NCBI GenBank assembly: GCA_963588055.1 | Contig: CAVAGB010000007.1 | Span: forward strand, 7,699 to 71,698 | Reading direction: 5' to 3' | From: Erysipelotrichaceae bacterium | GTDB lineage: Bacteria > Bacillota_I > Bacilli_A > RFN20 > CAG-826 | Length of the DNA stretch: 64,000 nucleotides | In this document: piece after piece, positions 1-64,000 of the stretch | Position numbering within the stretch: position 1 is the first letter of the stretch | Layout: each line of letters begins with the position of its first letter | Notes under the pieces: model-generated | The model's database searches: none | The model's input: only the letters and a program-made list of their open reading frames with translations | What the model was told of the DNA's origin: nothing | Made by a program: the position numbers and the translations under genes

Positions 1-60
1 GTGGAAGAGGCCCTTTGCTTTGGTTGGATCGATTCCGTTTGAAAGAAGATTGACGGGGAG

Positions 61-423
61 ATGTGGAGCAGATTCGCCCCTCGCCAGAAGAAAAGCCCTT
101 GGACGGAACTCAATAAGGAAAGGGTTCGCCGTTTGGAGAGGCTCTTCCTCATGACTGAGCCTGGGCGGAAAGCTCTCCCCAAAATGGGGCCGAGGAGCTT
201 CAAAATCGATTCAGACGTCGAAAAGGCGATAAAAGAAGCCAAGGCCTGGTCAAAATTCAAATCCTTCCCCGCGCTTTACCAAAGAATCAGGGCGTACAAC
301 GTCGCCTTCTATAAAGGAAAAGACCGCGAATCATACGAAAAAGCCCTTCGTCACCTCATCGAAGAGACTTTGGAAGGGAAGATGTACGGCGAGTGGGACG
401 ATTACGGAAGGCTGAGCCAATGA
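61..423 (+). CDS. hypothetical protein (120 aa, basic)
   Basis: ATG-initiated ORF from the supplied track; no recognisable motif; close to the window start, so the context is unknown. Confidence 0.4.
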   Translation: MWSRFAPRQKKSPWTELNKERVRRLERLFLMTEPGRKALPKMGPRSFKIDSDVEKAIKEAKAWSKFKSFPALYQRIRAYNVAFYKGKDRESYEKALRHLIEETLEGKMYGEWDDYGRLSQ

Positions 424-461
424 AAAAACGCAGCGACGAGGCTGCGCATCATTCATTGGAT

Positions 462-535
462 TGGCAGGGGCGGAAGGAATCGAACCCTCACCAAAGGTTT
501 TGGAGACCTTTGTTCTGCCATTAAACTACGCCCCT
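462..535 (-). tRNA. tRNA-Trp (anticodon CCA)
   Basis: Reverse complement reads AGGGGCG...GGTCTCCAAAACC...GGTTCGATTCC...CGCCCCTGCCA. The 7-bp acceptor stem is AGGGGCG/CGCCCCT, the TPsiC box is GTTCGATTCC, the anticodon loop is CTCCAAA, and CCA is encoded. Confidence 0.8.
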
Positions 536-566
536 ATTGCCCTCGATGGCTCGACGGCAAGCGAGA

Positions 567-983
567 TTATAAACCCCGCACGATTTTGGAAACAAGACCC
601 ATATCCACTTTTCCGGCGTAATTGGCCTTGAAGTGCTTCATCACGGAGGGCATGGATTTGTCATCCAAGGAGTCGATGATCTTCCTGATCTCGCCCTCGC
701 CCATCATCTTGGGCAAGAAGGAAACGATCGCGTCCAGCTGCTCCTGGCAGGCTTTGCCGGAATCGGCCCTGCCGGCTTTGAGATAGCCGTCTCTCTCCTC
801 TTCTAGCTCCTTCGAGAACTTCTGGAGGATGCGGACGACCTCGGCGTCCCCCACTTCTTTGCCAGAGCCGTTGGTTTTGGCCTCTTGGTAGCGCGAAATC
901 ACCATCGCGTAGGCGTTTCTTCTATTGGAATCGTGGGCCTTCATAGCCTCGATATTGGCTTTTCTGATGTCGTCGATAATCAT
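567..983 (-). CDS. yqeY: GatB/YqeY domain protein
   Basis: 138-aa protein with a YqeY-like N-terminus (IRKANIEAMKAHD) and overall family resemblance. Confidence 0.75.
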   Translation of the reverse strand: MIIDDIRKANIEAMKAHDSNRRNAYAMVISRYQEAKTNGSGKEVGDAEVVRILQKFSKELEEERDGYLKAGRADSGKACQEQLDAIVSFLPKMMGEGEIRKIIDSLDDKSMPSVMKHFKANYAGKVDMGLVSKIVRGL

Positions 984-1044
984 GGGATGACCTCTCTTTC
1001 GCCTCTATTCTACCATCGCCAAAGAAGACGGAAGAAAGACTTGA

Positions 1045-2718
1045 TCATTCCTCGTGGGCGAGCTCGTTCTTCTTCTTGCTTGAGTAATAAAGGATCTCCT
1101 CGCGGACGTTGGAGATGCCGTAGAAGAGAGGGAAGATCTCTAGACGGCCAACCAAGCAGCCGATCGATAGGACCCAAAGCAAAGTGCCGTAGTATTCCGG
1201 GTACTTGGCCCCGTAATAGACGTAGTCGGTCATCGAGAGACCGGTGTTGCTCATCGCGCTCGCCACGTTGAAGGCCGCGACCTCGGAATCGATCTCGGGC
1301 AGGAAATTCAAAATGATGATGGAGGCGATGAAGAAGCCGAGGAAGAGCACGGTGTATTGGCTCGCTTCCTTCACGGTTGCGTCGTCGATCTCGCTTTCCT
1401 CGCCATAGCGATAAGTGCGATGGGGATGGAGGATGCGGGAGGGGGAATTCTGGTAGCGCATCCTGTAATAAAGGTCCTTCAGCATGATGCAGACGCGGTA
1501 TTGCTTGATCCCTCCGCCGCAGCTCCCCGCTCCGCCTCCGATCACCATGAGGACGGTGCCGACGTAGATGAGCGGCTTGCCCAGCTCAAGCATCCTGCTC
1601 ATCGAGGTGGAGGCGAAGCCTGAAGTGGTCGCGCAGCCCACGATGTAGAAGACGCTGTCCATGATGTTGTTGTCGATGTTGTCGAGGTAATTCGACCCGT
1701 ACTTGTAGATGCTCCCGCAGGCGGAGATGAAGCAGCCGAGGAAAAGCGCGACGAAGAAGAAGCGCACCTCGTCGTCTTTGAAGAACTGCTTGAAGCGCCC
1801 GGTAAGCAAAAAGGTGTGCAAGACGAAGGAGATGCCCGAGAGGATGACGAGCACCAAGACGATGATCTGGATCGCCAGAGGATTGGCCTCGTACAGCCCG
1901 TTGGTCACCCCCGCCCCCGAATAATAGGCGATGTTGCTGCTTCTAGGCGAAAAGCCCCCGCCGGAGAGCGCGGCCATCGAGGTGGTCGCCGCGTCGAAAG
2001 GCTCCATCCCGGCGAAGAACAAGGCAAGCGCCCCGACCGCGGTGTAGAGGATGTAGATGCCGAAGATCCGCCCGGCGCTCCGCTTGAGGTTGGGCAGTAG
2101 CCTGTCGCCATGGCCTTCGCCGACGTAAAGCGACATGCCCGCGCTGTTGCCTAGCACCATCGAAAGCAGAAGGACCAAGCCGACGCCTCCGACGAACTGC
2201 ATCTCCGCGCGGTGGAAGGTGTATAGATGGGGGCAGAATGAGCCGCCTAGCTGCAAAGTGTAAAGCGAGGCGCTGTCGGGGGAATAGACGAGCCTCCCGT
2301 CGACGAAATCCTTGAAGCAAGTGAGGCCGGTCGTGCTATAGGCCGAGGCGCTTTCGAAGAAGGACTCGGTGAAGGTCATGCTCATGTTCCCGGAAAGATA
2401 GGCGAGATAGAAAGGGAAAGCCCCCGAAAGCACGGCGGCGATCCAAATCAAGACCAAAAGGGCGCTGTTCTCGTTGCGCGCGAAATTCGCCCTCTGCCTT
2501 TTGAAGATGAAGAAGAAATAAAGGAAGAGGCCGAGCGCTATGTCGAAAAGGGCGGGGTAGGCGAAATAGCTCCAGCCCTTCGCCTCGTCGTGGTAAAAGA
2601 TGAGCAAAGCAAGAGGCAACGCGGTCAAAATGCCGATGAGCACCAAAAAAATCCCGAGGTATCCGAACACCATCCTCGGGCCCATGACCGTTTTGCCGCT
2701 GTTCTCTTGGCGTCTCAT
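1045..2718 (-). CDS. trkH: TrkH/KtrB-family K+ uptake membrane subunit
   Basis: Polytopic membrane protein with a TrkH-like pattern of repeated glycine-rich pore motifs. The track ORF runs to 2955, but the start chosen here is the ATG at 2718, which overlaps the trkA stop as ATGA; the upstream extension is Arg/Pro-rich high-GC artefact. Confidence 0.75.
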   Translation of the reverse strand: MRRQENSGKTVMGPRMVFGYLGIFLVLIGILTALPLALLIFYHDEAKGWSYFAYPALFDIALGLFLYFFFIFKRQRANFARNENSALLVLIWIAAVLSGAFPFYLAYLSGNMSMTFTESFFESASAYSTTGLTCFKDFVDGRLVYSPDSASLYTLQLGGSFCPHLYTFHRAEMQFVGGVGLVLLLSMVLGNSAGMSLYVGEGHGDRLLPNLKRSAGRIFGIYILYTAVGALALFFAGMEPFDAATTSMAALSGGGFSPRSSNIAYYSGAGVTNGLYEANPLAIQIIVLVLVILSGISFVLHTFLLTGRFKQFFKDDEVRFFFVALFLGCFISACGSIYKYGSNYLDNIDNNIMDSVFYIVGCATTSGFASTSMSRMLELGKPLIYVGTVLMVIGGGAGSCGGGIKQYRVCIMLKDLYYRMRYQNSPSRILHPHRTYRYGEESEIDDATVKEASQYTVLFLGFFIASIIILNFLPEIDSEVAAFNVASAMSNTGLSMTDYVYYGAKYPEYYGTLLWVLSIGCLVGRLEIFPLFYGISNVREEILYYSSKKKNELAHEE

Positions 2719-3455
2719 TTTGCCCCTTCGCTTTTGTCTTTCGAGGGTTTCTGGGCCTTGCCCGCGACCTTGGAGACGATCAGCCCGCTCTTCTGCTTCT
2801 CCTGGCGGATGAAGTTCATGACCTTCCTTTGGTCGGTCGGGGCGCAGACGAGGAGGAGGTTGTCTTTGGGGAGAATGATGGTGTCGCCTTTCGGGATGAT
2901 GACGTCCGGGGTGCGGTAGATGCAGGCGACGGAGACGTAGCTTGGGAAGCGGCAATCCTTGAGGGCGAGCCCAGCGATGCGGTACTTCGAAAGCACCACC
3001 GCCTCGATCATCGTGATCTTGTCGTTCTCCAAGGAGAGGGTCTTAAGCATCGAAGCCAAAGAGGTCTCGCTTTGGACGGATTGGCCGAGGAGGTAGGTCG
3101 CCGAGATGACGCTGTCGATGCCCATGGCTTTGTAGAGGTCGACGTTCTTAGGGTTGTTGACGACGCAGATGCATTTCTTCGCGTCGAAGACTTGCTTGGC
3201 CATGAGGCAGGAGGCGAAGTTATCCGTGTCCTTGTCGCAAAGCGAGATGAAGGCGTCGGCGTTATAGGCGTCTGCCTCCTCGAGGCTTTTCCTGCGCCAG
3301 GGCTGCCCGACGTAGACTGGGACGCGGTAGCGTTTCATGATGATCTCGGCCTCCTCTTGGGAGGAATTGATGACGATGAGCTCGTTCTTCTTGTCCTTGA
3401 ACATGGACACGATGAACTCGGCCTGAGGGCCGCCGCCGGCGATGATGATCTTCAT
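2715..3455 (-). CDS. trkA: TrkA-N (KtrA-like) NAD-binding K+ transport regulatory subunit
   Basis: N-terminal Rossmann motif KIIIAGGG; TrkA_N/TrkA_C-like organisation; ATGA-coupled to trkH. Confidence 0.75.
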   Translation of the reverse strand: MKIIIAGGGPQAEFIVSMFKDKKNELIVINSSQEEAEIIMKRYRVPVYVGQPWRRKSLEEADAYNADAFISLCDKDTDNFASCLMAKQVFDAKKCICVVNNPKNVDLYKAMGIDSVISATYLLGQSVQSETSLASMLKTLSLENDKITMIEAVVLSKYRIAGLALKDCRFPSYVSVACIYRTPDVIIPKGDTIILPKDNLLLVCAPTDQRKVMNFIRQEKQKSGLIVSKVAGKAQKPSKDKSEGAK

Positions 3456-3868
3456 TGCTTGTCCACCCCCGCGCGAAGTAAAGAGAAGCGGTCAAGCGAC
3501 AGCTGGAAGGGATAGATGGCCTTGATCGGCATGCCTTGAATGAGAAGGCCTTTGTCGGGATCGTCGAAGCGGACGTAGATATAAGGGACCTCGAACTTCT
3601 TGCAGCAGATGTAGGCGAGGTAGAGGTTCACGTTGTCGTCTCCCGTGGTGATGATGACTTCGTTGGCGTTCTCCACCCCCGCGTCGACGAGCTCGTCGAT
3701 GTCGGTGGTGTCGGCGGCGATGGTGATGCCTGAAAAAGCGTCGTTGAGTTTCTCGAAGGAGCTTTTGTCCGAGTCCATGACGACGACGTTGCCGCCCATT
3801 TGGGAGGAGTAGTTCGCGATTGAGGCGCCTAGCCTCCCGCAGCCTAAGACGATGGTGAGATTGCGCAT
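3452..3868 (-). CDS. Second TrkA-N domain protein (KtrA-like paralog)
   Basis: Rossmann motif IVLGCGRLG at the N-terminus; stop overlaps the downstream trkA start (ATGA). Confidence 0.7.
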   Translation of the reverse strand: MRNLTIVLGCGRLGASIANYSSQMGGNVVVMDSDKSSFEKLNDAFSGITIAADTTDIDELVDAGVENANEVIITTGDDNVNLYLAYICCKKFEVPYIYVRFDDPDKGLLIQGMPIKAIYPFQLSLDRFSLLRAGVDKQ

Positions 3869-3949
3869 AAGTTTTGCCTCGAAAAGTATAGTCTCCCTTC
3901 AGGGAGAGGGCAACGCGAAAGGAAGTGGACCTTCAGTTTGAAGGAATCA

Positions 3950-5209
3950 TCAAAAGAGCGAATCGCTCAATAAGAATTTCTCAAAACTCAGCGCTTGGAT
4001 GGACGACGGTATCTCCTCTTGCAAGCGATTGTTGGCGAAAACAATCAGTTTCTGCGCGGAATTCGGTGCCAGAAGCAGATTACCGAGTTCCCTCTCTCGG
4101 TTTTTCTCTTCCAAAGTGTGCACGGCCTGAACATAGAAGGTCATTTCCTTGCTTTCGAAGATGAAATCGATCTCCCCAGTTTCGCCATTTGGCTTCAAAA
4201 CGAGACCTCCATGAGGGTTGATTCCCCTTGACCGAAGCTCGAGGTAGATGGCGTTTTCTATCGCCGCTGCGCTTCTATACACTTCACTCGCCTCGGATAT
4301 GACATTCAAAAGGCCGAGGTCGAAGCAGTATTTCTTTATGCGGTGATCCATGAAATCGGCTTCTGGCCGTTCCTTCTCCCCGCGAGAGAGTTGAAAATCG
4401 CAAACCAAGAAAGAAGATGAGATGGCTTCGATGAAGTCGAGTATCTCCTTCTTCAGCAGAAGCACCTGTTCCCTATTCAAAACGGATTTCCTCGTAACCC
4501 CCTTGATGATCTGAGATTCGCTCAAGGGGGAAGTCAGATTGGAAAGCATCCTGACGAGGATCTTCTCCTTTTCGATGTTGGAGAGGTAGCGCCCTTGGAA
4601 CCTTTCCTTTATGTCGACCAAATAGGTGTCACAATAAAGCTCTTCGAGGAGGTCCCTTCGCTCCCCTTCCTTCCTCTTCAGGACCATTGGAATCGCTCCA
4701 TATTCCAGATAATCCTTGGCATCATAATCCGGAAGGCGGCTTCGGATTTCCCGAAACGAGAGCGGGCGGAGGAAGATCGCTTTCGCTTTTTCCTTGAACG
4801 CCTTCCTGATGTCGTCAGAGAGAGTTTTGCTGTTGGAACCCGTCACAAACAGATTGATTCCGGGATTGCGCTTGGCGAATGAAATCAAAACATCCGCATA
4901 CCCCTCCCCCGCCATTTGGATCTCGTCCACGAATATGAATTTCGTCCCTCTGAAGGAAGCCTCCTCTAGCAAATCCCGCAGCGAAGCAGAGTCCCTCACT
5001 TTCTCATGAGGGCCCGACAGGTCTGCTTTGAATATATCGGCGGGGCGATAACCGCGCCGAAGCAACGCGCTATAGAAAAGTTCATTAAGCAGATAAGTCT
5101 TTCCAGCGCCTCTTAATCCGGCCACGACTTTGATTTTCGAAGCATCTTCCGCGGATGAAAGCAGCTCCTGCAGTTCGATTTTCCTCTCAAAGACAATTTC
5201 CCTCGCCAT
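3950..5209 (-). CDS. AAA ATPase of the AAA_14/DUF4143-type 'ATP-binding protein' family
   Basis: Walker A GLRGAGKTYLL and Walker B FIFVDEIQ; ~420 aa with a C-terminal DUF4143-like region. Confidence 0.65.
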   Translation of the reverse strand: MAREIVFERKIELQELLSSAEDASKIKVVAGLRGAGKTYLLNELFYSALLRRGYRPADIFKADLSGPHEKVRDSASLRDLLEEASFRGTKFIFVDEIQMAGEGYADVLISFAKRNPGINLFVTGSNSKTLSDDIRKAFKEKAKAIFLRPLSFREIRSRLPDYDAKDYLEYGAIPMVLKRKEGERRDLLEELYCDTYLVDIKERFQGRYLSNIEKEKILVRMLSNLTSPLSESQIIKGVTRKSVLNREQVLLLKKEILDFIEAISSSFLVCDFQLSRGEKERPEADFMDHRIKKYCFDLGLLNVISEASEVYRSAAAIENAIYLELRSRGINPHGGLVLKPNGETGEIDFIFESKEMTFYVQAVHTLEEKNRERELGNLLLAPNSAQKLIVFANNRLQEEIPSSIQALSFEKFLLSDSLF

Positions 5210-6314
5210 AGATTCGCAGGCCCTCCTTCAACAGAGTTTCCAACGAATAGTAGATCAGCCCATCGTCACCGTATCTCACCCCGCCGAGAGCGTCCAAACT
5301 GACGATCACCTTCGGCAAAGAGGAAGGGGCGAGCCTGGCTTTTTCCACCAAATCGTCGGCCAAACTCTCTCCCGGGAAAAGAAGGAAGGACCATCCGTTT
5401 TTCTTAACGAGGAATCCCGCATCCGTATCGCGGCAATAAGTCTTTCGGTTCCGCTGAGACTCATAGATCGCCTTTTTCACGTCCCAGCGGTCGTAAAGGA
5501 GCTTCGCGATGAGGGCGGAAGCCACGCAAAGGTCCGTCTTCTTTTTACCTCTAGCAACAATTTTATAGTAACGTCCGTCAATCGGAAAAACGACTTTGCC
5601 TGAGATCGCCCTTTTTTGTTTGATGTCCCATCGTTCGATGAAATAGCAAATGCCCAATCCTTCTATTCTCTCGATGACCGCCTTCGAACGATACCAAGAA
5701 AAGGGTTTTTTTGTCTTTTTGCTGATTTCTTTGGCCAAGCCGCATTCAGTCAGAGGCTTCGCGTCGTGACGAAGAATCGCCGCAAGGCAAGCCGTTTCTA
5801 ACCTGTTCAAAGTCTCCAGGTTCTTCGCGACAACGTCCTCATCGAGATCGTTGCAGGTCAAAAAGCCAAAAGCATCGGAGTTAGGATGCTTCTTCAAATA
5901 ATCGGTGTATAGGGTGGATGGGAAATGAGATGTTTCCAGCCTCCCGCGAATCAAGGTCTGCTTTTCGAGCGAATGAACCGGGAAAGCCGTTTGGGCGATT
6001 GCGAAAAGGTCTATGTTCTTCCTTCTCGCGCATAAGTTCACGAGCGCGTCAAAATCAGCGAAATCCCAAAGATCCTTCGCCAAGACGAAGACCCGCCCAT
6101 TCTCGCTCGTGTTCGAAAGACACTCTTTTTTTATCTCTTCGGATGTTAGGTCTCTGGTATCAACGATTTTGGCTTGCGGATGCTCTCTTTCTAAGCGCGA
6201 TCTCAACGTTTCGAAAAGGAAAGCCTCATTCCCGGCTCCATAAGCGCCGTAGATGATTTTGACCATTCCGTCACCGACGGCGTTTATAAGAAAATCAATC
6301 AACGCTTCTTTCAT
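5187..6314 (-). CDS. Paralogous DUF4143-type ATPase-like protein with a degenerate P-loop
   Basis: Weak P-loop YGAYGAGNE; similar length and architecture to the downstream neighbour; overlaps it by 23 nt. Confidence 0.55.
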   Translation of the reverse strand: MKEALIDFLINAVGDGMVKIIYGAYGAGNEAFLFETLRSRLEREHPQAKIVDTRDLTSEEIKKECLSNTSENGRVFVLAKDLWDFADFDALVNLCARRKNIDLFAIAQTAFPVHSLEKQTLIRGRLETSHFPSTLYTDYLKKHPNSDAFGFLTCNDLDEDVVAKNLETLNRLETACLAAILRHDAKPLTECGLAKEISKKTKKPFSWYRSKAVIERIEGLGICYFIERWDIKQKRAISGKVVFPIDGRYYKIVARGKKKTDLCVASALIAKLLYDRWDVKKAIYESQRNRKTYCRDTDAGFLVKKNGWSFLLFPGESLADDLVEKARLAPSSLPKVIVSLDALGGVRYGDDGLIYYSLETLLKEGLRIYGEGNCL

Positions 6315-6428
6315 ATGCCGATTTTATTTAATGTTTTCTTGCTCGTCAAGTTTTTACTAAATTCATAATATAAAAGAACGGGCATGCCGAACGAATACCG
6401 CCTATTTGACTCTTCGACCCACATGACT

Positions 6429-6453
6429 AAAAAACGCCGTGACGGCGTTTTTG
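6429..6453. terminator. Bidirectional rho-independent terminator
   Basis: AAAAACGCCGTGACGGCGTTTTT: a 6-bp GC stem flanked by A and T runs on both strands, directly after the 6471..7076 gene. Confidence 0.6.
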
Positions 6454-6470
6454 GCTTTGGCTAGTTCAAA

Positions 6471-7076
6471 CTATCCAGGGATCAGATCATCGCTCAGCCG
6501 CAATGAGGTGAGCATCTCGGTCTTCGGGTATTTGGCGCTTATCTCGGCGTATTTGGCCTTCGTGTCCTTCTTCTTCAAGCCTTTGAAGCCGAGGTCGCGA
6601 TAGCGGGCCAGGCACCACTTCACGTACTCGTATGTCCCTTGGCTCATGTAATAATTCTTCGCGTGTTTGACGAAATAGTCGTAGGTGGTCTCGGGTTTGA
6701 AGCCTTTGGGGTTGTAGTTCTTGGAGGCGCTGATCATGTCGCAGACGTATTCGGTCGCATAGACCCAAGGCATCGTCCTGACGATGATGCGGCCGCAGAA
6801 GAAATCGGTCCAGTATTCCCAGTGGTGCTTGTTCCTCTTCGTGTGGTGCTGGCAGATGGAGGAGAAGTAGCCGTTGACGAGTCGCTCCTCGTAGACGGGG
6901 GAGTGGTCGCCTGCGTAATGCAGGGCGGAATTGTGGAACTCGGTATAGCCGTATTTGGTGAGGTCATGCCTGAGGCAATGCCAAAAGATGCCGCAGTGGA
7001 AGCCGTTTCTGATCACCATGTGGCGATGGTGGGTGATCAGCAGGAAATGGCGGAAAGGATGGTAGCCCGCTTTCAT
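6471..7076 (-). CDS. Hypothetical His/Trp/Tyr-rich protein (201 aa)
   Basis: ORF rich in His, Cys, Trp and Tyr (HHRHMVIRNGFHCGIFWHCLRHD...) with a terminator downstream; no recognised family. Confidence 0.5.
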   Translation of the reverse strand: MKAGYHPFRHFLLITHHRHMVIRNGFHCGIFWHCLRHDLTKYGYTEFHNSALHYAGDHSPVYEERLVNGYFSSICQHHTKRNKHHWEYWTDFFCGRIIVRTMPWVYATEYVCDMISASKNYNPKGFKPETTYDYFVKHAKNYYMSQGTYEYVKWCLARYRDLGFKGLKKKDTKAKYAEISAKYPKTEMLTSLRLSDDLIPG

Positions 7077-7819
7077 AGTTCCCCTCCCAATATGGCGGAC
7101 AGCGCCTGCCCGATGTCATCCCGCAGAACATAGTCGAAACGGTCGTCAAGAGGGGTCGGCTCGGCGTTGATGAGCACGCTTTTGCCGCCTGAGAAATATC
7201 CGGGCAGCATCGCGGCCGGCTGGACTCTGAGGCTAGTGCCCCCCACTATCAGAAGATTGGCGAACCTCGTCGCGTTCATCGCCCCAAGGAAGGCGTCTTC
7301 GGGCAAGGCCTCCTCATAGAGGACGACGTCGGGCTTGATGACGCCCCCGCAGGAGCATCTAGGGACGCCATGGTGCTTGATCTCATCCAAGGCGTAGCGC
7401 TTCCCGCAAGTTGGGCAGGTGTAGCTCGCGGTGCTCCCATGGATCTCAAGCACGCGCTTCGAGCCCGCTTTTTGATGCAGGCCGTCGATGTTTTGGGTGA
7501 TGATCGTGAGCTTGTTGGGGTGGCGTTTCTCGAAATCCGCCAAAGCGAGGTGGGCGAGGTTGGGCTTCGCGGAGAAGGAAACCATCGTCGACCAGTAGAA
7601 ATCGTAGAAGGTCTCCGGGTCTTCCTCGAAGAAAGAAAGGGAGAGCATCTCCTCGTATGGGCGGCCGTATTTCGAGCGCACGTTATAAAGCCCTTCGGGC
7701 GAGCGGAAATCCGGTATCCCCGAGGCCGTGGAGACCCCCGCGCCGCCCAAAAAGACGATGCGTTTGGCGTCTTTGACGAGTTTTCTAAGCTCCCCGAGCG
7801 TCTCTTCGTCCATGCTCAT
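7073..7819 (-). CDS. cobB: NAD-dependent protein deacylase (sirtuin)
   Basis: GAGVSTASGIPDFR motif, Zn-ribbon cysteines CPTCG...CSCGG, and the GTSLRVQPAA motif. Confidence 0.85.
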   Translation of the reverse strand: MSMDEETLGELRKLVKDAKRIVFLGGAGVSTASGIPDFRSPEGLYNVRSKYGRPYEEMLSLSFFEEDPETFYDFYWSTMVSFSAKPNLAHLALADFEKRHPNKLTIITQNIDGLHQKAGSKRVLEIHGSTASYTCPTCGKRYALDEIKHHGVPRCSCGGVIKPDVVLYEEALPEDAFLGAMNATRFANLLIVGGTSLRVQPAAMLPGYFSGGKSVLINAEPTPLDDRFDYVLRDDIGQALSAILGGEL

Positions 7820-8511
7820 TTCCTCTTGGCGAAGACCCTGGAGAGGACCTCGCCTTGGAATTCCTCTTTGGGAAGGGGAGCGCTCTTTCCTTCCTCGGCG
7901 AGCTCAAGCTCCTTCTTGAAAAGCGAGGCGAGGACGTCGATCGCGCGGTTGGTCACCCCGTCGTTGTTCACGATGAGGTCCGCGTAGATGCTCGAAGGCT
8001 CGACGACCTCGTCGTACATCGGCTGCACGGTGGCGAAATACTGCTTCACGATGCCCTCGAATTCCCTTCCCCTCTCCTCGGAGTCGCGGATCAGGCGGCG
8101 GAGGAAGCGCCTCTCGGCGGAGGCGGAGATGAAGACGCGGAGGTCGCCCATCTGGCGGAGCTCTTTGTCGACGAGGGCCATGATGCCCTCGATCACGACC
8201 AATTCCCTCGGGGCGATCTCCTCGATCTTATCCGAGCGCGTCCTCTCCACGAAATCGTAGACGGGCTTCTTGATGGCCTCCCCTCTTTTCAAGGCGGCGA
8301 CTTGCTCCCTCATGAGCTTCCAATCGAAGGCGCGGGGATGGTCGTAATTGACCTTAAGCCTCTCCTCCGCGCTCATCGCGGACTGGTCCTTGTAATAGTC
8401 GTCCAAAGTCAGGTGGGTGATCTTCTCCCCTCCCACTTCGGCGATGACTTTCTTCGTGAGGTAGCTCTTGCCTGAGCTGGAGCCTCCCCCGATGAGTATG
8501 AGCCTAGGCAT
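7816..8511 (-). CDS. udk: Uridine kinase
   Basis: P-loop GGGSSSGKS, LTLDDYY and the conserved uridine-kinase core; ATGA overlap with cobB. Confidence 0.85.
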   Translation of the reverse strand: MPRLILIGGGSSSGKSYLTKKVIAEVGGEKITHLTLDDYYKDQSAMSAEERLKVNYDHPRAFDWKLMREQVAALKRGEAIKKPVYDFVERTRSDKIEEIAPRELVVIEGIMALVDKELRQMGDLRVFISASAERRFLRRLIRDSEERGREFEGIVKQYFATVQPMYDEVVEPSSIYADLIVNNDGVTNRAIDVLASLFKKELELAEEGKSAPLPKEEFQGEVLSRVFAKRK

Positions 8512-9058
8512 GTCTTTTCCCCTCTATCTCATTCAAAGCGCTCTCCACCCCGGCTAAGTCCGAGCAGGCATAGGGCGCGCCCGTCCAATCGGGTTTGATG
8601 AAACCATGCTCGCGGAAGGAGGCAAGGAGATCGCATACGGGATCGTAGAACCCGTTCACGCTGAAAAGGATGACCCCTCCTTTAGCCTGCCCCAGCCCGA
8701 TGTCGGTCATGGCTTCCGAGATCTCATCGAGGGTCCCGATGCCCCCGGGCAAAGCGATGAAGCAATCCGCGAGGTCGATCATCTTCTGCTTCCTCTCCGA
8801 CATCGTCTCGGTCATGATGAGGGCGGTTATGGAATCGGTGACGGCGCCAGAGTCCAAGAAGAAGCGCGGCTCCACCGCGATCACTTCTCCCCCAGCCTGA
8901 AAAGCAGCGTCGCTCAAGACGCCCATCAAGCCTTTCCTCGAGCCGCCGTAAACCAAGGTGTCGCCCCGCTTTGCGAGGAATTCCCCAAGCTCCTTGGCGG
9001 CTTTAGAGAAAGAAGGGTCGTCGCCTAGACTCGACCCGCAGAAAACGCAAACTTTCAT
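8504..9058 (-). CDS. LOG-family cytokinin riboside 5'-monophosphate phosphoribohydrolase-like protein
   Basis: MKVCVFCGS...GGSRKGLMG...ALPGGIGTLDE motifs; the start is the internal ATG at 9058, because the longer track ORF is preceded by junk. Confidence 0.8.
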   Translation of the reverse strand: MKVCVFCGSSLGDDPSFSKAAKELGEFLAKRGDTLVYGGSRKGLMGVLSDAAFQAGGEVIAVEPRFFLDSGAVTDSITALIMTETMSERKQKMIDLADCFIALPGGIGTLDEISEAMTDIGLGQAKGGVILFSVNGFYDPVCDLLASFREHGFIKPDWTGAPYACSDLAGVESALNEIEGKRHA

Positions 9059-9143
9059 AACGCGTCCATTGTTGCCCTTTTTCTTCCTCAATGGAAGAAG
9101 GAATGCGCTTTCCTTTTTCCTCCTTCTCTTTACAATTGTCGCC

Positions 9144-9986
9144 ATGAGAACCATATCCAGCCAAACGCTCACCGGGGAAAGAGCGGCCTTCAAAGCCAAA
9201 GACACCCTGTTTTCCTCTTGCCGTTTCGAAGACGGGGAATCCCCGATCAAAGAGGCGAGGAACATCGAGGTCGTCTCCTCCTCTTTCGCCTACAAGTACC
9301 CTCTTTGGTATGGAAAGAACCTCCATGTGAAGGATTCGACCTGCGAGGAAAGCGAGCGCGCGGGGATCTGGTATTCGAAGGACGTCCGCTTCGAGGATTG
9401 CATCATCGACGGGCCGAAGAACTTCCGGAAATGCCTGGGTCTGGCCTTGAGGCGTTGCAGCTTCTCCGACGCTCAGGAAACGCTATGGTGGAACGAGGAT
9501 GTCGAACTCGATCAGATAGAGGTCAAAAACGGCGCCTATTTCGGGATGGGCAGCAAACGTATCCAGACAAATAGGCTGGTTTTGCAGGGAAATTACGCCT
9601 TCGACGGATGTGAGGACGCTCTCATTGAGAACTCGGATCTGGATACGAAGGACGCCTTCTGGAACTGTAAAAGGGTCACGCTTAGGAACTGCCGGGTCAA
9701 AGGGGAATACTTCGGATGGAATTCCGAGGACGTCACCCTGATCAACTGCCGCATCGAATCCCATCAAGGCTTCTGCTACATGAAGAACATCAAGCTCATC
9801 GGCTGCGAGGTGGTTAACAGCGACCTCACCTTCGAATACTGCTCAAACATCGACGCGGAGATCACCACGGACCTCGATTCCGTGAAGAACCCCCTATCGG
9901 GCAAGATCAAAGCCAGATCCATCGGCAGCATCATCCTCGATGACGATGAAGTCGACCATAGCCTCACGGAGATCATCTGCCAATGA
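9144..9986 (+). CDS. DUF3737-family protein (beta-helix-like)
   Basis: 280-aa protein with repeated beta-helix-like motifs (N..E.V.L.NC); the start is the ATG at 9144; ATGA-coupled to the downstream patB, a pairing seen recurrently. Confidence 0.65.
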   Translation: MRTISSQTLTGERAAFKAKDTLFSSCRFEDGESPIKEARNIEVVSSSFAYKYPLWYGKNLHVKDSTCEESERAGIWYSKDVRFEDCIIDGPKNFRKCLGLALRRCSFSDAQETLWWNEDVELDQIEVKNGAYFGMGSKRIQTNRLVLQGNYAFDGCEDALIENSDLDTKDAFWNCKRVTLRNCRVKGEYFGWNSEDVTLINCRIESHQGFCYMKNIKLIGCEVVNSDLTFEYCSNIDAEITTDLDSVKNPLSGKIKARSIGSIILDDDEVDHSLTEIICQ

Positions 9987-11143
9987 AATACGATTTCGAC
10001 CGACTATTGGATAGACGCGAAGAGGATTCCGTCAAATGGGACTGCTTGGAGAATGAGCTCCCCATGTGGGTGGCCGACATGGATTTTGAGGTCGCCCCAT
10101 CCATCACCGAAGCGATGAAGGGAAGGATCTCCCACCCCTGCTTCGGCTATTCGGAGACGCCGAAGAGGTGGGCCTCTTCCTACGTCGATTTCTGGAAGGC
10201 GGAATTCGATGCCGATCTCAAAGAGGAGGCTTTGCTTTTCTCCCTTGGCATCATCCCATCTTTGTCCACCTCGATCCGCGCTTTCTCAAAGCCAGGGGAC
10301 GAGGTCGTCTTGCTCACCCCCGTCTACAATGTCTTCAACCATTCCGTCGAGAACAACGCCCGCGTCGCCGTCCCATGCTCGTTGAGGAATGAGGAGGAAC
10401 ATTACTCAATCGATTGGGTTGCCTTAGAGAAGGCCCTAAGTTCTCCGAAGGCCAAGATTCTCATCCTTTGCAACCCCCATAACCCCGTGGGGAGGGCGTG
10501 GACGAAAGAGGAGCTCAGCCGCATCGCTTCCTTATGCGAAAGGCACGGCGTGCTCGTAATCTCCGATGAAGTCCACGGACCGATCTCCGCCTCAGAATCC
10601 CCTTATGTCCCTTACGTTTCTTCCTGTCAGAACGCAAGAAGAAACTCCATCACCCTCCTCGCCCCGACGAAGGCCTTCAACGTCGCGGGGGTCCAAACTT
10701 CCGCTTGCTACGTCGAGGATGAAGGGCTGAGGAAGAAACTCGCATTCGCCTTGAACGCCGACGAGGTGATGGAAGGCAATTTCCTTTCCTACCAAGTCGC
10801 CGTATCTTGCTTCGATGGAGGCAGGGAATGGCTGAAGCAGATGAACGATTACGTTCAGGGGAATTACCGCTTCGTCCTCTCCTATTGCTCCTCCCATCTC
10901 CCGAAGCTGAAGATCGCCCCTTTAGAAGCGACTTACCTCATTTGGGTCGATGTCTCCTCCTACGAAGAAGACGACGTCGCTTTCTGCGATGCCCTGCGGA
11001 AGGAAACCGGGCTTTGGATCACCCCAGGATCGGTCTATGGGGAAGAAGGCAAAGGCCATGTTCGCATCAACCTCGCCTGCCCAAGGAGCAGGGTCGAGGA
11101 TGGGATGAGGCGCCTGCTTTCTTATTGCGAAGGGCTTAACTGA
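9983..11143 (+). CDS. patB: PatB/MalY-family PLP-dependent C-S lyase / aminotransferase
   Basis: Class I/II aminotransferase fold signature (CNPHNPVGR, KAFNVAG); 386 aa. Confidence 0.8.
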   Translation: MKYDFDRLLDRREEDSVKWDCLENELPMWVADMDFEVAPSITEAMKGRISHPCFGYSETPKRWASSYVDFWKAEFDADLKEEALLFSLGIIPSLSTSIRAFSKPGDEVVLLTPVYNVFNHSVENNARVAVPCSLRNEEEHYSIDWVALEKALSSPKAKILILCNPHNPVGRAWTKEELSRIASLCERHGVLVISDEVHGPISASESPYVPYVSSCQNARRNSITLLAPTKAFNVAGVQTSACYVEDEGLRKKLAFALNADEVMEGNFLSYQVAVSCFDGGREWLKQMNDYVQGNYRFVLSYCSSHLPKLKIAPLEATYLIWVDVSSYEEDDVAFCDALRKETGLWITPGSVYGEEGKGHVRINLACPRSRVEDGMRRLLSYCEGLN

Positions 11144-11169
11144 GACGAAAAAGCCGCAAATCCCAATCG

Positions 11170-11197
11170 AAAAAGGCGCCCAGGAGGATGGGCGCCT
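11170..11197. terminator. GC-rich hairpin terminator between convergent genes
   Basis: AAAAAGGCGCCCaggaggatGGGCGCCTT: a 7-bp perfect stem with a T-run on the minus strand. Confidence 0.5.
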
Positions 11198-11220
11198 TGA
11201 GGAATGGTCTTAAGGAATCT

Positions 11221-11478
11221 TCAGCGGTTCCTGACGAGGTAATACCGATCCACTTTCCGCTCGTAGATGATCTGATAGGACAGTCCTTCCTTCACGAGGA
11301 AGGAGCGGATGTCGGCCAGATAACGCGCGAAGCGCAGTCCCGAGATGGAGAATTTCTTCATGATCTCCTGCTTGGAGATGCTCTTATTGACCAGCAGGCA
11401 ATGATATATATGGAGAAGGATGTCGCTTTTTTTCATACCCAAAACGCTTCTTTGCTTTCGTTGTTCAACTGCCATCAT
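11221..11478 (-). CDS. Small hypothetical protein (85 aa), possibly HTH-like
   Basis: ORF with a terminator downstream; no SD checked; weak helix-turn-helix-like stretch. Confidence 0.35.
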   Translation of the reverse strand: MMAVEQRKQRSVLGMKKSDILLHIYHCLLVNKSISKQEIMKKFSISGLRFARYLADIRSFLVKEGLSYQIIYERKVDRYYLVRNR

Positions 11479-11686
11479 TATCCAGTTCTTAACTCCCTCG
11501 AAAAAGGTGCACTCGGACTAAATAATAGGGTCAATTTCATATGGAAAACGGTCTGGTTATCCAAAATGGATACTGAAAAGGCGTCGAGGCGTCGTAGCGA
11601 AGGAAGGGAAGGGAAGTCCGAGGAGTCTCTTGCTAACGATCACGAGCGAGCCTATCTTAGAGCGGAAGATTTTCCTGGAGACAACC

Positions 11687-12328
11687 ATGACCATCAATTT
11701 CTTAGGCGATTCGATCACGGAAGGGATCGGAGCGGATTCCCCCTCCCTTGCCTATCCCTCCGTCTGCTGCTCTTTGCTTGGGGCGAAGGAGGGCAATTAC
11801 GGGCTGGGCGGAACGCGCATCGCCAGGCAAAAAGCGAGCGTCGGCGACAACCCCGATGAGGATTTCCTCCTCCGCGCGAGGTGGATGAACCCCTGCGACT
11901 TCCTCTTCGTCTTCGGCGGCACGAACGATTACGGCCACGGGGACGCGCCTTTGGGGAGAAAGGGCGAGGACACCCCCTGGACTTTCTATGGGGCATTAAG
12001 GTGCCTCATCGAATACCTCTTGGGGGCAAAAGGTCTAAGGAAAGAGCAGATCTGCTTCGTTTTGCCCCTCCCCCGCTTCAATGAGAACAGCCCCCGCGGG
12101 GACGGCTCGGTCACTTGGACGGACAAGCCGCCTCTAGAAACCTACCGCCATTCGATAGAAGAAATGTGCGAGGAATATGGGATTGAGGCCCTTCGCCTCA
12201 CAAGCCTAGAGATGCCCGATACCGATAAGCCAAGCGAACATTATCGAGACGGCCTCCATCCGAACAATGTGGGTCACCGCCTGATCGGCGAAGAGCTGGC
12301 CGCCTATCTCAAAAAGAAGGGTTTTTGA
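11687..12328 (+). CDS. SGNH/GDSL-family hydrolase
   Basis: N-terminal GDSITEG block at the internal ATG 11687, with a downstream GGTND block and the catalytic DGLHP triad motif. Confidence 0.75.
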   Translation: MTINFLGDSITEGIGADSPSLAYPSVCCSLLGAKEGNYGLGGTRIARQKASVGDNPDEDFLLRARWMNPCDFLFVFGGTNDYGHGDAPLGRKGEDTPWTFYGALRCLIEYLLGAKGLRKEQICFVLPLPRFNENSPRGDGSVTWTDKPPLETYRHSIEEMCEEYGIEALRLTSLEMPDTDKPSEHYRDGLHPNNVGHRLIGEELAAYLKKKGF

Positions 12329-12357
12329 GCCTTTTCATTGCAAAAAGCCCGCAAAAG

Positions 12358-12750
12358 TCAGAAATCTTCCAGATAGATGGAGAAAGTCACGACCGGGAAG
12401 CCGCGCGAGAAATCCGTTTTGGTAACTTTCCCAATCAAAGACTTTCCTGCATCGAGAAGCCTTTTGAAGATCGCTTGGTCTCCTTCTGGGACGTAGCCGA
12501 TCTGACCTTTCGGAGAGAACACCTGCACTTCATCGGGCTCGTATTTGCTTTGGTTGTAGCGGAACTCGAGTCTCTCCCCGACTTTCAAAGCGAGCAAGGC
12601 GGTCTTGTCTAAGAGCTTATAAGTCCCTGCGAGGTTCCCATCGAAAAGAAGGATCTCCTTCTTGAGGGGCTTAAGGAGGGCGTCGATGCTCCCCTTTTCT
12701 TCTTTGAGGGCGAGTTCCTCTTTTTTGCTGATCAGATCTTTTCCCATCAT
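12358..12750 (-). CDS. HIRAN-domain protein
   Basis: C-terminal region GERLEF...EPDEVQVFSPKGQIGYVPEGDQAIFKRLLDAG resembles the HIRAN fold consensus (EP.N.YD..A..V....IGYVP). Confidence 0.55.
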   Translation of the reverse strand: MMGKDLISKKEELALKEEKGSIDALLKPLKKEILLFDGNLAGTYKLLDKTALLALKVGERLEFRYNQSKYEPDEVQVFSPKGQIGYVPEGDQAIFKRLLDAGKSLIGKVTKTDFSRGFPVVTFSIYLEDF

Positions 12751-13484
12751 GCCTCACCCACTTTCCGAGACAGCAGCAAGGCGAGCCTGCCTTCGAGTTC
12801 CCCTTTGAAAGACTCATACTCTTGGCTTTGCTTCGATAGATCGATGAGCAGTTCTTTCCCTTTGTCGGCGTCGTCGAGATAGACGTGATAAAGATAGGGG
12901 TTGGTGGTCTCTATCTCATGGATCTGCTCTTTCGCCGCCTCGATCTTCTCTTCTAGGTCCTCTATCTCCGCCTCCTCTTCTTTGAAGTGGAGCCTCGCCA
13001 GATCGAAAAGCTCGATAAGGCGCGGGAGGTCGTTGTCTTTGTATGCTTTCAAGGCGTGGTCGTAGACGCTATAGGCCAAGGGGTCGCTGGCGCGTTCGGG
13101 ATGGAGGTCAGGATGGACCATTTTCACCAGGGAGCGGAAAAGCGATCTCAGTTTGTCCATCGATTCGGGATCTAGAAACAGCCCGTCATGGCAGGCTTCG
13201 GCATGCCTTTTCTTCCCCGCGGCCGAGATGTATTCGAAATAGGCTTCGGTGCAGTTGCTCTTCGCGTAGGCGTTCATCTCCTCTTCGTTTGGGGAAAGGC
13301 CTTGGTTCCTCATCTTTTGGCAGTAGGCGATCTTCGCCTTCAGCTCTGCGCAGGCAAGCTTCAGTTTTAGCAAAGCGAGCAAGGGCTCGCCGAATTTAAG
13401 ATAGTATTCCTGCTCGATGAATCTGCAGTCCTTCTCAAGCTGCGCCTTATACATCAATAGGGATTCGTATTCTTTCAGATTCAT
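12747..13484 (-). CDS. J-domain (DnaJ-like) protein
   Basis: HPD tripeptide within LVKMVHPDLHP..., flanked by helices typical of a J domain; acidic coiled C-terminus; ATGA-coupled to both neighbours. Confidence 0.55.
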   Translation of the reverse strand: MNLKEYESLLMYKAQLEKDCRFIEQEYYLKFGEPLLALLKLKLACAELKAKIAYCQKMRNQGLSPNEEEMNAYAKSNCTEAYFEYISAAGKKRHAEACHDGLFLDPESMDKLRSLFRSLVKMVHPDLHPERASDPLAYSVYDHALKAYKDNDLPRLIELFDLARLHFKEEEAEIEDLEEKIEAAKEQIHEIETTNPYLYHVYLDDADKGKELLIDLSKQSQEYESFKGELEGRLALLLSRKVGEA

Positions 13485-14377
13485 TGCTCTTTTCTCCTCA
13501 ATACGTATTGCTTTTCGTATTCGAGGGAATAGACGTTCTTCCCTCCCACGACCCCTTTTCGAAGGAAATCCTCAATCGAGGCGAAAACCTTCCCATCGAG
13601 CCTCACGCGGATCTTCCCTTCGTCTTCGAAAGAGGAGATCTCGTGGAACTCGCCCTTATAGAACAAGGAGTATTCGCTTGGGGTCTTGAGGCAATGGAAC
13701 AAATTGAATAGCTCTGGGTTCTCCCTATCGATGAGATTCAGCTGGCCAAGAAGGGTCTCGATCCTCCTCGCGACGATGAAATTCCCCCAAAAGGCGCTGT
13801 AATAGATGCGTTGGACGATGTAGGAACGGCCTCTCCAAAGCATCGCCTCCGCCTCTTCGTTCTCCCCACGCTGCATATCCAGATAAGCAAGGCGATGGGC
13901 GATCTCGGGAATGGGGTCGAATAGCTTTTGACTGTCTTCAAGCTCCTTCCAAAGCCCACGAAGGATCTCTTCGTATTTGGCCTCGTCCTTTTCCACGCCG
14001 AGGCCTCTTTCGTACATGTCGGCGATCTTCATCGCAGCCTCTTTGTCGCCTAGTTCTTTCGCCTCGGAGAAATAGCGGAAGGCTTTTCCGTAGTCTGGGC
14101 TCCCCACGCGCCCATAGAAATAGATGAAGCCCAGCCCATCGGCGATCCCTTTGTCCCCGTGGTCGTAGGCGGCGAGATAGTATTTCTCGGCGAGCTGGTA
14201 TTTCTCTTGCTCGTAGTAGATCCCTCCGAGATACCCCATCGCCCAAGCATCGCCTTCGACGTCGCAAAGATAATGGAGGGCCTCCATCCTTTGATAGGCG
14301 TCGCTTTCGCTCAAGGGGCATCTGCGCTCCTTGCGCTCAATGCTCTCGATGATCTCGTGAGCCTGTTTCTTGTCCAT
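13481..14377 (-). CDS. Sel1/TPR-like repeat protein
   Basis: Repeated A..YY.A...G...A...LG..Y..G.GV motifs typical of Sel1 repeats. Confidence 0.65.
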   Translation of the reverse strand: MDKKQAHEIIESIERKERRCPLSESDAYQRMEALHYLCDVEGDAWAMGYLGGIYYEQEKYQLAEKYYLAAYDHGDKGIADGLGFIYFYGRVGSPDYGKAFRYFSEAKELGDKEAAMKIADMYERGLGVEKDEAKYEEILRGLWKELEDSQKLFDPIPEIAHRLAYLDMQRGENEEAEAMLWRGRSYIVQRIYYSAFWGNFIVARRIETLLGQLNLIDRENPELFNLFHCLKTPSEYSLFYKGEFHEISSFEDEGKIRVRLDGKVFASIEDFLRKGVVGGKNVYSLEYEKQYVLRRKEQ

Positions 14378-14547
14378 GGCTTGATTATCCTTCCAAAAGA
14401 AAAGAAGAGGAAGCCTAACCTTACCCTTTTGCGCCTGTTGGGCGAAAAGCGATATCGAAAAAGCTGCAGAACCCGTCTAGCTCGACAAAGGACGGCTTCC
14501 CGCGGCAAAAAAGCGGACCCTTTTAGGCCCGCTAAGAAGCGATGGTT

Positions 14548-15573
14548 CTACCTTTGGACGCGTCCGGAGCCGTCCCCGCCCATCAGGGCAAGCACTTCTT
14601 TCTCGGAGACCAGATTGAAATCGCCCGGGATCGTGTGCTTGAGCGCGGAAGATGCAACGGCGAATTCAAGAGCCTTTCCCTGGTCGTCTGGCCAGCTGAG
14701 CAAGCCATGGATGAGGCCGCCAGAGAACGAATCCCCTCCCCCGACGCGATCGATGATCGGGAGAATATCGTAATGCTTGGACTCGTAGAAATCCTTGCCG
14801 TTGTAGATCAGGGCCTTCCAGCCGTTATGGCTCGCGGAATAGGACTCGCGCAGAGTCGAAACGACGTATTTGAAGCCAAACTCCTTAGCCATCTGCTCGA
14901 AGATCTTGTGATAGCCTGAGGCATCGGTCTTCCCACCCGTCACATCGGCGTCAGGCTTGAAGCCGAGGCAAAGCTCCGCGTCTTCTTCGTTCCCGATGCA
15001 GACGTCGACGTAGCGCATAAGCGGGCGCATGATCGAAATCGCCTTCTCCGAGGTCCAAAGCTTCTTGCGGAAGTTCAAATCGCAGGAGACGGTGACGCCG
15101 TGCTTTTTGGCCGCGATAAGGGCGAGGCGGAGATTCTCAGCCGATTTGTCGCTGATGGCCGGGGTGATACCGGACCAATGGAACCAGGCGGCCCCTTCGA
15201 AGATCTTGTCGAAGTCGAAGTCCTCGGGGTCGGCTTCGGCAATGGAGGAATGAGCGCGGTCGTAGATGACTTTGCTCGCCCTCATGGAAGCGCCGGATTC
15301 GAGGTAATAGATGCCCAGGCGGTCGCCGCCTCTAGCGATGTAATCTTCCTTCACCCCATAGCGGCGAAGCGCGTTCACCGCGCATTGGCCGATCTCATGG
15401 GCCGGGACTTTCGAAACGAAATAGGCCTCATGGCCGTAATTCGCGAGCGAAACCGCCACATTGGCCTCCCCTCCGCCATAGCAGGCGTCGAAGGATTGGC
15501 ACTGCACAAAACGCGAGTTCCCAGCTGAGGACAGTCTCAGCATGATCTCGCCCATCGTCACTACTTTCGCCAT
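14548..15573 (-). CDS. kdgK: 2-dehydro-3-deoxygluconokinase (PfkB family)
   Basis: PfkB motifs (GGGEANVAVSLA, DRVGGGDSF); the start ATG at 15573 overlaps the eda stop. Confidence 0.8.
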   Translation of the reverse strand: MAKVVTMGEIMLRLSSAGNSRFVQCQSFDACYGGGEANVAVSLANYGHEAYFVSKVPAHEIGQCAVNALRRYGVKEDYIARGGDRLGIYYLESGASMRASKVIYDRAHSSIAEADPEDFDFDKIFEGAAWFHWSGITPAISDKSAENLRLALIAAKKHGVTVSCDLNFRKKLWTSEKAISIMRPLMRYVDVCIGNEEDAELCLGFKPDADVTGGKTDASGYHKIFEQMAKEFGFKYVVSTLRESYSASHNGWKALIYNGKDFYESKHYDILPIIDRVGGGDSFSGGLIHGLLSWPDDQGKALEFAVASSALKHTIPGDFNLVSEKEVLALMGGDGSGRVQR

Positions 15574-16187
15574 TATCGGTTCTCCTTGATGATTCTTCTT
15601 GCCTCGAGGCAATTATTGATCTGCTCTTCAGGGGTTCCTTTCAAAAGCCAGGAACCGCCGCAAGCGATGATCTTGTCGCATTTCACGAACTCCGCCAGAT
15701 TGGAGTTGTCCACCCCGCCCGTAGGCATGAACCTGCAGGAAGGGAAGGCGGCGCCGAGCGCCTTGATGGCTTTCAACCCGCCGAAGACTCCGGCTGGGAA
15801 GAATTTCAGAGTCGAGATCCCGTTCTCTAGGGCCATCATGATCTCGGTGGGCGTCACCACGCCAGGGAGATAAGGGACGCCTTTCTCTTTGCAGGTGTCG
15901 CAAACGCTTTGGGAGAAGCCGGGGGAGACGATGAATTTGGCCCCGCAGGAGATGGCCTCCAGGCATTGCTCCCTGTTGATGACCGTGCCGGCGCCGATGA
16001 GGACGTCGGGGAATTCCTTGGTGGCGAGTTTTATGCATTCGGCGGCGCAGGGGGTTCTGAAGCAGATCTCCGCGATCGGGATGTCTCCTTTCACCAATGT
16101 GGTCAAAGCAGGCACCGTGTCTTCGACTTTCTTCAGCACGACGACGGGGACGACGCCTATCTCGTGCACTTTGTCCAATACGCTCAT
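15573..16187 (-). CDS. eda: KDPG/KHG aldolase
   Basis: Conserved Eda motifs (GAGTVIN, KFFPA...GG); GGAGG SD ahead of the ATG at 16187. Confidence 0.85.
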   Translation of the reverse strand: MSVLDKVHEIGVVPVVVLKKVEDTVPALTTLVKGDIPIAEICFRTPCAAECIKLATKEFPDVLIGAGTVINREQCLEAISCGAKFIVSPGFSQSVCDTCKEKGVPYLPGVVTPTEIMMALENGISTLKFFPAGVFGGLKAIKALGAAFPSCRFMPTGGVDNSNLAEFVKCDKIIACGGSWLLKGTPEEQINNCLEARRIIKENR

Positions 16188-16357
16188 AAAGATCCTCCGC
16201 ATGGGACAATTCTACCCGATTGGGCGAAGGAGGATTCCTTTTCTATCGAAAACGCCTAATTTTCCAATCATTTTTGATGAATTTAAGAATGAAGGGGTAG
16301 GCGCTTTGCGGATAAGGGAAGCCGCAGAACATCCGATTTGGCCCTGCGTTTCATAAA

Positions 16358-16385
16358 GAAAACCCGCGTTTTGCGGGCTTTTCGT
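16358..16385 (-). terminator. Rho-independent terminator after the GGDEF gene
   Basis: Minus strand reads AAAAGCCCGCAAAACGCGGGTTTTCTTTAT. Confidence 0.6.
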
Positions 16386-17560
16386 CAATAGCAGATGGTG
16401 TTTCCGTTTTTGCCTTTCGCCTCGTAGAGCTTCCGATCGGCGAGATGGTAGAGGCTATCGAAGGTGGCCTCGGCGATGCCATCGTAATGGGCGACGCCGA
16501 CGGAAGCGCGGATGACGAAGTTGTCCCCCGCCGCATCCAGACGGATGCTGTTGACCTGGGCGAAGAGGTTCTTCACCGCGAGCTCGCCGTCCTCTTTGCT
16601 TTGGGAATGGGTGGAGTAGACGGCGAATTCGTCTCCGCCTAAGCGCATGACGATATCGTCTTCCTTCAGATTCTCCTTCAGGGTCTTGGCGAATTTGGCG
16701 ATAGCCTCGTCTCCAGCCATGTGTCCATACGTGTCGTTGATGTGTTTGAAGTCGTCGAGGTCAATGATCGCGAAGGTGCCAGCCTCCTTCTTGGCGAGCT
16801 TCTCATCGATCAGTTTCTCGCCGTAGTAGCGGTTGGAAAGCTGGGAGAGGGAATCGGTCTCGCTTAAGATCTTCAGATCGTCTTTGGCGGCGTTAAGGTG
16901 GTTAGCCTGGATGGAGAACATGAAGAAGACGATGGAGAAGACCGCGGCGGTGATGCCCAACCCGTGGATGTCGTATTCGCTTTCGAAGATGATGGCCGTG
17001 GCCGCGTAAACGAGCAAAACGGCAACCAGGGACACGCTGATTTTCCGGTTGTAGGTCTTGGTGAGGATGATGAAGACGATGGTCTCGATCATGTAGAAAT
17101 AGCAGACGATCGGGGAAACCCAGTTCAGATTCAGCGATCCGCCGTGCCAGTTGTTTTGCGCGTCGAAGTAGAAGACCCAGTCCGTGCCGAAGGCGAGCTG
17201 CTGCACGAGGACGACGACGACAAGGGGGAAGAGGTCCAGAAAGGCGAGCTTGTTGCCTTTGAGCATCGTGTCTTCCCTAAGAAGGTAGACGAAGGGGTAA
17301 ATAAGGGCGGGGCGGATGATGTAGCCGGCCGCCGACATGACGACGCGCCAAACCGTGTAATGGTCGAGCGATTGCAAAGCGAACTCGATGTTGTAGCAGA
17401 CTAGCTCAGCGATCTCCAAGCCCACCGTCGCGAAGAAGACGATCCTCTCCTTTTTGGTGAAGTTCTTCCCGATGAGCAAAATCATCATTTGGAAGACTAC
17501 GCCGGCGATCGGGGCGAGGTTGTATGTGATGAATGTTTTGAAATCCATGATGTTTCGCAA
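16385..17560 (-). CDS. Membrane-anchored diguanylate cyclase (GGDEF)
   Basis: Six to seven N-terminal TM helices followed by a GGDEF domain (RLGGDEF); the start may instead be the ATG at 17548. Confidence 0.8.
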   Translation of the reverse strand: MRNIMDFKTFITYNLAPIAGVVFQMMILLIGKNFTKKERIVFFATVGLEIAELVCYNIEFALQSLDHYTVWRVVMSAAGYIIRPALIYPFVYLLREDTMLKGNKLAFLDLFPLVVVVLVQQLAFGTDWVFYFDAQNNWHGGSLNLNWVSPIVCYFYMIETIVFIILTKTYNRKISVSLVAVLLVYAATAIIFESEYDIHGLGITAAVFSIVFFMFSIQANHLNAAKDDLKILSETDSLSQLSNRYYGEKLIDEKLAKKEAGTFAIIDLDDFKHINDTYGHMAGDEAIAKFAKTLKENLKEDDIVMRLGGDEFAVYSTHSQSKEDGELAVKNLFAQVNSIRLDAAGDNFVIRASVGVAHYDGIAEATFDSLYHLADRKLYEAKGKNGNTICY

Positions 17561-17637
17561 CGAGGTTTCTATATCAATTATACTATAAGAATAAAAAGAA
17601 CTCCCAACTTTTCAATGAGAGCTCCGACGTTTTCTTC

Positions 17638-17714
17638 TGGTGACCCGTACGGGATTCGAACCCATGAATGTATCCTTGAAAGGGATATGAGTTAAGCCAC
17701 TTCTCCAACGGGCC
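17638..17714 (-). tRNA. tRNA-Glu (anticodon TTC)
   Basis: Cloverleaf with acceptor stem GGCCCGT/ACGGGTC, TPsiC box GTTCGAATCC, anticodon loop CTTTCAA, and encoded CCA. Confidence 0.75.
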
Positions 17715-17720
17715 AAATAA

Positions 17721-17797
17721 TGGCGCTCAGTATAGGGCTCGAACCTACAACCGATCGGTTAACAGCCGATTGCTCTACCATTGAGCTAACTGAGCGC
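17721..17797 (-). tRNA. tRNA-Asn (anticodon GTT)
   Basis: Acceptor stem GCGCTCA/TGAGCGC, D-arm AGCTCAATGGTAGAGC, TPsiC box GGTTCGAGCC, anticodon loop CTGTTAA. Confidence 0.8.
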
Positions 17798-17901
17798 GCT
17801 GCCCTAAACGGGCGAGACCTATTCTAAGCGCGGCAAAGGGGCTTTGCAACAACTTTCGAAAGAAAACCTGAGAGGCCAAAACCCTCGTCGGAACCGCCGA
17901 T

Positions 17902-18144
17902 TCACTTGGCGGCGTCGAGTTTCTTTTCGATGGAAGAATAGAGGTCGGAGACGGTCTTGATCGAGGAAAGCTCCTCGGTCTCGAACTGGATCCCGTATTT
18001 GTCCTCGAGGGTCAGGCACATCTCGACGACATCCAAGCTGTCGAGCCCTAGATCCTTCAAAGACTTCGTCTCGTCGACGTGGAGAACATTGAGCCTCTCG
18101 GCGAAGCTCTGCTTGATTTCCGACATTACTTTGCTATCAGTCAT
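17902..18144 (-). CDS. acpP: Acyl carrier protein
   Basis: LGLDSLD phosphopantetheine-attachment motif; 80 aa; own TATAAT and GAGGAA SD upstream. Confidence 0.85.
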   Translation of the reverse strand: MTDSKVMSEIKQSFAERLNVLHVDETKSLKDLGLDSLDVVEMCLTLEDKYGIQFETEELSSIKTVSDLYSSIEKKLDAAK

Positions 18145-18193
18145 AAACGTTATTCCTCGGGGGAATTATAAGCACCGGCCTCCCTTCTTCCAA

Positions 18194-18215
18194 CAAAAAA
18201 GAACCCCGAAGGGTT
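18194..18215 (-). terminator. Terminator downstream of the pilin-like ORF
   Basis: Minus strand reads GAACCCttcgGGGTTC followed by TTTTTTG. Confidence 0.6.
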
Positions 18216-18239
18216 CTATGCGACGAAGTTCTCTTCGAC

Positions 18240-18383
18240 GTAGGCCACGCCGACGGCGCTGTCGACCTGGTCGCTGATTTTGTTGGCCGTCTTCTCGAAG
18301 ACCGCGTAGAGGATGCCCCCGACGAGCGCGAAGATGCCGAGAACCAGCACCAAGCCAAGCAGCTGCCCTTTGATTTCACTCAT
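18240..18383 (-). CDS. Small Flp/pilin-like single-TM protein (47 aa); not in the supplied ORF track
   Basis: Hand translation gives MSEIKGQLLGLVLVLGIFALVGGILYAVFEKTANKISDQVDSAVGVA. A strong SD GGAGGTGGAAAC sits 6 nt upstream. The ORF lies 15 nt after the upstream gene's stop and has a terminator downstream. Confidence 0.45.
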
Positions 18384-18398
18384 GTTTCCACCTCCTTT

Positions 18399-18740
18399 CT
18401 ATTTGATGTAATATCCGACGATCACGGAGCGTCTCACCGTGATTCTGAGTCTCTCTTTGGACAAGACCATGGGTGTGTAGTACTTGTAGAGGGTGAAGGT
18501 CATGGTCTCCCCCAGCGCGAAGCTCGCCGAAGCGTTGTAGGAGATATACGCGTCATGGGATTTGACTGTCTGGTACGTATTGCTCGAGATCGTTCCCTCT
18601 TTGCCAATTGCCCTAGCCACGATCAAAGCGAGCGCGTCTAAGGAAGAATGGATGGAGGATACCCCGATGATGTCGCCTCCTAGCAGCATCACCGACATCA
18701 CAAAGACGAGCGAAAGCATCAATCCGAGTTTATAGGCCAT
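18399..18740 (-). CDS. TadE-like pilus-assembly protein (N-terminal TM)
   Basis: 113 aa with an N-terminal hydrophobic helix followed by a beta-rich domain; positioned in the Tad-like operon. Confidence 0.4.
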   Translation of the reverse strand: MAYKLGLMLSLVFVMSVMLLGGDIIGVSSIHSSLDALALIVARAIGKEGTISSNTYQTVKSHDAYISYNASASFALGETMTFTLYKYYTPMVLSKERLRITVRRSVIVGYYIK

Positions 18741-19386
18741 CTAGCATCCCTCCCATGATCTCCATCAAAGCGAGCATCAGCATCAGCATCGTGAACCCCG
18801 CGCCAAGAAGGGGCAGAAAGGAAAGGTTGTCGAGCTTTTCCATGTGCTTCCTCTCCCTAAACGCTCTCTTTTGGTCCGAAAGCTTCGCGAACAGGCGCTG
18901 GAACTGGCTGAGGTAGACCCCGCTGCTCCCTTGATCCACCATTTGGTAGATCGCCAGCATCACCTCCCTGATCTCCAGCGAATTGAAATTCCCGGCGAAG
19001 GAAAGGTAAGGGAGCAGGGTCTTGTCGCGGGTTATCTGCATCAGCAGCCCCTCGAGGTGGTTCTTCACCCTCCCCTTCGCGTAAGGGAGGATCTCCTCGA
19101 AGGCGTTGTAGACGTTGAATCCGTCTTGGATGTAGATCGAGAAATAGGAGAAGAGCGTCACGAACTGCTCCTCATCCTCCTCGATCTCCTTCGTCTGCTT
19201 CCTGCTGCGGCTATTGAGAGTGAAGAAGAGCATCACCACGAAGAAGATGAGCGGGAAAAGGCACCAATACCATTGCCCCCTCCAGAGGTAAAGCACCGCC
19301 GCGACCGAGGCGCAGCAGATGAAGAGAAGGGCAAGGTAGCCGTATCCCTTCTCACCGTTTTGGGTTTTCTTTTGCTGCTGGCTCAT
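18730..19386 (-). CDS. TadC-like inner-membrane platform protein (T2SS-F-like)
   Basis: Polytopic membrane protein with a cytoplasmic helical domain; the ATG at 19386 overlaps the upstream stop (ATGA). Confidence 0.5.
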   Translation of the reverse strand: MSQQQKKTQNGEKGYGYLALLFICCASVAAVLYLWRGQWYWCLFPLIFFVVMLFFTLNSRSRKQTKEIEEDEEQFVTLFSYFSIYIQDGFNVYNAFEEILPYAKGRVKNHLEGLLMQITRDKTLLPYLSFAGNFNSLEIREVMLAIYQMVDQGSSGVYLSQFQRLFAKLSDQKRAFRERKHMEKLDNLSFLPLLGAGFTMLMLMLALMEIMGGMLDGL

Positions 19387-20096
19387 TTTTTGCTCCTTTT
19401 CTTGGTTATGGCGATCCCTTTCTCCCCAGTGTAGACCTGGCAATAGATGAGCAAGCCGGAGAGCACGATGCCGAAATAGGTCGCTAGGCAGATCATGTAG
19501 GTGGAGGAAGCTGCGAGGGTGTCGTAGAAGGAAGACAAAGCGAAGCGGAGGAAGGCCACGATCGAAAGGGACATCACCCACAAAGTCATGTATTGGAAGA
19601 GCTTTCCGCGCGAGATCTTGCTTCTGCTCTCCGCTTCTTCTTCCACCCTCGTCGCCTCCTCAAGCAAGGAGGAGGCCAGAGTCAATATGTCCCCGCCCCT
19701 TTCTTCGTAGATCGTCACGATGGAAAGGAAAACCTCGAAAAGTTGGCTCTCGAAATAGGAGGATAGTTCATGGAGCCTGCCTTCGATGTCGTTGCAGGAG
19801 CAGGCCTCCATCACCTCCTTCATCTCCCCTTCCGCCCCTTCGCAGGAGACTTCGTAGGCCTTCGAGAGGCTCGAGGTGACCGAGCAAGTCGTCACGAAGG
19901 CGTTCATAAAGCGGTAGCACTCCTTTCTGACCCTTCTTTTTCTCTGCATCGAAAGCACCTTCGGATAGGCGAAGACCAGCAGAAGGAGGAAATAGGCGAT
20001 CCCGACTATCCCGGTCATCGTCAGCTGGGCGGAAGCCAAGTAGCAGACGCCCCCGACGGCGACGGCCACGAGCAGACACACGAAGGCCCCGCTCAT
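19383..20096 (-). CDS. TadB-like inner-membrane platform protein
   Basis: 237-aa polytopic membrane protein following the ATPase gene, with overlapping start/stop. Confidence 0.5.
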   Translation of the reverse strand: MSGAFVCLLVAVAVGGVCYLASAQLTMTGIVGIAYFLLLLVFAYPKVLSMQRKRRVRKECYRFMNAFVTTCSVTSSLSKAYEVSCEGAEGEMKEVMEACSCNDIEGRLHELSSYFESQLFEVFLSIVTIYEERGGDILTLASSLLEEATRVEEEAESRSKISRGKLFQYMTLWVMSLSIVAFLRFALSSFYDTLAASSTYMICLATYFGIVLSGLLIYCQVYTGEKGIAITKKRSKK

Positions 20097-21046
20097 TCCT
20101 CGCCTTGGAAGAGGATTTCCATCTTCCCCTCCTTCAGATGCCCTATCTTCTTGATCCGCCTTCTGATCCCGTTCCCCTCTTTCTTCTTCCCGACCAAAAC
20201 GAAAGCGGAGAAGTTCTCCTCCACGTCGTGGAGCAAATCGGAATAGACCATCGCGCTGCCCCTCATCTGGGCGAGGCGCGCTAAGCGGGAAGGCATGTTC
20301 TCCAGCGAGGAGCTATGGATCGTGAGGATGACCGGATGGCCGCTCATCGCGCAGCAAAGCGCCTCCCACATCTCCTCCCCCCTTGCCTCGGCCAAGACGA
20401 TGTAATCCGGGTCGAAGCGGAGGGCCGCCTTGATGAGATTGGCTGCCGTGCCGCTTTTCCCGGAAGGGTCGATCACCCAGGTGGTGAGGTCGATCGGGGA
20501 GACGCCCCTGATGAGCTCAAGCTCCTCGACGTTGTCGATGACCAGAACGCGCGTTGCTTCCTCCAAGCGCAGCAAGAGGAATTTCTGCAGCTCCGTCTTC
20601 CCGCTTCCCGTCTCCCCGCCGATCACGATGCTTTGCCTTTCCTTCAAAAGGGAAAGCAGGATCTCCTTGCTGTTGCCTGGGAAGAAGGAATCGTCCTGGT
20701 CGAGGATCGTCCCTTTCCTCTCCACGCGGAGGGAGAAGGAATAGGATTTGGAGTCTTTTACCCTCGTAAGGGACATGAATGCCGCCGAAAGCCTGTATTT
20801 CCCGAAGCTCACGTCCAAGATGGGGTTGAGGTAGGAGAATTGCCTCTCCGAGATATTCGCGATCTGGCGCAGGAAAGCCCCGACGTCCTCCGGGGTGGCT
20901 TTGATGTTCTCCTTCCTCCTGCCCAGATGGACGGATTCGGAGAAGAACTCCTCGCCGTTGTAGGAAAGGTCGTTGATGCCTTCGATCAGCAAGGCCTCGC
21001 GGAGGAAGGAATTCTCAACGTAATGGCAAAGGGGGTTCTCGCTCAT
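20093..21046 (-). CDS. CpaF/TadA/VirB11-family secretion ATPase
   Basis: Walker A IGGETGSGKTE, an Asp box, Walker B VLVIDN...E and the His box LTIHSSS. Confidence 0.75.
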   Translation of the reverse strand: MSENPLCHYVENSFLREALLIEGINDLSYNGEEFFSESVHLGRRKENIKATPEDVGAFLRQIANISERQFSYLNPILDVSFGKYRLSAAFMSLTRVKDSKSYSFSLRVERKGTILDQDDSFFPGNSKEILLSLLKERQSIVIGGETGSGKTELQKFLLLRLEEATRVLVIDNVEELELIRGVSPIDLTTWVIDPSGKSGTAANLIKAALRFDPDYIVLAEARGEEMWEALCCAMSGHPVILTIHSSSLENMPSRLARLAQMRGSAMVYSDLLHDVEENFSAFVLVGKKKEGNGIRRRIKKIGHLKEGKMEILFQGEE

Positions 21047-21429
21047 TCGCTATCCTCCACCAAGGTGAAATAGGCCGTCTTGTCCAACAGAGTCTTGTTC
21101 ATCAGATAGCACTTGAGGCTGATGGCCACCCCCATCGGGGCCTCGCCTTCGTCTCCGCGGAACTCATAGCCCCGTACGTCGTAGATGTAGTTGCAGGTGT
21201 TGGCGAGCCTCTGATTCAAGTAGGATTTCGTGAAAGCATCGACTTTGCTGAGCGAGAAATAAGGGGCCGTCGCCTCGCCTTGGGCATCGATGTTGATCAC
21301 GAAGAGCTCCATCTCGTAGGTGAAAAGGCCGTAAAAAGTCCGGTAAGCCCCCATGAAGCCGTAGCTGAAGCGGAAGGAGACGAAGCTGAAGGCGAGGAAA
21401 AGCATCGCCACAAGCATATTGCCCATCAT
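21043..21429 (-). CDS. Pilus-assembly-associated protein with an N-terminal TM helix
   Basis: Start at the ATG at 21429 behind a GGGAGGAGA SD; the longer track ORF is a junk extension; hydrophobic N-terminus. Confidence 0.4.
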   Translation of the reverse strand: MMGNMLVAMLFLAFSFVSFRFSYGFMGAYRTFYGLFTYEMELFVINIDAQGEATAPYFSLSKVDAFTKSYLNQRLANTCNYIYDVRGYEFRGDEGEAPMGVAISLKCYLMNKTLLDKTAYFTLVEDSE

Positions 21430-22406
21430 TTCTCCTCCCAAACGATGGAATAGCCGCCTAGAGGCGCCTTCCCATCGTGATAAGCCTCTTTCCAAAACTC
21501 CACGGTCTCCTTCGCCGGCCCCAGGTTGCGGAGGATGATCTTCACATGCAGAGGCCTCTCTTCCGTCGCCCAATAAGGCAAGATGAGGTCGTTGGTCCTC
21601 GGATAGCCGCCGCTTAAAGGCATCATCTCGCCCGTCTCCTGCGAGAAGCTATAGGTGTTGAGGAGCCTCAGTTTGTAATAGCCTTCATCCAATGTGTAAG
21701 TGAGGGGGAAATAGGCATACTGCGTCCCCATCAACCCAGCGACGTCCTTCCAATACTTCGGTTGAGTGTAGACCCGCAGCTCGCCGAGGTTGTAATTCAC
21801 CACGTTGTATTTCGAAGGGATGTTCCCGTAGGTGAAGCGGATGTTCTCCAAGCCAAGGCGGCGCGAATTGCTCGTCCTTTTCTTCTCGATGCCGAAGAAT
21901 TTGTAATAGGAGTTGAACCTGATGTCGACGCTTGGGTAATAAAGGCTTGGGATGGAACGGTAGCTATTTTCCCCGGTGAAGGTGTATGAAAGACCTGCCT
22001 CCCTTGGCATCTGGCTCAGATTGCGGAAAGAATAGCAGACGTAGGAGCCGTCATCGAAGGTGCGCTCGCACCTGACATTGAATCCCAGAGTGACGTACTT
22101 CTTCAAAACGCTACCAGGGATCGTCGTGTACACCTTGTAGTTGCCGTTAGGGACCTTGTAGAAGCTTTTCTTCGTCGAGAAGACCTCCTTGCGATTCTCG
22201 CTGACGGTGAAGACGAAGTCGAAGATGTTCCTCAAATTGCCTCCATTGTGCTTGATGGTGAAAACCAAGCTCTGATTCCTGCCCGCTATCAGAGGCGTGC
22301 CATCAACTTCGGAGACGTAGATGCTGCCTATGGTGATCGTGGCGGAGCCTAACGACAAAGGGGCGAGCCCAAGCAAGAGGAGCATGCCTTTGTGGCGCCG
22401 CTTCAT
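21426..22406 (-). CDS. Secreted beta-rich protein (signal peptide)
   Basis: Start MKRRHKGMLLLLGLAPLSLGSA behind an AAGGAGG SD; Tyr/Asn/Ser-rich mature region. Confidence 0.5.
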   Translation of the reverse strand: MKRRHKGMLLLLGLAPLSLGSATITIGSIYVSEVDGTPLIAGRNQSLVFTIKHNGGNLRNIFDFVFTVSENRKEVFSTKKSFYKVPNGNYKVYTTIPGSVLKKYVTLGFNVRCERTFDDGSYVCYSFRNLSQMPREAGLSYTFTGENSYRSIPSLYYPSVDIRFNSYYKFFGIEKKRTSNSRRLGLENIRFTYGNIPSKYNVVNYNLGELRVYTQPKYWKDVAGLMGTQYAYFPLTYTLDEGYYKLRLLNTYSFSQETGEMMPLSGGYPRTNDLILPYWATEERPLHVKIILRNLGPAKETVEFWKEAYHDGKAPLGGYSIVWEEK

Positions 22407-22756
22407 AGGAAAGCCTCCTTGAAGGCGGCGATGACGCTTTTCCTCTCCTTCCGATAAAGGGGAGGGGACATCCATCCGTAATACCAGAAAGGATAGATGC
22501 GCCCCACCTCAAGGCATTCGGAGAGGAAGATCCTCTTCCAAAGCGCGGGAAGGCCGTCGTAGAACCTCTTCAGCTTCCTTAGATATATAGAGGCTTTAGA
22601 GCGGTGCCTCTCCAAGAAGCCTTCGTCCAGGTCGTAGACGTGGCAGTCCGGGCTTTTGCCCACCTCGATGAGGCATTTCCTCATCGTGCGTTTGAGCTTA
22701 GCGCAGTCTGGGTCCTCCTTGAAGAGCCCTGAGATGGAGTAGTCGTAAGGTTTCAT
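22403..22756 (-). CDS. Hypothetical protein, first gene of the Tad-like operon
   Basis: 117-aa ORF; stop overlaps the next start (ATGA). Confidence 0.4.
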   Translation of the reverse strand: MKPYDYSISGLFKEDPDCAKLKRTMRKCLIEVGKSPDCHVYDLDEGFLERHRSKASIYLRKLKRFYDGLPALWKRIFLSECLEVGRIYPFWYYGWMSPPLYRKERKSVIAAFKEAFL

Positions 22757-22842
22757 GATTTTGCCCCCTCACCCTTTAATAAAAGGGAATTTGGCTTTTT
22801 TCCTAAAGGAATTTCATTTCCGCTCGTTTTATAATGGGGCCG

Positions 22843-23385
22843 ATGATTATTTTGGTTGGGGCTTCGGCCTCTGGGAAAACGGAAGTCGCGAAGTGCCTCG
22901 CGTCGAATTACGGCATCAAGAAAGCCATCACCCACACCTCCAGGGAAAAGAGGGAAGGTGAGAAGGACGGAGTGGATTATTTCTTCGTCCCCGAGGCGAT
23001 TTTCCTGCAGATGAAGTCACGCTACTGCTTCGTCGAGACGACCTATTACAACAACCATTACTACGGCTGCTCGAAAGACCAGGTCTCCGACGATAGATGC
23101 GTCGTGGTCGACCCCAATGGGCTGAAGGCCTTCAAAGCGCTGAAAAGCAAAAGGGTCATCTCCTTCTTGCTGAGGGCGGATGAGGAGACGCGCATCGCCA
23201 GGATGAAGGGCAGAGGGGATAAGGAAGAGGACATCGCTAAGCGCATCGAAAACGACAAAGAGGCCTTCGCCTTGTCCAACGTCCCTCAGGCGGATTTCAT
23301 CATCGACACGGACAGCCGCCCGGTCGAAGCCATCGCCAAGCAGATCTACGCCTTATACAAAGCCGAGCTAAACAAGCTCAGCTGA
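22843..23385 (+). CDS. gmk: Guanylate kinase
   Basis: P-loop GASASGKTE plus THTSR...GE.DGVDYFFV; a TATAAT box at 22829-22834 abuts the first ATG (22834), so the second ATG at 22843 is chosen as the start, possibly leaderless. Confidence 0.75.
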   Translation: MIILVGASASGKTEVAKCLASNYGIKKAITHTSREKREGEKDGVDYFFVPEAIFLQMKSRYCFVETTYYNNHYYGCSKDQVSDDRCVVVDPNGLKAFKALKSKRVISFLLRADEETRIARMKGRGDKEEDIAKRIENDKEAFALSNVPQADFIIDTDSRPVEAIAKQIYALYKAELNKLS

Positions 23386-24673
23386 GCTTCCTTCTAGGAT
23401 GATAGGTGACCTCCGCCTGCACAACCGTGTAGGGGGAGGCTTTTTTGACCCGCACGGTCAAGGGGCCGAACTCGAAATGGTCGCCCTCCTCGCCGAATTT
23501 GCCAAGTTGGTCGTTTATCCACCCGGAGACGGTCTCGTAATCCTCGTCCAGCTTTTCCTTGTCGAGGTGGAACTTCTGAAAGAACTCCTCGATGTCCATG
23601 TTGCCCCTGACGAGATAGACGTTCCTCTTGGCCGTCTTCTCGATGTCTAGGACCACCACTTCGCCCTCGTCGTAGATCTCCCCGACGAGTTCCTCGAGGA
23701 TGTCCTCCATCGTGAGCAAGCCTTCCGTTCCGCCGTATTCGTCCTTCACGATCGCGAGGTGGATGTGGCTTTTCTTCATCATGCCTAAAATCGCGGAGAT
23801 CTCCATCGTGCGCGGAACATCCAAAGCCGGGCGGAGGAGCTCAGCGATGGAAAGATCATCGTCGGAAAGCATCGCCCTCAGCAAGGATTTGACGGGGATG
23901 TAGCCGACGATGTGGTCGTAGTCGTGCTTATAGACGGGGATGCGGGAATGGCGGAAGGCGCCTTCTTGCTTGACGTAGCGGTTGAGGTTCTCCTCATAGG
24001 CGATGCCTTCGATCTTCATGCGCGGGGTCATGATCTCGTAGGCGGAGGTGTCTTTGAACTCGATGGAGTTGGTGAGCAGCTCCGTCGACTTGGAGTCGAT
24101 AATCCCCTCGCGATTGATCGCCAGGACCATCTCCTGAAGCTCCTCATCGCTGGGGGCGTCCTCCTCTTTCTCCGCGTTCGCCTCCAATACGGGGCGAGTC
24201 AAGGCGGAGGCGATTTTCTTGGCGACGAAGACGACGGGGTAGAAAGCGAAGCGCAGGACGACGAGAGGATAGGCGAATAGAAGCGTCAAAGGCTTCGAGT
24301 AGGTCCTGCCGATGATTTTGGGCAGGATCTCGCCGAAAGTCAGAATGAGGAGGAGCATGATCGCCGAAACCACGAAGGAGACGATCTGCCCATCCCAGGA
24401 ATTGAGCGAGGCAAGCTGCGCGGCCAGGAGCGTGCCTAAAGAAGAGGCGAGGATGTTCACCACCGAGTTCCCAAACAGCGGGGCGATGATCGTTTCCTCA
24501 TAATTCGAGGCGAAATAATAGGCTTTTGCGGCCCTTTTGGATTTTTTAGAGCTTTCCTTAAGGCTAGGCAAAGAAGCGCAGGAATAAGCCATGTCCATGC
24601 AGGAGAACATCGCGCTGAAGCAAAGCAGAACGAAGATCAGGCAGCAATAGATAACAATCAAAGCCTGGCTCAT
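23378..24673 (-). CDS. HlyC/CorC (CNNM) family transporter: DUF21, two CBS domains and a CorC_HlyC domain
   Basis: 431 aa with four N-terminal TMs, a CBS pair, and the C-terminal transporter-associated domain. Confidence 0.8.
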   Translation of the reverse strand: MSQALIVIYCCLIFVLLCFSAMFSCMDMAYSCASLPSLKESSKKSKRAAKAYYFASNYEETIIAPLFGNSVVNILASSLGTLLAAQLASLNSWDGQIVSFVVSAIMLLLILTFGEILPKIIGRTYSKPLTLLFAYPLVVLRFAFYPVVFVAKKIASALTRPVLEANAEKEEDAPSDEELQEMVLAINREGIIDSKSTELLTNSIEFKDTSAYEIMTPRMKIEGIAYEENLNRYVKQEGAFRHSRIPVYKHDYDHIVGYIPVKSLLRAMLSDDDLSIAELLRPALDVPRTMEISAILGMMKKSHIHLAIVKDEYGGTEGLLTMEDILEELVGEIYDEGEVVVLDIEKTAKRNVYLVRGNMDIEEFFQKFHLDKEKLDEDYETVSGWINDQLGKFGEEGDHFEFGPLTVRVKKASPYTVVQAEVTYHPRRKLS

Positions 24674-25677
24674 GCTTGCTCCTTTCTGGGTTCGGCTATC
24701 TTGCCCACGAGCTCCTCAAGGCAATCCTCCATCGTGACCATGCCCAAAACGTCCTCGCCTTTCTTGACGATGGCTATTTGGGTCTTCCTATCGCGGAAGC
24801 CCGCCACGAGGTCGTCTATCTTGACCGAAGGCGAGACGAAGTATGGTTTCTCTAGCAACGAGACGCAATTGACCTTCGGGTTTTTGAAGTAGGCGCTCAA
24901 GAAGCGCTTCACCACCAGAACCCCGACGATCTTGTTCTTGTCCTTGACGTAGCAAGGAAGGCGAGAGAACTCCGTCTTCTTGATGATCTCGATGAGCTTC
25001 TCGTTGGTTAGCCCTTGCAGGTCCACCATCACCATCCTGTTTTTGGAGGTGAGGACCTCTTTGACGGAGGTGTCGTCGAAATCAAGGGATGCCTGGATGA
25101 TATCGGACTCATTGGCTTCAAGCTCGCCCTGGTCCTCCGCTTCCTCAACCGCCGAGGCGAAATCGGCTTCGGTGAGCTCAGGCGTCGGCTTGGCGCGGAA
25201 GACCTTCTTCGCCAAGAATGAGACGAAGCGGAAGAAAAGCCCCAAGGGGTAGAAGAGGATGAAGAAGAAAGTCAAAGGGTAGACCGTGATCTTCACGACC
25301 GTGTTGGGCGCCCCTTTGCCGATGTACTTCGGGATGGTGTCCCCAAAAAGGAAGGTGCAGAAGCCCATGACGATGGAGACGACGAGGGAGGAGACGTTCT
25401 CGTTCCAGCTTGGGAGCCACTTCAAAAAGAGGGTGGTCGAAAGGACTGAGATGGCGATGGAGCCGACGTTGTTGCCGATGAGGACGGTGACGAGGGTCGA
25501 ATCGAAATGGCTGTAAAGCCAGACGATGAGCTTGGCCATCTTCGACCCCTCATCCGCCTTCACTTTGAAGCGATAGCGGTTGAGCGAGGCGAAAGCGGTC
25601 TCCGTCATGGAGAAAAAGGCGATGAAGACGAAGGCGAAAAGAAGCAACGCGAGGAACACCCAATCAAGAGGATCCAT
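24670..25677 (-). CDS. CNNM-like DUF21-CBS membrane protein (paralog, no CorC_HlyC domain)
   Basis: Same N-terminal architecture as the downstream gene; ATGA overlap. Confidence 0.75.
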   Translation of the reverse strand: MDPLDWVFLALLLFAFVFIAFFSMTETAFASLNRYRFKVKADEGSKMAKLIVWLYSHFDSTLVTVLIGNNVGSIAISVLSTTLFLKWLPSWNENVSSLVVSIVMGFCTFLFGDTIPKYIGKGAPNTVVKITVYPLTFFFILFYPLGLFFRFVSFLAKKVFRAKPTPELTEADFASAVEEAEDQGELEANESDIIQASLDFDDTSVKEVLTSKNRMVMVDLQGLTNEKLIEIIKKTEFSRLPCYVKDKNKIVGVLVVKRFLSAYFKNPKVNCVSLLEKPYFVSPSVKIDDLVAGFRDRKTQIAIVKKGEDVLGMVTMEDCLEELVGKIAEPRKEQA

Positions 25678-25787
25678 AAAGGCGATGCATCACTTCCTTT
25701 CTCAATGCGCGATATCTTAGCACAAAAGCGCCTTTTCTCAAAATGGGCGCAAAAAAGCCCGTTGCGGCGGGGCAACGGGCTTTGGAA

Positions 25788-27281
25788 TCAATCCTCATCG
25801 GAATCCGAGACTTCGGATCCGTTGACGATGTCGGCGATCCAGTCGTGCTTGACGACCTCGCCTTGGGTCAGGCCGTTCTTGCTCATGACGTCGGCGATGA
25901 GCTGCTTCGCGCGGCGCATGGAGAGATCGCTCTTGACCTTGAAGACGAGCGGGATGTCCTTATAGGTGCCTTTGTGGCCGGCATCTTGGATCGGGAGGGT
26001 GGAATTGGCGTAGTCCTTCGGGTCGAGGGCCATGTAGAGCTTCAATCCTTTGCCCGCGATGCACATCTTGATGAAGGTGACCTTATGGAGGCGGAAGGTG
26101 TCGCCGGAATTGGAGACGCGGCTCTTCACGCCGTAGCTCATGATCTCGCTCTTTAGCTCGTTATAGCGATTCTTGAGGTCGTCATCGAGATCGGCCATCC
26201 TGGTCTGGAAGGGGATGCGGACGATCTTCTCATGGGGAGGGAGGCTCGGGTTCACCTGGCCAACGGCCCTTTTGCCATCGCCGTCCTCATCCTCGTCTTC
26301 GGAAGGGACGACCACAGCAACGGGCGCGGGCTCCTCTTTGACGGGAGCAGGCTCAGGCTTAGGCTCTTCCTTCTTAGGCGCGGGGGCAGGAGCGGGTTCA
26401 ATGGCTTTGGGTTCTTCCACGACGGGCTCGGGCTTCTTCTCCGGAGCAACAGGGGCGCTATCTTTGCGCTCAAGCGGCTCGCGGACGATGATGGTGACCG
26501 GGGCGGCGGGCTTATCGGAGGTCGTTTTGACGTTCTTCAGCTCGTCGGCGATGATCTGGCGGATATCCTCGGCGGAAAGCGGCGCGGGGGCAGGAGCGGG
26601 AGCGGGCTTAGGCTCTTCCTCTTTCTTGCGGGCGAGCTCTTCGGCGATGATCTGGCGGATCTGGTCGGCGGTCAAGGTGTTCTTCCTTTCCTCTTCCGCG
26701 GCCTTGCGTGCAGCCTCCTCTTCGGCGGCTTTGCGCGCGGCTTCCTCTTCCGCCGCTTTACGGGCGGCCTCGGCGGCTTCGGCGCGGGCGGCCTCGAGTT
26801 CCCTCTGATGGCGGGCCTCGAGCTCCTTGCGCTCATTCTCCTCGGCTATCCTTTTCTCTTCGCTGGCTCTGCGGGCGGCCTCTTTCTCATCGGCGGCCTT
26901 CTTGTCGGCGGCGAGTTCCTCGCGGATGATGGCGCGGATGTCGTCGGCGGAGAGCTCCGGCTCGGGGACGGGCTCGATGACGATGTCGTCGTCGATCTTG
27001 CCTTCCTCAGGCTCCTCGGGCAGATAGGACTTCAATTCGTCGGAGATGATGGCGCGGATGTCGTCGGCGGTGAGGGCGGGGGCTTTCTCTTCGTGCTTCT
27101 CCTCTTCGGCGGCCGGCGCGGGGACGGTCACGATGAGAGGTTGAGCGGAGGCTTCCTTCTTCTGGGAGTCGAGCTCCTCCTTGATGATCTTGCGGATGTC
27201 CTCCGCTTTGAGGCTCTTCTCGCCGGTCACGTTCTCCTTGATCTCGGAGAGGGGGACGGAAGAGGAACGCTTGTCCGCCAT
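25788..27281 (-). CDS. Repeat protein: about six (A/S)(E/D)DIRxIIxEEL repeats, an Ala/Glu/Arg-rich coiled segment, a Pro-rich linker and a C-terminal ~170-aa globular domain
   Basis: Direct reading of the translation; probably the C-terminal portion of the upstream membrane gene (see findings). Confidence 0.55.
   Translation of the reverse strand: MADKRSSSVPLSEIKENVTGEKSLKAEDIRKIIKEELDSQKKEASAQPLIVTVPAPAAEEEKHEEKAPALTADDIRAIISDELKSYLPEEPEEGKIDDDIVIEPVPEPELSADDIRAIIREELAADKKAADEKEAARRASEEKRIAEENERKELEARHQRELEAARAEAAEAARKAAEEEAARKAAEEEAARKAAEEERKNTLTADQIRQIIAEELARKKEEEPKPAPAPAPAPLSAEDIRQIIADELKNVKTTSDKPAAPVTIIVREPLERKDSAPVAPEKKPEPVVEEPKAIEPAPAPAPKKEEPKPEPAPVKEEPAPVAVVVPSEDEDEDGDGKRAVGQVNPSLPPHEKIVRIPFQTRMADLDDDLKNRYNELKSEIMSYGVKSRVSNSGDTFRLHKVTFIKMCIAGKGLKLYMALDPKDYANSTLPIQDAGHKGTYKDIPLVFKVKSDLSMRRAKQLIADVMSKNGLTQGEVVKHDWIADIVNGSEVSDSDED
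26695..26790. repeat. Imperfect in-frame tandem DNA repeats (~30-33 nt) encoding (AAEEEAARKAA)n
   Basis: Visible repetition of gcggcttcctcttccgccgc / gcggcctcctcttcggcggc units. Confidence 0.6.
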
Positions 27282-28129
27282 CGGGGCGGGTCCATGCGGC
27301 CATGCGGCTCGGGGGAATAAGTATTGATATATTGGACAAGGAGGGGGCCGGTGATGGCGGTCGCTCCGCCGGCCATGACGGGGTTGCTCTCCGGCGCGGA
27401 AGCGGGCTTCCCTTTGAACTCGCTTTCGGCGGCGGCGGGCTGAACCGGGTTCTGGCTCATCTCGTCATGCATGATTTGGCGGATCTCCTCCGTGGTCGGG
27501 GCGGGCCCGTTCACGGCATCGTCGCGCACGACGACGACATCGGAGCTAGCGGCGGCGTCTTTGCTGGCGCTGGCTTTGACGGCTTTGGGCGAGCGGCAGA
27601 TGTAAACCATGTCGACGATGACGGCGATGAGCATCAATAAGAAGCCGACGGCGGCGACGCCGACCTCGCAAAGGACGATGATGAACCAAAGAAGGCTTAG
27701 GGTGCCACCGGTGTAGAGACCAATGATATAAGTGAGAAGCGGGCAAATTCCCTCAGTCTCATTTTCCCCGATATAGCCAGGGGTGAAAGCGGAGACGACG
27801 CCGGCGCACATGATGGCGCCGAAGATGAGGAAAAGGAAGGAAACCCATAGCCTGCCGGGCTTCTTCTTCGCGATGATCATGATGAGGTGGATCAGGAAGA
27901 CCAGCACCACGAAGCCAGAGGCCCCGATGAAGATGTAAGAGGCGAGTCCGAAGGATGCGAACAGGCTCAGGAAGCTAGGAATGAAGGAGCCGGCGAAGCT
28001 CTGCACTCCATAGCCAAGGGATTCCATCCCCATGGCGACTATGATCTTCGGCGTCGCGCCGAACATCACGATGCCGAGGATCATCAGGATTACGCCTGCG
28101 ATCATCAGTCCACGAACGGTTTTTTTCAT
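27227..28129 (-). CDS. Polytopic membrane protein whose C-terminal tail carries the same EEIRQIM repeat and then runs out of frame
   Basis: About seven TM helices; after ...TEEIRQIMHDEMSQ... the tail becomes Pro/Arg/Ser-rich junk and overlaps the next ORF in another frame. Confidence 0.5.
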   Translation of the reverse strand: MKKTVRGLMIAGVILMILGIVMFGATPKIIVAMGMESLGYGVQSFAGSFIPSFLSLFASFGLASYIFIGASGFVVLVFLIHLIMIIAKKKPGRLWVSFLFLIFGAIMCAGVVSAFTPGYIGENETEGICPLLTYIIGLYTGGTLSLLWFIIVLCEVGVAAVGFLLMLIAVIVDMVYICRSPKAVKASASKDAAASSDVVVVRDDAVNGPAPTTEEIRQIMHDEMSQNPVQPAAAESEFKGKPASAPESNPVMAGGATAITGPLLVQYINTYSPEPHGRMDPPRWRTSVPLPSPSPRSRRT

Positions 28130-28242
28130 CTTTTATCTCCTTTAGATAAAATACATGCGTAGTTTAGAGCCTTCAGCATGGAAAGGAAAGAGAAAATCTC
28201 CGCAAAAATCAAATAATTTGGCGTTTTTCGTCAATCAGCGGT

Positions 28243-29100
28243 TCAGCGTTTCCCGCCCTTGCTGAAGACGGTTATTTTTGATGGGCAGATTTTGATATTG
28301 AGGGTCCCGAAGACGTATTTTTCCCCATCTAGGCACCACGTGAGCTCCTCAGGGGGCACTATCCGCAGTTCTGAGAGGCCACTGGCCCACTCCTTCTTCG
28401 GCGATAAATAGCGCAAAAGTCCATTAAAAACGCCTTTTGGGGTCCGGTAGACCTCGAAAACGCCATCCCCTGCATCGCCTTTTTTATTCACGTAGAACCC
28501 GCCGACGCGCCTTCCGTTAAGAAGCATCAGGAAAGGGCCTTCGTAATCGATGGACTCGCCCCCTACTTCCAACTTCAAGCGGATCGCTTGTTTCTTAAAG
28601 GCTTCCTTGCTCGCCAAAGAGTAGTAGGCGAGCTTGCCGAATGCTTTCTTCTTTTCTCTTTTGGCTTCATAGGCGATGTCCGAATACGCCCCCACCGCCG
28701 CCATATAAGCAAAATAGACGTCGTTTGCTTTGCATAAATCAAGCGGGGCCGTGCATCCGTTTTCGATGATCCTGACCCCTTCCCAGAAAGAATGGGACGA
28801 ACCGAAATTCGCCGCCACGTCCCCCATCGTCCCGGCGTTGAGGAAGCCTAAGACGGGCTTGTTCTCCGCATCGGCGATGACATTTATCACCTGGTGGAAA
28901 GTCCCATCCCCTCCCACGACGATGAGCGCGTCGAAAGCGGAGCAGGCGGAAGAGGCCTTCTCCTTCAGTTCCTCCAGTGAGGAGGTCTTGCAGACGGTCA
29001 GGTCGAAGACCTTGCCAAGGCGCTCGATCGCCTTGGGTATGCGCCCCTTCTTGTAAGAGACGCCTGTCAGCTCGCTATATAAGAAAAGGGCTTTTTTCAT
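28243..29100 (-). CDS. Diacylglycerol-kinase-family lipid kinase (DagK/YegS-like)
   Basis: VVGGDGT motif and DAGK catalytic-domain organisation. Confidence 0.8.
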   Translation of the reverse strand: MKKALFLYSELTGVSYKKGRIPKAIERLGKVFDLTVCKTSSLEELKEKASSACSAFDALIVVGGDGTFHQVINVIADAENKPVLGFLNAGTMGDVAANFGSSHSFWEGVRIIENGCTAPLDLCKANDVYFAYMAAVGAYSDIAYEAKREKKKAFGKLAYYSLASKEAFKKQAIRLKLEVGGESIDYEGPFLMLLNGRRVGGFYVNKKGDAGDGVFEVYRTPKGVFNGLLRYLSPKKEWASGLSELRIVPPEELTWCLDGEKYVFGTLNIKICPSKITVFSKGGKR

Positions 29101-29126
29101 GAAGCCCTTTGAGTATAGCGCATTTC

Positions 29127-30737
29127 CTATTTTTTGTTGTCCTTGGCCGCCCCGATGAACTCGCGGAAGAGGGGGTTCGGGCGAAGCGGGCGAGAAGTGA
29201 ACTCGGGGTGGAACTGGGCGGCGATGAAGAAGGGATGGTTCTTCAGCTCGACGATCTCGGCGAGATTGGCCTGAGGGTTGATGCCGGAGAAGACCATGTC
29301 AGAATCTTCGAACTTCTCTTTGAAGGCGTTGTTGAACTCATAGCGGTGGCGATGACGCTCGCGGATGTGCTCCTGCTTATAGCATTTGTAGGCCAAAGTC
29401 CCAGGCACAACATCGCAGTCGTAGGAGCCTAGACGCAAAGTGCCGCCCATGTCGATGCCCTGATATTGGTTGTGGAGGAAGTCGATGACTGGATAAGGCG
29501 TCTCGGGGTCGAATTCGGTGCTGTTCGCCTCTTTCATCCCAAGGACGTTCTGCGCGTATTCGACTATCGCTAATTGCATCCCGAAGCAGATGCCGAGGAA
29601 GGGAATCTTGTTCTCCCTGGCGTAGCGGATCGCCAGCTTCTTCCCATTGCTCCCCCGATGCCCGAAGCCGCCCGGCACAAGAATGCCGTCGACGTCTTTG
29701 AAGAAGCTCTCCTCCGTCCCCGGCTTTACTTCGGTCGAAGGGACCCAGGAGACTTCCACATCGCAGTCGTGGTAATAGCCCGCGGCCTTCAGGGCCTGAT
29801 AGACGGAAAGATAGGCGTCATGGAGCTCGACGTATTTCCCGACCAAGGCGATTCTCACTTTCTTGGAGAGCTTGCTTATTTTGTCCACGAGCGCGTCGAA
29901 GTCGCTTAGATCGGGCGCGTTGCCCTCCCTCTCCATGCGGAAATGGGAAAGGATGAAGTCGTCTATCCCCTGCTCATGGAGGTTCCTGGGCAAGGAATAG
30001 ATGATCGGGGCGTCATCGCATTCGAACACGCCTTTTAGGGGCACGTTGCAGAAGAGGGAGACCTTCTCTTTGGTGTGGGAATCAAGGGGCACTTCCGAGC
30101 GGAGGATAATCGCGTCTGGCTGCAGACCCAAGGAGGCCATTTCCTTGACGGAGTGCTGAGTGGGTTTGGTCTTGGTCTCGCCGGAGGTCTTCAGATAAGG
30201 GACGAGGGTGTTATGAAGGTAGAAGGTGTTGTCGTAGCCGAATTGCAAACGGGCCTGGCGGATGGCCTCGAGGAAGGGCTGCGACTCGATGTCGCCCACC
30301 GTCCCGCCGATCTCGGCGATCACGATGTCGGCGCCTGAGGCCTTGGCCGCGTCCATGAGCCTCTTCTTGATCTCGTTGGTCACATGGGGGATGACCTGCA
30401 CGCAGGCGCCGAGGTAATCCCCGCGCCTTTCCTTCTCGATGACCGAGCTATAGATCTTGCCTGAGGTGATGGAGGCTTCCTTGGTGAGGTTGATGTCCAA
30501 CCACCTCTCGTAATGGCCAAGATCGAGGTCGGTCTCCGCGCCGTCGTCGGTGACGAAGACCTCGCCGTGCTGATAAGGGCTCATCGTCCCAGGGTCGACG
30601 TTGAGATAAGGGTCGAACTTCATCGTGAAGACCTTGAAGCCCCTCTTTTTCAGCAGCAGTCCGACGGAAGCGGCCGAGATCCCCTTGCCTAAGCTTGAGA
30701 CGACTCCGCCCGTGACGAAAATGAATTTGGTGTCCAT
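29127..30737 (-). CDS. pyrG: CTP synthase
   Basis: [17 protein letters not shown]-terminus, glutamine amidotransferase C-terminus (GICFGMQ); the start is the ATG at 30737, not the track's 30779. Confidence 0.9.
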
Positions 30738-30888
30738 AAAACCTACCCGCAGACCCTGCGGCTCCTTGACAAAAAACAACGCCGCCTATTGTAAACGCAC
30801 GATGAAAAAGAAGGGATAGCCTCTTTCTTGTTTTTCGTACAATGTCCTACTTTTTGGTTGTTTTATCCGAAAGTCAGCGGAAAGAAAT

Positions 30889-31896
30889 TCAAAGATAATC
30901 GATGACTAGGTTGCCTTCTATTAAACTCGCCTCGCAATAGGCACCGCTAAGAAGAGGCAAAGCGGGAGGGATATGCCCAAGATCGACGTTGTAGAGGATG
31001 GGGAGGCCCAGCTCGCCCAGCAAATCGAAGAAAGAGGAGAGAGGGGAAGTCCTAAAAACCTCTTCGCGATGAAGCGGCCTTCCAATCAGGAAGCCCTTCG
31101 CATTGGAGAACCATCCCGCTTCTTTGAGCTGGAAGAGCCCGCGCCTAATGGAAATCGCGTTCAGATCACATGCCTCGAGGAACCAAATGATTCCCTCGGG
31201 GTGGGCGCGGTTGAATTCTTTCACCTTGTCGAACCGTGTGCCGCAGAGGGAAAGGAGGCAATCGAGGCACCCCCCTAGAAGCGTCCCCCTCATCGGCCCT
31301 TCATAGCCGATGGACGTGATGATCTTCTCTTGGGTGAGGCGATAACGATATAGGGGATGGGCGGGGTCGCTATGGGTAATGGAGTATTTCGGATAGCCCT
31401 CGAAATGGGTCTCTCCTTTAAGCAGCCTCAAGGCGTCTTTCTCCGAGCAGCGGAAAGGGCGCGCGTAGAAAGAGGGGCCATGGGGGCCATAGATGGAGAC
31501 CATGTCGCAAAGGGTGTTGAGGGTGAAGGTCAGGTTCGTGTTGTCGCTGTAGCCCATGAAGAACTTGGGCTTTCCCTTTTTGATGGAGGCGAAATCCACG
31601 TAAGGGAGGATCTCGACCATCGTCTCCCCTCCCCCCACCGAGAAGATCGCCTTCGCTTCGCTTGAGAAGGCTTCGTTGATCTCTTCTCCGCGCAAGGCGG
31701 GGGAGGCGCTGCCTGCGACGCCTTCATCCTTATATACATTAGGATACACGTGCGCGCGAAAACCCTCTTTCGAGAGGTTCTTGAGCGAGGCGGCGAAGCG
31801 CGTCGCGTAAGGCTCGCTGGCGACCCCGAAAGAAGGGGCGACGAAAGCGATCTCATCGCCTGGCTGCAAAGGGGATGGCTGTTTCAGGCGTTTCAT
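30889..31896 (-). CDS. ldcA: LD-carboxypeptidase (peptidase S66)
   Basis: S66 family pattern: FVAPS...GYSD..., catalytic Ser, and C-terminal His/Glu. Confidence 0.75.
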   Translation of the reverse strand: MKRLKQPSPLQPGDEIAFVAPSFGVASEPYATRFAASLKNLSKEGFRAHVYPNVYKDEGVAGSASPALRGEEINEAFSSEAKAIFSVGGGETMVEILPYVDFASIKKGKPKFFMGYSDNTNLTFTLNTLCDMVSIYGPHGPSFYARPFRCSEKDALRLLKGETHFEGYPKYSITHSDPAHPLYRYRLTQEKIITSIGYEGPMRGTLLGGCLDCLLSLCGTRFDKVKEFNRAHPEGIIWFLEACDLNAISIRRGLFQLKEAGWFSNAKGFLIGRPLHREEVFRTSPLSSFFDLLGELGLPILYNVDLGHIPPALPLLSGAYCEASLIEGNLVIDYL

Positions 31897-32750
31897 GCTT
31901 CGGGGAAATAGATTTTATAGGAGGTCGCGTTGGGGACGATCTCGCCATCGATCTGAAGGCCGGTCGGACGGTCGAATTTGACCTCGATCACCTTGGCCCT
32001 CTGGGCGAAGACGTTTTTCTTCTTTTTGATGTGCTTGCCGGAGAAGATGGAGGGGAAAAGCATCAAGGTGCCGAGCCTTCCCTTGCCATGGACCGCGACG
32101 AAGGTGAGGAGGCCATCGTTCCGCTTCTGCATCGGGGCGACCTGCATGCCGCCCCCGTAATAGCGCCCGTTCATGCCTGCGGCGATGTAGGTGCGCTTGA
32201 AGGAATATTCCTTCCCGTCGAGGATGACCGTGGCTTTAGGGGCGACGTAGCTTGTGAGGAGAAGCTTCACGGTGATGTTCCCGTAGTTGATGTCGGTCTT
32301 GCCTTGCTTCTTCATCTCCTCGGCCTTGACGCAGCATTCGCCGTCGATCCCATAGCCGATGCCGTTGACGAACCTCCTCTTCAGCCCCATCGTCTCGACG
32401 ACGGGGAGGCTGCTCAGATAGGGTTTGAGCGGGACGAGGCCATCTTCCTGCTGGGCGTCTTTGACGTCGTTTAGGAAATCGTTCCCCGTTCCAAGGGGAA
32501 GCAGATAGAGCTTATCGGGGATCGGGGCGTCGCCGATGTCATTGACGAGATGGTTCAGCGTGCCGTCCCCTCCGGTGATGACCACCATGTCGTCTTCTTT
32601 AAGGCCTTTGAAGAACTCTCCCTTGTCCATCGAGACGAGATCGAGGAACTCGAACTCGCCGTATTTGGCTTTGAGCTTCTCGCTTGCGGAGAGGGCGTCT
32701 TCCTTGCCTTCCCCGGCGTTTGCCTTGCTGTTAAAGAGCATATAATTCAT
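31893..32750 (-). CDS. Second diacylglycerol-kinase-family lipid kinase
   Basis: ITGGDGT and LPLGTGNDF motifs. Confidence 0.8.
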   Translation of the reverse strand: MNYMLFNSKANAGEGKEDALSASEKLKAKYGEFEFLDLVSMDKGEFFKGLKEDDMVVITGGDGTLNHLVNDIGDAPIPDKLYLLPLGTGNDFLNDVKDAQQEDGLVPLKPYLSSLPVVETMGLKRRFVNGIGYGIDGECCVKAEEMKKQGKTDINYGNITVKLLLTSYVAPKATVILDGKEYSFKRTYIAAGMNGRYYGGGMQVAPMQKRNDGLLTFVAVHGKGRLGTLMLFPSIFSGKHIKKKKNVFAQRAKVIEVKFDRPTGLQIDGEIVPNATSYKIYFPEA

Positions 32751-33573
32751 AAAGCATTCCTCCTTCCAGGTCAGCGCGGATGAGATTGACCGCCATATCC
32801 CTCACTTGGGAAGGGTTCAGGCGCTCATACTCCTCCGGCATTATGACTTTAAGAATATCAAGATAAACGAAGCTGGGCCGCCAAGGGGCGCGTTTGGAGA
32901 TCTCTTTGGTTCCTTTGACGCAAAGCACGGCGATCGGGGCTTTGACGTCCATCGCCGCACGGAAAGAGCCCACATGGAATTCGAGGAGCAACTGATCGGT
33001 CTTGTTGCGCGTGCCCTCGGGGCAGATGTTCACGTCCGCGAGACAGTCTTTTAGGTAAGAGCCGGCCTGGGCGATCGACTTCGCGCCTTCTTTGGGATCT
33101 TCGCGGTCGATGGGGATGAAGCCAGCCATCTTCACGAAGGGGCCGGCGATGGGGAACTTGAGGTTCTCGGGCTTCGTCACGGCGACCATCGGGTGGCGGA
33201 AGGCGGCGATCATCGCCATCTGATCGAAATTGGAGATGTGGTTATTCACGTAGAGGACCTTCTCCTTCGGGAGTTTTGAAGCCCCCCTGACGCGGACGTG
33301 GATGTTAATGGCCCAGAAAAGGGTGACGACGGTCTGATGCATCACCCCGCAATAGAAGGCGGAAGGCTTATCGGGGAGAGGCTTTTTCTTGAACGCTTTC
33401 CCCCAAATGATCAAGACGAGGAGCCAAAGGCCGAAAGCGATGTAATAAAGGACGAACCAAAAAGGCAAAGCCATCAGCCAAAAGTAGACGCTGAACCTCG
33501 TGAGGGGGTAAGCGCAGCCCAAAGCGCCAAGCAAAGAGATCAGGTAGATGACGGCGTTCAAAATCATCGCCAC
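32731..33573 (-). CDS. plsC: 1-acyl-sn-glycerol-3-phosphate acyltransferase
   Basis: NHISNFD (HX4D) and PEGTR acyltransferase motifs; N-terminal TM helices. Confidence 0.8.
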   Translation of the reverse strand: MAMILNAVIYLISLLGALGCAYPLTRFSVYFWLMALPFWFVLYYIAFGLWLLVLIIWGKAFKKKPLPDKPSAFYCGVMHQTVVTLFWAINIHVRVRGASKLPKEKVLYVNNHISNFDQMAMIAAFRHPMVAVTKPENLKFPIAGPFVKMAGFIPIDREDPKEGAKSIAQAGSYLKDCLADVNICPEGTRNKTDQLLLEFHVGSFRAAMDVKAPIAVLCVKGTKEISKRAPWRPSFVYLDILKVIMPEEYERLNPSQVRDMAVNLIRADLEGGMLYELYAL

Positions 33574-33622
33574 TTATTATGCGCACTCAGCCCTTTTTTC
33601 TCAATAACGGCGTAAAACTTTC

Positions 33623-34348
33623 CTAATTCTTAGGAAAAGGGGCCAAATCGGCGCAAGCCTCATAAGCCATGAGGATGCCTGCGGCGGGAGGGACGAAAGA
33701 GGAAGAGCCGGGAACGGATTTCTTTCCAGGCGGCAAAGGTTCATTCAGACTGCATTTGGGAGCTAAAGGGGGCTCTTTCGAATAGACCACTTTAAGCTCT
33801 TTTATGCCGCTTTTGCGGAGTTCTCGGCGCAAAACCCTCGCCAAAGGATCGCCTTCGGTATCGAAGATGTCCCCAACGAGAAGCTTGCTGGGGTCGAGGC
33901 GGTTCCCGCACCCCAAAGCGGAGATGACGGGGACACCAAGCCTCTGCGCCTCCTTGATGATCTCTAGCTTCCCGGCTACCGTGTCGATCGCATCCAAGAC
34001 GTAGTCGAACTTCGAGAAATCGACGTCGCCATGGTCTTCGGGCAAGAAAAAGCAGCGATGCTTATGGATGAGGCAGGAAGAGTTGATGGAAAGGATGCGC
34101 GATTCCGCCGCATCTACTTTGGCTTGTCCCACACTGTTCAAGGTGGCGAGGCATTGGCGGTTCAAATTGGTGAGGGTGAAACAGTCATCGTCGATGAGGT
34201 CCAACTCCCCGACTCCGGCTCTTGCCAAAGCTTCCGAGGCCGCCCCTCCGACGCCTCCGAGGCCGAAGACGGCCACCCTTTTTTTGTTTAACGAGTCTAT
34301 GGCTTCCTCGCCCAGTATCAAAGCGCTTCTAGCGAACTGTTCTTTCAC
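33623..34348 (-). CDS. tcdA: ThiF/TcdA-family tRNA threonylcarbamoyladenosine dehydratase-like protein
   Basis: GLGGVGG Rossmann motif and E1-like fold; start uncertain (GTG at 34348 chosen, because the longer track ORF would collide with the divergent HAD gene). Confidence 0.6.
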   Translation of the reverse strand: MKEQFARSALILGEEAIDSLNKKRVAVFGLGGVGGAASEALARAGVGELDLIDDDCFTLTNLNRQCLATLNSVGQAKVDAAESRILSINSSCLIHKHRCFFLPEDHGDVDFSKFDYVLDAIDTVAGKLEIIKEAQRLGVPVISALGCGNRLDPSKLLVGDIFDTEGDPLARVLRRELRKSGIKELKVVYSKEPPLAPKCSLNEPLPPGKKSVPGSSSFVPPAAGILMAYEACADLAPFPKN

Positions 34349-34424
34349 AAAGGGGATTATACTTTGCCTCAAAAAGCAAGAATAGCAGGAGAAAAGTCTT
34401 CTCGGTTGCCTTAGAATTGCCTGC

Positions 34425-35081
34425 ATGGGAAGCAAAGCGATCTTCTTCGACCAGGACGGAACGTTATTAGACAGCGCGCCCGGCATCAAAAAATGCGCGC
34501 AGGCGACTTTGTCCAAATTGGGATATGCCTGCCCGAAAGCGGAGGATCTAGATTATTTCATCGGCCCGCCGCTGCGGGATTGCTTCCGTCTTTCCAATGT
34601 AAAAGAAGAAGACATCGAGCAGGCTGTGTTGATTTATAGGGAACTCTACGAAAGCGGAGGCAAATACGAGGCTACTGTCTATCCGGGGCTAGTGGAAACC
34701 CTCGCTAAGCTAAAAGCGAAAGGCTACCGTCTCTTCGTCTGCACCTCCAAAAACGGCGAACTAGCCAAGGACATCCTCGCCCATTTCAGTTTGAGCGGGT
34801 ATTTCGAGAAGGTCTTCGGCTCCACCTCCGATGGGGTCGGGGCGAGAAAAGGCGAGATCATCCGCCGCTGCTTAGCCGATATCAAAGAAGACGTCGATGC
34901 ACTGATGGTCGGCGACACGCATCTAGATGCTTTGGGCGCGAAAGAAAACGGCATCCCCTGCCTGCTCGTGCACTTCGGCTATGGCGAGGAAGCGAAAGCA
35001 AGGGAAGCAGATCCCTATGCTTTTATCTCCTCATTCAAGGAGATTGAGCCCCTTTTCGAGGAGATATACGGAAACAGGTAG
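34425..35081 (+). CDS. HAD-family hydrolase (phosphoglycolate-phosphatase-like)
   Basis: FFDQDGTL motif I, TSK motif II, and GDT.LD motif IV. Confidence 0.8.
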   Translation: MGSKAIFFDQDGTLLDSAPGIKKCAQATLSKLGYACPKAEDLDYFIGPPLRDCFRLSNVKEEDIEQAVLIYRELYESGGKYEATVYPGLVETLAKLKAKGYRLFVCTSKNGELAKDILAHFSLSGYFEKVFGSTSDGVGARKGEIIRRCLADIKEDVDALMVGDTHLDALGAKENGIPCLLVHFGYGEEAKAREADPYAFISSFKEIEPLFEEIYGNR

Positions 35082-35115
35082 AAAAAAGGCTCCCGAAGGA
35101 GCCGATTTTTTGACT

Positions 35116-35190
35116 TGGTGACCCCACCTGGAGTCGAACCAGGCATTGGACCTTGAGAGGGTCCCGTCTTAACCGATTGACCATGGGGCC
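35116..35190 (-). tRNA. tRNA-Arg (anticodon TCT)
   Basis: Acceptor stem GGCCCCA/TGGGGTC, TPsiC box GGTTCGACTCC, anticodon loop CTCTCAA. Confidence 0.75.
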
Positions 35191-35237
35191 ATGGTCGCGA
35201 GAGAAATTATTTCACCCTCGCGAAATTTAGGCAAGGC

Positions 35238-36902
35238 TTATTTTAAAGTTTCGATCACGAGTTTGATGCGGCGTCTCACTTCGCCCTCCCCGAGGATCTC
35301 AAGAATCTCGTGGAGGTTGGGGGAATCCTTGGCACCGGTTATGGCGACGCGGAGGATGCCAGAGCCATCTGAAACGTTGCCCTTATAGAGCTCAGGGTGG
35401 GCGAGATAGTCCTTATTGGAGACGGCGAAGCCATGGGCGGAGACGATTTCCTTCATGCCGTTCCACCACGTGCTCTCATCGGTTCCGAAAAGCATCTTAT
35501 CGGCGCAGTCCGAAAGGACGGCGATGAGAAGGTCTTTTGAGTAATCCGGGTTGAAAGGAAGGGGATTTGCGAGGATTTTGGCGTATTCGTCGGCGTAGAA
35601 GAATTTGGTGAGGGGGTAGATGTCGGAGAACTTCGCGTAGTCTTTGCGCGGGTTCTTGCGCTCCTTCTCGATGTTGAGGATCTTCTTGAAATAGCCTTCG
35701 TCCCCTTCGATGTGGGAGAAGAAGGTCGAGTCATATTTCTCGGCGTAGGCTTTGACGTCGGCGAAGAGCTTGTCCAAGGGGGTCTTCGCGATCATCTCCT
35801 TGCCGAAATAGTTGAGCTTGTCCTGATCGAAGAGGGCCCCATCGAGGGACATCTTCTTGAGGCGGAAGGCGAATTTGGAGAAATCATAGGTCTTATTCGC
35901 CGAGGTCCATTCCTCGAAATTCGAATTGGCGATGGACATCAGATAGACGAGTAGCGATTCCGGCTCATACCCCTGCTCCAAGAAATAAGAGACGGCCGCC
36001 TCTGGATCCTTGCGCTTGGAAAGCTTCCTCTTGTTTCCGTGATCGAGCTTCATGATGGAAGGGATGTGGGCGTAGCGGGGAGCGTGCCAGCCAAGGCTCT
36101 TGAACATGCCGAGGTGGATGGGCGTGGAGGGGATCCACTCCTCGCCTCTTGTGATCACGGTCGTCCTCATGAAATGATCGTCGACAACGTGGGCGAAATG
36201 GTAGGTCGGTAGGCCATCGGACTTCAAAATGACGACGTCGGTGTCGTTGTCCTGCAGCTCGATCTCGCCGCGGATTGCGTCGTTGAACTTGATCTTGCGG
36301 TCATGGTCGCCCAAAGAACGGAAGCGGATGACCCAAGGGGTCCCTGCTTTGATCTTCGCGATGCGCTCATCGACGCTGAGGTTCCTGTCGCGGGCGTATT
36401 TGCCGTAATAGCCAGGGAGGACTTTGTTGGCCTCTTGGGCCTTGCGGATGGCGTCAAGGTCCTCGGGCGTGCAGAAATCAGGGTAGGCGGAGCCATCCTT
36501 TATCATCTGCTTGATGACGGTGCGGTAGATGTCGCGGCGCTTCGACTGCTGATAAGGGCCATAGGCGCCTTTGTCCCCATTAGGGGTGTAGCCTTCGTCG
36601 GCGACGATGCCGAATTGGGCGAGCTGATCGATCAGCAGATCGCCGCTCCCCTCGATCGTGCGCTTGGTGTCGGTGTCCTCAAGGCGGAAGAAATAGACGC
36701 CGCCGGACTGCTTGGCCAAAGTATAGGAGATAAGCGAGGTGAAAAGGCTGCCGGTGTGCAAGAAGCCGGTGGGAGAGGGGGCGAAACGCGTCACTTGGGC
36801 GCCCTCAGGCAAGTTGCGGGAAGGGTATTTGGCTTCGAGGTCGTCGATCGTCATCGTGACGTCGGGGAAGAGAAGCTCAGCTAAATCGTTATTGTCAGCC
36901 AT
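35238..36902 (-). CDS. gltX: Glutamate--tRNA ligase
   Basis: Class I HIGH-type motif PSPTGFLHTG and KMSKS-type KLSKR. Confidence 0.85.
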   Translation of the reverse strand: MADNNDLAELLFPDVTMTIDDLEAKYPSRNLPEGAQVTRFAPSPTGFLHTGSLFTSLISYTLAKQSGGVYFFRLEDTDTKRTIEGSGDLLIDQLAQFGIVADEGYTPNGDKGAYGPYQQSKRRDIYRTVIKQMIKDGSAYPDFCTPEDLDAIRKAQEANKVLPGYYGKYARDRNLSVDERIAKIKAGTPWVIRFRSLGDHDRKIKFNDAIRGEIELQDNDTDVVILKSDGLPTYHFAHVVDDHFMRTTVITRGEEWIPSTPIHLGMFKSLGWHAPRYAHIPSIMKLDHGNKRKLSKRKDPEAAVSYFLEQGYEPESLLVYLMSIANSNFEEWTSANKTYDFSKFAFRLKKMSLDGALFDQDKLNYFGKEMIAKTPLDKLFADVKAYAEKYDSTFFSHIEGDEGYFKKILNIEKERKNPRKDYAKFSDIYPLTKFFYADEYAKILANPLPFNPDYSKDLLIAVLSDCADKMLFGTDESTWWNGMKEIVSAHGFAVSNKDYLAHPELYKGNVSDGSGILRVAITGAKDSPNLHEILEILGEGEVRRRIKLVIETLK

Positions 36903-37009
36903 AAGAATCCTCCTAAAAGGCGAAGAGATTATAATCTCTTATCCTTGACCGTTCCACCACATGTGAAAGAAACGTCCCAAAGGGACGGAGAAATCGGCGA
37001 AATTGCCTC

Positions 37010-37038
37010 TTGCAAGTGAAAAATAGCCTTCTTATAAT
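37010..37038 (+). promoter_or_regulatory. Consensus sigma70-type promoter for tRNA-Gly
   Basis: TTGCAA, a 17-nt spacer, then TATAAT; lies 21 nt upstream of the tRNA 5' end. Confidence 0.6.
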
Positions 37039-37058
37039 AGCGAAGCCCAAAGGGCAAT

Positions 37059-37132
37059 GCAGGTGTAGTTCAATGGTAGAACACGACCTTGCCAAGGTCG
37101 ATACGCGGGTCCGATTCCCGTCACTTGCTCCA
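37059..37132 (+). tRNA. tRNA-Gly (anticodon GCC)
   Basis: Acceptor stem GCAGGTG/CACTTGC, TPsiC box GTCCGATTCCC, anticodon loop TTGCCAA, encoded CCA. Confidence 0.8.
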
Positions 37133-37200
37133 GAAGCAAGCACCCCAGCCACGGCTGGGTTTTTCTTTCTTAAGCCCCCGCTTTGCGCGATAATCTATCC

Positions 37201-38193
37201 ATGATTGAGCTCCATTGCCACCTAGACGGTTCTTTAAGCGAAGAGGACATCGCTTATCTTTGCCTGCTGAACCACAAAGAAGGAGTCGATCTGAGCCGCG
37301 TCAAGCTCACCGCCGACAAATCCGTCCGCAGCCTCAACGACTATCTGCAATGCTTCGACTTCCCGATTTCGCTTCTGCAAACCGCGGAGAGCCTGACCTA
37401 TGCGACTTATTCCTTATATAGAAGGCTCGCCGAGCAAGGTATCCTCTATGCCGAGGTCCGCTTCGCCCCCCAACAGCACATCGCGCACGGTTTGACCCAA
37501 GAGCAGGCCGTCCTCGCCGCGATCTCCGGTTTGGAGGCGGCGAAAAAAGAGACCCGCATCGCAGGGCAATTGATCCTCTGCTGCATGAGGGGGAAAGACA
37601 CCAACGCGAAGAACAAGGAGACGATAGAAGTGGCCTCTTCTTTGCTTAACAAAGGGGTATGCGGGATCGACTTAGCCGGCGCGGAGGCCCTCTACCCGAA
37701 CGAGAACTACCTCGATGAATTCAAAATGGCTAGGGATCTGAGCCTGCCCATCACCATCCACGCCGGGGAGGCGGATGGAGCTAGCTCCGTCTGGAGCGCC
37801 ATCAAGATGGGGGCGACGCGCATCGGGCACGGCGTGCGCTCGATAGAAGACCCCCAGCTGCTTGCCTTCCTTGCCGCGACGCGGATCGGTTTGGAGGTCT
37901 GCCCCACTTCCGAGGTGGATACCTGCTCGATTCCTTCTTATTCTGTTTGCCCGATCGATAAATTCATGGAAAAAGGCATCCTTTTCACTCTGGCCACAGA
38001 CGACATGACCGTCTCCAGCATCACCCTCAACGAAGAATACCGCAAAGCCAGCAAAGCCTTCTCTTTGGATGAGGAAGCGCGCAAAAAGCTCTATCTCAAC
38101 GCCGTCGACATGGCTTTCCTAGACGCGGAAAAGAAGGCGTTTTTGCGGGATTTGGTTTTGAAAAGGCTGCAAAACCCCGCTGACGAGTTCTAA
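37201..38193 (+). CDS. add: Adenosine deaminase
   Basis: ELHCHLDGS, the HAGE catalytic motif, and a terminal D motif. Confidence 0.85.
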   Translation: MIELHCHLDGSLSEEDIAYLCLLNHKEGVDLSRVKLTADKSVRSLNDYLQCFDFPISLLQTAESLTYATYSLYRRLAEQGILYAEVRFAPQQHIAHGLTQEQAVLAAISGLEAAKKETRIAGQLILCCMRGKDTNAKNKETIEVASSLLNKGVCGIDLAGAEALYPNENYLDEFKMARDLSLPITIHAGEADGASSVWSAIKMGATRIGHGVRSIEDPQLLAFLAATRIGLEVCPTSEVDTCSIPSYSVCPIDKFMEKGILFTLATDDMTVSSITLNEEYRKASKAFSLDEEARKKLYLNAVDMAFLDAEKKAFLRDLVLKRLQNPADEF

Positions 38194-39248
38194 TCCTTTT
38201 TCGAAGGATCCTCTTCCTCGGACGGGGGGTCCTCCTCTTGTTTTTCCCTTTCCTCGATTTTCCTTTTGAGCTCAGCGATGTATCTCTGAAGCCTTTCGCG
38301 GTTCTCTTGCTGGACGGGGTCATCAAGCGGGGTCATCTCCAAAGCGGACTCCGCCTCTTTCAAGGCATAGGAGACGAGGGACTTCTCCCTGGCTTTGGCG
38401 ATCTCGTCCATGACGTAGAAGAAATAGGGAAGATAGGGCGAGAGCAAAAGGCAGGCCCCGATGAAGCCGAAGGCGATGCCGTAAGAGGCGGACCCCATCA
38501 CGAGCACGCCGAAGGAAGCCCCTCCGGCATAGCCTAGGACGAAGAGGATGATCGCAAGCCAATTGGCTTTGTAGTAATCCTTGTAGAAGGATCTCCTCTC
38601 CTGATGGAAGAAGTCAGAGAAGATCGCGTTGGCCGCCCTTGAGGGGACGCCGCCGAGGAAGGAACGCACATACGTGTTGAAGGTGTTCCTCCCAATCTCA
38701 TGGAAGAACCAATATCCCCCGAAGAAAAAGGCGATCACGATGGTCCAATTGCAATAGGAGAGCAAAGGCTCGGAGGAAGAAAGGAACTCATAGAGGGACT
38801 CGAGGGTCGTCCCGCTTTGATTCGCCAGCGAGGAGAAAGAGGAGACGGCCTCGGCGAAAGAGGCGGAAGAGGCGCTTAGGATATAAAAGAGGGAGAAGCC
38901 GCTGACTAAGGAAGCGAGGATCAGAACCAGCAAAGCCTTCAGCAAGGAAAGCCAAAAGCGATAGACTCCTAGGTAGAAGGAAAAATAGAGGCGGAACCCC
39001 ATGAAGCTTTCCCTGTTCGAGGGTCCATCCTCTTTCTTTGGGCGCAGCACCATGAGCTGCATCGAAAGCAAGGCGGGAAGCCCGATGAGGAGGATCGCTA
39101 GCAGCGATAAATCAACGCCAACGAGGGCCAAAGCGAAGCAGGAGCCGAAAAGCAAAAAGAAAGTCAGGGAGAGCAAAAGGGAATCCCCGACGCTCTTTTT
39201 GTAGCGGCTCAGCGCAAGATGGGCGATGTCAGTCTTCCTTTTTTCCAT
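38190..39248 (-). CDS. Hypothetical polytopic membrane protein with an acidic C-terminal tail
   Basis: 352 aa with multiple TM helices; C-terminus EEREKQEEDPPSEEEDPSKKD. Confidence 0.5.
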   Translation of the reverse strand: MEKRKTDIAHLALSRYKKSVGDSLLLSLTFFLLFGSCFALALVGVDLSLLAILLIGLPALLSMQLMVLRPKKEDGPSNRESFMGFRLYFSFYLGVYRFWLSLLKALLVLILASLVSGFSLFYILSASSASFAEAVSSFSSLANQSGTTLESLYEFLSSSEPLLSYCNWTIVIAFFFGGYWFFHEIGRNTFNTYVRSFLGGVPSRAANAIFSDFFHQERRSFYKDYYKANWLAIILFVLGYAGGASFGVLVMGSASYGIAFGFIGACLLLSPYLPYFFYVMDEIAKAREKSLVSYALKEAESALEMTPLDDPVQQENRERLQRYIAELKRKIEEREKQEEDPPSEEEDPSKKD

Positions 39249-39864
39249 TTTGGTTCAGCTGCGCGATGTCTTTCGCCGCGACGTCAAGCGCCCTTGGGTC
39301 CATCGGCTCGATGGGCAACGATTCCTTCTGGCGGATGAAAGAGGGGAAGTTCTTGAGCGAGACGACGAAGTTGTTGGGATAGGTAACCTCATAAGGGGAG
39401 ATGAGGCAATCGTCGTTGACGAGGACGACGGAGATGAAGAGCTTCTTGTCGAGGTTCGTCATCAAAGACATCCTGTCCACGCGAAGGGCGTTCATCCTGA
39501 GGGGATTGGGGATGATCTTCCCTTTCTTGTCCTTCTTGGAATAGAAGACCCAGCTCTGATCCTTCTCCTTCGCCCTGATCGCGCCGTCGTAGTAGCGGTC
39601 GCGGATGCAATAGATGAACTTGTTCCCGATCAGGATGTGGTCGATGTGGAATGTTTCCTCGTCCGCGGTTTTGTTCTTGAAGGCATTGATGAGGTAGAAA
39701 TCCTCGTCGAGGGCGACCCGGTAGATCCTTTTGTAGTAGGAATAGATCAGGTTGTGCTTGAAGGCGAGGTGGCGGAAGAAGGGATAGAGGAGGAGCGTCA
39801 AGAAAAGGAGCGTCGTCAAAGACGCCAAAGCGATGAGAAGGGACAGCTCAACGGCGTAAGGCAT
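39229..39864 (-). CDS. NERD-domain (nuclease-related) protein with an N-terminal TM anchor
   Basis: HIDHILIGNKFIYCIRDRYYDG resembles the NERD core; N-terminal hydrophobic helix. Confidence 0.55.
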   Translation of the reverse strand: MPYAVELSLLIALASLTTLLFLTLLLYPFFRHLAFKHNLIYSYYKRIYRVALDEDFYLINAFKNKTADEETFHIDHILIGNKFIYCIRDRYYDGAIRAKEKDQSWVFYSKKDKKGKIIPNPLRMNALRVDRMSLMTNLDKKLFISVVLVNDDCLISPYEVTYPNNFVVSLKNFPSFIRQKESLPIEPMDPRALDVAAKDIAQLNQNGKKED

Positions 39865-40581
39865 TTAGTAGGCGGAAGCAACCTCCACCGCCATCTCGAT
39901 CATGTCGAGCAGGTTCTTCTGCCTCTGCTCGGACGACATCGGCGCCTCGCCTAAGAAAGAATCGGAGACGGTGAGCAAAGTGAGGGCTTTCTTATGGAGC
40001 TTCGCGGCGATGCAATAGAGGGCGTAGCTCTCCATCTCGACGCCAAGCACGCCCATCTCGGCCCATTTCTTCCAAAGGTCGGGATCCGCGCTGTAAAAAT
40101 GATCCGCGGCCAAAATGTTGCCGACGTGGATCTTCTTCCCGAGTTTAACCCCGGTCTTATAGGCTTCTAGAAGCAGGGGGAAATCGGCGATCGCGCTGAA
40201 AGTCCCGCCCTTGAGGCCGTATTCGTCCATCCAATTGGAATCGGTGCAGGCGCCTTCGGCGAGGATGATGTCCCCCACTTTGACGTCTTTTTGGTAAGAG
40301 CCGCAGGTGCCGATGCGGATGATGGCTTCCACACCGTATTGCGAGAAAAGCTCGGTGGAATAGATCCCGATGCTCGGCTGCCCCATTCCGGAAGCCATAA
40401 CCGAGATCTCTTTGCCGCTTTTGGTTTTGCCGGTGTAGCCATAGACGTTGCGCACGCTGGTGACCAAGCGGGGCTCAATGAGGAAATTATCGGCGATGAG
40501 CTTGGCTCTAAGCGGGTCGCCCGGCATGAGGACGATCTTAGCGAAATCGCCTTTCTGAGCAGAATTGTGCGGGGTTGGCAT
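39865..40581 (-). CDS. deoD: Purine nucleoside phosphorylase, DeoD type
   Basis: Conserved PNP-I family blocks (MASGMGQPS, GTCG, VEMES). Confidence 0.85.
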   Translation of the reverse strand: MPTPHNSAQKGDFAKIVLMPGDPLRAKLIADNFLIEPRLVTSVRNVYGYTGKTKSGKEISVMASGMGQPSIGIYSTELFSQYGVEAIIRIGTCGSYQKDVKVGDIILAEGACTDSNWMDEYGLKGGTFSAIADFPLLLEAYKTGVKLGKKIHVGNILAADHFYSADPDLWKKWAEMGVLGVEMESYALYCIAAKLHKKALTLLTVSDSFLGEAPMSSEQRQKNLLDMIEMAVEVASAY

Positions 40582-40598
40582 GTTGTTTTCCTCCTATC

Positions 40599-41438
40599 TC
40601 AACGCGTTTTCTCTTCGTCTTTATGAGGGGCCTCGACGATGGCCATATAGTCTTCGAACACGTCGAAGAACTCATCGGGGTTCACGGTCCTCAGCTCGCC
40701 CTCATAGGCGATCGAGATGCGGCCGGTCTCCTCCGAGACGACGACCGTCACGGCGTCGGTGGTCTCGCTGATGCCGATGGCGGCGCGGTGGCGCGAGCCG
40801 AATTTGCCCGTCAAAGGCCTGGTGGTCGGGGTGTAATAGACGCTAGCGGCAACAATCATGTCGTTGCGGATGATGACCGCGCCGTCATGGAGCCTGGTGC
40901 CCGGATAGAAGATGGTCTGAAGTAATTCCGAGGAGACGGGGGCGTTGATCTGCGTGCCCGATTTCATCACCTCGTCGAGCGAATCGCGCTTCTCGAAGCT
41001 GATGATGGCGCCGACTTTCTGCTTGCTCATCCTCGTCACCGCGTCGAAGACCTTGCGGTAGACGGCATCGCGGTCGAAAAGGGCCTCAGGATGGTTCTTT
41101 TTGCGGCCGAAGAAAGTGAGGCGGGTCGCTTTGCCAACCATGTTGTTGGCGATGTATTCGCGGTTCTCGTTGGGATTGGCGATGTAGAAGACGATCATCT
41201 CGCCAAGCAAAGCAGCCAAGGCAACGTAAAAAGCGGGGTCGAGGCTGAAACCCCAGAAAAGCAGCATCGCGAGCTCTGTGGCGTAGAAAGCGACGCGGCA
41301 GAAGACGCGCCGGAAGAAAATCCAAGCACCGAAGCCGGCTGCTCCAAGCATCAGAATGAGAAATATGAATGTGACGTAATTAACTGGCTGCGCAAATTGT
41401 TCGAATCGGTATCCGCTCATAAATGGACTCCATGGCAA
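40599..41438 (-). CDS. cdaA: Diadenylate cyclase CdaA (membrane-anchored DAC domain)
   Basis: N-terminal TM helices followed by a DAC domain with DGAVII and GSRHRAAIGISE motifs; the ATG at 41420 is an alternative start. Confidence 0.8.
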   Translation of the reverse strand: MPWSPFMSGYRFEQFAQPVNYVTFIFLILMLGAAGFGAWIFFRRVFCRVAFYATELAMLLFWGFSLDPAFYVALAALLGEMIVFYIANPNENREYIANNMVGKATRLTFFGRKKNHPEALFDRDAVYRKVFDAVTRMSKQKVGAIISFEKRDSLDEVMKSGTQINAPVSSELLQTIFYPGTRLHDGAVIIRNDMIVAASVYYTPTTRPLTGKFGSRHRAAIGISETTDAVTVVVSEETGRISIAYEGELRTVNPDEFFDVFEDYMAIVEAPHKDEEKTR

Positions 41439-41534
41439 AAAAGGCTCTCGCCTTGAAAAAGTATAGCAAGATAAACAAAAAGAAAAAACGATTTACGCGC
41501 GCGTGGGCGAAATTTCCTGCAGAAAGCGGTTCAA

Positions 41535-42434
41535 TCAGCCTAGAAGAGGCCTTTTGACAGCTCGATTATGGCCTTCATAGAAAACCGCCAAGGTGCCAGG
41601 GCCGACGTGAGCGCCGGTGATGAGGTCGTAGAAATAGACCTCCACATTCTCGAAGCCTTTCTCTTCAAGCGTCTTCTTCATTTCCATGGCCTCGTCCAAA
41701 GCGTCGCAATGGGTGATGTAGACGGTCGAGGATCTATCTCCGGCGCTCGCCTCGACCTGATTGATGAGTTTCTTGATGGCGTTCTTCCGCCCGATGACTT
41801 TCTGCGTCACGGTGATGTGCCCTTCCTCCGAGCCATATAGGAGCGGCTTGATCATGAGCACGTTGCCTATGGCGGCGTTGAGCTTTGAAATGCGCCCATT
41901 CGCGGCGAGGTATTTAAGGCTGTCGACGGTGAACTCGCTGCGGACCCTGAGGACGTATTCCTCCGCCTTTTCAAGGAGTTCTTCCAAAGAGCAGCCCCTT
42001 TTTGCGAGGTTTTCGGCGTATAAGGCCACCATGCCTTCGCCGAATCCGGCGGTCTTGCTGTCCACCACTCCCATCACCGTTTTCCCCGTCTCTTCATTGA
42101 GCATCCCCGCGATGTTCCTCGCGCTTTGGCAGGAGCCGGAGATGAGGCTAGAAAGGGAGACGAAGACGACTTGGTTTCCTTTGCTGACCTCGCTCCGCGC
42201 GGTCTCTTCAAGAAGCCCCGGGCTAGGCAAGGAGGTCTTCACCTGCGCGCCGTCTCTCATCTTCGCGTAGAACTCGCACGAGAATGACTCGGGATCGATG
42301 GAGGAGTCATAGCAAAGGTACTCCTGATCGTCGATGCGCAGAGGCATGGGGAGCACTCGTATGGAGGAGCCTTTCTCCTTCAAAAAGGAAGCGAATAGAT
42401 TGCTCGCGGCATCGGTGAGAATTGAAATCGCCAT
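41535..42434 (-). CDS. DegV-family fatty-acid-binding protein
   Basis: DegV fold pattern (ILTDAASNL..., SLSSLISGS). Confidence 0.8.
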   Translation of the reverse strand: MAISILTDAASNLFASFLKEKGSSIRVLPMPLRIDDQEYLCYDSSIDPESFSCEFYAKMRDGAQVKTSLPSPGLLEETARSEVSKGNQVVFVSLSSLISGSCQSARNIAGMLNEETGKTVMGVVDSKTAGFGEGMVALYAENLAKRGCSLEELLEKAEEYVLRVRSEFTVDSLKYLAANGRISKLNAAIGNVLMIKPLLYGSEEGHITVTQKVIGRKNAIKKLINQVEASAGDRSSTVYITHCDALDEAMEMKKTLEEKGFENVEVYFYDLITGAHVGPGTLAVFYEGHNRAVKRPLLG

Positions 42435-42560
42435 AAAGATCCCTCCTTTTCAGAGCGAGAAACAGCTCGCGCCAAACGCATTCTAGTTTTGTTTACTAGA
42501 TGATTCAATATGGAATAACAGGTTTATGGAGCAATGGGCGCAGGAAGGAAAAAAGAAAAC

Positions 42561-42580
42561 TCGATGCGCGAGCATCGAGC
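42561..42580 (-). terminator. Terminator downstream of tRNA-Gly(CCC)
   Basis: 8-bp perfect hairpin CTCGATGCgcgaGCATCGAG, with TTTTCTTTTTT on the minus strand. Confidence 0.6.
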
Positions 42581-42590
42581 ATGCTTCGTT

Positions 42591-42664
42591 TGGAGCACCC
42601 CGCGGGAATCGAACCCGTATATCCAGCTTGGGAAGCTAGTGTTCTACCACTAAACTAGGGATGC
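42591..42664 (-). tRNA. tRNA-Gly (anticodon CCC)
   Basis: Acceptor stem GCATCCC/GGGGTGC, TPsiC box GGTTCGATTCCC, anticodon loop TTCCCAA. Confidence 0.75.
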
Positions 42665-42723
42665 ATCTCGCCTTTCGGCGAAATTTATTATACGGAGCAA
42701 GAGCGGCTTGTCCACTCTTTCTT

Positions 42724-43455
42724 TTAGCTTCTGCGCCTCAAAGCGCGCCTTTCGGCGGAGATTTTCTGCGCATAGGCGACGGCTTCCTCGCGGCTTGCGA
42801 AGACCTTGGTGACGCCGTTGACCTTGACCCTCCAGGGCTTGCTGCTTGCAACCGGGGCGGGGGAAGGAACGCTGCTATAGGTCGTCTTAACAGGAGCGGG
42901 CTCCTTCGCTTCTTGGGGAGGCAAATTCGGATAAGGGGCTTCGGGGGCCTTCGTTTCGACGGCTTCCGGAAGGGGGGCGGTCGGGACGACGGGGGCGAGG
43001 TTGCCATCCATCTCATCCTTCATCTCGTCTTTTATCTCGACGCTCTTGGCCTCGGAAGCGAGTTTCTCGTTCTCATAGGATTCGACGCGGTTGAGCACCT
43101 TGAAGAAGCGATGGTAGGCAATGAAGGGCCCCACGATGATGTAGGAGCCGAAGATGATCCAGCAGGCGAAGAAGGCCTTCGTAAGACGCGGCGAGGTGAT
43201 GCCTCTCTCCAACGCGGCGATTTGGATCTTCCCAGCCATCCTCGTGCACCAAACGAGGGGGACGATGCCGCAGGTGATGAAGCCTAGAAGATAGGCGAGA
43301 AGGAAGGGCATTTGCTTTTTGACGCCGTTATTGGCGTTGAGCTCATTGACCTCTTTGCGGACGTGGCTCAAGACGACGATCGGGTAAATCTCGAGGGTGA
43401 TGATGCCAAGCAGCAGGAAGCCAACACCAGATCTTTTGCAGTGACGGTATTTCAT
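42724..43455 (-). CDS. Hypothetical membrane protein: four TM helices, a Pro/Ala/Glu-rich linker, and a C-terminal basic ~45-aa domain
   Basis: Start at the ATG at 43455 behind an AGGAG SD; the linker is PEAVETKAPEAPYPNLPPQEAKEPAPV. Confidence 0.5.
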   Translation of the reverse strand: MKYRHCKRSGVGFLLLGIITLEIYPIVVLSHVRKEVNELNANNGVKKQMPFLLAYLLGFITCGIVPLVWCTRMAGKIQIAALERGITSPRLTKAFFACWIIFGSYIIVGPFIAYHRFFKVLNRVESYENEKLASEAKSVEIKDEMKDEMDGNLAPVVPTAPLPEAVETKAPEAPYPNLPPQEAKEPAPVKTTYSSVPSPAPVASSKPWRVKVNGVTKVFASREEAVAYAQKISAERRALRRRS

Positions 43456-43500
43456 TGGTTTTTTCTCCTTAGATGGAATCATACGCCACAAAGGGGAAAA

Positions 43501-43530
43501 GCAAAGAAAAAACCACGGGCTGGTCCGTGG
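43501..43530 (-). terminator. Terminator downstream of tRNA-Val
   Basis: CCACGGaccagcCCGTGG followed by TTTTTTCTTTGC on the minus strand. Confidence 0.6.
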
Positions 43531-43543
43531 CTTGATTCTCGCT

Positions 43544-43619
43544 TGGTGGGTGCTACAGGGATCGAACCTGTGACCTCCTGTACGTCAAACAGGTGCTCTC
43601 CCAGCTGAGCTAAACACCC
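43544..43619 (-). tRNA. tRNA-Val (anticodon GAC)
   Basis: Acceptor stem GGGTGTT/AGCACCC, D-arm AGCTCAGCTGGGAGAGC, TPsiC box GGTTCGATCCC, anticodon loop TTGACGT. Confidence 0.8.
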
Positions 43620-43774
43620 ATGAGATCCTGCGAGGCCGCTTAACGGCTTGCTTATTATAGGTATGCCCAAGAAGGCGCGCAAGAAGCAATTTTCATTTTT
43701 CGCCTCGTCATGAAAAATCCATTTTCTCAGCCTGACGACGGAAGAAAATGGATTCTCAAACGATGAGGACTGCC

Positions 43775-44296
43775 TTACTTGAGCCCTTTCGCCTTGCGGT
43801 GTTCATCAAGCGCGGCCGGGATTTCGATGAAAGGGCGGGTGACCTCCTCTATGGGGTCAGCGCAATCGTTGTCGAGCCAATTGATTAGCACGTTGAAGAG
43901 GGCGCCGGCGGTGAAAAGGGCGTAATAACGATCCAGCTTCACCGGCAGATTCTCGGTGAATTCCTTGGAGAGGAAAGCGAGGAGCTCGGTCTCCAGATGG
44001 GCGTTGCGGATCGCTTTGTTGGCGTCCATATTCGTCTTGAAGAAGATGAAGAGATTCAGAACCATGATCTCATTGTTGATTGGGCCGCCATTAAAGGAGT
44101 TCTGAGCCATGAATTTGGCTTTGGTCTCCTGGAAATAGCGGATGAGGACGTCCTCTTTGCTGGAGAAATGTCGGTAATAGGTGACGCGGCTAAGCCCCGC
44201 CTTGGCGACGATGTCGGTGATGGAGATCTTGCTGTAATCCTCCGTCTTCATGAGTTCGAGGAGGGCGTTGGTAATGGCTCCGGTGACGTTTTTCAT
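43775..44296 (-). CDS. TetR/AcrR-family transcriptional regulator
   Basis: N-terminal HTH (ISITDIVAKAGLSRVTYYRHFSSKEDVL) and a helical ligand-binding domain; start at the ATG at 44296. Confidence 0.75.
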   Translation of the reverse strand: MKNVTGAITNALLELMKTEDYSKISITDIVAKAGLSRVTYYRHFSSKEDVLIRYFQETKAKFMAQNSFNGGPINNEIMVLNLFIFFKTNMDANKAIRNAHLETELLAFLSKEFTENLPVKLDRYYALFTAGALFNVLINWLDNDCADPIEEVTRPFIEIPAALDEHRKAKGLK

Positions 44297-44470
44297 TGAT
44301 GTTTGTCCTTTTCTTGTTTCGTTCGTTTGAATTATAACCGAGCTCAAAGAAAAAGAAAACATATCGCGTTGTTTCGTTTCATTTTTCTGCTTATCGGATA
44401 GAAGACTTGATTTTTGTTATCAAGGAATGAAAGAAAGGGTCTTAAACTCCGTTTTTGTCAAGGGGCGGTT

Positions 44471-44498
44471 AAGAAAAGGCAACCGACGAAGGTTGCCT
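44471..44498 (-). terminator. Terminator downstream of tRNA-Thr
   Basis: GGCAACCttcgtcGGTTGCC followed by TTTTCTTA on the minus strand. Confidence 0.6.
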
Positions 44499-44510
44499 GA
44501 TGATGCGTCT

Positions 44511-44586
44511 GGTGCCGACAGCGGGACTCGAACCTGCGACCTATTCATTACGAGTGAATTGCTCTACCAACTGAGCCATGTCGGCG
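44511..44586 (-). tRNA. tRNA-Thr (anticodon CGT)
   Basis: Acceptor stem GCCGACA/TGTCGGC, D-arm AGTTGGTAGAGC, TPsiC box GGTTCGAGTCCC, anticodon loop CTCGTAA. Confidence 0.75.
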
Positions 44587-44637
44587 CGTGTATTAATATA
44601 GACATTCCCCCTGGCTTCAGCAAGAAAAATCGGCTTT

Positions 44638-45246
44638 CTAGCAGCGGCGCAGCCTTTCCAAGGTGAAGACGATGCCCACCCCGGCGCAGGCTTCGGCCAA
44701 AGGAATGGCAAGATAGCCAAAAAGTATTTGCCAAGTCAAAGAGACGCCTTGGAAGAAAATGAGGGTTGAGGTCAGGCCCGTCAAGGTCAAGATGACGGCG
44801 AAAGCGATCGAAAGGACCCGCACGAAGAGGAAGCTCGCCACCCCTCTTCTGTAGCGGATGATGAAGACGTAAAGCGCGATCCCCACACCCGCCTCGAGGG
44901 CGAGGAAGGCGGTGTAGAAAACGGAAAGGAGCACCGAGAAAGGAGAGCCCGAAGAGAAAGCGCTGAGCACGTTTATCTGACCATAGAAGAAGGCGCGGAT
45001 GTACTCGAAGAACTTCATCGAGACGAAAAGCCCGATCCCCGTATAGGCGAAATCGTCGTTGCGGATGTTGCAGCTGAGCAAGATGAGATAGATGACCGCC
45101 TCGAGGGCGAAGGCGAGGATGTTGACCCAAGAAGTGGTCCTGAAATAGGCCCAGGAATAAGCGATTTCGAGATAGAGGTAATACCCGAAGAAAAAGAAGC
45201 AAGCGAGGGCGAGGAAGCTGACGGCGAATATCTTGTTTTTGCTCAT
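44638..45246 (-). CDS. Hypothetical polytopic membrane protein (202 aa)
   Basis: Six predicted TM helices; the alternative frame 44564..45202 is Arg/Leu-rich junk. Confidence 0.5.
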   Translation of the reverse strand: MSKNKIFAVSFLALACFFFFGYYLYLEIAYSWAYFRTTSWVNILAFALEAVIYLILLSCNIRNDDFAYTGIGLFVSMKFFEYIRAFFYGQINVLSAFSSGSPFSVLLSVFYTAFLALEAGVGIALYVFIIRYRRGVASFLFVRVLSIAFAVILTLTGLTSTLIFFQGVSLTWQILFGYLAIPLAEACAGVGIVFTLERLRRC

Positions 45247-45291
45247 AGGCGTATCATAGTCGCAACCGCAAACGGCCTAAAGGAAAAAGTC

Positions 45292-45747
45292 ATGGTTAAG
45301 CCCCTCTTCCACTTCGGAATCACAGAAGACGCCAAGGTCATCCGCGAAGAGGTTTTCGTAAAAGAGCAGGGTTTTGCGGAGGAATTCGACGAGAACGACG
45401 CGAAATGTTGGCATCTCGTCCTTTATTTGGACTCCACCCCCATCGCTACGGGGAGAATCATCGAAGTGGACCCTGAGACCTATCGGATCGGAAGGGTCGC
45501 CGTGAGGAAGGAGTTCCGCCATATGAAGGTGGGCACCTACACCGTCAAGTTCCTTTGCAACAAAGCAATCAGCTTGGGGGCGAGGAAAGCGATCCTCGGG
45601 GCGCAGCTAGACAAGATGCCCTTCTATCGTTCCCTCGGCTTCAAGCCTTATCCCGACGGGGAGGTATTCGAGGAGCAAGGCGTGCCCCACTGCATGATGT
45701 ACAAGATCCTGATCAGAGACAAGAAGGGCTACAAGCCTTTCTATTGA
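45292..45747 (+). CDS. GNAT-family N-acetyltransferase
   Basis: Acetyl-CoA-binding motif RIGRVAVRKEFRHMKVG (R/Q-x-x-G-x-G/A-like) and a 151-aa GNAT-sized protein. Confidence 0.7.
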   Translation: MVKPLFHFGITEDAKVIREEVFVKEQGFAEEFDENDAKCWHLVLYLDSTPIATGRIIEVDPETYRIGRVAVRKEFRHMKVGTYTVKFLCNKAISLGARKAILGAQLDKMPFYRSLGFKPYPDGEVFEEQGVPHCMMYKILIRDKKGYKPFY

Positions 45748-45769
45748 TGAATGGCAAGGCAAGAACCTT

Positions 45770-46414
45770 ATGATCCTCCGCATGAATCCAACCGTCAAAA
45801 AAAGAATCTCGATCCTCTTGCTGCTTGGAGCGATCCTCGGTGAGATGATGGGCTTAAGCATCGCCTTCCTCACGGAAGATAAGCCCTACCTTTTCTTCAC
45901 CAACATGGGGAACTCCTTCTACCTGCTCTGCGCGATCGTGGTCTTGATTTGCCAATGCCATGCGCTGAAGAAAGGGAAGGAACTCGCCAAATGGGCTTCC
46001 CTCCTCCATTATGTGGGAACGGTGACTGAGACGCTGATCTTCCTGATCGTCGTCCTCTACCTCGTCTGGTTCAGCGGGCCGATGATGCTTTACTCCGGAA
46101 GCTTCGCCTTCTTGCACCTCCTTTGCCCTTTGCTGGCCATCGCCAACCATTTCTTCTTCCTGGGCAAACCTTCTTATATATATAAGGAAGGGGCTCTCGG
46201 CTTCTTGCCCCCTCTTCTCTACGCCTGCGCGATCATCCCCCTCTGCGCCTGCAAGGCGATCGAGGCCCCCTATCCTTTCCTTGACTTCGCCTCCAACCCA
46301 CCTTGGCTCACTCTCATCTACGCCATCGGCTCGATCATCGTCCTTTCTCTCATATGCTTCCTCTTGCTCCGCTTCGGAAAAAAGACGCAAAACCTCACCG
46401 AAAAGGACCGCTAA
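45770..46414 (+). CDS. Hypothetical polytopic membrane protein (214 aa)
   Basis: Six hydrophobic segments and Cys-rich loops. Confidence 0.5.
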   Translation: MILRMNPTVKKRISILLLLGAILGEMMGLSIAFLTEDKPYLFFTNMGNSFYLLCAIVVLICQCHALKKGKELAKWASLLHYVGTVTETLIFLIVVLYLVWFSGPMMLYSGSFAFLHLLCPLLAIANHFFFLGKPSYIYKEGALGFLPPLLYACAIIPLCACKAIEAPYPFLDFASNPPWLTLIYAIGSIIVLSLICFLLLRFGKKTQNLTEKDR

Positions 46415-46454
46415 CCTTGCAGAAGCCTAACGAAAAGGGGCCGAAGCCCCTTTT

Positions 46455-49400
46455 TCATTTGACTCGCGTATCCGTGCGGATGTAGCTCCGGTCGCGGCTT
46501 TTCACGATGCCGATCGTCGTATCGACGTAAGGCATCAGGATCTTCGCGTTGTTGCTCGGCAAGCCGATGATCAGCTGAATGGAAAGATCGTTGAAATAGG
46601 ACATCGTCGCCGAGATGCGCGAGGCGTCCATTTTGTTGAAGGCCTCGTCGAGGATGACGATGCAGCCAGCCTCTTTGTCGAAGCTCCCCTCGTGGACGAT
46701 CTGGTCGAAGGAGGCGGCGATGATGACGTAGAAAGGAGTCTGGGTCTCCCCGCCTGACTTGCCCCTGGAGATCTTGGAGAAGAAAGAGATCTCCCCTTGC
46801 CGGTTCGTGATCTGGATGTCGTAGTTCATGAACATGCGGTAATCGGTGAAAAGGCGGAGCAGCTTCTCCTGTTTCTCATCCCCCGGCGAGGCGGTCAAAC
46901 GGTTGAAGAGATCCTTCATGAGGGAGGAGTCGTTCGAATCAAGGGAATCGAGGAAAAGATCCTTCGAGGAGATATCCTCTTTCGAGGTGAAGATGTCGTA
47001 ATAGGGACCGAAAATCGGGTCTTTGCTGCGCGCGACGACGAATTGGTAGACCTCCCCATCGTTCCCGAAAGGCTTGTCGGCGAGGACTTTGTTCAGTTTG
47101 CGGATGTTGGCTTTCTCATCGAGGATGTGCTTGCGGATCTGGGCGATGTAGTTCTCCTTGAAGGCGGTCGCGCAGTCGGCCTGCGCGCGTTCGAGGTCTT
47201 TCTTGAATTGCCCTAGCTCCCGCCCGACGACCTTGCTGTATTCGTTCAGGAAATCGCCGATGTTCTCCATGCCTGGGGCGCTATCGAAGCGGAACTCGTT
47301 GATGTAGGTGGCCATCGAAGAGATAATCGCGCGCTCAAGCGAGGCGATCTGAGGGGAAAGCGAGGCGATTTGCCTGGCGATTTCGTTTGCCCCGAGCGAA
47401 GCGTTGGCCTTGCTGAATTCATCGAGCTTCTCGCGCACTTTGGGATCGACGGCTTTCTCGGAGAGTTCCTCTTCCTCGGCGCGGAGCTGCTCCTCGATTT
47501 CCCTGATCTGCCTCTCAGCGAGGTCGCTTTCGGCCTCAAGCTTGGTTTGCTTGGTCAGGGATTCGTCCCGCTCGGCCTCAAGCCTCGCCTTCTCGGAGGC
47601 GAAGTCTTCGCCGTTCCCATGCCCCCCTTCTTTGGAAACGCGTTCGAGCTCGGCTTTCTCTTTGCTGAGTTCGTTCTCCCTTTTGAGGAGGTCGGCGTAT
47701 TGACGCCAATAGTTCGGGGAATCCAAAAGCTGCTTCCTCCGCGATTCGGAGGCTTTGTTGAGCTTGGCGCGGAGCTCGGAGACGTTCCCGCTCAGCTCGT
47801 CCACCTTCTCATTGGCTTCCTGCAGGCTTTTCTGAAGGGAGGAAAGCTGAGCGGCGTAGGCGCCTTTGCCGATGTAGGGGGTGGCGTAGACCTCAGGGCG
47901 CGTCGCGCGGGCGGCTTTGTTGCGGTAGACCATGACGCTTTTGGTGATGGAGGAATCGTAGTACTTGAGATCCTGCTCGGAATCCACGCAGATGATGTCG
48001 CCCAAAACGTAGTTGACATAACGTTGGGCATCGGGGTCGTCGGTGACGACTTTGCTGGCGAGGGAATTCGGCTTGGCGTCGCGCTCGGAGAGCTTAGCGA
48101 CGTTCACGAGGCCGACGGAGTGAATGTGGTATTGGGCTTTGTTGCGCTCATAAACAGCCAAAGCGCGGTCGTAATACTCCTCTTTGACGAAGAGGTCGAA
48201 GCGCCTGGTGTTGAGGTAGCCCTCCACCGCGTTGCGCCAGCTCTCTTCCCCAGGGGCGATGTCGATGAGCTCGCAGAAAGGATGGACGTCGATGTCGTAT
48301 CCCTCTTCCTCCAAGAATGCCTGATGGATCAGCTTCATGAGGATGGAGGTGTTGTAATCGTATTGGGGGAGGCCTTTGCGCAATGCGTCGTATTTGCTTT
48401 GGAAGCCGCTTTGCTTCTGCTTGGCTTCGCTCAATTCGCCCCAGCGCAGCATCATCGCGTCGTTGAGCGACTGGCGGCGGGTCTCGAAAGCCTCATCGTA
48501 AGAAGAGAGGGCGGTCTGGAACCCTGAGAAATCCTCCGACTTGATGAAGGAGGCGAAATCCGCCTTCAAGGAAAGGGATCTGGCAAGTTCCCCTTCTTCG
48601 AGGATCGCGCGGTTGAAGCGCGAGAGGCTAGGCAAAAGGGAGTCGATCGAGCGCTTGTTCTCATCGATGGCGCGCTGGTTCTCCTCGAGGCTTTTATACC
48701 AATCCTCCCCCGAGAGGGCGAAGAGTTTGCGTTGGACCTCGTCGAGTTTGACGACGATCAATTTGCGTTTGTCCGCCTCATCCCCGATGAGGGCGGCGTT
48801 GGTCTTGATCTGAGCCTTCAAGGAAGCGATTTTCTTCTCGGAGGCGACTTTGTTCTTTTGAGCGGTCAAGGCTTGGAAAAGGGACTTTTGCAGGGTTTTT
48901 TCCTCATAGTCCGCATTCATTGACACGATGGATTCGAGCTGAGATTTCTTCTTCTCGTCGATCTCCACGTCCTTCCTGATCTCCATGTAGGAATGGATGG
49001 AGGCGCGGATGGAAGCGATGTCGACGTTATGCTCAGGGAGAAGGAAATCGAAGACGAAGTCATTGACCTCCCTGATCGGCTTGAAGGCGATGGCCTTTGG
49101 AAGGAGCTCGTAATATTTGTTGCTGGAGAGGCCAAGGGCGCGGGAGATCTGCGACTTGATCTCGCTCCTGGTCCCCTTGATCGCGAGGAAAGAGCGTTCC
49201 CCGAAGAGGGCGTTGGCCTTCTCTTGGAGGAGCTTCGCGTTGACGGCTTTCCTCTTCTCGCCATCGAGGACGAAATAGAGCTCATCGTCGATATGGCCCC
49301 CGCGGATCAGATAGAAGGACTGGTCGGCTTTGGGGGAGGCGTCGCGTATCTCAAGCGCGCAGCCGAGGATGAGGGATTGCCCATTCGGGTCCTCGAATTC

Positions 49401-49682
49401 CAAGGCGACGTGCGAGATGAGGTCGGGGTTCGGGCGGAGGCATTCTCTTCCTTCGGCGCCGATCGTCCCCCTCATGTAGGTCTCTACCGAGCGAGAGGTC
49501 TCATCGGTCGCGGCGAGGTTGAATTTGCTCGAGCCCCCCGCCAAAACGAAGTAAAGCGCGTCGAGCAAAGAGGATTTGCCGGCGCCGTTCTCCCCCGTGA
49601 CGAGGACGTTCCCGCTCACCGGGATGGTGTTGTCGTAAAAGCTTTGCCAATTGACGAGTTTGATCTTAGTCAGCTTCTGCAT
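46455..49682 (-). CDS. jetC: JetC/MksB-like SMC-family ATPase (Wadjet/MksBEF)
   Basis: N-terminal MQKLTKIKLVNWQSF with Walker A GENGAGKSS; a central coiled-coil region of about 700 aa; C-terminal signature-like GGETQ and Walker B ILDEAF. An AAGGAGG SD sits ahead of the ATG at 49682. Confidence 0.75.
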   Translation of the reverse strand: MQKLTKIKLVNWQSFYDNTIPVSGNVLVTGENGAGKSSLLDALYFVLAGGSSKFNLAATDETSRSVETYMRGTIGAEGRECLRPNPDLISHVALEFEDPNGQSLILGCALEIRDASPKADQSFYLIRGGHIDDELYFVLDGEKRKAVNAKLLQEKANALFGERSFLAIKGTRSEIKSQISRALGLSSNKYYELLPKAIAFKPIREVNDFVFDFLLPEHNVDIASIRASIHSYMEIRKDVEIDEKKKSQLESIVSMNADYEEKTLQKSLFQALTAQKNKVASEKKIASLKAQIKTNAALIGDEADKRKLIVVKLDEVQRKLFALSGEDWYKSLEENQRAIDENKRSIDSLLPSLSRFNRAILEEGELARSLSLKADFASFIKSEDFSGFQTALSSYDEAFETRRQSLNDAMMLRWGELSEAKQKQSGFQSKYDALRKGLPQYDYNTSILMKLIHQAFLEEEGYDIDVHPFCELIDIAPGEESWRNAVEGYLNTRRFDLFVKEEYYDRALAVYERNKAQYHIHSVGLVNVAKLSERDAKPNSLASKVVTDDPDAQRYVNYVLGDIICVDSEQDLKYYDSSITKSVMVYRNKAARATRPEVYATPYIGKGAYAAQLSSLQKSLQEANEKVDELSGNVSELRAKLNKASESRRKQLLDSPNYWRQYADLLKRENELSKEKAELERVSKEGGHGNGEDFASEKARLEAERDESLTKQTKLEAESDLAERQIREIEEQLRAEEEELSEKAVDPKVREKLDEFSKANASLGANEIARQIASLSPQIASLERAIISSMATYINEFRFDSAPGMENIGDFLNEYSKVVGRELGQFKKDLERAQADCATAFKENYIAQIRKHILDEKANIRKLNKVLADKPFGNDGEVYQFVVARSKDPIFGPYYDIFTSKEDISSKDLFLDSLDSNDSSLMKDLFNRLTASPGDEKQEKLLRLFTDYRMFMNYDIQITNRQGEISFFSKISRGKSGGETQTPFYVIIAASFDQIVHEGSFDKEAGCIVILDEAFNKMDASRISATMSYFNDLSIQLIIGLPSNNAKILMPYVDTTIGIVKSRDRSYIRTDTRVK

Positions 49683-50301
49683 CGTCCTTGCCTCCTTCTT
49701 TCTTTCCATAGGCCTCCAGCATCGCCGCGATCAGGTCGATGTCGCTTTGCCCCAGCACGACCAAAATGGTCGGAAGGATGATTAAGCGGGTAGAGCCTTC
49801 AAGTTTGCTGCCTTTGAAATCAACGATCTTGCTCCTCCTGAGTTTTTTTAGGGAGAGGTCATATTCAGTCATCCTCTTGAGGGGATGGAAGATGTTGGTC
49901 TGGTTCACCTTCTCCACGAGTTCGGTCAAGACGATCGCGTTGTCCTCCTGGCTCGCGGCGGTTTTCGCGTTCTCATAATATCTGAGGCGCAGAAGCAATA
50001 GCAGCACGGTCTCGAATTTGCTTAGCCTCACCCTGCTCCTCTCCTCTTCCGTGGAGATGAAGAAGAAGGCCCTTTCCTGATCGAACTCCAGTTTGTAGTC
50101 GGTCAAGGCGAAATAGGAGGAGAAGAGGGATTTCCTCTCCTGCACGAAATAGAAATCGTTCGTGTCGGTCTTCTTGCTTTTGAGGATGAAGGTCTCGTTC
50201 AGGAATTTGGAGGCCACGCGGGCGAATTCCTGCTTCTCCCCGTCGCCCATGCGCTTGTATTCTTCGCAGAATGCGTCGGCGATCTCGTTTTTGTCAGCCA
50301 T
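49666..50301 (-). CDS. jetB: JetB/MksE-like (DUF4194-type) protein
   Basis: 211-aa acidic helical protein located between jetA-like and jetC-like genes, with overlapping start/stop codons. Confidence 0.6.
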   Translation of the reverse strand: MADKNEIADAFCEEYKRMGDGEKQEFARVASKFLNETFILKSKKTDTNDFYFVQERKSLFSSYFALTDYKLEFDQERAFFFISTEEERSRVRLSKFETVLLLLLRLRYYENAKTAASQEDNAIVLTELVEKVNQTNIFHPLKRMTEYDLSLKKLRRSKIVDFKGSKLEGSTRLIILPTILVVLGQSDIDLIAAMLEAYGKKEGGKDDAEAD

Positions 50302-51697
50302 TGCGTCTCTCCTTTTTCTTCAGTTCGAATTCTTCTATCTCGTGCCCGACCCGGACGTATTTGTCCTCTTTGAAGTCGAGGCTGTAACTCAAGCCCCTAT
50401 CCTGGGAGATGAGCTGCATGAGCATGAGCAATATGAGGTCGCCCTCTTTCTCCGTGGGGATCTCCTTGGAGGACATCTTTTGGCGCTCTTCCAGAAAGGA
50501 AAGGGCGGCGTTATCGATGTTCTCCCGCGAATAGGGATCGTCCCCGAAGATGCGGTCGAGCCCGTCGGCGACCTCTTCTTGGTCGCCTTCTGGGACGGGC
50601 AATTCGATGGCGACGGGCTTCTCGCGCTGGAAGCGAGGGGAGGAAAGCGACCTGGAATCGAGGATCCCCGTCGATTCCAAAGCGATCAGCGATTCGAAAG
50701 GATAATCCTCCGGCACCTCGGCGATGGCTTTCAAGCAGTCGTTGATGCGGCCGGTGACGTCTTTGGTCGAGGTCAAAAGGAAATCCAGGCGCGCTTTCGC
50801 CGAGGAAAGGTATTTCGCGTTTTGGGCGTCGATGACATCAAGGTACTTCTCGATGGTCTCGAAGGAGGAGATGACGTAAGAGGCCTCGTCGCGGATCTGG
50901 TTCTCGATGGCCTCGTAGCGTTCTTTGGTGAGGTCCTTCACGTCCTCGACGAGGACCGAATTGGCGACCATCTCCTCCATGTGGTCGCGGAGGAGATCGC
51001 GCAGGATGGCGATGATCTGCGAGGAATAGCGGGAAGGGTTGTCCCTCATCCTGAGGTTGTTGAAAACGCGCAGGATGACCTGGTTCTGATATTTGCCCAG
51101 CAACGTGGAGAGGATCTCCTTCGGATCGAGGTCGGGGTTCTCCATGAGGGCGTCGAGGAACTCCTTGATTTCGCTAGAGAGCCTAGAGAGCGCGTTCATG
51201 AGCTCTTTGGTGAGGCGATATACCTGCTGAAGGATGGCTGTCGATTTGGAAAGGTCGAAGCTTTTCAGGGTCGAATAGATGACGTAGACGTAGCCCGTGT
51301 ACTCAAGGGGCTTCTCGGAGCGCTCAGCGAAATTGCTGAGGAACTCCATCGTCGCTTTGCCTGCGCTGGTAAAGGAGATAAGAGCGTTGTAGCCGCCAAG
51401 CGACTCCTCATTCACCCAGCCGAGATTGCGGAACTGGCGGAGCTTCAGCTGAGCCTTGTCCCTTGCGCTCCGCCTAGAGATGTCGGTCCCTTCCCCGTCG
51501 TCTTTCACCTCGCCGGAATGATCTTCGAGGTAAAGGGAGAGGGCGCTGACCGCCTCCTCTTTAGGGATAAAATCCCCATAATCGACGGATTCGGAAAGAT
51601 GGTAAAGGATGGAGAGGAGCTCGTAGTTCCCCCGCTTATCCTCCGCGGTGAGCAAGGAGAACATTTTCCCGTTGATGCTGTCGAATAGGTTGTTCAT
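50294..51697 (-). CDS. jetA: JetA/MksF-like kleisin (DUF3375-type) protein
   Basis: 467-aa helical protein; position and size match JetA; 8-nt overlap with jetB. Confidence 0.6.
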   Translation of the reverse strand: MNNLFDSINGKMFSLLTAEDKRGNYELLSILYHLSESVDYGDFIPKEEAVSALSLYLEDHSGEVKDDGEGTDISRRSARDKAQLKLRQFRNLGWVNEESLGGYNALISFTSAGKATMEFLSNFAERSEKPLEYTGYVYVIYSTLKSFDLSKSTAILQQVYRLTKELMNALSRLSSEIKEFLDALMENPDLDPKEILSTLLGKYQNQVILRVFNNLRMRDNPSRYSSQIIAILRDLLRDHMEEMVANSVLVEDVKDLTKERYEAIENQIRDEASYVISSFETIEKYLDVIDAQNAKYLSSAKARLDFLLTSTKDVTGRINDCLKAIAEVPEDYPFESLIALESTGILDSRSLSSPRFQREKPVAIELPVPEGDQEEVADGLDRIFGDDPYSRENIDNAALSFLEERQKMSSKEIPTEKEGDLILLMLMQLISQDRGLSYSLDFKEDKYVRVGHEIEEFELKKKERRNG

Positions 51698-51707
51698 GAA
51701 ACCGCTA

Positions 51708-51761
51708 AATTATGCCATAAGCAAAGGCGTCAAGCCACCTTTTCTACAAAGTAGAAAAAGG
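51708..51761 (-). promoter_or_regulatory. Intercistronic stem-loop plus a weak promoter-like element between the phoH-like gene and jetA
   Basis: CCTTTTCTAC-aaa-GTAGAAAAAGG hairpin directly after the phoH TAA stop, with no T-run. On the minus strand it is followed by TTGACG, 13 nt, then TGGCATAAT. Confidence 0.35.
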
Positions 51762-51762
51762 C

Positions 51763-52599
51763 TTACTTGCCCTTGCCCGCGCCTTTTTCCCTGCGATAGG
51801 CGACGAAGCGTTCGTCGAACTCGGCGACGAAGCCGCTGCGCATGGGCTTCTCTAAGCGCACGAACCCCACGAGCCCAGTGCTTTCCAAGATGCGGTAGGA
51901 GGTCAAAAAGGCGTTGTCCTCCTCACTTTGGTCTGGGACGTCTATCTGATTGACCGAGCCCATGAAGACCAGCTTGCAATTCCTTCCGATGCGGGTGACG
52001 AGCGTTTGGAACTCGTCCAAGTCCATGTTCTGCGCCTCGTCGACGAGGATGATGCAATCCTCGAAGCTCCTCCCGCGGAGGAACTCCGGGGCAAGAGGGA
52101 CGATGTCGCTAGGCAATCTGCGGTAAGCATAAGGCAAAGCATCCTCGCCAAAAGAGGATTGATTTGCGGCTTTAAAGGGTTTTTGCGGGGATTTCGCATC
52201 GTTTTTGCAACGCTCCATCAAGTGCTGATAGTTGTCCAAAAGAGGGCCGAGATAAGGCGCGTATTTCTCTTCCTCTCCCCCTTTAAGAAAGCCAAGCCTA
52301 TGCCCCACTTCAACGGGCTCCCGAACATAGAAAACGGTTTTGTATTTCTTCATGGAGCCTTTAGAGCGGACCAAAGAGAGAGCGGCGGCAAGGCTCGCGA
52401 AGGTCTTCCCGGTGCCCGCATCCCCGATGCAATAAACGACGGGGAGGCGGCTGGGGTCGAGCCTGATCAGGCGGATCAGTTCCCTCTGGCCTTCGTTGCT
52501 TCCGAAATCGATTCCGAAGAGATGGTAGGTAGGCGCATCGCTCATACGCTTCGCATTATAGAGGAGGGAAGAGGAAAAGAAATACCCGCGAGGAAGCAA
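51763..52599 (-). CDS. Short PhoH-like P-loop ATPase (no PIN or KH domain)
   Basis: Walker A GDAGTGKT and Walker B ILVDEAQNMD; the PhoH core spans ~260 aa; the ATG at 52545 is an alternative start. Confidence 0.75.
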   Translation of the reverse strand: MLPRGYFFSSSLLYNAKRMSDAPTYHLFGIDFGSNEGQRELIRLIRLDPSRLPVVYCIGDAGTGKTFASLAAALSLVRSKGSMKKYKTVFYVREPVEVGHRLGFLKGGEEEKYAPYLGPLLDNYQHLMERCKNDAKSPQKPFKAANQSSFGEDALPYAYRRLPSDIVPLAPEFLRGRSFEDCIILVDEAQNMDLDEFQTLVTRIGRNCKLVFMGSVNQIDVPDQSEEDNAFLTSYRILESTGLVGFVRLEKPMRSGFVAEFDERFVAYRREKGAGKGK

Positions 52600-52612
52600 G
52601 CAAGGCAGGCGA

Positions 52613-54454
52613 TCACACTAGGCCATTCATCATGTCGATGACCATGAAGACGACGCCGAGGGAAGAGAAAGCAAAGGCAAGGGCGAAAAGGATGTAATCG
52701 AAAGCGGCCCTCTTCTTTTGGGGCTTCAGCAGGAAGAAAGTCAAAAACGCCTCGGCTAGCGCAAACCCAAGCAAGGCGTACCTCACCCTGTCCAAAGCGG
52801 AGAAAAGGGATGGGGTGAGGAAATAGGCGGCCCCCAAAACGGCTTTCCAAACGGCGTCGCCAAGCAATATCTTGCGCGTCAGCGCGCTCGCCCTTTCGTC
52901 GAACCCAACCCAGCAATTCAAAGTCGTCAGAACGAAAACGTACATCCCTAGCAAAGGGATCATCGCGTAGATCGAGGCGCGGTTGACGGAAATGCCGTCG
53001 AAGAGATAAACGAAGGCAAAGCCGGCAAGCAAAACGAGAATCGGGAGGATGATCCCGAAGGCGACGTAGCAGGCGAAGCGCCTCTTGCCCCAAGAAGAGA
53101 CGCGGGTGTTCTTCATCCCCCTGCCGATGGATAGCCTAGGCATCTCCCCGTTCTCCCCGATGAGGGAATGCAAAGCCAAAGAACGGCTCTTGACGATGAC
53201 TTTATGGGCTTTCGGGGAACGGAGAAGCTCCTCAAGCATCGGCAGGAAGCGGGCAAGCAAAGCATCGTTGAGATGCTCTTTGATGAAAAGAAGCGATTTG
53301 GCGAGGGCTTCCAGATCAAGCTGCTTCGGATGGGTCTTCTCCAGGGAGCGCAGAATCTCTTGGGCGCGGATCGGCGTCATGCCCAAAGCCAAAGAGGAAG
53401 AAAGGAGCTGCATCTTCCTCTCAAAATTCAATGGTTTTATGGAGAGCACGAGCAGATTGAACTGCTCTTTGCTGATGCCAGGGAGAGAGAGCAAATGGGA
53501 AAGCAAGCGGAATTCGAAATCCTCGGCGGTCTTTATTTTCCCCACGATTTCCATCGCGAAAGGAAGGAAGGCGTTGCGGTCCTTTCCCAAAGCCTCCGCC
53601 TCGCTGAAATAGAGGCGGAACTCGCTTTCGTCGTAGGCATAGCGGTAAGGGATGACGGCGATGCTTTCTTTCTTAAGAAGCGGGCGCAGGCGGAAAAGCT
53701 CCAAAGCGCGCTCATAGTCGTGCTCTTCATGGAAAGCCTTCTCGGCCTGGCGGTTGAAACACTCGGCGAAGCACTCGGCGAATCTATCCTTCTCTTTTTT
53801 GGTGGAGGGGGAACAATCCCCTTTCTCCAATGCCATTTTCCAATGGGGCAAGCTTGCAGTGAAGGTCTTGTAATCCTCTTTCTGATCCTTGCAAATCCCC
53901 GCAAAAAAGCCATAAATGAAGCCCTTTGCCTCATCTAAGAGTTCCGCTTTATGCGCATCGCCATCCGCGCCTTCAGGCAAAGCGAGGCAATTGTAATAAT
54001 GGTTTGTGATCTGAGCCTCGTTGCAGGGCGCCCCTTCCTCTAGCTGCTTGGTGATGAGCAGCGCCTCGAGCCGACAACGCAGGGACCTCTCGATTTTGGA
54101 GGCCTCTCCCTCGGAAGAGAAAGCGAACCCTTCCAACCCGACATCTATTTTCTCTTTGGAGATGGCGCTGAGCTCCTCGAAAGCCTCTTGGATGGCGCCT
54201 TTTCCCGCAAGAGCCGAGATCTTCGAAAGCGCCTCTTCCCATTTTCTGGAATAGTTCTCGAAGGAGTCGCCTACGTAATCAAAGCCCGATACCGCGGTGA
54301 TCCTTTCAGCCTCTTCCTTGAGCTTTCTTATCTCTTGCTCCTGCGCCTTCAATTCGGAAAGGGCGGCGTTCGTCTTCGGAAAGTTCAAGGATGAAAGTCC
54401 ATCTAGGCGAAGATTGCCTTCCCCGGCAGTAAAAGAGAGGCCGTTTTCCATCAT
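52613..54454 (-). CDS. Hypothetical 613-aa protein: ~450-aa helical cytoplasmic domain plus four C-terminal TM helices
   Basis: Direct reading of the translation; no catalytic motif recognised; ATGA overlap with the upstream 62-aa ORF. Confidence 0.55.
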   Translation of the reverse strand: MMENGLSFTAGEGNLRLDGLSSLNFPKTNAALSELKAQEQEIRKLKEEAERITAVSGFDYVGDSFENYSRKWEEALSKISALAGKGAIQEAFEELSAISKEKIDVGLEGFAFSSEGEASKIERSLRCRLEALLITKQLEEGAPCNEAQITNHYYNCLALPEGADGDAHKAELLDEAKGFIYGFFAGICKDQKEDYKTFTASLPHWKMALEKGDCSPSTKKEKDRFAECFAECFNRQAEKAFHEEHDYERALELFRLRPLLKKESIAVIPYRYAYDESEFRLYFSEAEALGKDRNAFLPFAMEIVGKIKTAEDFEFRLLSHLLSLPGISKEQFNLLVLSIKPLNFERKMQLLSSSLALGMTPIRAQEILRSLEKTHPKQLDLEALAKSLLFIKEHLNDALLARFLPMLEELLRSPKAHKVIVKSRSLALHSLIGENGEMPRLSIGRGMKNTRVSSWGKRRFACYVAFGIILPILVLLAGFAFVYLFDGISVNRASIYAMIPLLGMYVFVLTTLNCWVGFDERASALTRKILLGDAVWKAVLGAAYFLTPSLFSALDRVRYALLGFALAEAFLTFFLLKPQKKRAAFDYILFALAFAFSSLGVVFMVIDMMNGLV

Positions 54455-54639
54455 TCCTTCCCTCCTTTCGGAGAGAGGATCGCCCGGATATCCTCGGCAT
54501 CGTTTGCGAAGGAAGACTCAAGTTTCTTCCCTTCCTTCGCCAAAGCCTGGGCGCGCAAAGAAAGGACCTCGTAGAGGGCGAGTTCAATGGCTTGGTTCCT
54601 TTTCAGGGTTTCCTCACTCATGCGATCCTCCCATATCAA
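54451..54639 (-). CDS. Hypothetical 62-aa helical protein
   Basis: Small ORF overlapping both neighbours in an operon-like arrangement. Confidence 0.4.
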   Translation of the reverse strand: MIWEDRMSEETLKRNQAIELALYEVLSLRAQALAKEGKKLESSFANDAEDIRAILSPKGGKE

Positions 54640-54892
54640 GGCTTGTATAGGCCTTGGAAAGGGCGAGCGCGGTCTTCGAATCGGCTCCGTCCAGCGCCCT
54701 CTTCGTCTCGACTTCGAACACGGTTTTGGCGATCAGCACCTCGCGGCGGAGCACTTCAAGTTCCTTCGCCTGCTTTTGCTTTATCGCCTCTAGCCTAGCC
54801 GCCAAAGAATCATCCAATCCCGAAGCGAAGGAAGAGACGTTCCCTTGCAGGGACTCAACGCTTTCTAAAGCCATATCCTCGTTCTCCGCCAT
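54614..54892 (-). CDS. Hypothetical 92-aa coiled-coil protein
   Basis: Ala/Glu/Leu-rich heptad-like sequence (LEAIKQKQAKELEVLRREVLIAK). Confidence 0.4.
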   Translation of the reverse strand: MAENEDMALESVESLQGNVSSFASGLDDSLAARLEAIKQKQAKELEVLRREVLIAKTVFEVETKRALDGADSKTALALSKAYTSLDMGGSHE

Positions 54893-54957
54893 CGTTTTTT
54901 CCTTACCGCGATTTTGACACCAAAAGGCATTCCATTCAAGAATTGCGTGGTTTTCGC

Positions 54958-55341
54958 TTACGCCTCGTTGCCGCGATGTTCTTTCTCTCCAACCTCTTTC
55001 AGCGAGATGCTCATATCGTCATCATCGTATACGCCGGTGAGCAGCAGCAAATTGAAATAGGTCAGCAAGGAAACGGGGACAAGCGACATCCGCACATCCT
55101 CAGGGAAAGGGATGTTGCTGGAGATCAGGCCCAATACATCTCCCGCGAGCTTCTCCAAACTGGTGAAGGCCTCATCGGCCCTCCCGTTGACGCGCACATA
55201 CTCGCCAAGGAGATCGAGGAGCGAGGACTCCCCCGCTTCGCTCTTCATCAAATCTTCCACGCGCGAGCGGATCGTCGCGATCTGCTCTTCGGTGAGATAA
55301 GCCCCCTCTGGGAGCGTGCAGCTTTTGTCGTTGCAATCCAT
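54958..55341 (-). CDS. Hypothetical 127-aa acidic protein, first gene of the operon
   Basis: ORF followed by a ~140-nt upstream intergenic region. Confidence 0.4.
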   Translation of the reverse strand: MDCNDKSCTLPEGAYLTEEQIATIRSRVEDLMKSEAGESSLLDLLGEYVRVNGRADEAFTSLEKLAGDVLGLISSNIPFPEDVRMSLVPVSLLTYFNLLLLTGVYDDDDMSISLKEVGEKEHRGNEA

Positions 55342-55484
55342 AAGGCAATTATCTTATCTTTCCTCCATCTAGTAAAGATTGATGCGCAGAAAAGTCCGCT
55401 CATGACGGGGTTTTCCGTGCAGGTTAATCACAGGGATCAAATAAGGGGCGTCTTTGTATCAAAAGCAATCTAGACAACTTGGAC

Positions 55485-55682
55485 TCAAGGCTTTCTCAGC
55501 AAGGCCGAGGCCATATCGCCATAGTAGAGGATGCGGCCAGAGAAGTCGGTCGTCGTGTCTGATGATTTCCTGTAGTAGCCAAGGATCACGCCGGAGAAAT
55601 TCGTGACGACCTTGTCCCCGTTCGGTTTGGTGTCGATGTAACCGATGATGAGCCTAGACAGATCTCTGATTGGTTCTCTCAT
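55485..55682 (-). CDS. Small beta-rich hypothetical protein (65 aa) with an internal duplicated motif
   Basis: GAGGAAA SD 9 nt upstream; repeated NFSGVILGYY / DFSGRILYYGD motif. Confidence 0.4.
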   Translation of the reverse strand: MREPIRDLSRLIIGYIDTKPNGDKVVTNFSGVILGYYRKSSDTTTDFSGRILYYGDMASALLRKP

Positions 55683-55771
55683 ACTCTAATTTCCTCTTTG
55701 CCTCTATTGCCGCAGAAAGCGCATCAAATTGGGAACGTAATCAAAAATCCCCGCAAAAGCCAAACGAAACG

Positions 55772-57004
55772 TCAGTCTCTTTTGAAGAGATCCCTGGTGT
55801 AGACTTTGTCTTTCACCTCGTCGAGGGCTTTGTCGTAGCGGTTGGCCAGTATCGCGTCGCTCTGCCTCTTGAACGAGGCGAGGTCGTTCACCACGCGCGA
55901 GCCGAAGAAGGTGCTCCCGTCCTCGAGGGTGGGCTCGTAGACGATGACCGTCGCCCCCTTGGCCTTGATCCTCTTCATGACCCCCTGGATCGCCGAGGCC
56001 CTGAAGTTGTCGGAATTGGACTTCATCGTCAGGCGGTAGACCCCGATGACGACCCTCCTCTCCTCCTCGCTCTCGTACTGGTCGTTGGAGGAGTAGTAGC
56101 CCGCCTTCCTGAGGACCTCGTCGGCGATGAAATCCTTCCTGGTGCGGTTGCTCTCGACGATCGCCGCGATGAGGTTCTCGGGGACGTCGGCGTAGTTGGC
56201 GAGCAACTGCTTCGTGTCCTTGGGCAGGCAGTAGCCCCCGTAGCCGAAGGAGGGATTGTTGTAGAAGTCGCCGATGCGCGGGTCGAGGCAGACGCCGGAG
56301 ATGATCTCCTCGGTGGAGAGCCCCTTGACCGAGGCGTAGGTGTCGAGCTCGTTGAAGTAGGAGACGCGCAGGGCGAGGTAGGTGTTCGCGAAGAGCTTCA
56401 CGGCCTCTGCCTCGGTGAAGCCCATGAAGAGGGTGGGCACGTCCTTCTTCGCGGCCCCCTCCCGCAGGAGCGAGGCGAATTGCCTCGCCTTCTCGGCGAG
56501 GAAGGGGTCGCCCTCGTCGGTCCCCACGATGATGCGCGAGGGGTAGAGGTTGTCGTAGAGGGCCTTCGACTCCCTGAGGAACTCGGGGGAGAAGAGGATG
56601 TTCCTGCATCCGTACCTCTCCCGCAGGGATCTCGTGTAGCCGACCGGCACGGTCGATTTGATCACCATCACCGCGTCCGGGTTGGCCTTGAGCACGAGCT
56701 CGACGACCTCCTCGATGTGGCGCGTGTCGAAGAAGTTCAGCTTCGGGTCGTAGTTCGTCGGGGTCGCGATGACGACGAAGTCCGCGCCGCGGTAGGCGCT
56801 CTCCGCGTCGAGGGTCGCCTTCAGGTCGAGATCCTTCTCTTTGAGGTAGCTCTCGATGAACTCGTCCTGGATCGGGGAGACCCTCCTGTTTATCGAATCG
56901 ACCTTCGAGGGGAGCACGTCCACCGCCGCCACCTCGTGGTGCTGGCTGAGCAAGACCGCCAGAGAGAGCCCGACGTAGCCCGTTCCCGCAACCGCAATCT
57001 TCAT
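55772..57004 (-). CDS. ugd: UDP-glucose 6-dehydrogenase (nucleotide-sugar dehydrogenase)
   Basis: N-terminal GTGYVG Rossmann motif; catalytic GGYCLPKD; very GC-rich third codon positions. Confidence 0.85.
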
Positions 57005-58092
57005 ATCCTGTAGAACTCCTTGTACCATTCCGCGAACCTCCTCAGCCCCTCGCGGAGGGGGGTGCTTGGCCTGAAGCCCGTATCCTCCTCCAGGGCGGAG
57101 GTGTCCGCGAAGGTGAGGGGGACGTCGCCCGGCTGCATCGGGGCGAGCTCCTTGTGGGAGGCGAAGTCGTAGTCGCTTGGCAGCACCTTCGCCCTGATCA
57201 ACTCCTCCTGGAGGATGCAGACGAAGTCGAGCAGGCTCACGGGGCTGCCGTTGCCGATGTTGTAGAGGCGGCAGGGCGGGAGGGGGAGGCCGTCTTCGCC
57301 CATCCTCCTCTCCGGGGCGCGCTCCATCACCCTCCTCACCCCCTCGACGATGTCGCTCACGTAGGTGAAGTCCCTTCTGCAGTCGCCGTAGTTGAAGATC
57401 TTTATGGTCTCCCCTCTGATCAGCTTGTCCGTGAAGCCAAAATAGGCCATGTCGGGCCTGCCTTCGGGCCCGTAGACCGTGAAGAAGCGGAGCCCCGTCG
57501 AGGGGATTCCGTAGAGCTTGCTGTAGGCGTGGGCGAGCAGCTCATCGCTCTTCTTGGTGGCCGCGTAGAGGGAGACGGGGCTGTCGGCCTTGTCCTCGGT
57601 CGAATAGGGGATCTTCGCGTTGGACCCGTAGACCGAGGAGGAGGAGGCGTAGACGAGGTGCTCAACCCCTTTGCTGCCCCCGTCGTAGGAATGGCGGCAG
57701 GCCTCGAGGACGTTGTAGAAGCCGATCAGGTTGCTCTCGATGTAGGAGTCGGGGTGGGAGATGGAGTAGCGCACGCCCGCCTGAGCGGCGAGGTTGACCA
57801 CGAGCTCGGGGCGATGCTCGGCGAAGACCTTCCCGAGGAGGGCCTTGTCCGCGAGGTTGCCTTTGACGAAGGACCACCCCGAATCCGGGCGGGCCTTGGC
57901 GAGGTCCTCGATCTCCTCGAGGCGGCGCTCCTTCAAGGAGACGTCGTAGTAGTCGTTCAGGCTGTCGAGCCCGACGATGCGCACGGAGGGGAGGCGGGAG
58001 AGGAGGTCCTTGACGAGGAAGCTCCCGATGAAGCCCGCCGCGCCGGTCACGAGGATGGTCTTGTTGTTCAGGTTGATGTTCGGCTCGATCAT
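57001..58092 (-). CDS. NAD-dependent nucleotide-sugar epimerase (UDP-glucuronate 4-epimerase-like)
   Basis: TGAAGFIGS Rossmann motif and YAATK catalytic motif (YxxxK); ATGA overlap with ugd. Confidence 0.8.
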
Positions 58093-58214
58093 GCTGGCCT
58101 CCGCGTTTTTTTTGATTGTTCCTATCATACCCCTTTTCGCGTGCCTCCCCTATATGCAAGAGAGTGCAGGCTCAAAGGAATCTGCCTATGCAACTTCGTG
58201 ATATCGAGCCCTTT

Positions 58215-58553
58215 TCAGCCGTCTATCTTCCCTAATTCCTCCCTCATTTGGGGAATCCAATGGGCCACCGTGTCGAAAACCATGGTCAGTTTCGTGCCCC
58301 CATAATCGTGGACGATTCTATTTCTCATGCCTCTGATTGCCATCCATGGGATGCCGACGTTGTCTTTTTTGAAACGTTCGGAAAGACGCCCGGCGTTTTC
58401 GCCGACTTGGATGATTCTGAACATTATGGAATCAAGCAAAAGAGGATTTCCCTCTATCTCTTCCTCGCTTTTTCCTTTCGTCTGCTCGATGATGAAATCG
58501 AGGTCGGAAAGAATCTTCGCAAGGTAATATCCATCTTCTTTTACGTTATCCAT
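58215..58553 (-). CDS. hepT: HepT-like (DUF86) RNase toxin
   Basis: RNRIVHDY (Rx4HxY) catalytic motif; 112 aa; 8-nt overlap with the upstream mntA. Confidence 0.8.
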   Translation of the reverse strand: MDNVKEDGYYLAKILSDLDFIIEQTKGKSEEEIEGNPLLLDSIMFRIIQVGENAGRLSERFKKDNVGIPWMAIRGMRNRIVHDYGGTKLTMVFDTVAHWIPQMREELGKIDG

Positions 58554-59019
58554 ATATTCTCACGCCGTCCTTCAAAATCTCTTTCGTCAGGGCGAGATTG
58601 CCTTCAAGCTGGCTGACGTCAACGAGATCGACCTTTTTATGAAGCTTCTGCCGAAGGGTCTCGGCGAGTTCGAAGAACCTCATCCCGTCAAGCGGCATGG
58701 AAATTAAAAGATCGACGTCGCTTGTCTCGTTCGCGCTTTTTTTGGCGTAAGATCCGAAAAGATAGCAATAAGACACCTCGGGGAAATCGGCGAAGACCTC
58801 GGAGCACGATCTTTTTATCCTTTCTAATGAAAGCAGCCCATGTTCCTCATCGATCAGGTTCGTTTTCAGCAGCGCATCGTAGATGAGCTTGTATTTCACT
58901 GAGGTTTCATCGATCTTCCCCGCCTCGTAATTGAGGTAGGTCCTTCTTGTGACCCCCAGAAGGCGCGCCGCCTCCTCTTGGGTTATCCCCTTTTCTGAAC
59001 GAATTTCCCTTAAAGTCAT
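58546..59019 (-). CDS. mntA: MntA-like nucleotidyltransferase antitoxin with a fused N-terminal XRE-type HTH
   Basis: HTH LTQEEAARLLGVTRRTYLNYE followed by the NTase motif GSYAKK...DVDLLI; start at the ATG at 59019 behind a GAGGAAA SD. Confidence 0.75.
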   Translation of the reverse strand: MTLREIRSEKGITQEEAARLLGVTRRTYLNYEAGKIDETSVKYKLIYDALLKTNLIDEEHGLLSLERIKRSCSEVFADFPEVSYCYLFGSYAKKSANETSDVDLLISMPLDGMRFFELAETLRQKLHKKVDLVDVSQLEGNLALTKEILKDGVRIYG

Positions 59020-59045
59020 GATGTTTCCTCGCTTCAATATTACGA

Positions 59046-59103
59046 TTTTCACATTCTTTTTCAAGATGATGTGAAATTTTTTCACATATCCATACTTAGT
59101 ATG
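59046..59103. promoter_or_regulatory. Putative operator region of the mntA-hepT operon (two palindromes)
   Basis: ATGTGAAAtttTTTCACAT (8-bp arms) and CATACTtAGTATG (perfect 13-nt palindrome), 30-80 nt upstream of mntA. Confidence 0.5.
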
Positions 59104-59121
59104 TGTATTTTCTTATATCCG

Positions 59122-59158
59122 CTTTTAATACGCTCTTTAATACGCTTTTTAATACGCT
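59122..59158. repeat. Three tandem direct repeats of a ~12-nt unit (TTTTAATACGCT)
   Basis: ttttaatacgc tctttaatacgc tttttaatacgc in the divergent intergenic region between mntA and uppP. Confidence 0.6.
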
Positions 59159-59468
59159 CAAACCGCGGATATCGAAATTCATTCGATGCAGAGCGATGTT
59201 TTTTAATTCGCCACAAAAGGGTCATAATCTATGAAATTCTACTTAGGAGCAAGAGAAAGAGCCGACGAATTTCGTCTATTCTCCTTTCCAGGTCAGTTAT
59301 ATTCACACAGGGAAAGGACGATTCCCGAAGGGCAAATCATCTTCGCCGGTTGGTTCGCCTTCCTTCCATTTCGTTGCCTAGGCTAATAGAATATCGCCCT
59401 GGAGGCTGGGCGAAGCAGGTCTTCGCATCCTCGCCTCATACCTTATATATTAAGGAAAGCAAAGCATC

Positions 59469-60506
59469 ATGGACACATTCATCGAATTCCTCAAAGCCAT
59501 CGTCTTCGGCATCGTCGAAGGCATCACCGAATGGCTCCCCGTCTCTTCAACAGGACACATGATCATCCTCGGGAGCTACTGGGGATTCGCGGAGACCCAA
59601 GGCCAGGGGTTCTATGACTTCTTCTTAGTCATTATCCAGCTCGGGGCGATCCTCGCGGTCATCTTGAGCTTCTTCAAAGAGCTTTGGCCCTTCGGGAGCA
59701 AGAAAAGCAAAGAAGAGAAGAAAGAGATCTGGAAGACCTGGCTAAAGATCCTCATCGCCTCGATCCCGGCGGGAGTGGTCGGGATCCTTCTAGACGACTA
59801 CATGGATAAATACCTCTACAACTACCTCGTCGTCAGCATCACCCTCATCGTCTATGGCCTCGCCTTCCTCATCATCGAAGGTTTCATAAAGAGGAAGTCC
59901 AACAAAATAGAAAGCCTCAACCGCTTAGAGGGAGCCCCTTGCGAAGCGGATGGGGAAACGGATTCCCATCCCCTATTCAACGTCAGCAGCATCGCGGGCA
60001 TCTCCTTGAAATACGCCCTCATCATCGGGCTTGCCCAATGCTTGGCCCTCATCCCGGGCACTTCGAGGTCAGGGGTCACCATCTGCGCCGCCTTGCTCCT
60101 TTCAATCGACCGCACAACCAGCGCCAAATTCTCTTTCTACCTCTCCATCCCCGCCATGGTCGGCGGCTCGCTCATCAAAGGGGTCAGCTACGGCATCAAG
60201 ATCTCCAAAGGAACGGCCAGCCCATTGACCTGGACCCAGGTCGGGATCATCCTCGTCGGCATGGCGGTCGCCTTCGGGGTCTCGCTTCTAGTCATCAATT
60301 TCTTCATGAAGCTCCTCCGCAGCAAGACCTTCAACGCATTCGGGGTCTACCGCATCCTCTTGGGGATCGCCTTGCTCATCATCTTCTTCGCCGTCGACAA
60401 GGGGCAAATCAAGACGGCGGCGGGATTCGCTTTGCCCGACTATTGCCTCGCCCTTTCTAACGAAGCGTCCATCTTCCTAAGCGGAATGAAGGCGCGCCTT
60501 GCTTGA
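59469..60506 (+). CDS. uppP: Undecaprenyl-diphosphate phosphatase
   Basis: EWLPVSSTGH and PGTSRSG motifs; 345 aa with an internal insertion. Confidence 0.9.
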   Translation: MDTFIEFLKAIVFGIVEGITEWLPVSSTGHMIILGSYWGFAETQGQGFYDFFLVIIQLGAILAVILSFFKELWPFGSKKSKEEKKEIWKTWLKILIASIPAGVVGILLDDYMDKYLYNYLVVSITLIVYGLAFLIIEGFIKRKSNKIESLNRLEGAPCEADGETDSHPLFNVSSIAGISLKYALIIGLAQCLALIPGTSRSGVTICAALLLSIDRTTSAKFSFYLSIPAMVGGSLIKGVSYGIKISKGTASPLTWTQVGIILVGMAVAFGVSLLVINFFMKLLRSKTFNAFGVYRILLGIALLIIFFAVDKGQIKTAAGFALPDYCLALSNEASIFLSGMKARLA

Positions 60507-60659
60507 TCGTCGTCCTCTAAAAACGCCCTCGCCAGGAAGGCTCCCGAGCAAGGGTCATAGTCCAACTGGCTTTATTAAGCATCATCAAATAACGCATCCC
60601 TGGATCTTAAAAAGCGGCGGCCGCCATGCAGCCACCGCTTTGAGAATCATTAGGAAAGG

Positions 60660-62141
60660 TCATTCCTTCTCGGGAACGGCGTTCGCTTTCTCTTTGTCCT
60701 CTTTGGAGATGTAGACGACGCAGCAGACTAGCGAAGAGGCCAGGAAGCCGACCACGGCCCCCACTCCCACGCCGATCCAAGGCGAAAGCGAGCCGGAGGT
60801 GTCGATGACGCCAGGATAGGAATAGTGCACGCTGTCGCGATAGGTGAGGCTGACGTAACGGTAAACCTCAGATCCCATGGTGGTGTCTTCCACAAGCTGC
60901 TTCTTGACCTCGGCGATGCTCTTTTTGAATGAGGCGCAGGAAGTAGCCCACGCTTTGCCATCCTCCGAGCCGTTCTTCACGGCTTCGAGCATTTGGATTT
61001 TGCCTTCGCCCGTCAAGGTGATGGTGTCGAGGTTGGCCAAGGTAACGGGGTCGGGCACGACGTAGCCAAGCGTCTTCAGTTCCTTGGTGTAGTCGTTCAT
61101 CTGCAAAGTCAATTCCAGGATCTTCGCGTTGTAGGAGGCGGCTTGGTTGGCGGCCGCGCTGTCTCCGGCAAGAACCGCTTGATTGATTTTATCCAGCCTC
61201 TCTTCGTAGATATCGATGTTTTGAAGAGTCGACTTCAAGCTCTCGATATCCGTCTCGCCAAGCTCCTTGAGGGTGTCGATGGTGCTTTGGACGTCGTCCA
61301 CGTCGTAGTTGACGTATTTTTTGGATTCCAGCTTACTGTCGAGCGCGGTGAATACCGTGCCGGCGCCCTGCTGATAGGAAAGCTCGTAGTCGGAGATGAT
61401 GGAGGCGAGGGTCTGGTCTTTGTTGCCTTTGACGACGTCAGAAGTGCTTCCGGCGGTCTTATAAAGCCCCTCCAAGGAAGACTTGATCTGGTCGTATTGC
61501 TTGGAAAGAAGAGAGATCTGATATTCGAAATCGAGATCCTCATAGACCGAGTCGGTGGGGAAGAGGCTGCTGATCGAGTAATTCTGAATCGCCGCTTCCG
61601 CCTTCGTTTTCGTCGAATCGATGAGGGCTTGGATGAATTTGGTCGCCGTGTCTTGGCTCCCGAAGCTGCTGAGCTTCCCACTTAAGGTATAGGTGATGGG
61701 GGTGGAGACGACGAATTTGTTCGTGGACGAATCCGTATACCCGTTGACCTCGATCGAGATCTCGTTGTTCTTGACGACGCTATTGACGTCGATCCCGGAG
61801 AAATCGTTGCTCGTCTCTTTGACGGCGAGCAGGTTATCCCTGGAGACGATGTCGTAGTAATTGAAGACGGCGCCGTCGACGAAAGTGCCGTTGCCATTGC
61901 CGTCTTCCGACATGGCGAGGTTATAGGAGAACTCCGACTTGAAGGTCACTTTGGAAGGGTTGTAACCGAACTGTATGAGCAAGAATCCGGCGAGCCCCAA
62001 AGCCACGGTGCTGCCCAAGACCCACCATTTGTATTTGGCGATGGATTTGCCGTATTTCGCCCAAGTCCATTTCGATGGCCTGACTTCCTCTTCGTTCTGA
62101 ATGACAAGCACCTGACGATTGTCGTTGTTTTTCTCGTCCAT
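60660..62141 (-). CDS. Wzz/polysaccharide co-polymerase (PCP)-like chain-length determinant
   Basis: N-terminal TM (residues ~40-60), a large periplasmic coiled domain, and a C-terminal TM before a short basic tail. Confidence 0.55.
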   Translation of the reverse strand: MDEKNNDNRQVLVIQNEEEVRPSKWTWAKYGKSIAKYKWWVLGSTVALGLAGFLLIQFGYNPSKVTFKSEFSYNLAMSEDGNGNGTFVDGAVFNYYDIVSRDNLLAVKETSNDFSGIDVNSVVKNNEISIEVNGYTDSSTNKFVVSTPITYTLSGKLSSFGSQDTATKFIQALIDSTKTKAEAAIQNYSISSLFPTDSVYEDLDFEYQISLLSKQYDQIKSSLEGLYKTAGSTSDVVKGNKDQTLASIISDYELSYQQGAGTVFTALDSKLESKKYVNYDVDDVQSTIDTLKELGETDIESLKSTLQNIDIYEERLDKINQAVLAGDSAAANQAASYNAKILELTLQMNDYTKELKTLGYVVPDPVTLANLDTITLTGEGKIQMLEAVKNGSEDGKAWATSCASFKKSIAEVKKQLVEDTTMGSEVYRYVSLTYRDSVHYSYPGVIDTSGSLSPWIGVGVGAVVGFLASSLVCCVVYISKEDKEKANAVPEKE

Positions 62142-62324
62142 AAAAACTCCTTTTCGATGGAAACGCCCGACTAGTATATCTTAAGGCAATGGAAGAAACC
62201 ACATAATTGAGCCCGGCCGCTCTTTAGAGCGCGGCGAGGAAAATCGAAGCGAAATGAGCAAGACGGACGCCTTCGCAGTTCTAGAGAGTGGGCGCCATTA
62301 CAGCCATTTTTGATTCTTGGCCTT

Positions 62325-63338
62325 TCAGCGAGGATCGGCCGATTGAAGGTCATGGATGGATAACGTTCGTAGTTTTTTCCACGTGGGCTTCATTCCGTCT
62401 TCGTTAAAGATGGGCAGGCCCATTCCCTTGAGGACGCCATCCAAACCGATTGGAGAAAGCTCCAAGCCTTTCTTCAGAAGGGCGATTTCGCTTTCTAAAC
62501 CATCGAGGAAATCCAAGAAATCATCTTCGGGCAGCATATACTTGAGGCAGATGACGATGGAGAAGAAATCCCTTTTCCCGCAGGCGTAATAAAGCCCTGC
62601 CTTCGGTATTCCTAGCAGACGGTGGAGGGAGGTATCGCAGATCTGTTTCGTGTAGTCCTTCAAGCGAAAACGAATGAGGGAGTTGCCGTGTGCGCAGAGA
62701 TTGCGCCAGACATTGAGGGAGGACACCATCGATTGAAGCGATCGGGGCGAAAGAGAGTAATACTTTCTGGAGATGCTATTGGCGACGTTTGAGTTCACAT
62801 TTGCGTAGAACTTCCTGAGCGTGCCGAAATCAAGCACATTCACCAAAGCCCACAAAGGGACTTGCCCGCATCCGTCGACGAGGAAATGCCTGACCATGTC
62901 GTTCTTCCAGGCGTAACTTTCGATGAGATCCTCCAAAAAGGAAACGAATTCGCTCGCGTAGCGGGCGTCGTTTTCCCCATTGGCGTTGTAAGTGCTCAGG
63001 TTCAAGTAATCAAAGGGACCGTATGCCTTGCAGAATTCGTAAGCAAGATGGGTCTTCAGATGCCCCTCGATCTCGAGAAGATATTTGAAAAGAAGGATCC
63101 GCAGCGAAGCATCGAACTCATAGAGGCATACAAGATCGTTGAAACGGACGCCCTTTTTGTAGCGTTCTTCCGAAGACCCTTCCAAGATATAGTCTTCGTA
63201 AGCGATGACTACATTGAAGTAGCTATTGTTGAGCAGGAACGATTTCGCGCGATCCTTGTCGCCGATGACCATGCCGCGAGATTTCAGAATCTTAACCTGC
63301 TCATCGACGCTTGAAAATCTATAGGTCCCCATATTCAA
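62325..63338 (-). CDS. Abi_2-family abortive-infection protein (AbiD/AbiF-like)
   Basis: Conserved blocks YEFDASLRILLFKYL and NVWRNLCAHGNSL, typical of Abi_2. Confidence 0.75.
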   Translation of the reverse strand: MNMGTYRFSSVDEQVKILKSRGMVIGDKDRAKSFLLNNSYFNVVIAYEDYILEGSSEERYKKGVRFNDLVCLYEFDASLRILLFKYLLEIEGHLKTHLAYEFCKAYGPFDYLNLSTYNANGENDARYASEFVSFLEDLIESYAWKNDMVRHFLVDGCGQVPLWALVNVLDFGTLRKFYANVNSNVANSISRKYYSLSPRSLQSMVSSLNVWRNLCAHGNSLIRFRLKDYTKQICDTSLHRLLGIPKAGLYYACGKRDFFSIVICLKYMLPEDDFLDFLDGLESEIALLKKGLELSPIGLDGVLKGMGLPIFNEDGMKPTWKKLRTLSIHDLQSADPR

Positions 63339-63544
63339 GCCCCCGCCACAAAAAAAGTCGGGCCTCCTATTTTTTCAATAGCGAGCTCCCGACGCCGGTC
63401 ATCCCTATTATATGCGCGACGAAAAGCGATAGCAAGGGCAGATCTGCAATTCTCTTGAAGTAAGATCCAGCCGCTGTCCCCATCGGCAAAAACAGATATA
63501 TCACACCTATTATCGAATGTTTTTATTATTTGATGGTTTCTCAT
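63335..63544 (-). CDS. Small ORF (69 aa) translationally coupled to the Abi_2 gene
   Basis: Strong SD AGGAGGAAGCGAAATG; stop overlaps the abi ATG (ATGA). Confidence 0.4.
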   Translation of the reverse strand: MRNHQIIKTFDNRCDISVFADGDSGWILLQENCRSALAIAFRRAYNRDDRRRELAIEKIGGPTFFVAGA

Positions 63545-63633
63545 TTCGCTTCCTCCTATGTCAGTAGAATCGTTTTTTGAAAGACTTTTTCAGGCAAAGG
63601 AAACGCCGGGCGGAAAACCCGGCGCTCCAAGCC

Positions 63634-64000
63634 TTAGGAATTCTTCGCGCTTCTTTTCTTCGCGTCGAAGCAAAGGGAATGGATGCTCTTGAGCCCCTTC
63701 TCCTGGTAAGCGAGGTTCTTCACCTTGAAAGAGAAGCCGATGTTTTTCTCTTTATTGTAAGGATCGGATTTCACGACGATCCCCTCATGCTGGAAGTAAT
63801 CCTGCCAAAGGGTTTCCTTGGGCGATTCCAAAAGAAGCGAAGAGGGCGACCAATACTGCGTCTCGGCGAGCTTCACGAGCTTGTCGATGGAATCGTATTC
63901 GCTCATATTGGGGACGTATTTCACCAAAGGGACGACCTCCAAGCCAAGGCTTTCGACGATCGGCTTGAACTCCTTGTAGCTATATTCCTCCCACTGCTTG
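63634..64000 (-). CDS. Partial hypothetical protein (C-terminal 122 aa; 5' end lies beyond the window)
   Basis: Reading frame stays open upstream of the track's TTG start, up to the window edge. Confidence 0.4.
   Translation of the reverse strand, partial: KQWEEYSYKEFKPIVESLGLEVVPLVKYVPNMSEYDSIDKLVKLAETQYWSPSSLLLESPKETLWQDYFQHEGIVVKSDPYNKEKNIGFSFKVKNLAYQEKGLKSIHSLCFDAKKRSAKNS

Follow-up and report, generated by a model that had tools for sequence, protein, structure and literature searches.

A jetABC operon of type I Wadjet affinity, without jetD, at a conserved chromosomal site in RFN20 gut Bacilli

A working hypothesis of the field derives the chromosomal condensins MukBEF and MksBEF from a Wadjet plasmid-defence system that has shed its nuclease. 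The locus described here, an operon for JetA, JetB and JetC with no gene for the nuclease JetD, raises the question of how such an arrangement arose and what the encoded complex does. A preliminary description of this DNA had offered three answers: a nuclease-less complex of the MksBEF condensin type, the remnant of a Wadjet system, or a system whose effector is supplied by genes upstream. With modest confidence we think that the first is nearest the mark, and that jetABC is best read as encoding an MksBEF-like DNA loop extruder, domesticated and free of a nuclease. In what follows the window is the whole 64-kb stretch of DNA that was analysed.

The jetABC operon and its products

The list of open reading frames places an intact three-gene operon, jetA-jetB-jetC, on the minus strand of the window. 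The first gene, jetA (50294-51697, minus strand), encodes a kleisin-like subunit of 467 aa belonging to the type I Wadjet JetA family; jetB (49666-50301, minus strand) encodes a KITE/MukE-like subunit of 211 aa, and jetC (46455-49682, minus strand) an SMC-like ABC ATPase of 1075 aa when counted from Met10. The jetC frame itself reaches 49709, giving 1084 aa if read from its 5' end. A Shine-Dalgarno sequence, AGAAGGAGG, precedes Met10 (coordinate 49682) and a 1075-aa product is called in a conspecific assembly, so MQKLTKIKL is likely to be the true JetC start. With overlaps of 8 nt between jetA and jetB and of 17 nt between jetB and jetC, the three genes are translationally coupled; jetB has a Shine-Dalgarno sequence of its own, AAAGGAGAG. 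In GC content the operon does not differ from the surrounding DNA, and a conspecific JetA that is 99% identical to the one in the window is present in GCA_963620315.1.

The identity of the three proteins as Wadjet/MksBEF-like, proposed in the preliminary description from size, order and motifs, is borne out by full-length and highly significant profile matches. JetA matched Pfam PF18982 JetA (E 3.6e-73, profile positions 12-434 of 434) and, over its full length, PADLOC JetA1 (E 3.2e-72). JetB matched PADLOC JetB1 (E 2.5e-39), DUF4194 (E 1.5e-18) and, above threshold, Pfam MksE (E 2.4e-8; 34.9 bits against a cutoff of 27). JetC matched PADLOC JetC1 over profile positions 1-1084 of 1097 (E 1.6e-243) as well as Pfam AAA_29 and SbcC_Walker_B, with a weak, marginal match to the MukB N-terminal profile (24.9 bits, cutoff 23). 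Of the families expected beforehand, DUF4194 was thus found for JetB, while for JetA the match was to PF18982 (DUF5716, type I JetA) instead of DUF3375. Searches with Pfam profiles gave neither a DUF3375 nor a MukF match for JetA and no MukE family match for JetB. JetA and JetB profiles returned no matches among PDB sequences; a phmmer search with JetC recovered E. coli JetC (PDB 8as8; E 1.7e-12), the alignment running end to end. The JetC features reported earlier (the MQKLTKIKL start, Walker A GENGAGKSS and the C-terminal GGETQ and ILDEAF) were all present. The ATPase motifs, Walker A GENGAGKSS, signature KSGGETQ and Walker B IVILDEAF, are conserved and near-identical to those of relatives linked to JetD.

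These matches tie the operon most closely to type I Wadjet, for which we take the E. coli GF4-3 JET nuclease (PDB 8as8/8bfn) and P. aeruginosa PA14 JetABCD (PDB 8dk2) as references. It shares with that system full-length matches to the JetA (PF18982), JetB (DUF4194) and JetC profiles, the A-B-C gene order and the overlapping reading frames. It differs in having no JetD/Toprim gene beside it or elsewhere in the window, and in occupying a fixed syntenic site among housekeeping genes, where it evolves slowly, rather than a variable island.

Absence of JetD and inheritance of the operon

The gene for JetD (aCAP plus Toprim nuclease; PF09983/DUF2220) that forms part of a type I Wadjet operon is missing here, in agreement with the preliminary description. 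The jetC stop codon (46455-46457) is followed directly by a bidirectional intrinsic terminator (46433-46454; AAAA, GGGGC-TTCG-GCCCC, TTTT), and a convergent gene (45770-46414), encoding a multi-pass membrane protein of 214 aa with a weak match to the Pr6Pr family, ends within 40 nt, as had been stated. The terminator fills this 40-nt gap between the two stops and leaves no room for a fourth gene. JetD was not detected in the window by tblastn with three JetD proteins (from L005, L019 and L031) or by an HMM of these three sequences run against six-frame ORFs of at least 40 aa, and a Pfam search of the approximately 30 largest other ORFs of the window found no JetD/Toprim domain. When tblastn and the HMM were extended to 506 kb of six-frame ORFs from the window and related loci, the only matches were in L005, L019 and L031; apart from these three no relative carries JetD within approximately 10 kb of the operon.

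These observations bear on the possibility that the operon belongs to a working anti-plasmid Wadjet whose nuclease, JetD or an analogue, would be recruited in trans from a gene in another part of the genome. The window covers 64 kb of a genome of approximately 1.2 Mb, defence-type type I profiles remain the closest to JetABC, and the regions of JetC and JetB implicated in JetD docking show no visible degradation. Against this, jetD lies directly 3' of jetC in every JetD-bearing relative examined, the 506 kb searched holds no JetD beyond those three loci, and the operon is closed by a terminator. Slow evolution and fixed syntenic inheritance are also atypical of defence genes. A nuclease acting in trans is therefore considered unlikely.

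The elements thought to contact JetD are the JetB N-terminal region and F919 of E. coli JetC. The former is kept relative to JetD-linked homologues. A D-L-F motif aligns at or next to F919, in an alignment that is off by one residue at approximately 20% identity. The motif persists in homologues that lack JetD and in most of those that have it, one of the latter reading DLI instead. Given the weak alignment and this exception, the comparison is uninformative on decay of the docking site rather than evidence against the main reading.

Lacking JetD, the operon occupies an equivalent chromosomal site in at least 16 related loci from gut metagenome-assembled genomes (MAGs) of Candidatus Enteromonas, small-genome gut Bacilli of the order RFN20; all members of the clade are uncultured MAGs. 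A scan of metagenomes added only four further loci. JetA is 81-90% identical in 10 species-representative genomes. The loci of the 16 relatives share the order X613 operon, PhoH or MazG-like gene, jetABC, convergent membrane gene and GNAT, with housekeeping genes around. In the distant syntenic relative L030, whose JetA is 38% identical, jetABC is present, JetD is absent and both flanks are kept (Fer4/Pyr_redox, HAD and X634; a P-type ATPase 67-71% identical). Judged from these contexts, jetABC is a vertically inherited chromosomal operon at a fixed site, although at this divergence some of the conserved synteny could stem from genomes that rearrange slowly and not from selection on where the genes lie.

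The JetD-less clade forms a monophyletic group (bootstrap 0.965) that falls among the JetD-bearing systems L019, L005 and L031, so that JetD was lost. The closest JetD-bearing relatives of the main clade are 30-40% identical. A second, independent loss appears to have taken place in a sister lineage, L032, which has no JetD and shares 71% JetC identity with the JetD-bearing L019.

The loss does not seem to have been followed by decay. In every genome examined the three ORFs keep their full length; dN/dS is 0.04-0.13 for jetA, jetB and jetC (0.04-0.10 for jetA alone), with dN of 0.07-0.14 and saturated dS, and the values point to strong purifying selection on all three genes. JetABC identity is 82-89%, compared with 41-69% for X613 and 54-73% for mem214, and every neighbouring gene compared is less conserved than JetABC save UGDH, which is similar. 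The suggestion of a Wadjet remnant decaying after deletion of jetD, which draws on the missing defining component, is rejected on these rates, on the intact frames and catalytic ATPase motifs and on the retention of the operon across divergence down to 38% JetA identity; we regard it as barely credible.

Upstream genes and the control region of jetA

Immediately upstream of jetABC, on the same strand, lie genes for a PhoH-like ATPase and a 613-aa protein (X613), and this arrangement is one point in favour of an effector supplied by the PhoH-like ATPase, by X613 with its three small-gene partners, or by both. In L001-L003, L015, L017 and L018 an opposite-strand MazG-like gene stands in place of PhoH, PhoH orthologues (57-67% identity) occurred in unrelated contexts without JetABC in all three look-ups, and no nuclease domain was found in PhoH. 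As it is missing from one subclade and widespread elsewhere, the PhoH-like ATPase was rejected as a partner of JetABC and is, on these comparisons, an unrelated syntenic neighbour.

The case for X613 is of a different kind. Its gene cluster is found with jetABC throughout the JetD-less RFN20 clade, L030 included, and homologues of X613 were found in that clade only. Its predicted model (AlphaFold2, pLDDT 81), however, is an all-alpha solenoid with four transmembrane helices and no beta-sheet. There were no matches to Pfam, NCBIfam or PADLOC, and Foldseek against the PDB gave nothing significant, the best being to ARM/HEAT-like repeats (E 0.02). X613 was accordingly discarded as a cryptic nuclease or JetD analogue and is, by its predicted fold, an all-helical membrane protein and not a nuclease. 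It also evolves 3-5 times faster than JetABC, other genes can separate it from jetA in relatives, and no X613 gene is present in the gene list for the 7 kb upstream of jetA in L032, where JetD was apparently lost independently. Together with the conserved promoter elements that jetA has of its own, this disfavours the earlier idea of an upstream effector, which we hold to be quite improbable.

Those elements came from comparative alignment; a generic promoter and terminator scan showed no enrichment over shuffles. An extended -10-like box, TGGCATAAT (51709-51717, minus strand), lies 11 nt upstream of the jetA ATG. Alignment of 10 genus-level upstream regions shows its core, G-C-ATAAT, to be conserved; the box differs in L004 (JetA 67% identical). 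We infer that this box acts as the jetA promoter. No Shine-Dalgarno sequence was found before jetA, so its mRNA probably starts with a very short leader or none at all. Overlapping the -35 region is a palindrome, TTTCTAC-N3-GTAGAAA (51741-51757), which has one copy in the window against 0.02 expected by chance. All 16 genus-level loci carry it in this position before jetA, those with PhoH upstream as well as those with the opposite-strand MazG-like gene. The palindrome is a candidate operator for a dimeric regulator, and, lying over the -35 region, it suggests control of jetABC expression by a DNA-binding protein.

Possible activities of JetABC and their meaning

Taken on balance, the locus is probably a type I Wadjet-derived JetABC that has lost JetD and settled in the chromosome as an ordinary operon passed on vertically. 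The loss of JetD together with stable inheritance suggests that the complex probably now acts by folding DNA and no longer destroys plasmids. JetC dimers, bridged by the kleisin JetA and a dimer of the KITE subunit JetB, would load on DNA, and the loaded complex would extrude loops with ATP as does E. coli JetABC, for which ATP-driven DNA loading and loop extrusion have been shown. With no nuclease to recruit, the result would be compaction or organisation of DNA, as in MksBEF or MukBEF, and plasmids would be left uncut. The fixed synteny, the purifying selection and an evolution slower than that of most neighbours lend indirect support to a possible action on the host chromosome, be it in long-range contacts or as a back-up for segregation.

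The nuclease-less condensin alternative of the preliminary description is thus favoured, on the fixed site, vertical inheritance, purifying selection and absence of JetD across a deep clade. The three-gene kleisin-KITE-SMC operon lacking MksG/JetD, found in the loci of the 16 relatives and in L030, has the composition of MksBEF of Pseudomonas aeruginosa, a three-gene, MksG-less condensin, and its JetB passes the Pfam MksE threshold. The operon departs from MksBEF in that its sequence affiliation is to type I Wadjet profiles and not to MksF/DUF3375, and in that its host is the Bacilli lineage RFN20. MukBEF of Enterobacteria, which is thought to be a domesticated relative of Wadjet and which replaces Smc-ScpAB, is likewise an SMC-kleisin-KITE complex without a nuclease, and JetC retains the weak MukB N-terminal match; the relationship is far more distant, with JetA and JetB lacking MukF and MukE matches.

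An alternative reading of the same complex is that JetABC controls small circles independently of a nuclease, still sensing and fully extruding plasmids or episomes and then silencing, compacting or mis-segregating them uncut, by analogy with the action of Smc5/6 on episomes. JetABC without JetD has been shown to bind plasmid DNA and to attain a stalled, U-shaped, DNA-holding state (10.1101/2023.11.03.565488), and the complex is otherwise unchanged here. However, plasmid restriction in B. subtilis was abolished by a catalytic mutation of JetD, at the Toprim glutamate (10.1101/2022.10.04.510915). This indicates that JetABC alone gave no protection in that assay, and such an activity seems to us rather doubtful.

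A nuclease-less arrangement of this sort had been known or predicted before, and the locus adds one more case. With the independent loss in the sister lineage it provides natural examples that stand beside JetD-bearing relatives, and these matched sets with and without JetD could be used to test what, if anything, changes when a DNA-cleaving SMC complex turns into one that only folds DNA. For annotation, JetABC without JetD should not be counted as a functional Wadjet. A wider proposal, which we put forward as a speculation with the chances well against it, is that an early domestication of a type I Wadjet in the RFN20 gut Bacilli, whose genomes are of approximately 1.2 Mb, made JetABC a core chromosome organiser, possibly replacing Smc-ScpAB, with X613 and its small partners perhaps serving as lineage-specific accessory factors. 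If this were true, the early-domesticated JetABC would offer, in Gram-positive bacteria, a counterpart to the origin proposed for MukBEF, and the pair formed by L019, with JetD, and L032, without it, would represent the transition almost caught in the act.

The jetABC operon and its boundaries

The preliminary description had identified a jetA-jetB-jetC operon, and both the reading frames and their family identities were confirmed by ORF calls and by Pfam and PADLOC profile searches, which place the three proteins without ambiguity in the type I Wadjet family. jetA (window positions 50294-51697, minus strand; 467 aa) matches Pfam PF18982 (E 3.6e-73) and PADLOC JetA1 (E 3.2e-72), jetB (49666-50301, minus strand; 211 aa) matches DUF4194 (E 1.5e-18), MksE (E 2.4e-8) and PADLOC JetB1 (E 2.5e-39), and jetC (46455-49709, minus strand), a 1084-aa ORF, matches the whole of PADLOC JetC1 (E 1.6e-243) together with Pfam AAA_29 and SbcC_Walker_B. 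Of the profiles originally proposed, DUF4194 for JetB and an SbcC match for JetC were found, and DUF3375 for JetA was not. Over its whole length JetC can be aligned with its E. coli counterpart from the JET complex of known structure (PDB 8as8; E 1.7e-12), and the ATPase motifs described earlier are all intact (Walker A GENGAGKSS, signature KSGGETQ and Walker B IVILDEAF). The true start of jetC is almost certainly Met10 (49682), giving 1075 aa, since the ribosome-binding site AGAAGGAGG precedes this codon and the gene call of a conspecific assembly agrees. The ORFs are closely packed, with jetA and jetB sharing 8 nt and jetB and jetC 17 nt, and these overlapping reading frames suggest translational coupling.

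Directly 3′ of the jetC stop codon, AAAA-GGGGC-TTCG-GCCCC-TTTT forms a classic intrinsic terminator that can act in both directions. The 40 nt that it occupies reach to the stop codon of a convergent gene (mem214; 45770-46414) encoding a multi-pass membrane protein of 214 aa, as noted in the preliminary description. There is no trace of a fourth gene after jetC, and the gap leaves no space for one.

When the upstream regions of 11 related loci (10 genus-level loci and the more distant L004) were aligned, the 10 genus-level sequences proved to share an extended -10-like box (TGGCATAAT, 51709-51717) located 11 nt upstream of the jetA ATG, whereas L004 differs. A perfect palindrome, TTTCTAC-N3-GTAGAAA (51741-51757), lies over the -35 region about 45-59 nt upstream of jetA and occurs once in the 64-kb window against 0.02 occurrences expected by chance. 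It is found at the same place in 16/16 genus-level loci (L001-L003, L009-L018, L020, L021 and L023), regardless of the gene upstream, and is absent from L004 and from L030, a second more distant locus. Together the box and palindrome probably represent the operon's own promoter and a candidate operator for some regulator; scanning generically for promoters and terminators added no information. The PhoH-like gene upstream also has a -10-like box (TATAAT, 52555-52560). Both genes lack a Shine-Dalgarno sequence and have only 9-11 nt between box and ATG, which suggests leaderless or near-leaderless mRNAs in the source organism.

Absence and loss of JetD

Searches by tblastn with JetD, the Toprim nuclease subunit of Wadjet, from three related systems found it in only the three source loci (L005, L019 and L031), as did a small JetD HMM run against all six-frame ORFs of at least 40 aa in 506 kb of sequence, made up of the window and 32 fetched loci. 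For the remaining large ORFs of the window, Pfam revealed no Toprim or JetD domain and assigned housekeeping and miscellaneous functions (TrkH, aminotransferase, PfkB, GGDEF, CNNM, CTP synthase, GluRS, adenosine deaminase, BacA, Abi_2 and a HepT/MNT pair). The earlier claim that jetD is missing is thus borne out in the 64-kb window by all three approaches, and the headline reading of a jetABC operon without jetD is supported.

In E. coli, JetABC is an ATP-driven loop-extruding sensor; JetD docks via its aCAP domain on the larynx of JetC (F919), where an N-terminal helix of JetB may contribute additional density, and then cuts residual DNA (10.1101/2023.11.03.565488). A look for decay among these docking elements showed that the window's system retains the JetB N-terminus and, on or beside the residue aligned with E. 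coli F919, a D-L-F motif; the alignment is weak and one JetD-bearing relative has DLI there, so the comparison carries little information. That a JetD-type nuclease is encoded in trans, elsewhere in the genome, seems rather unlikely. Plasmid restriction is abolished by a JetD Toprim mutant (10.1101/2022.10.04.510915), and nuclease-independent plasmid control by JetABC we consider improbable. The operon is type I JetABC by sequence but lacks the JetD subunit; since that subunit is among the features that define Wadjet, the operon does not belong under Wadjet defence systems. It is predicted to work like an MksBEF-type condensin.

In a neighbour-joining tree of JetA the window's clade and L030 are monophyletic (bootstrap 0.965), their sister is the lineage containing the JetD-bearing L019, and both lineages are nested among the further JetD-bearing systems L005 and L031. 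This topology shows that JetD was lost, in a single event at the base of the RFN20 clade. A further relative, L032 (jetABC at 7001-12268, with an LPG-synthase-like gene and recX after jetC), is unexpectedly also without JetD and appears to be a second, independent case. The JetC proteins of L032 and L019 share 71% identity, and nuclease loss is therefore recurrent in that part of the family; L019 and L032 form a natural matched pair.

Genomic neighbourhood and inheritance

Ten species-representative genomes carry close JetA homologues (81-90% identical), among them a MAG named Candidatus Enteromonas sp. and 'Bacillales bacterium UBA1624'. Candidatus Enteromonas corresponds to GTDB genus UBA733 (order RFN20, family CAG-826), and one species description gives about 1.2 Mb and 57% GC (PMC8035907). 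By exhaustive HMMER search the window's JetA clade forms one cluster at 50% identity, with the next relatives at most 38% identical. Wherever the contig reaches far enough, the 16 relatives' loci compared share one gene order: a four-gene cluster ending in a membrane protein of ~613 aa, a PhoH-like or opposite-strand MazG-like gene, jetABC, then the convergent membrane gene and a GNAT acetyltransferase. L030, the nearest outside relative (JetA 38%, JetC 43%), in which JetD was not found either, keeps both flanks (Fer4/Pyr_redox 44-50%, HAD 35-46%, the flank protein X634 about 24% and a downstream P-type ATPase 67-71% identical). The GC content of the operon equals that of its surroundings. GC content in the window is described as highest in the 26-28 kb bin (0.62 against about 0.54), which holds a 497-aa ORF without a Pfam match (25788-27281, minus strand); the 56-58 kb bin, with an epimerase-like gene and a UDP-glucose dehydrogenase, likewise has a high GC content (0.64).

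The preliminary description had also raised the possibility that upstream genes supply the effector, and the last gene of the four-gene cluster, X613, does co-occur with jetABC throughout the RFN20 clade, including L030. This operon (52613-55341, minus strand) comprises genes with overlapping starts for proteins of 127, 92, about 56-62 and 613 aa (54958-55341, 54614-54892, 54451-54639 and 52613-54454), and lies always just upstream of jetABC; homologues of X613 were found in the RFN20 clade only. The co-occurrence is, however, explained equally well by vertical co-inheritance as by a functional link. In the AlphaFold2 model of X613 (pLDDT 81) an all-alpha solenoid precedes four C-terminal transmembrane helices and beta-strands are absent; the protein has no significant match in the PDB and no family match. 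Nothing about it points to a nuclease, and it evolves several times faster than JetABC. The PhoH-like ATPase (51763-52545; 260 aa from its likely start), in which a Walker-type ATPase domain is the sole domain found, does not occur in one subclade (L001-L003, L015, L017 and L018), its place being taken in L001-L003, L017 and L018 by the MazG-like pyrophosphohydrolase gene (about 9531-9986, minus strand) with the jetA promoter elements unchanged. It belongs to a broad family of PhoH proteins of about 260 aa in Bacilli MAGs (162 matches), and its 57-67% identical orthologues sat in unrelated neighbourhoods without JetABC in 3/3 look-ups; it was rejected as a module component and is a syntenic neighbour. 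An upstream effector is accordingly very unlikely.

A type VII toxin-antitoxin pair lies about 6.5 kb from jetA (58215-59085, minus strand); its two genes overlap and encode a HepT-like RNase toxin (PF01934, E 9e-17) and an MNT-type nucleotidyltransferase antitoxin with an N-terminal HTH domain. Close to the end of the window, an abortive-infection-like protein of the Abi_2 type (PF07751, E 7e-40; 62325-63338, minus strand) adjoins a 493-aa protein without a Pfam match (60660-62141, minus strand), and the two may form a small patch of defence genes.

Selection and a proposed nuclease-free role for JetABC

Pairwise Nei-Gojobori estimates were made against seven relatives. In the six genus-level comparisons jetA, jetB and jetC gave dN of 0.07-0.14 with dS saturated (>1), and hence dN/dS of about 0.04-0.13; L004, the most distant, gave dN of 0.30-0.36 and no obtainable dS estimate. 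Within the genus JetABC (82-89% amino-acid identity) is more conserved than all neighbours compared (GNAT 63-84%, mem214 54-73%, X613 41-69%) except UGDH, which is similar (about 84%). Such evolution is unlike the fast, patchy pattern usual for defence genes. The low dN/dS and strong conservation also led us to reject a decaying Wadjet remnant, offered earlier as an alternative and now extremely improbable.

The best explanation, which we favour with modest confidence, is a domesticated, nuclease-free JetABC loop extruder: a type I Wadjet would have lost JetD, and the remaining JetABC would have been kept to extrude loops. Such a result is expected under current thinking and fits the Wadjet-to-condensin domestication scenario, for which these loci provide natural, closely matched JetD-plus and JetD-minus systems in which the hypothesis may be tested.
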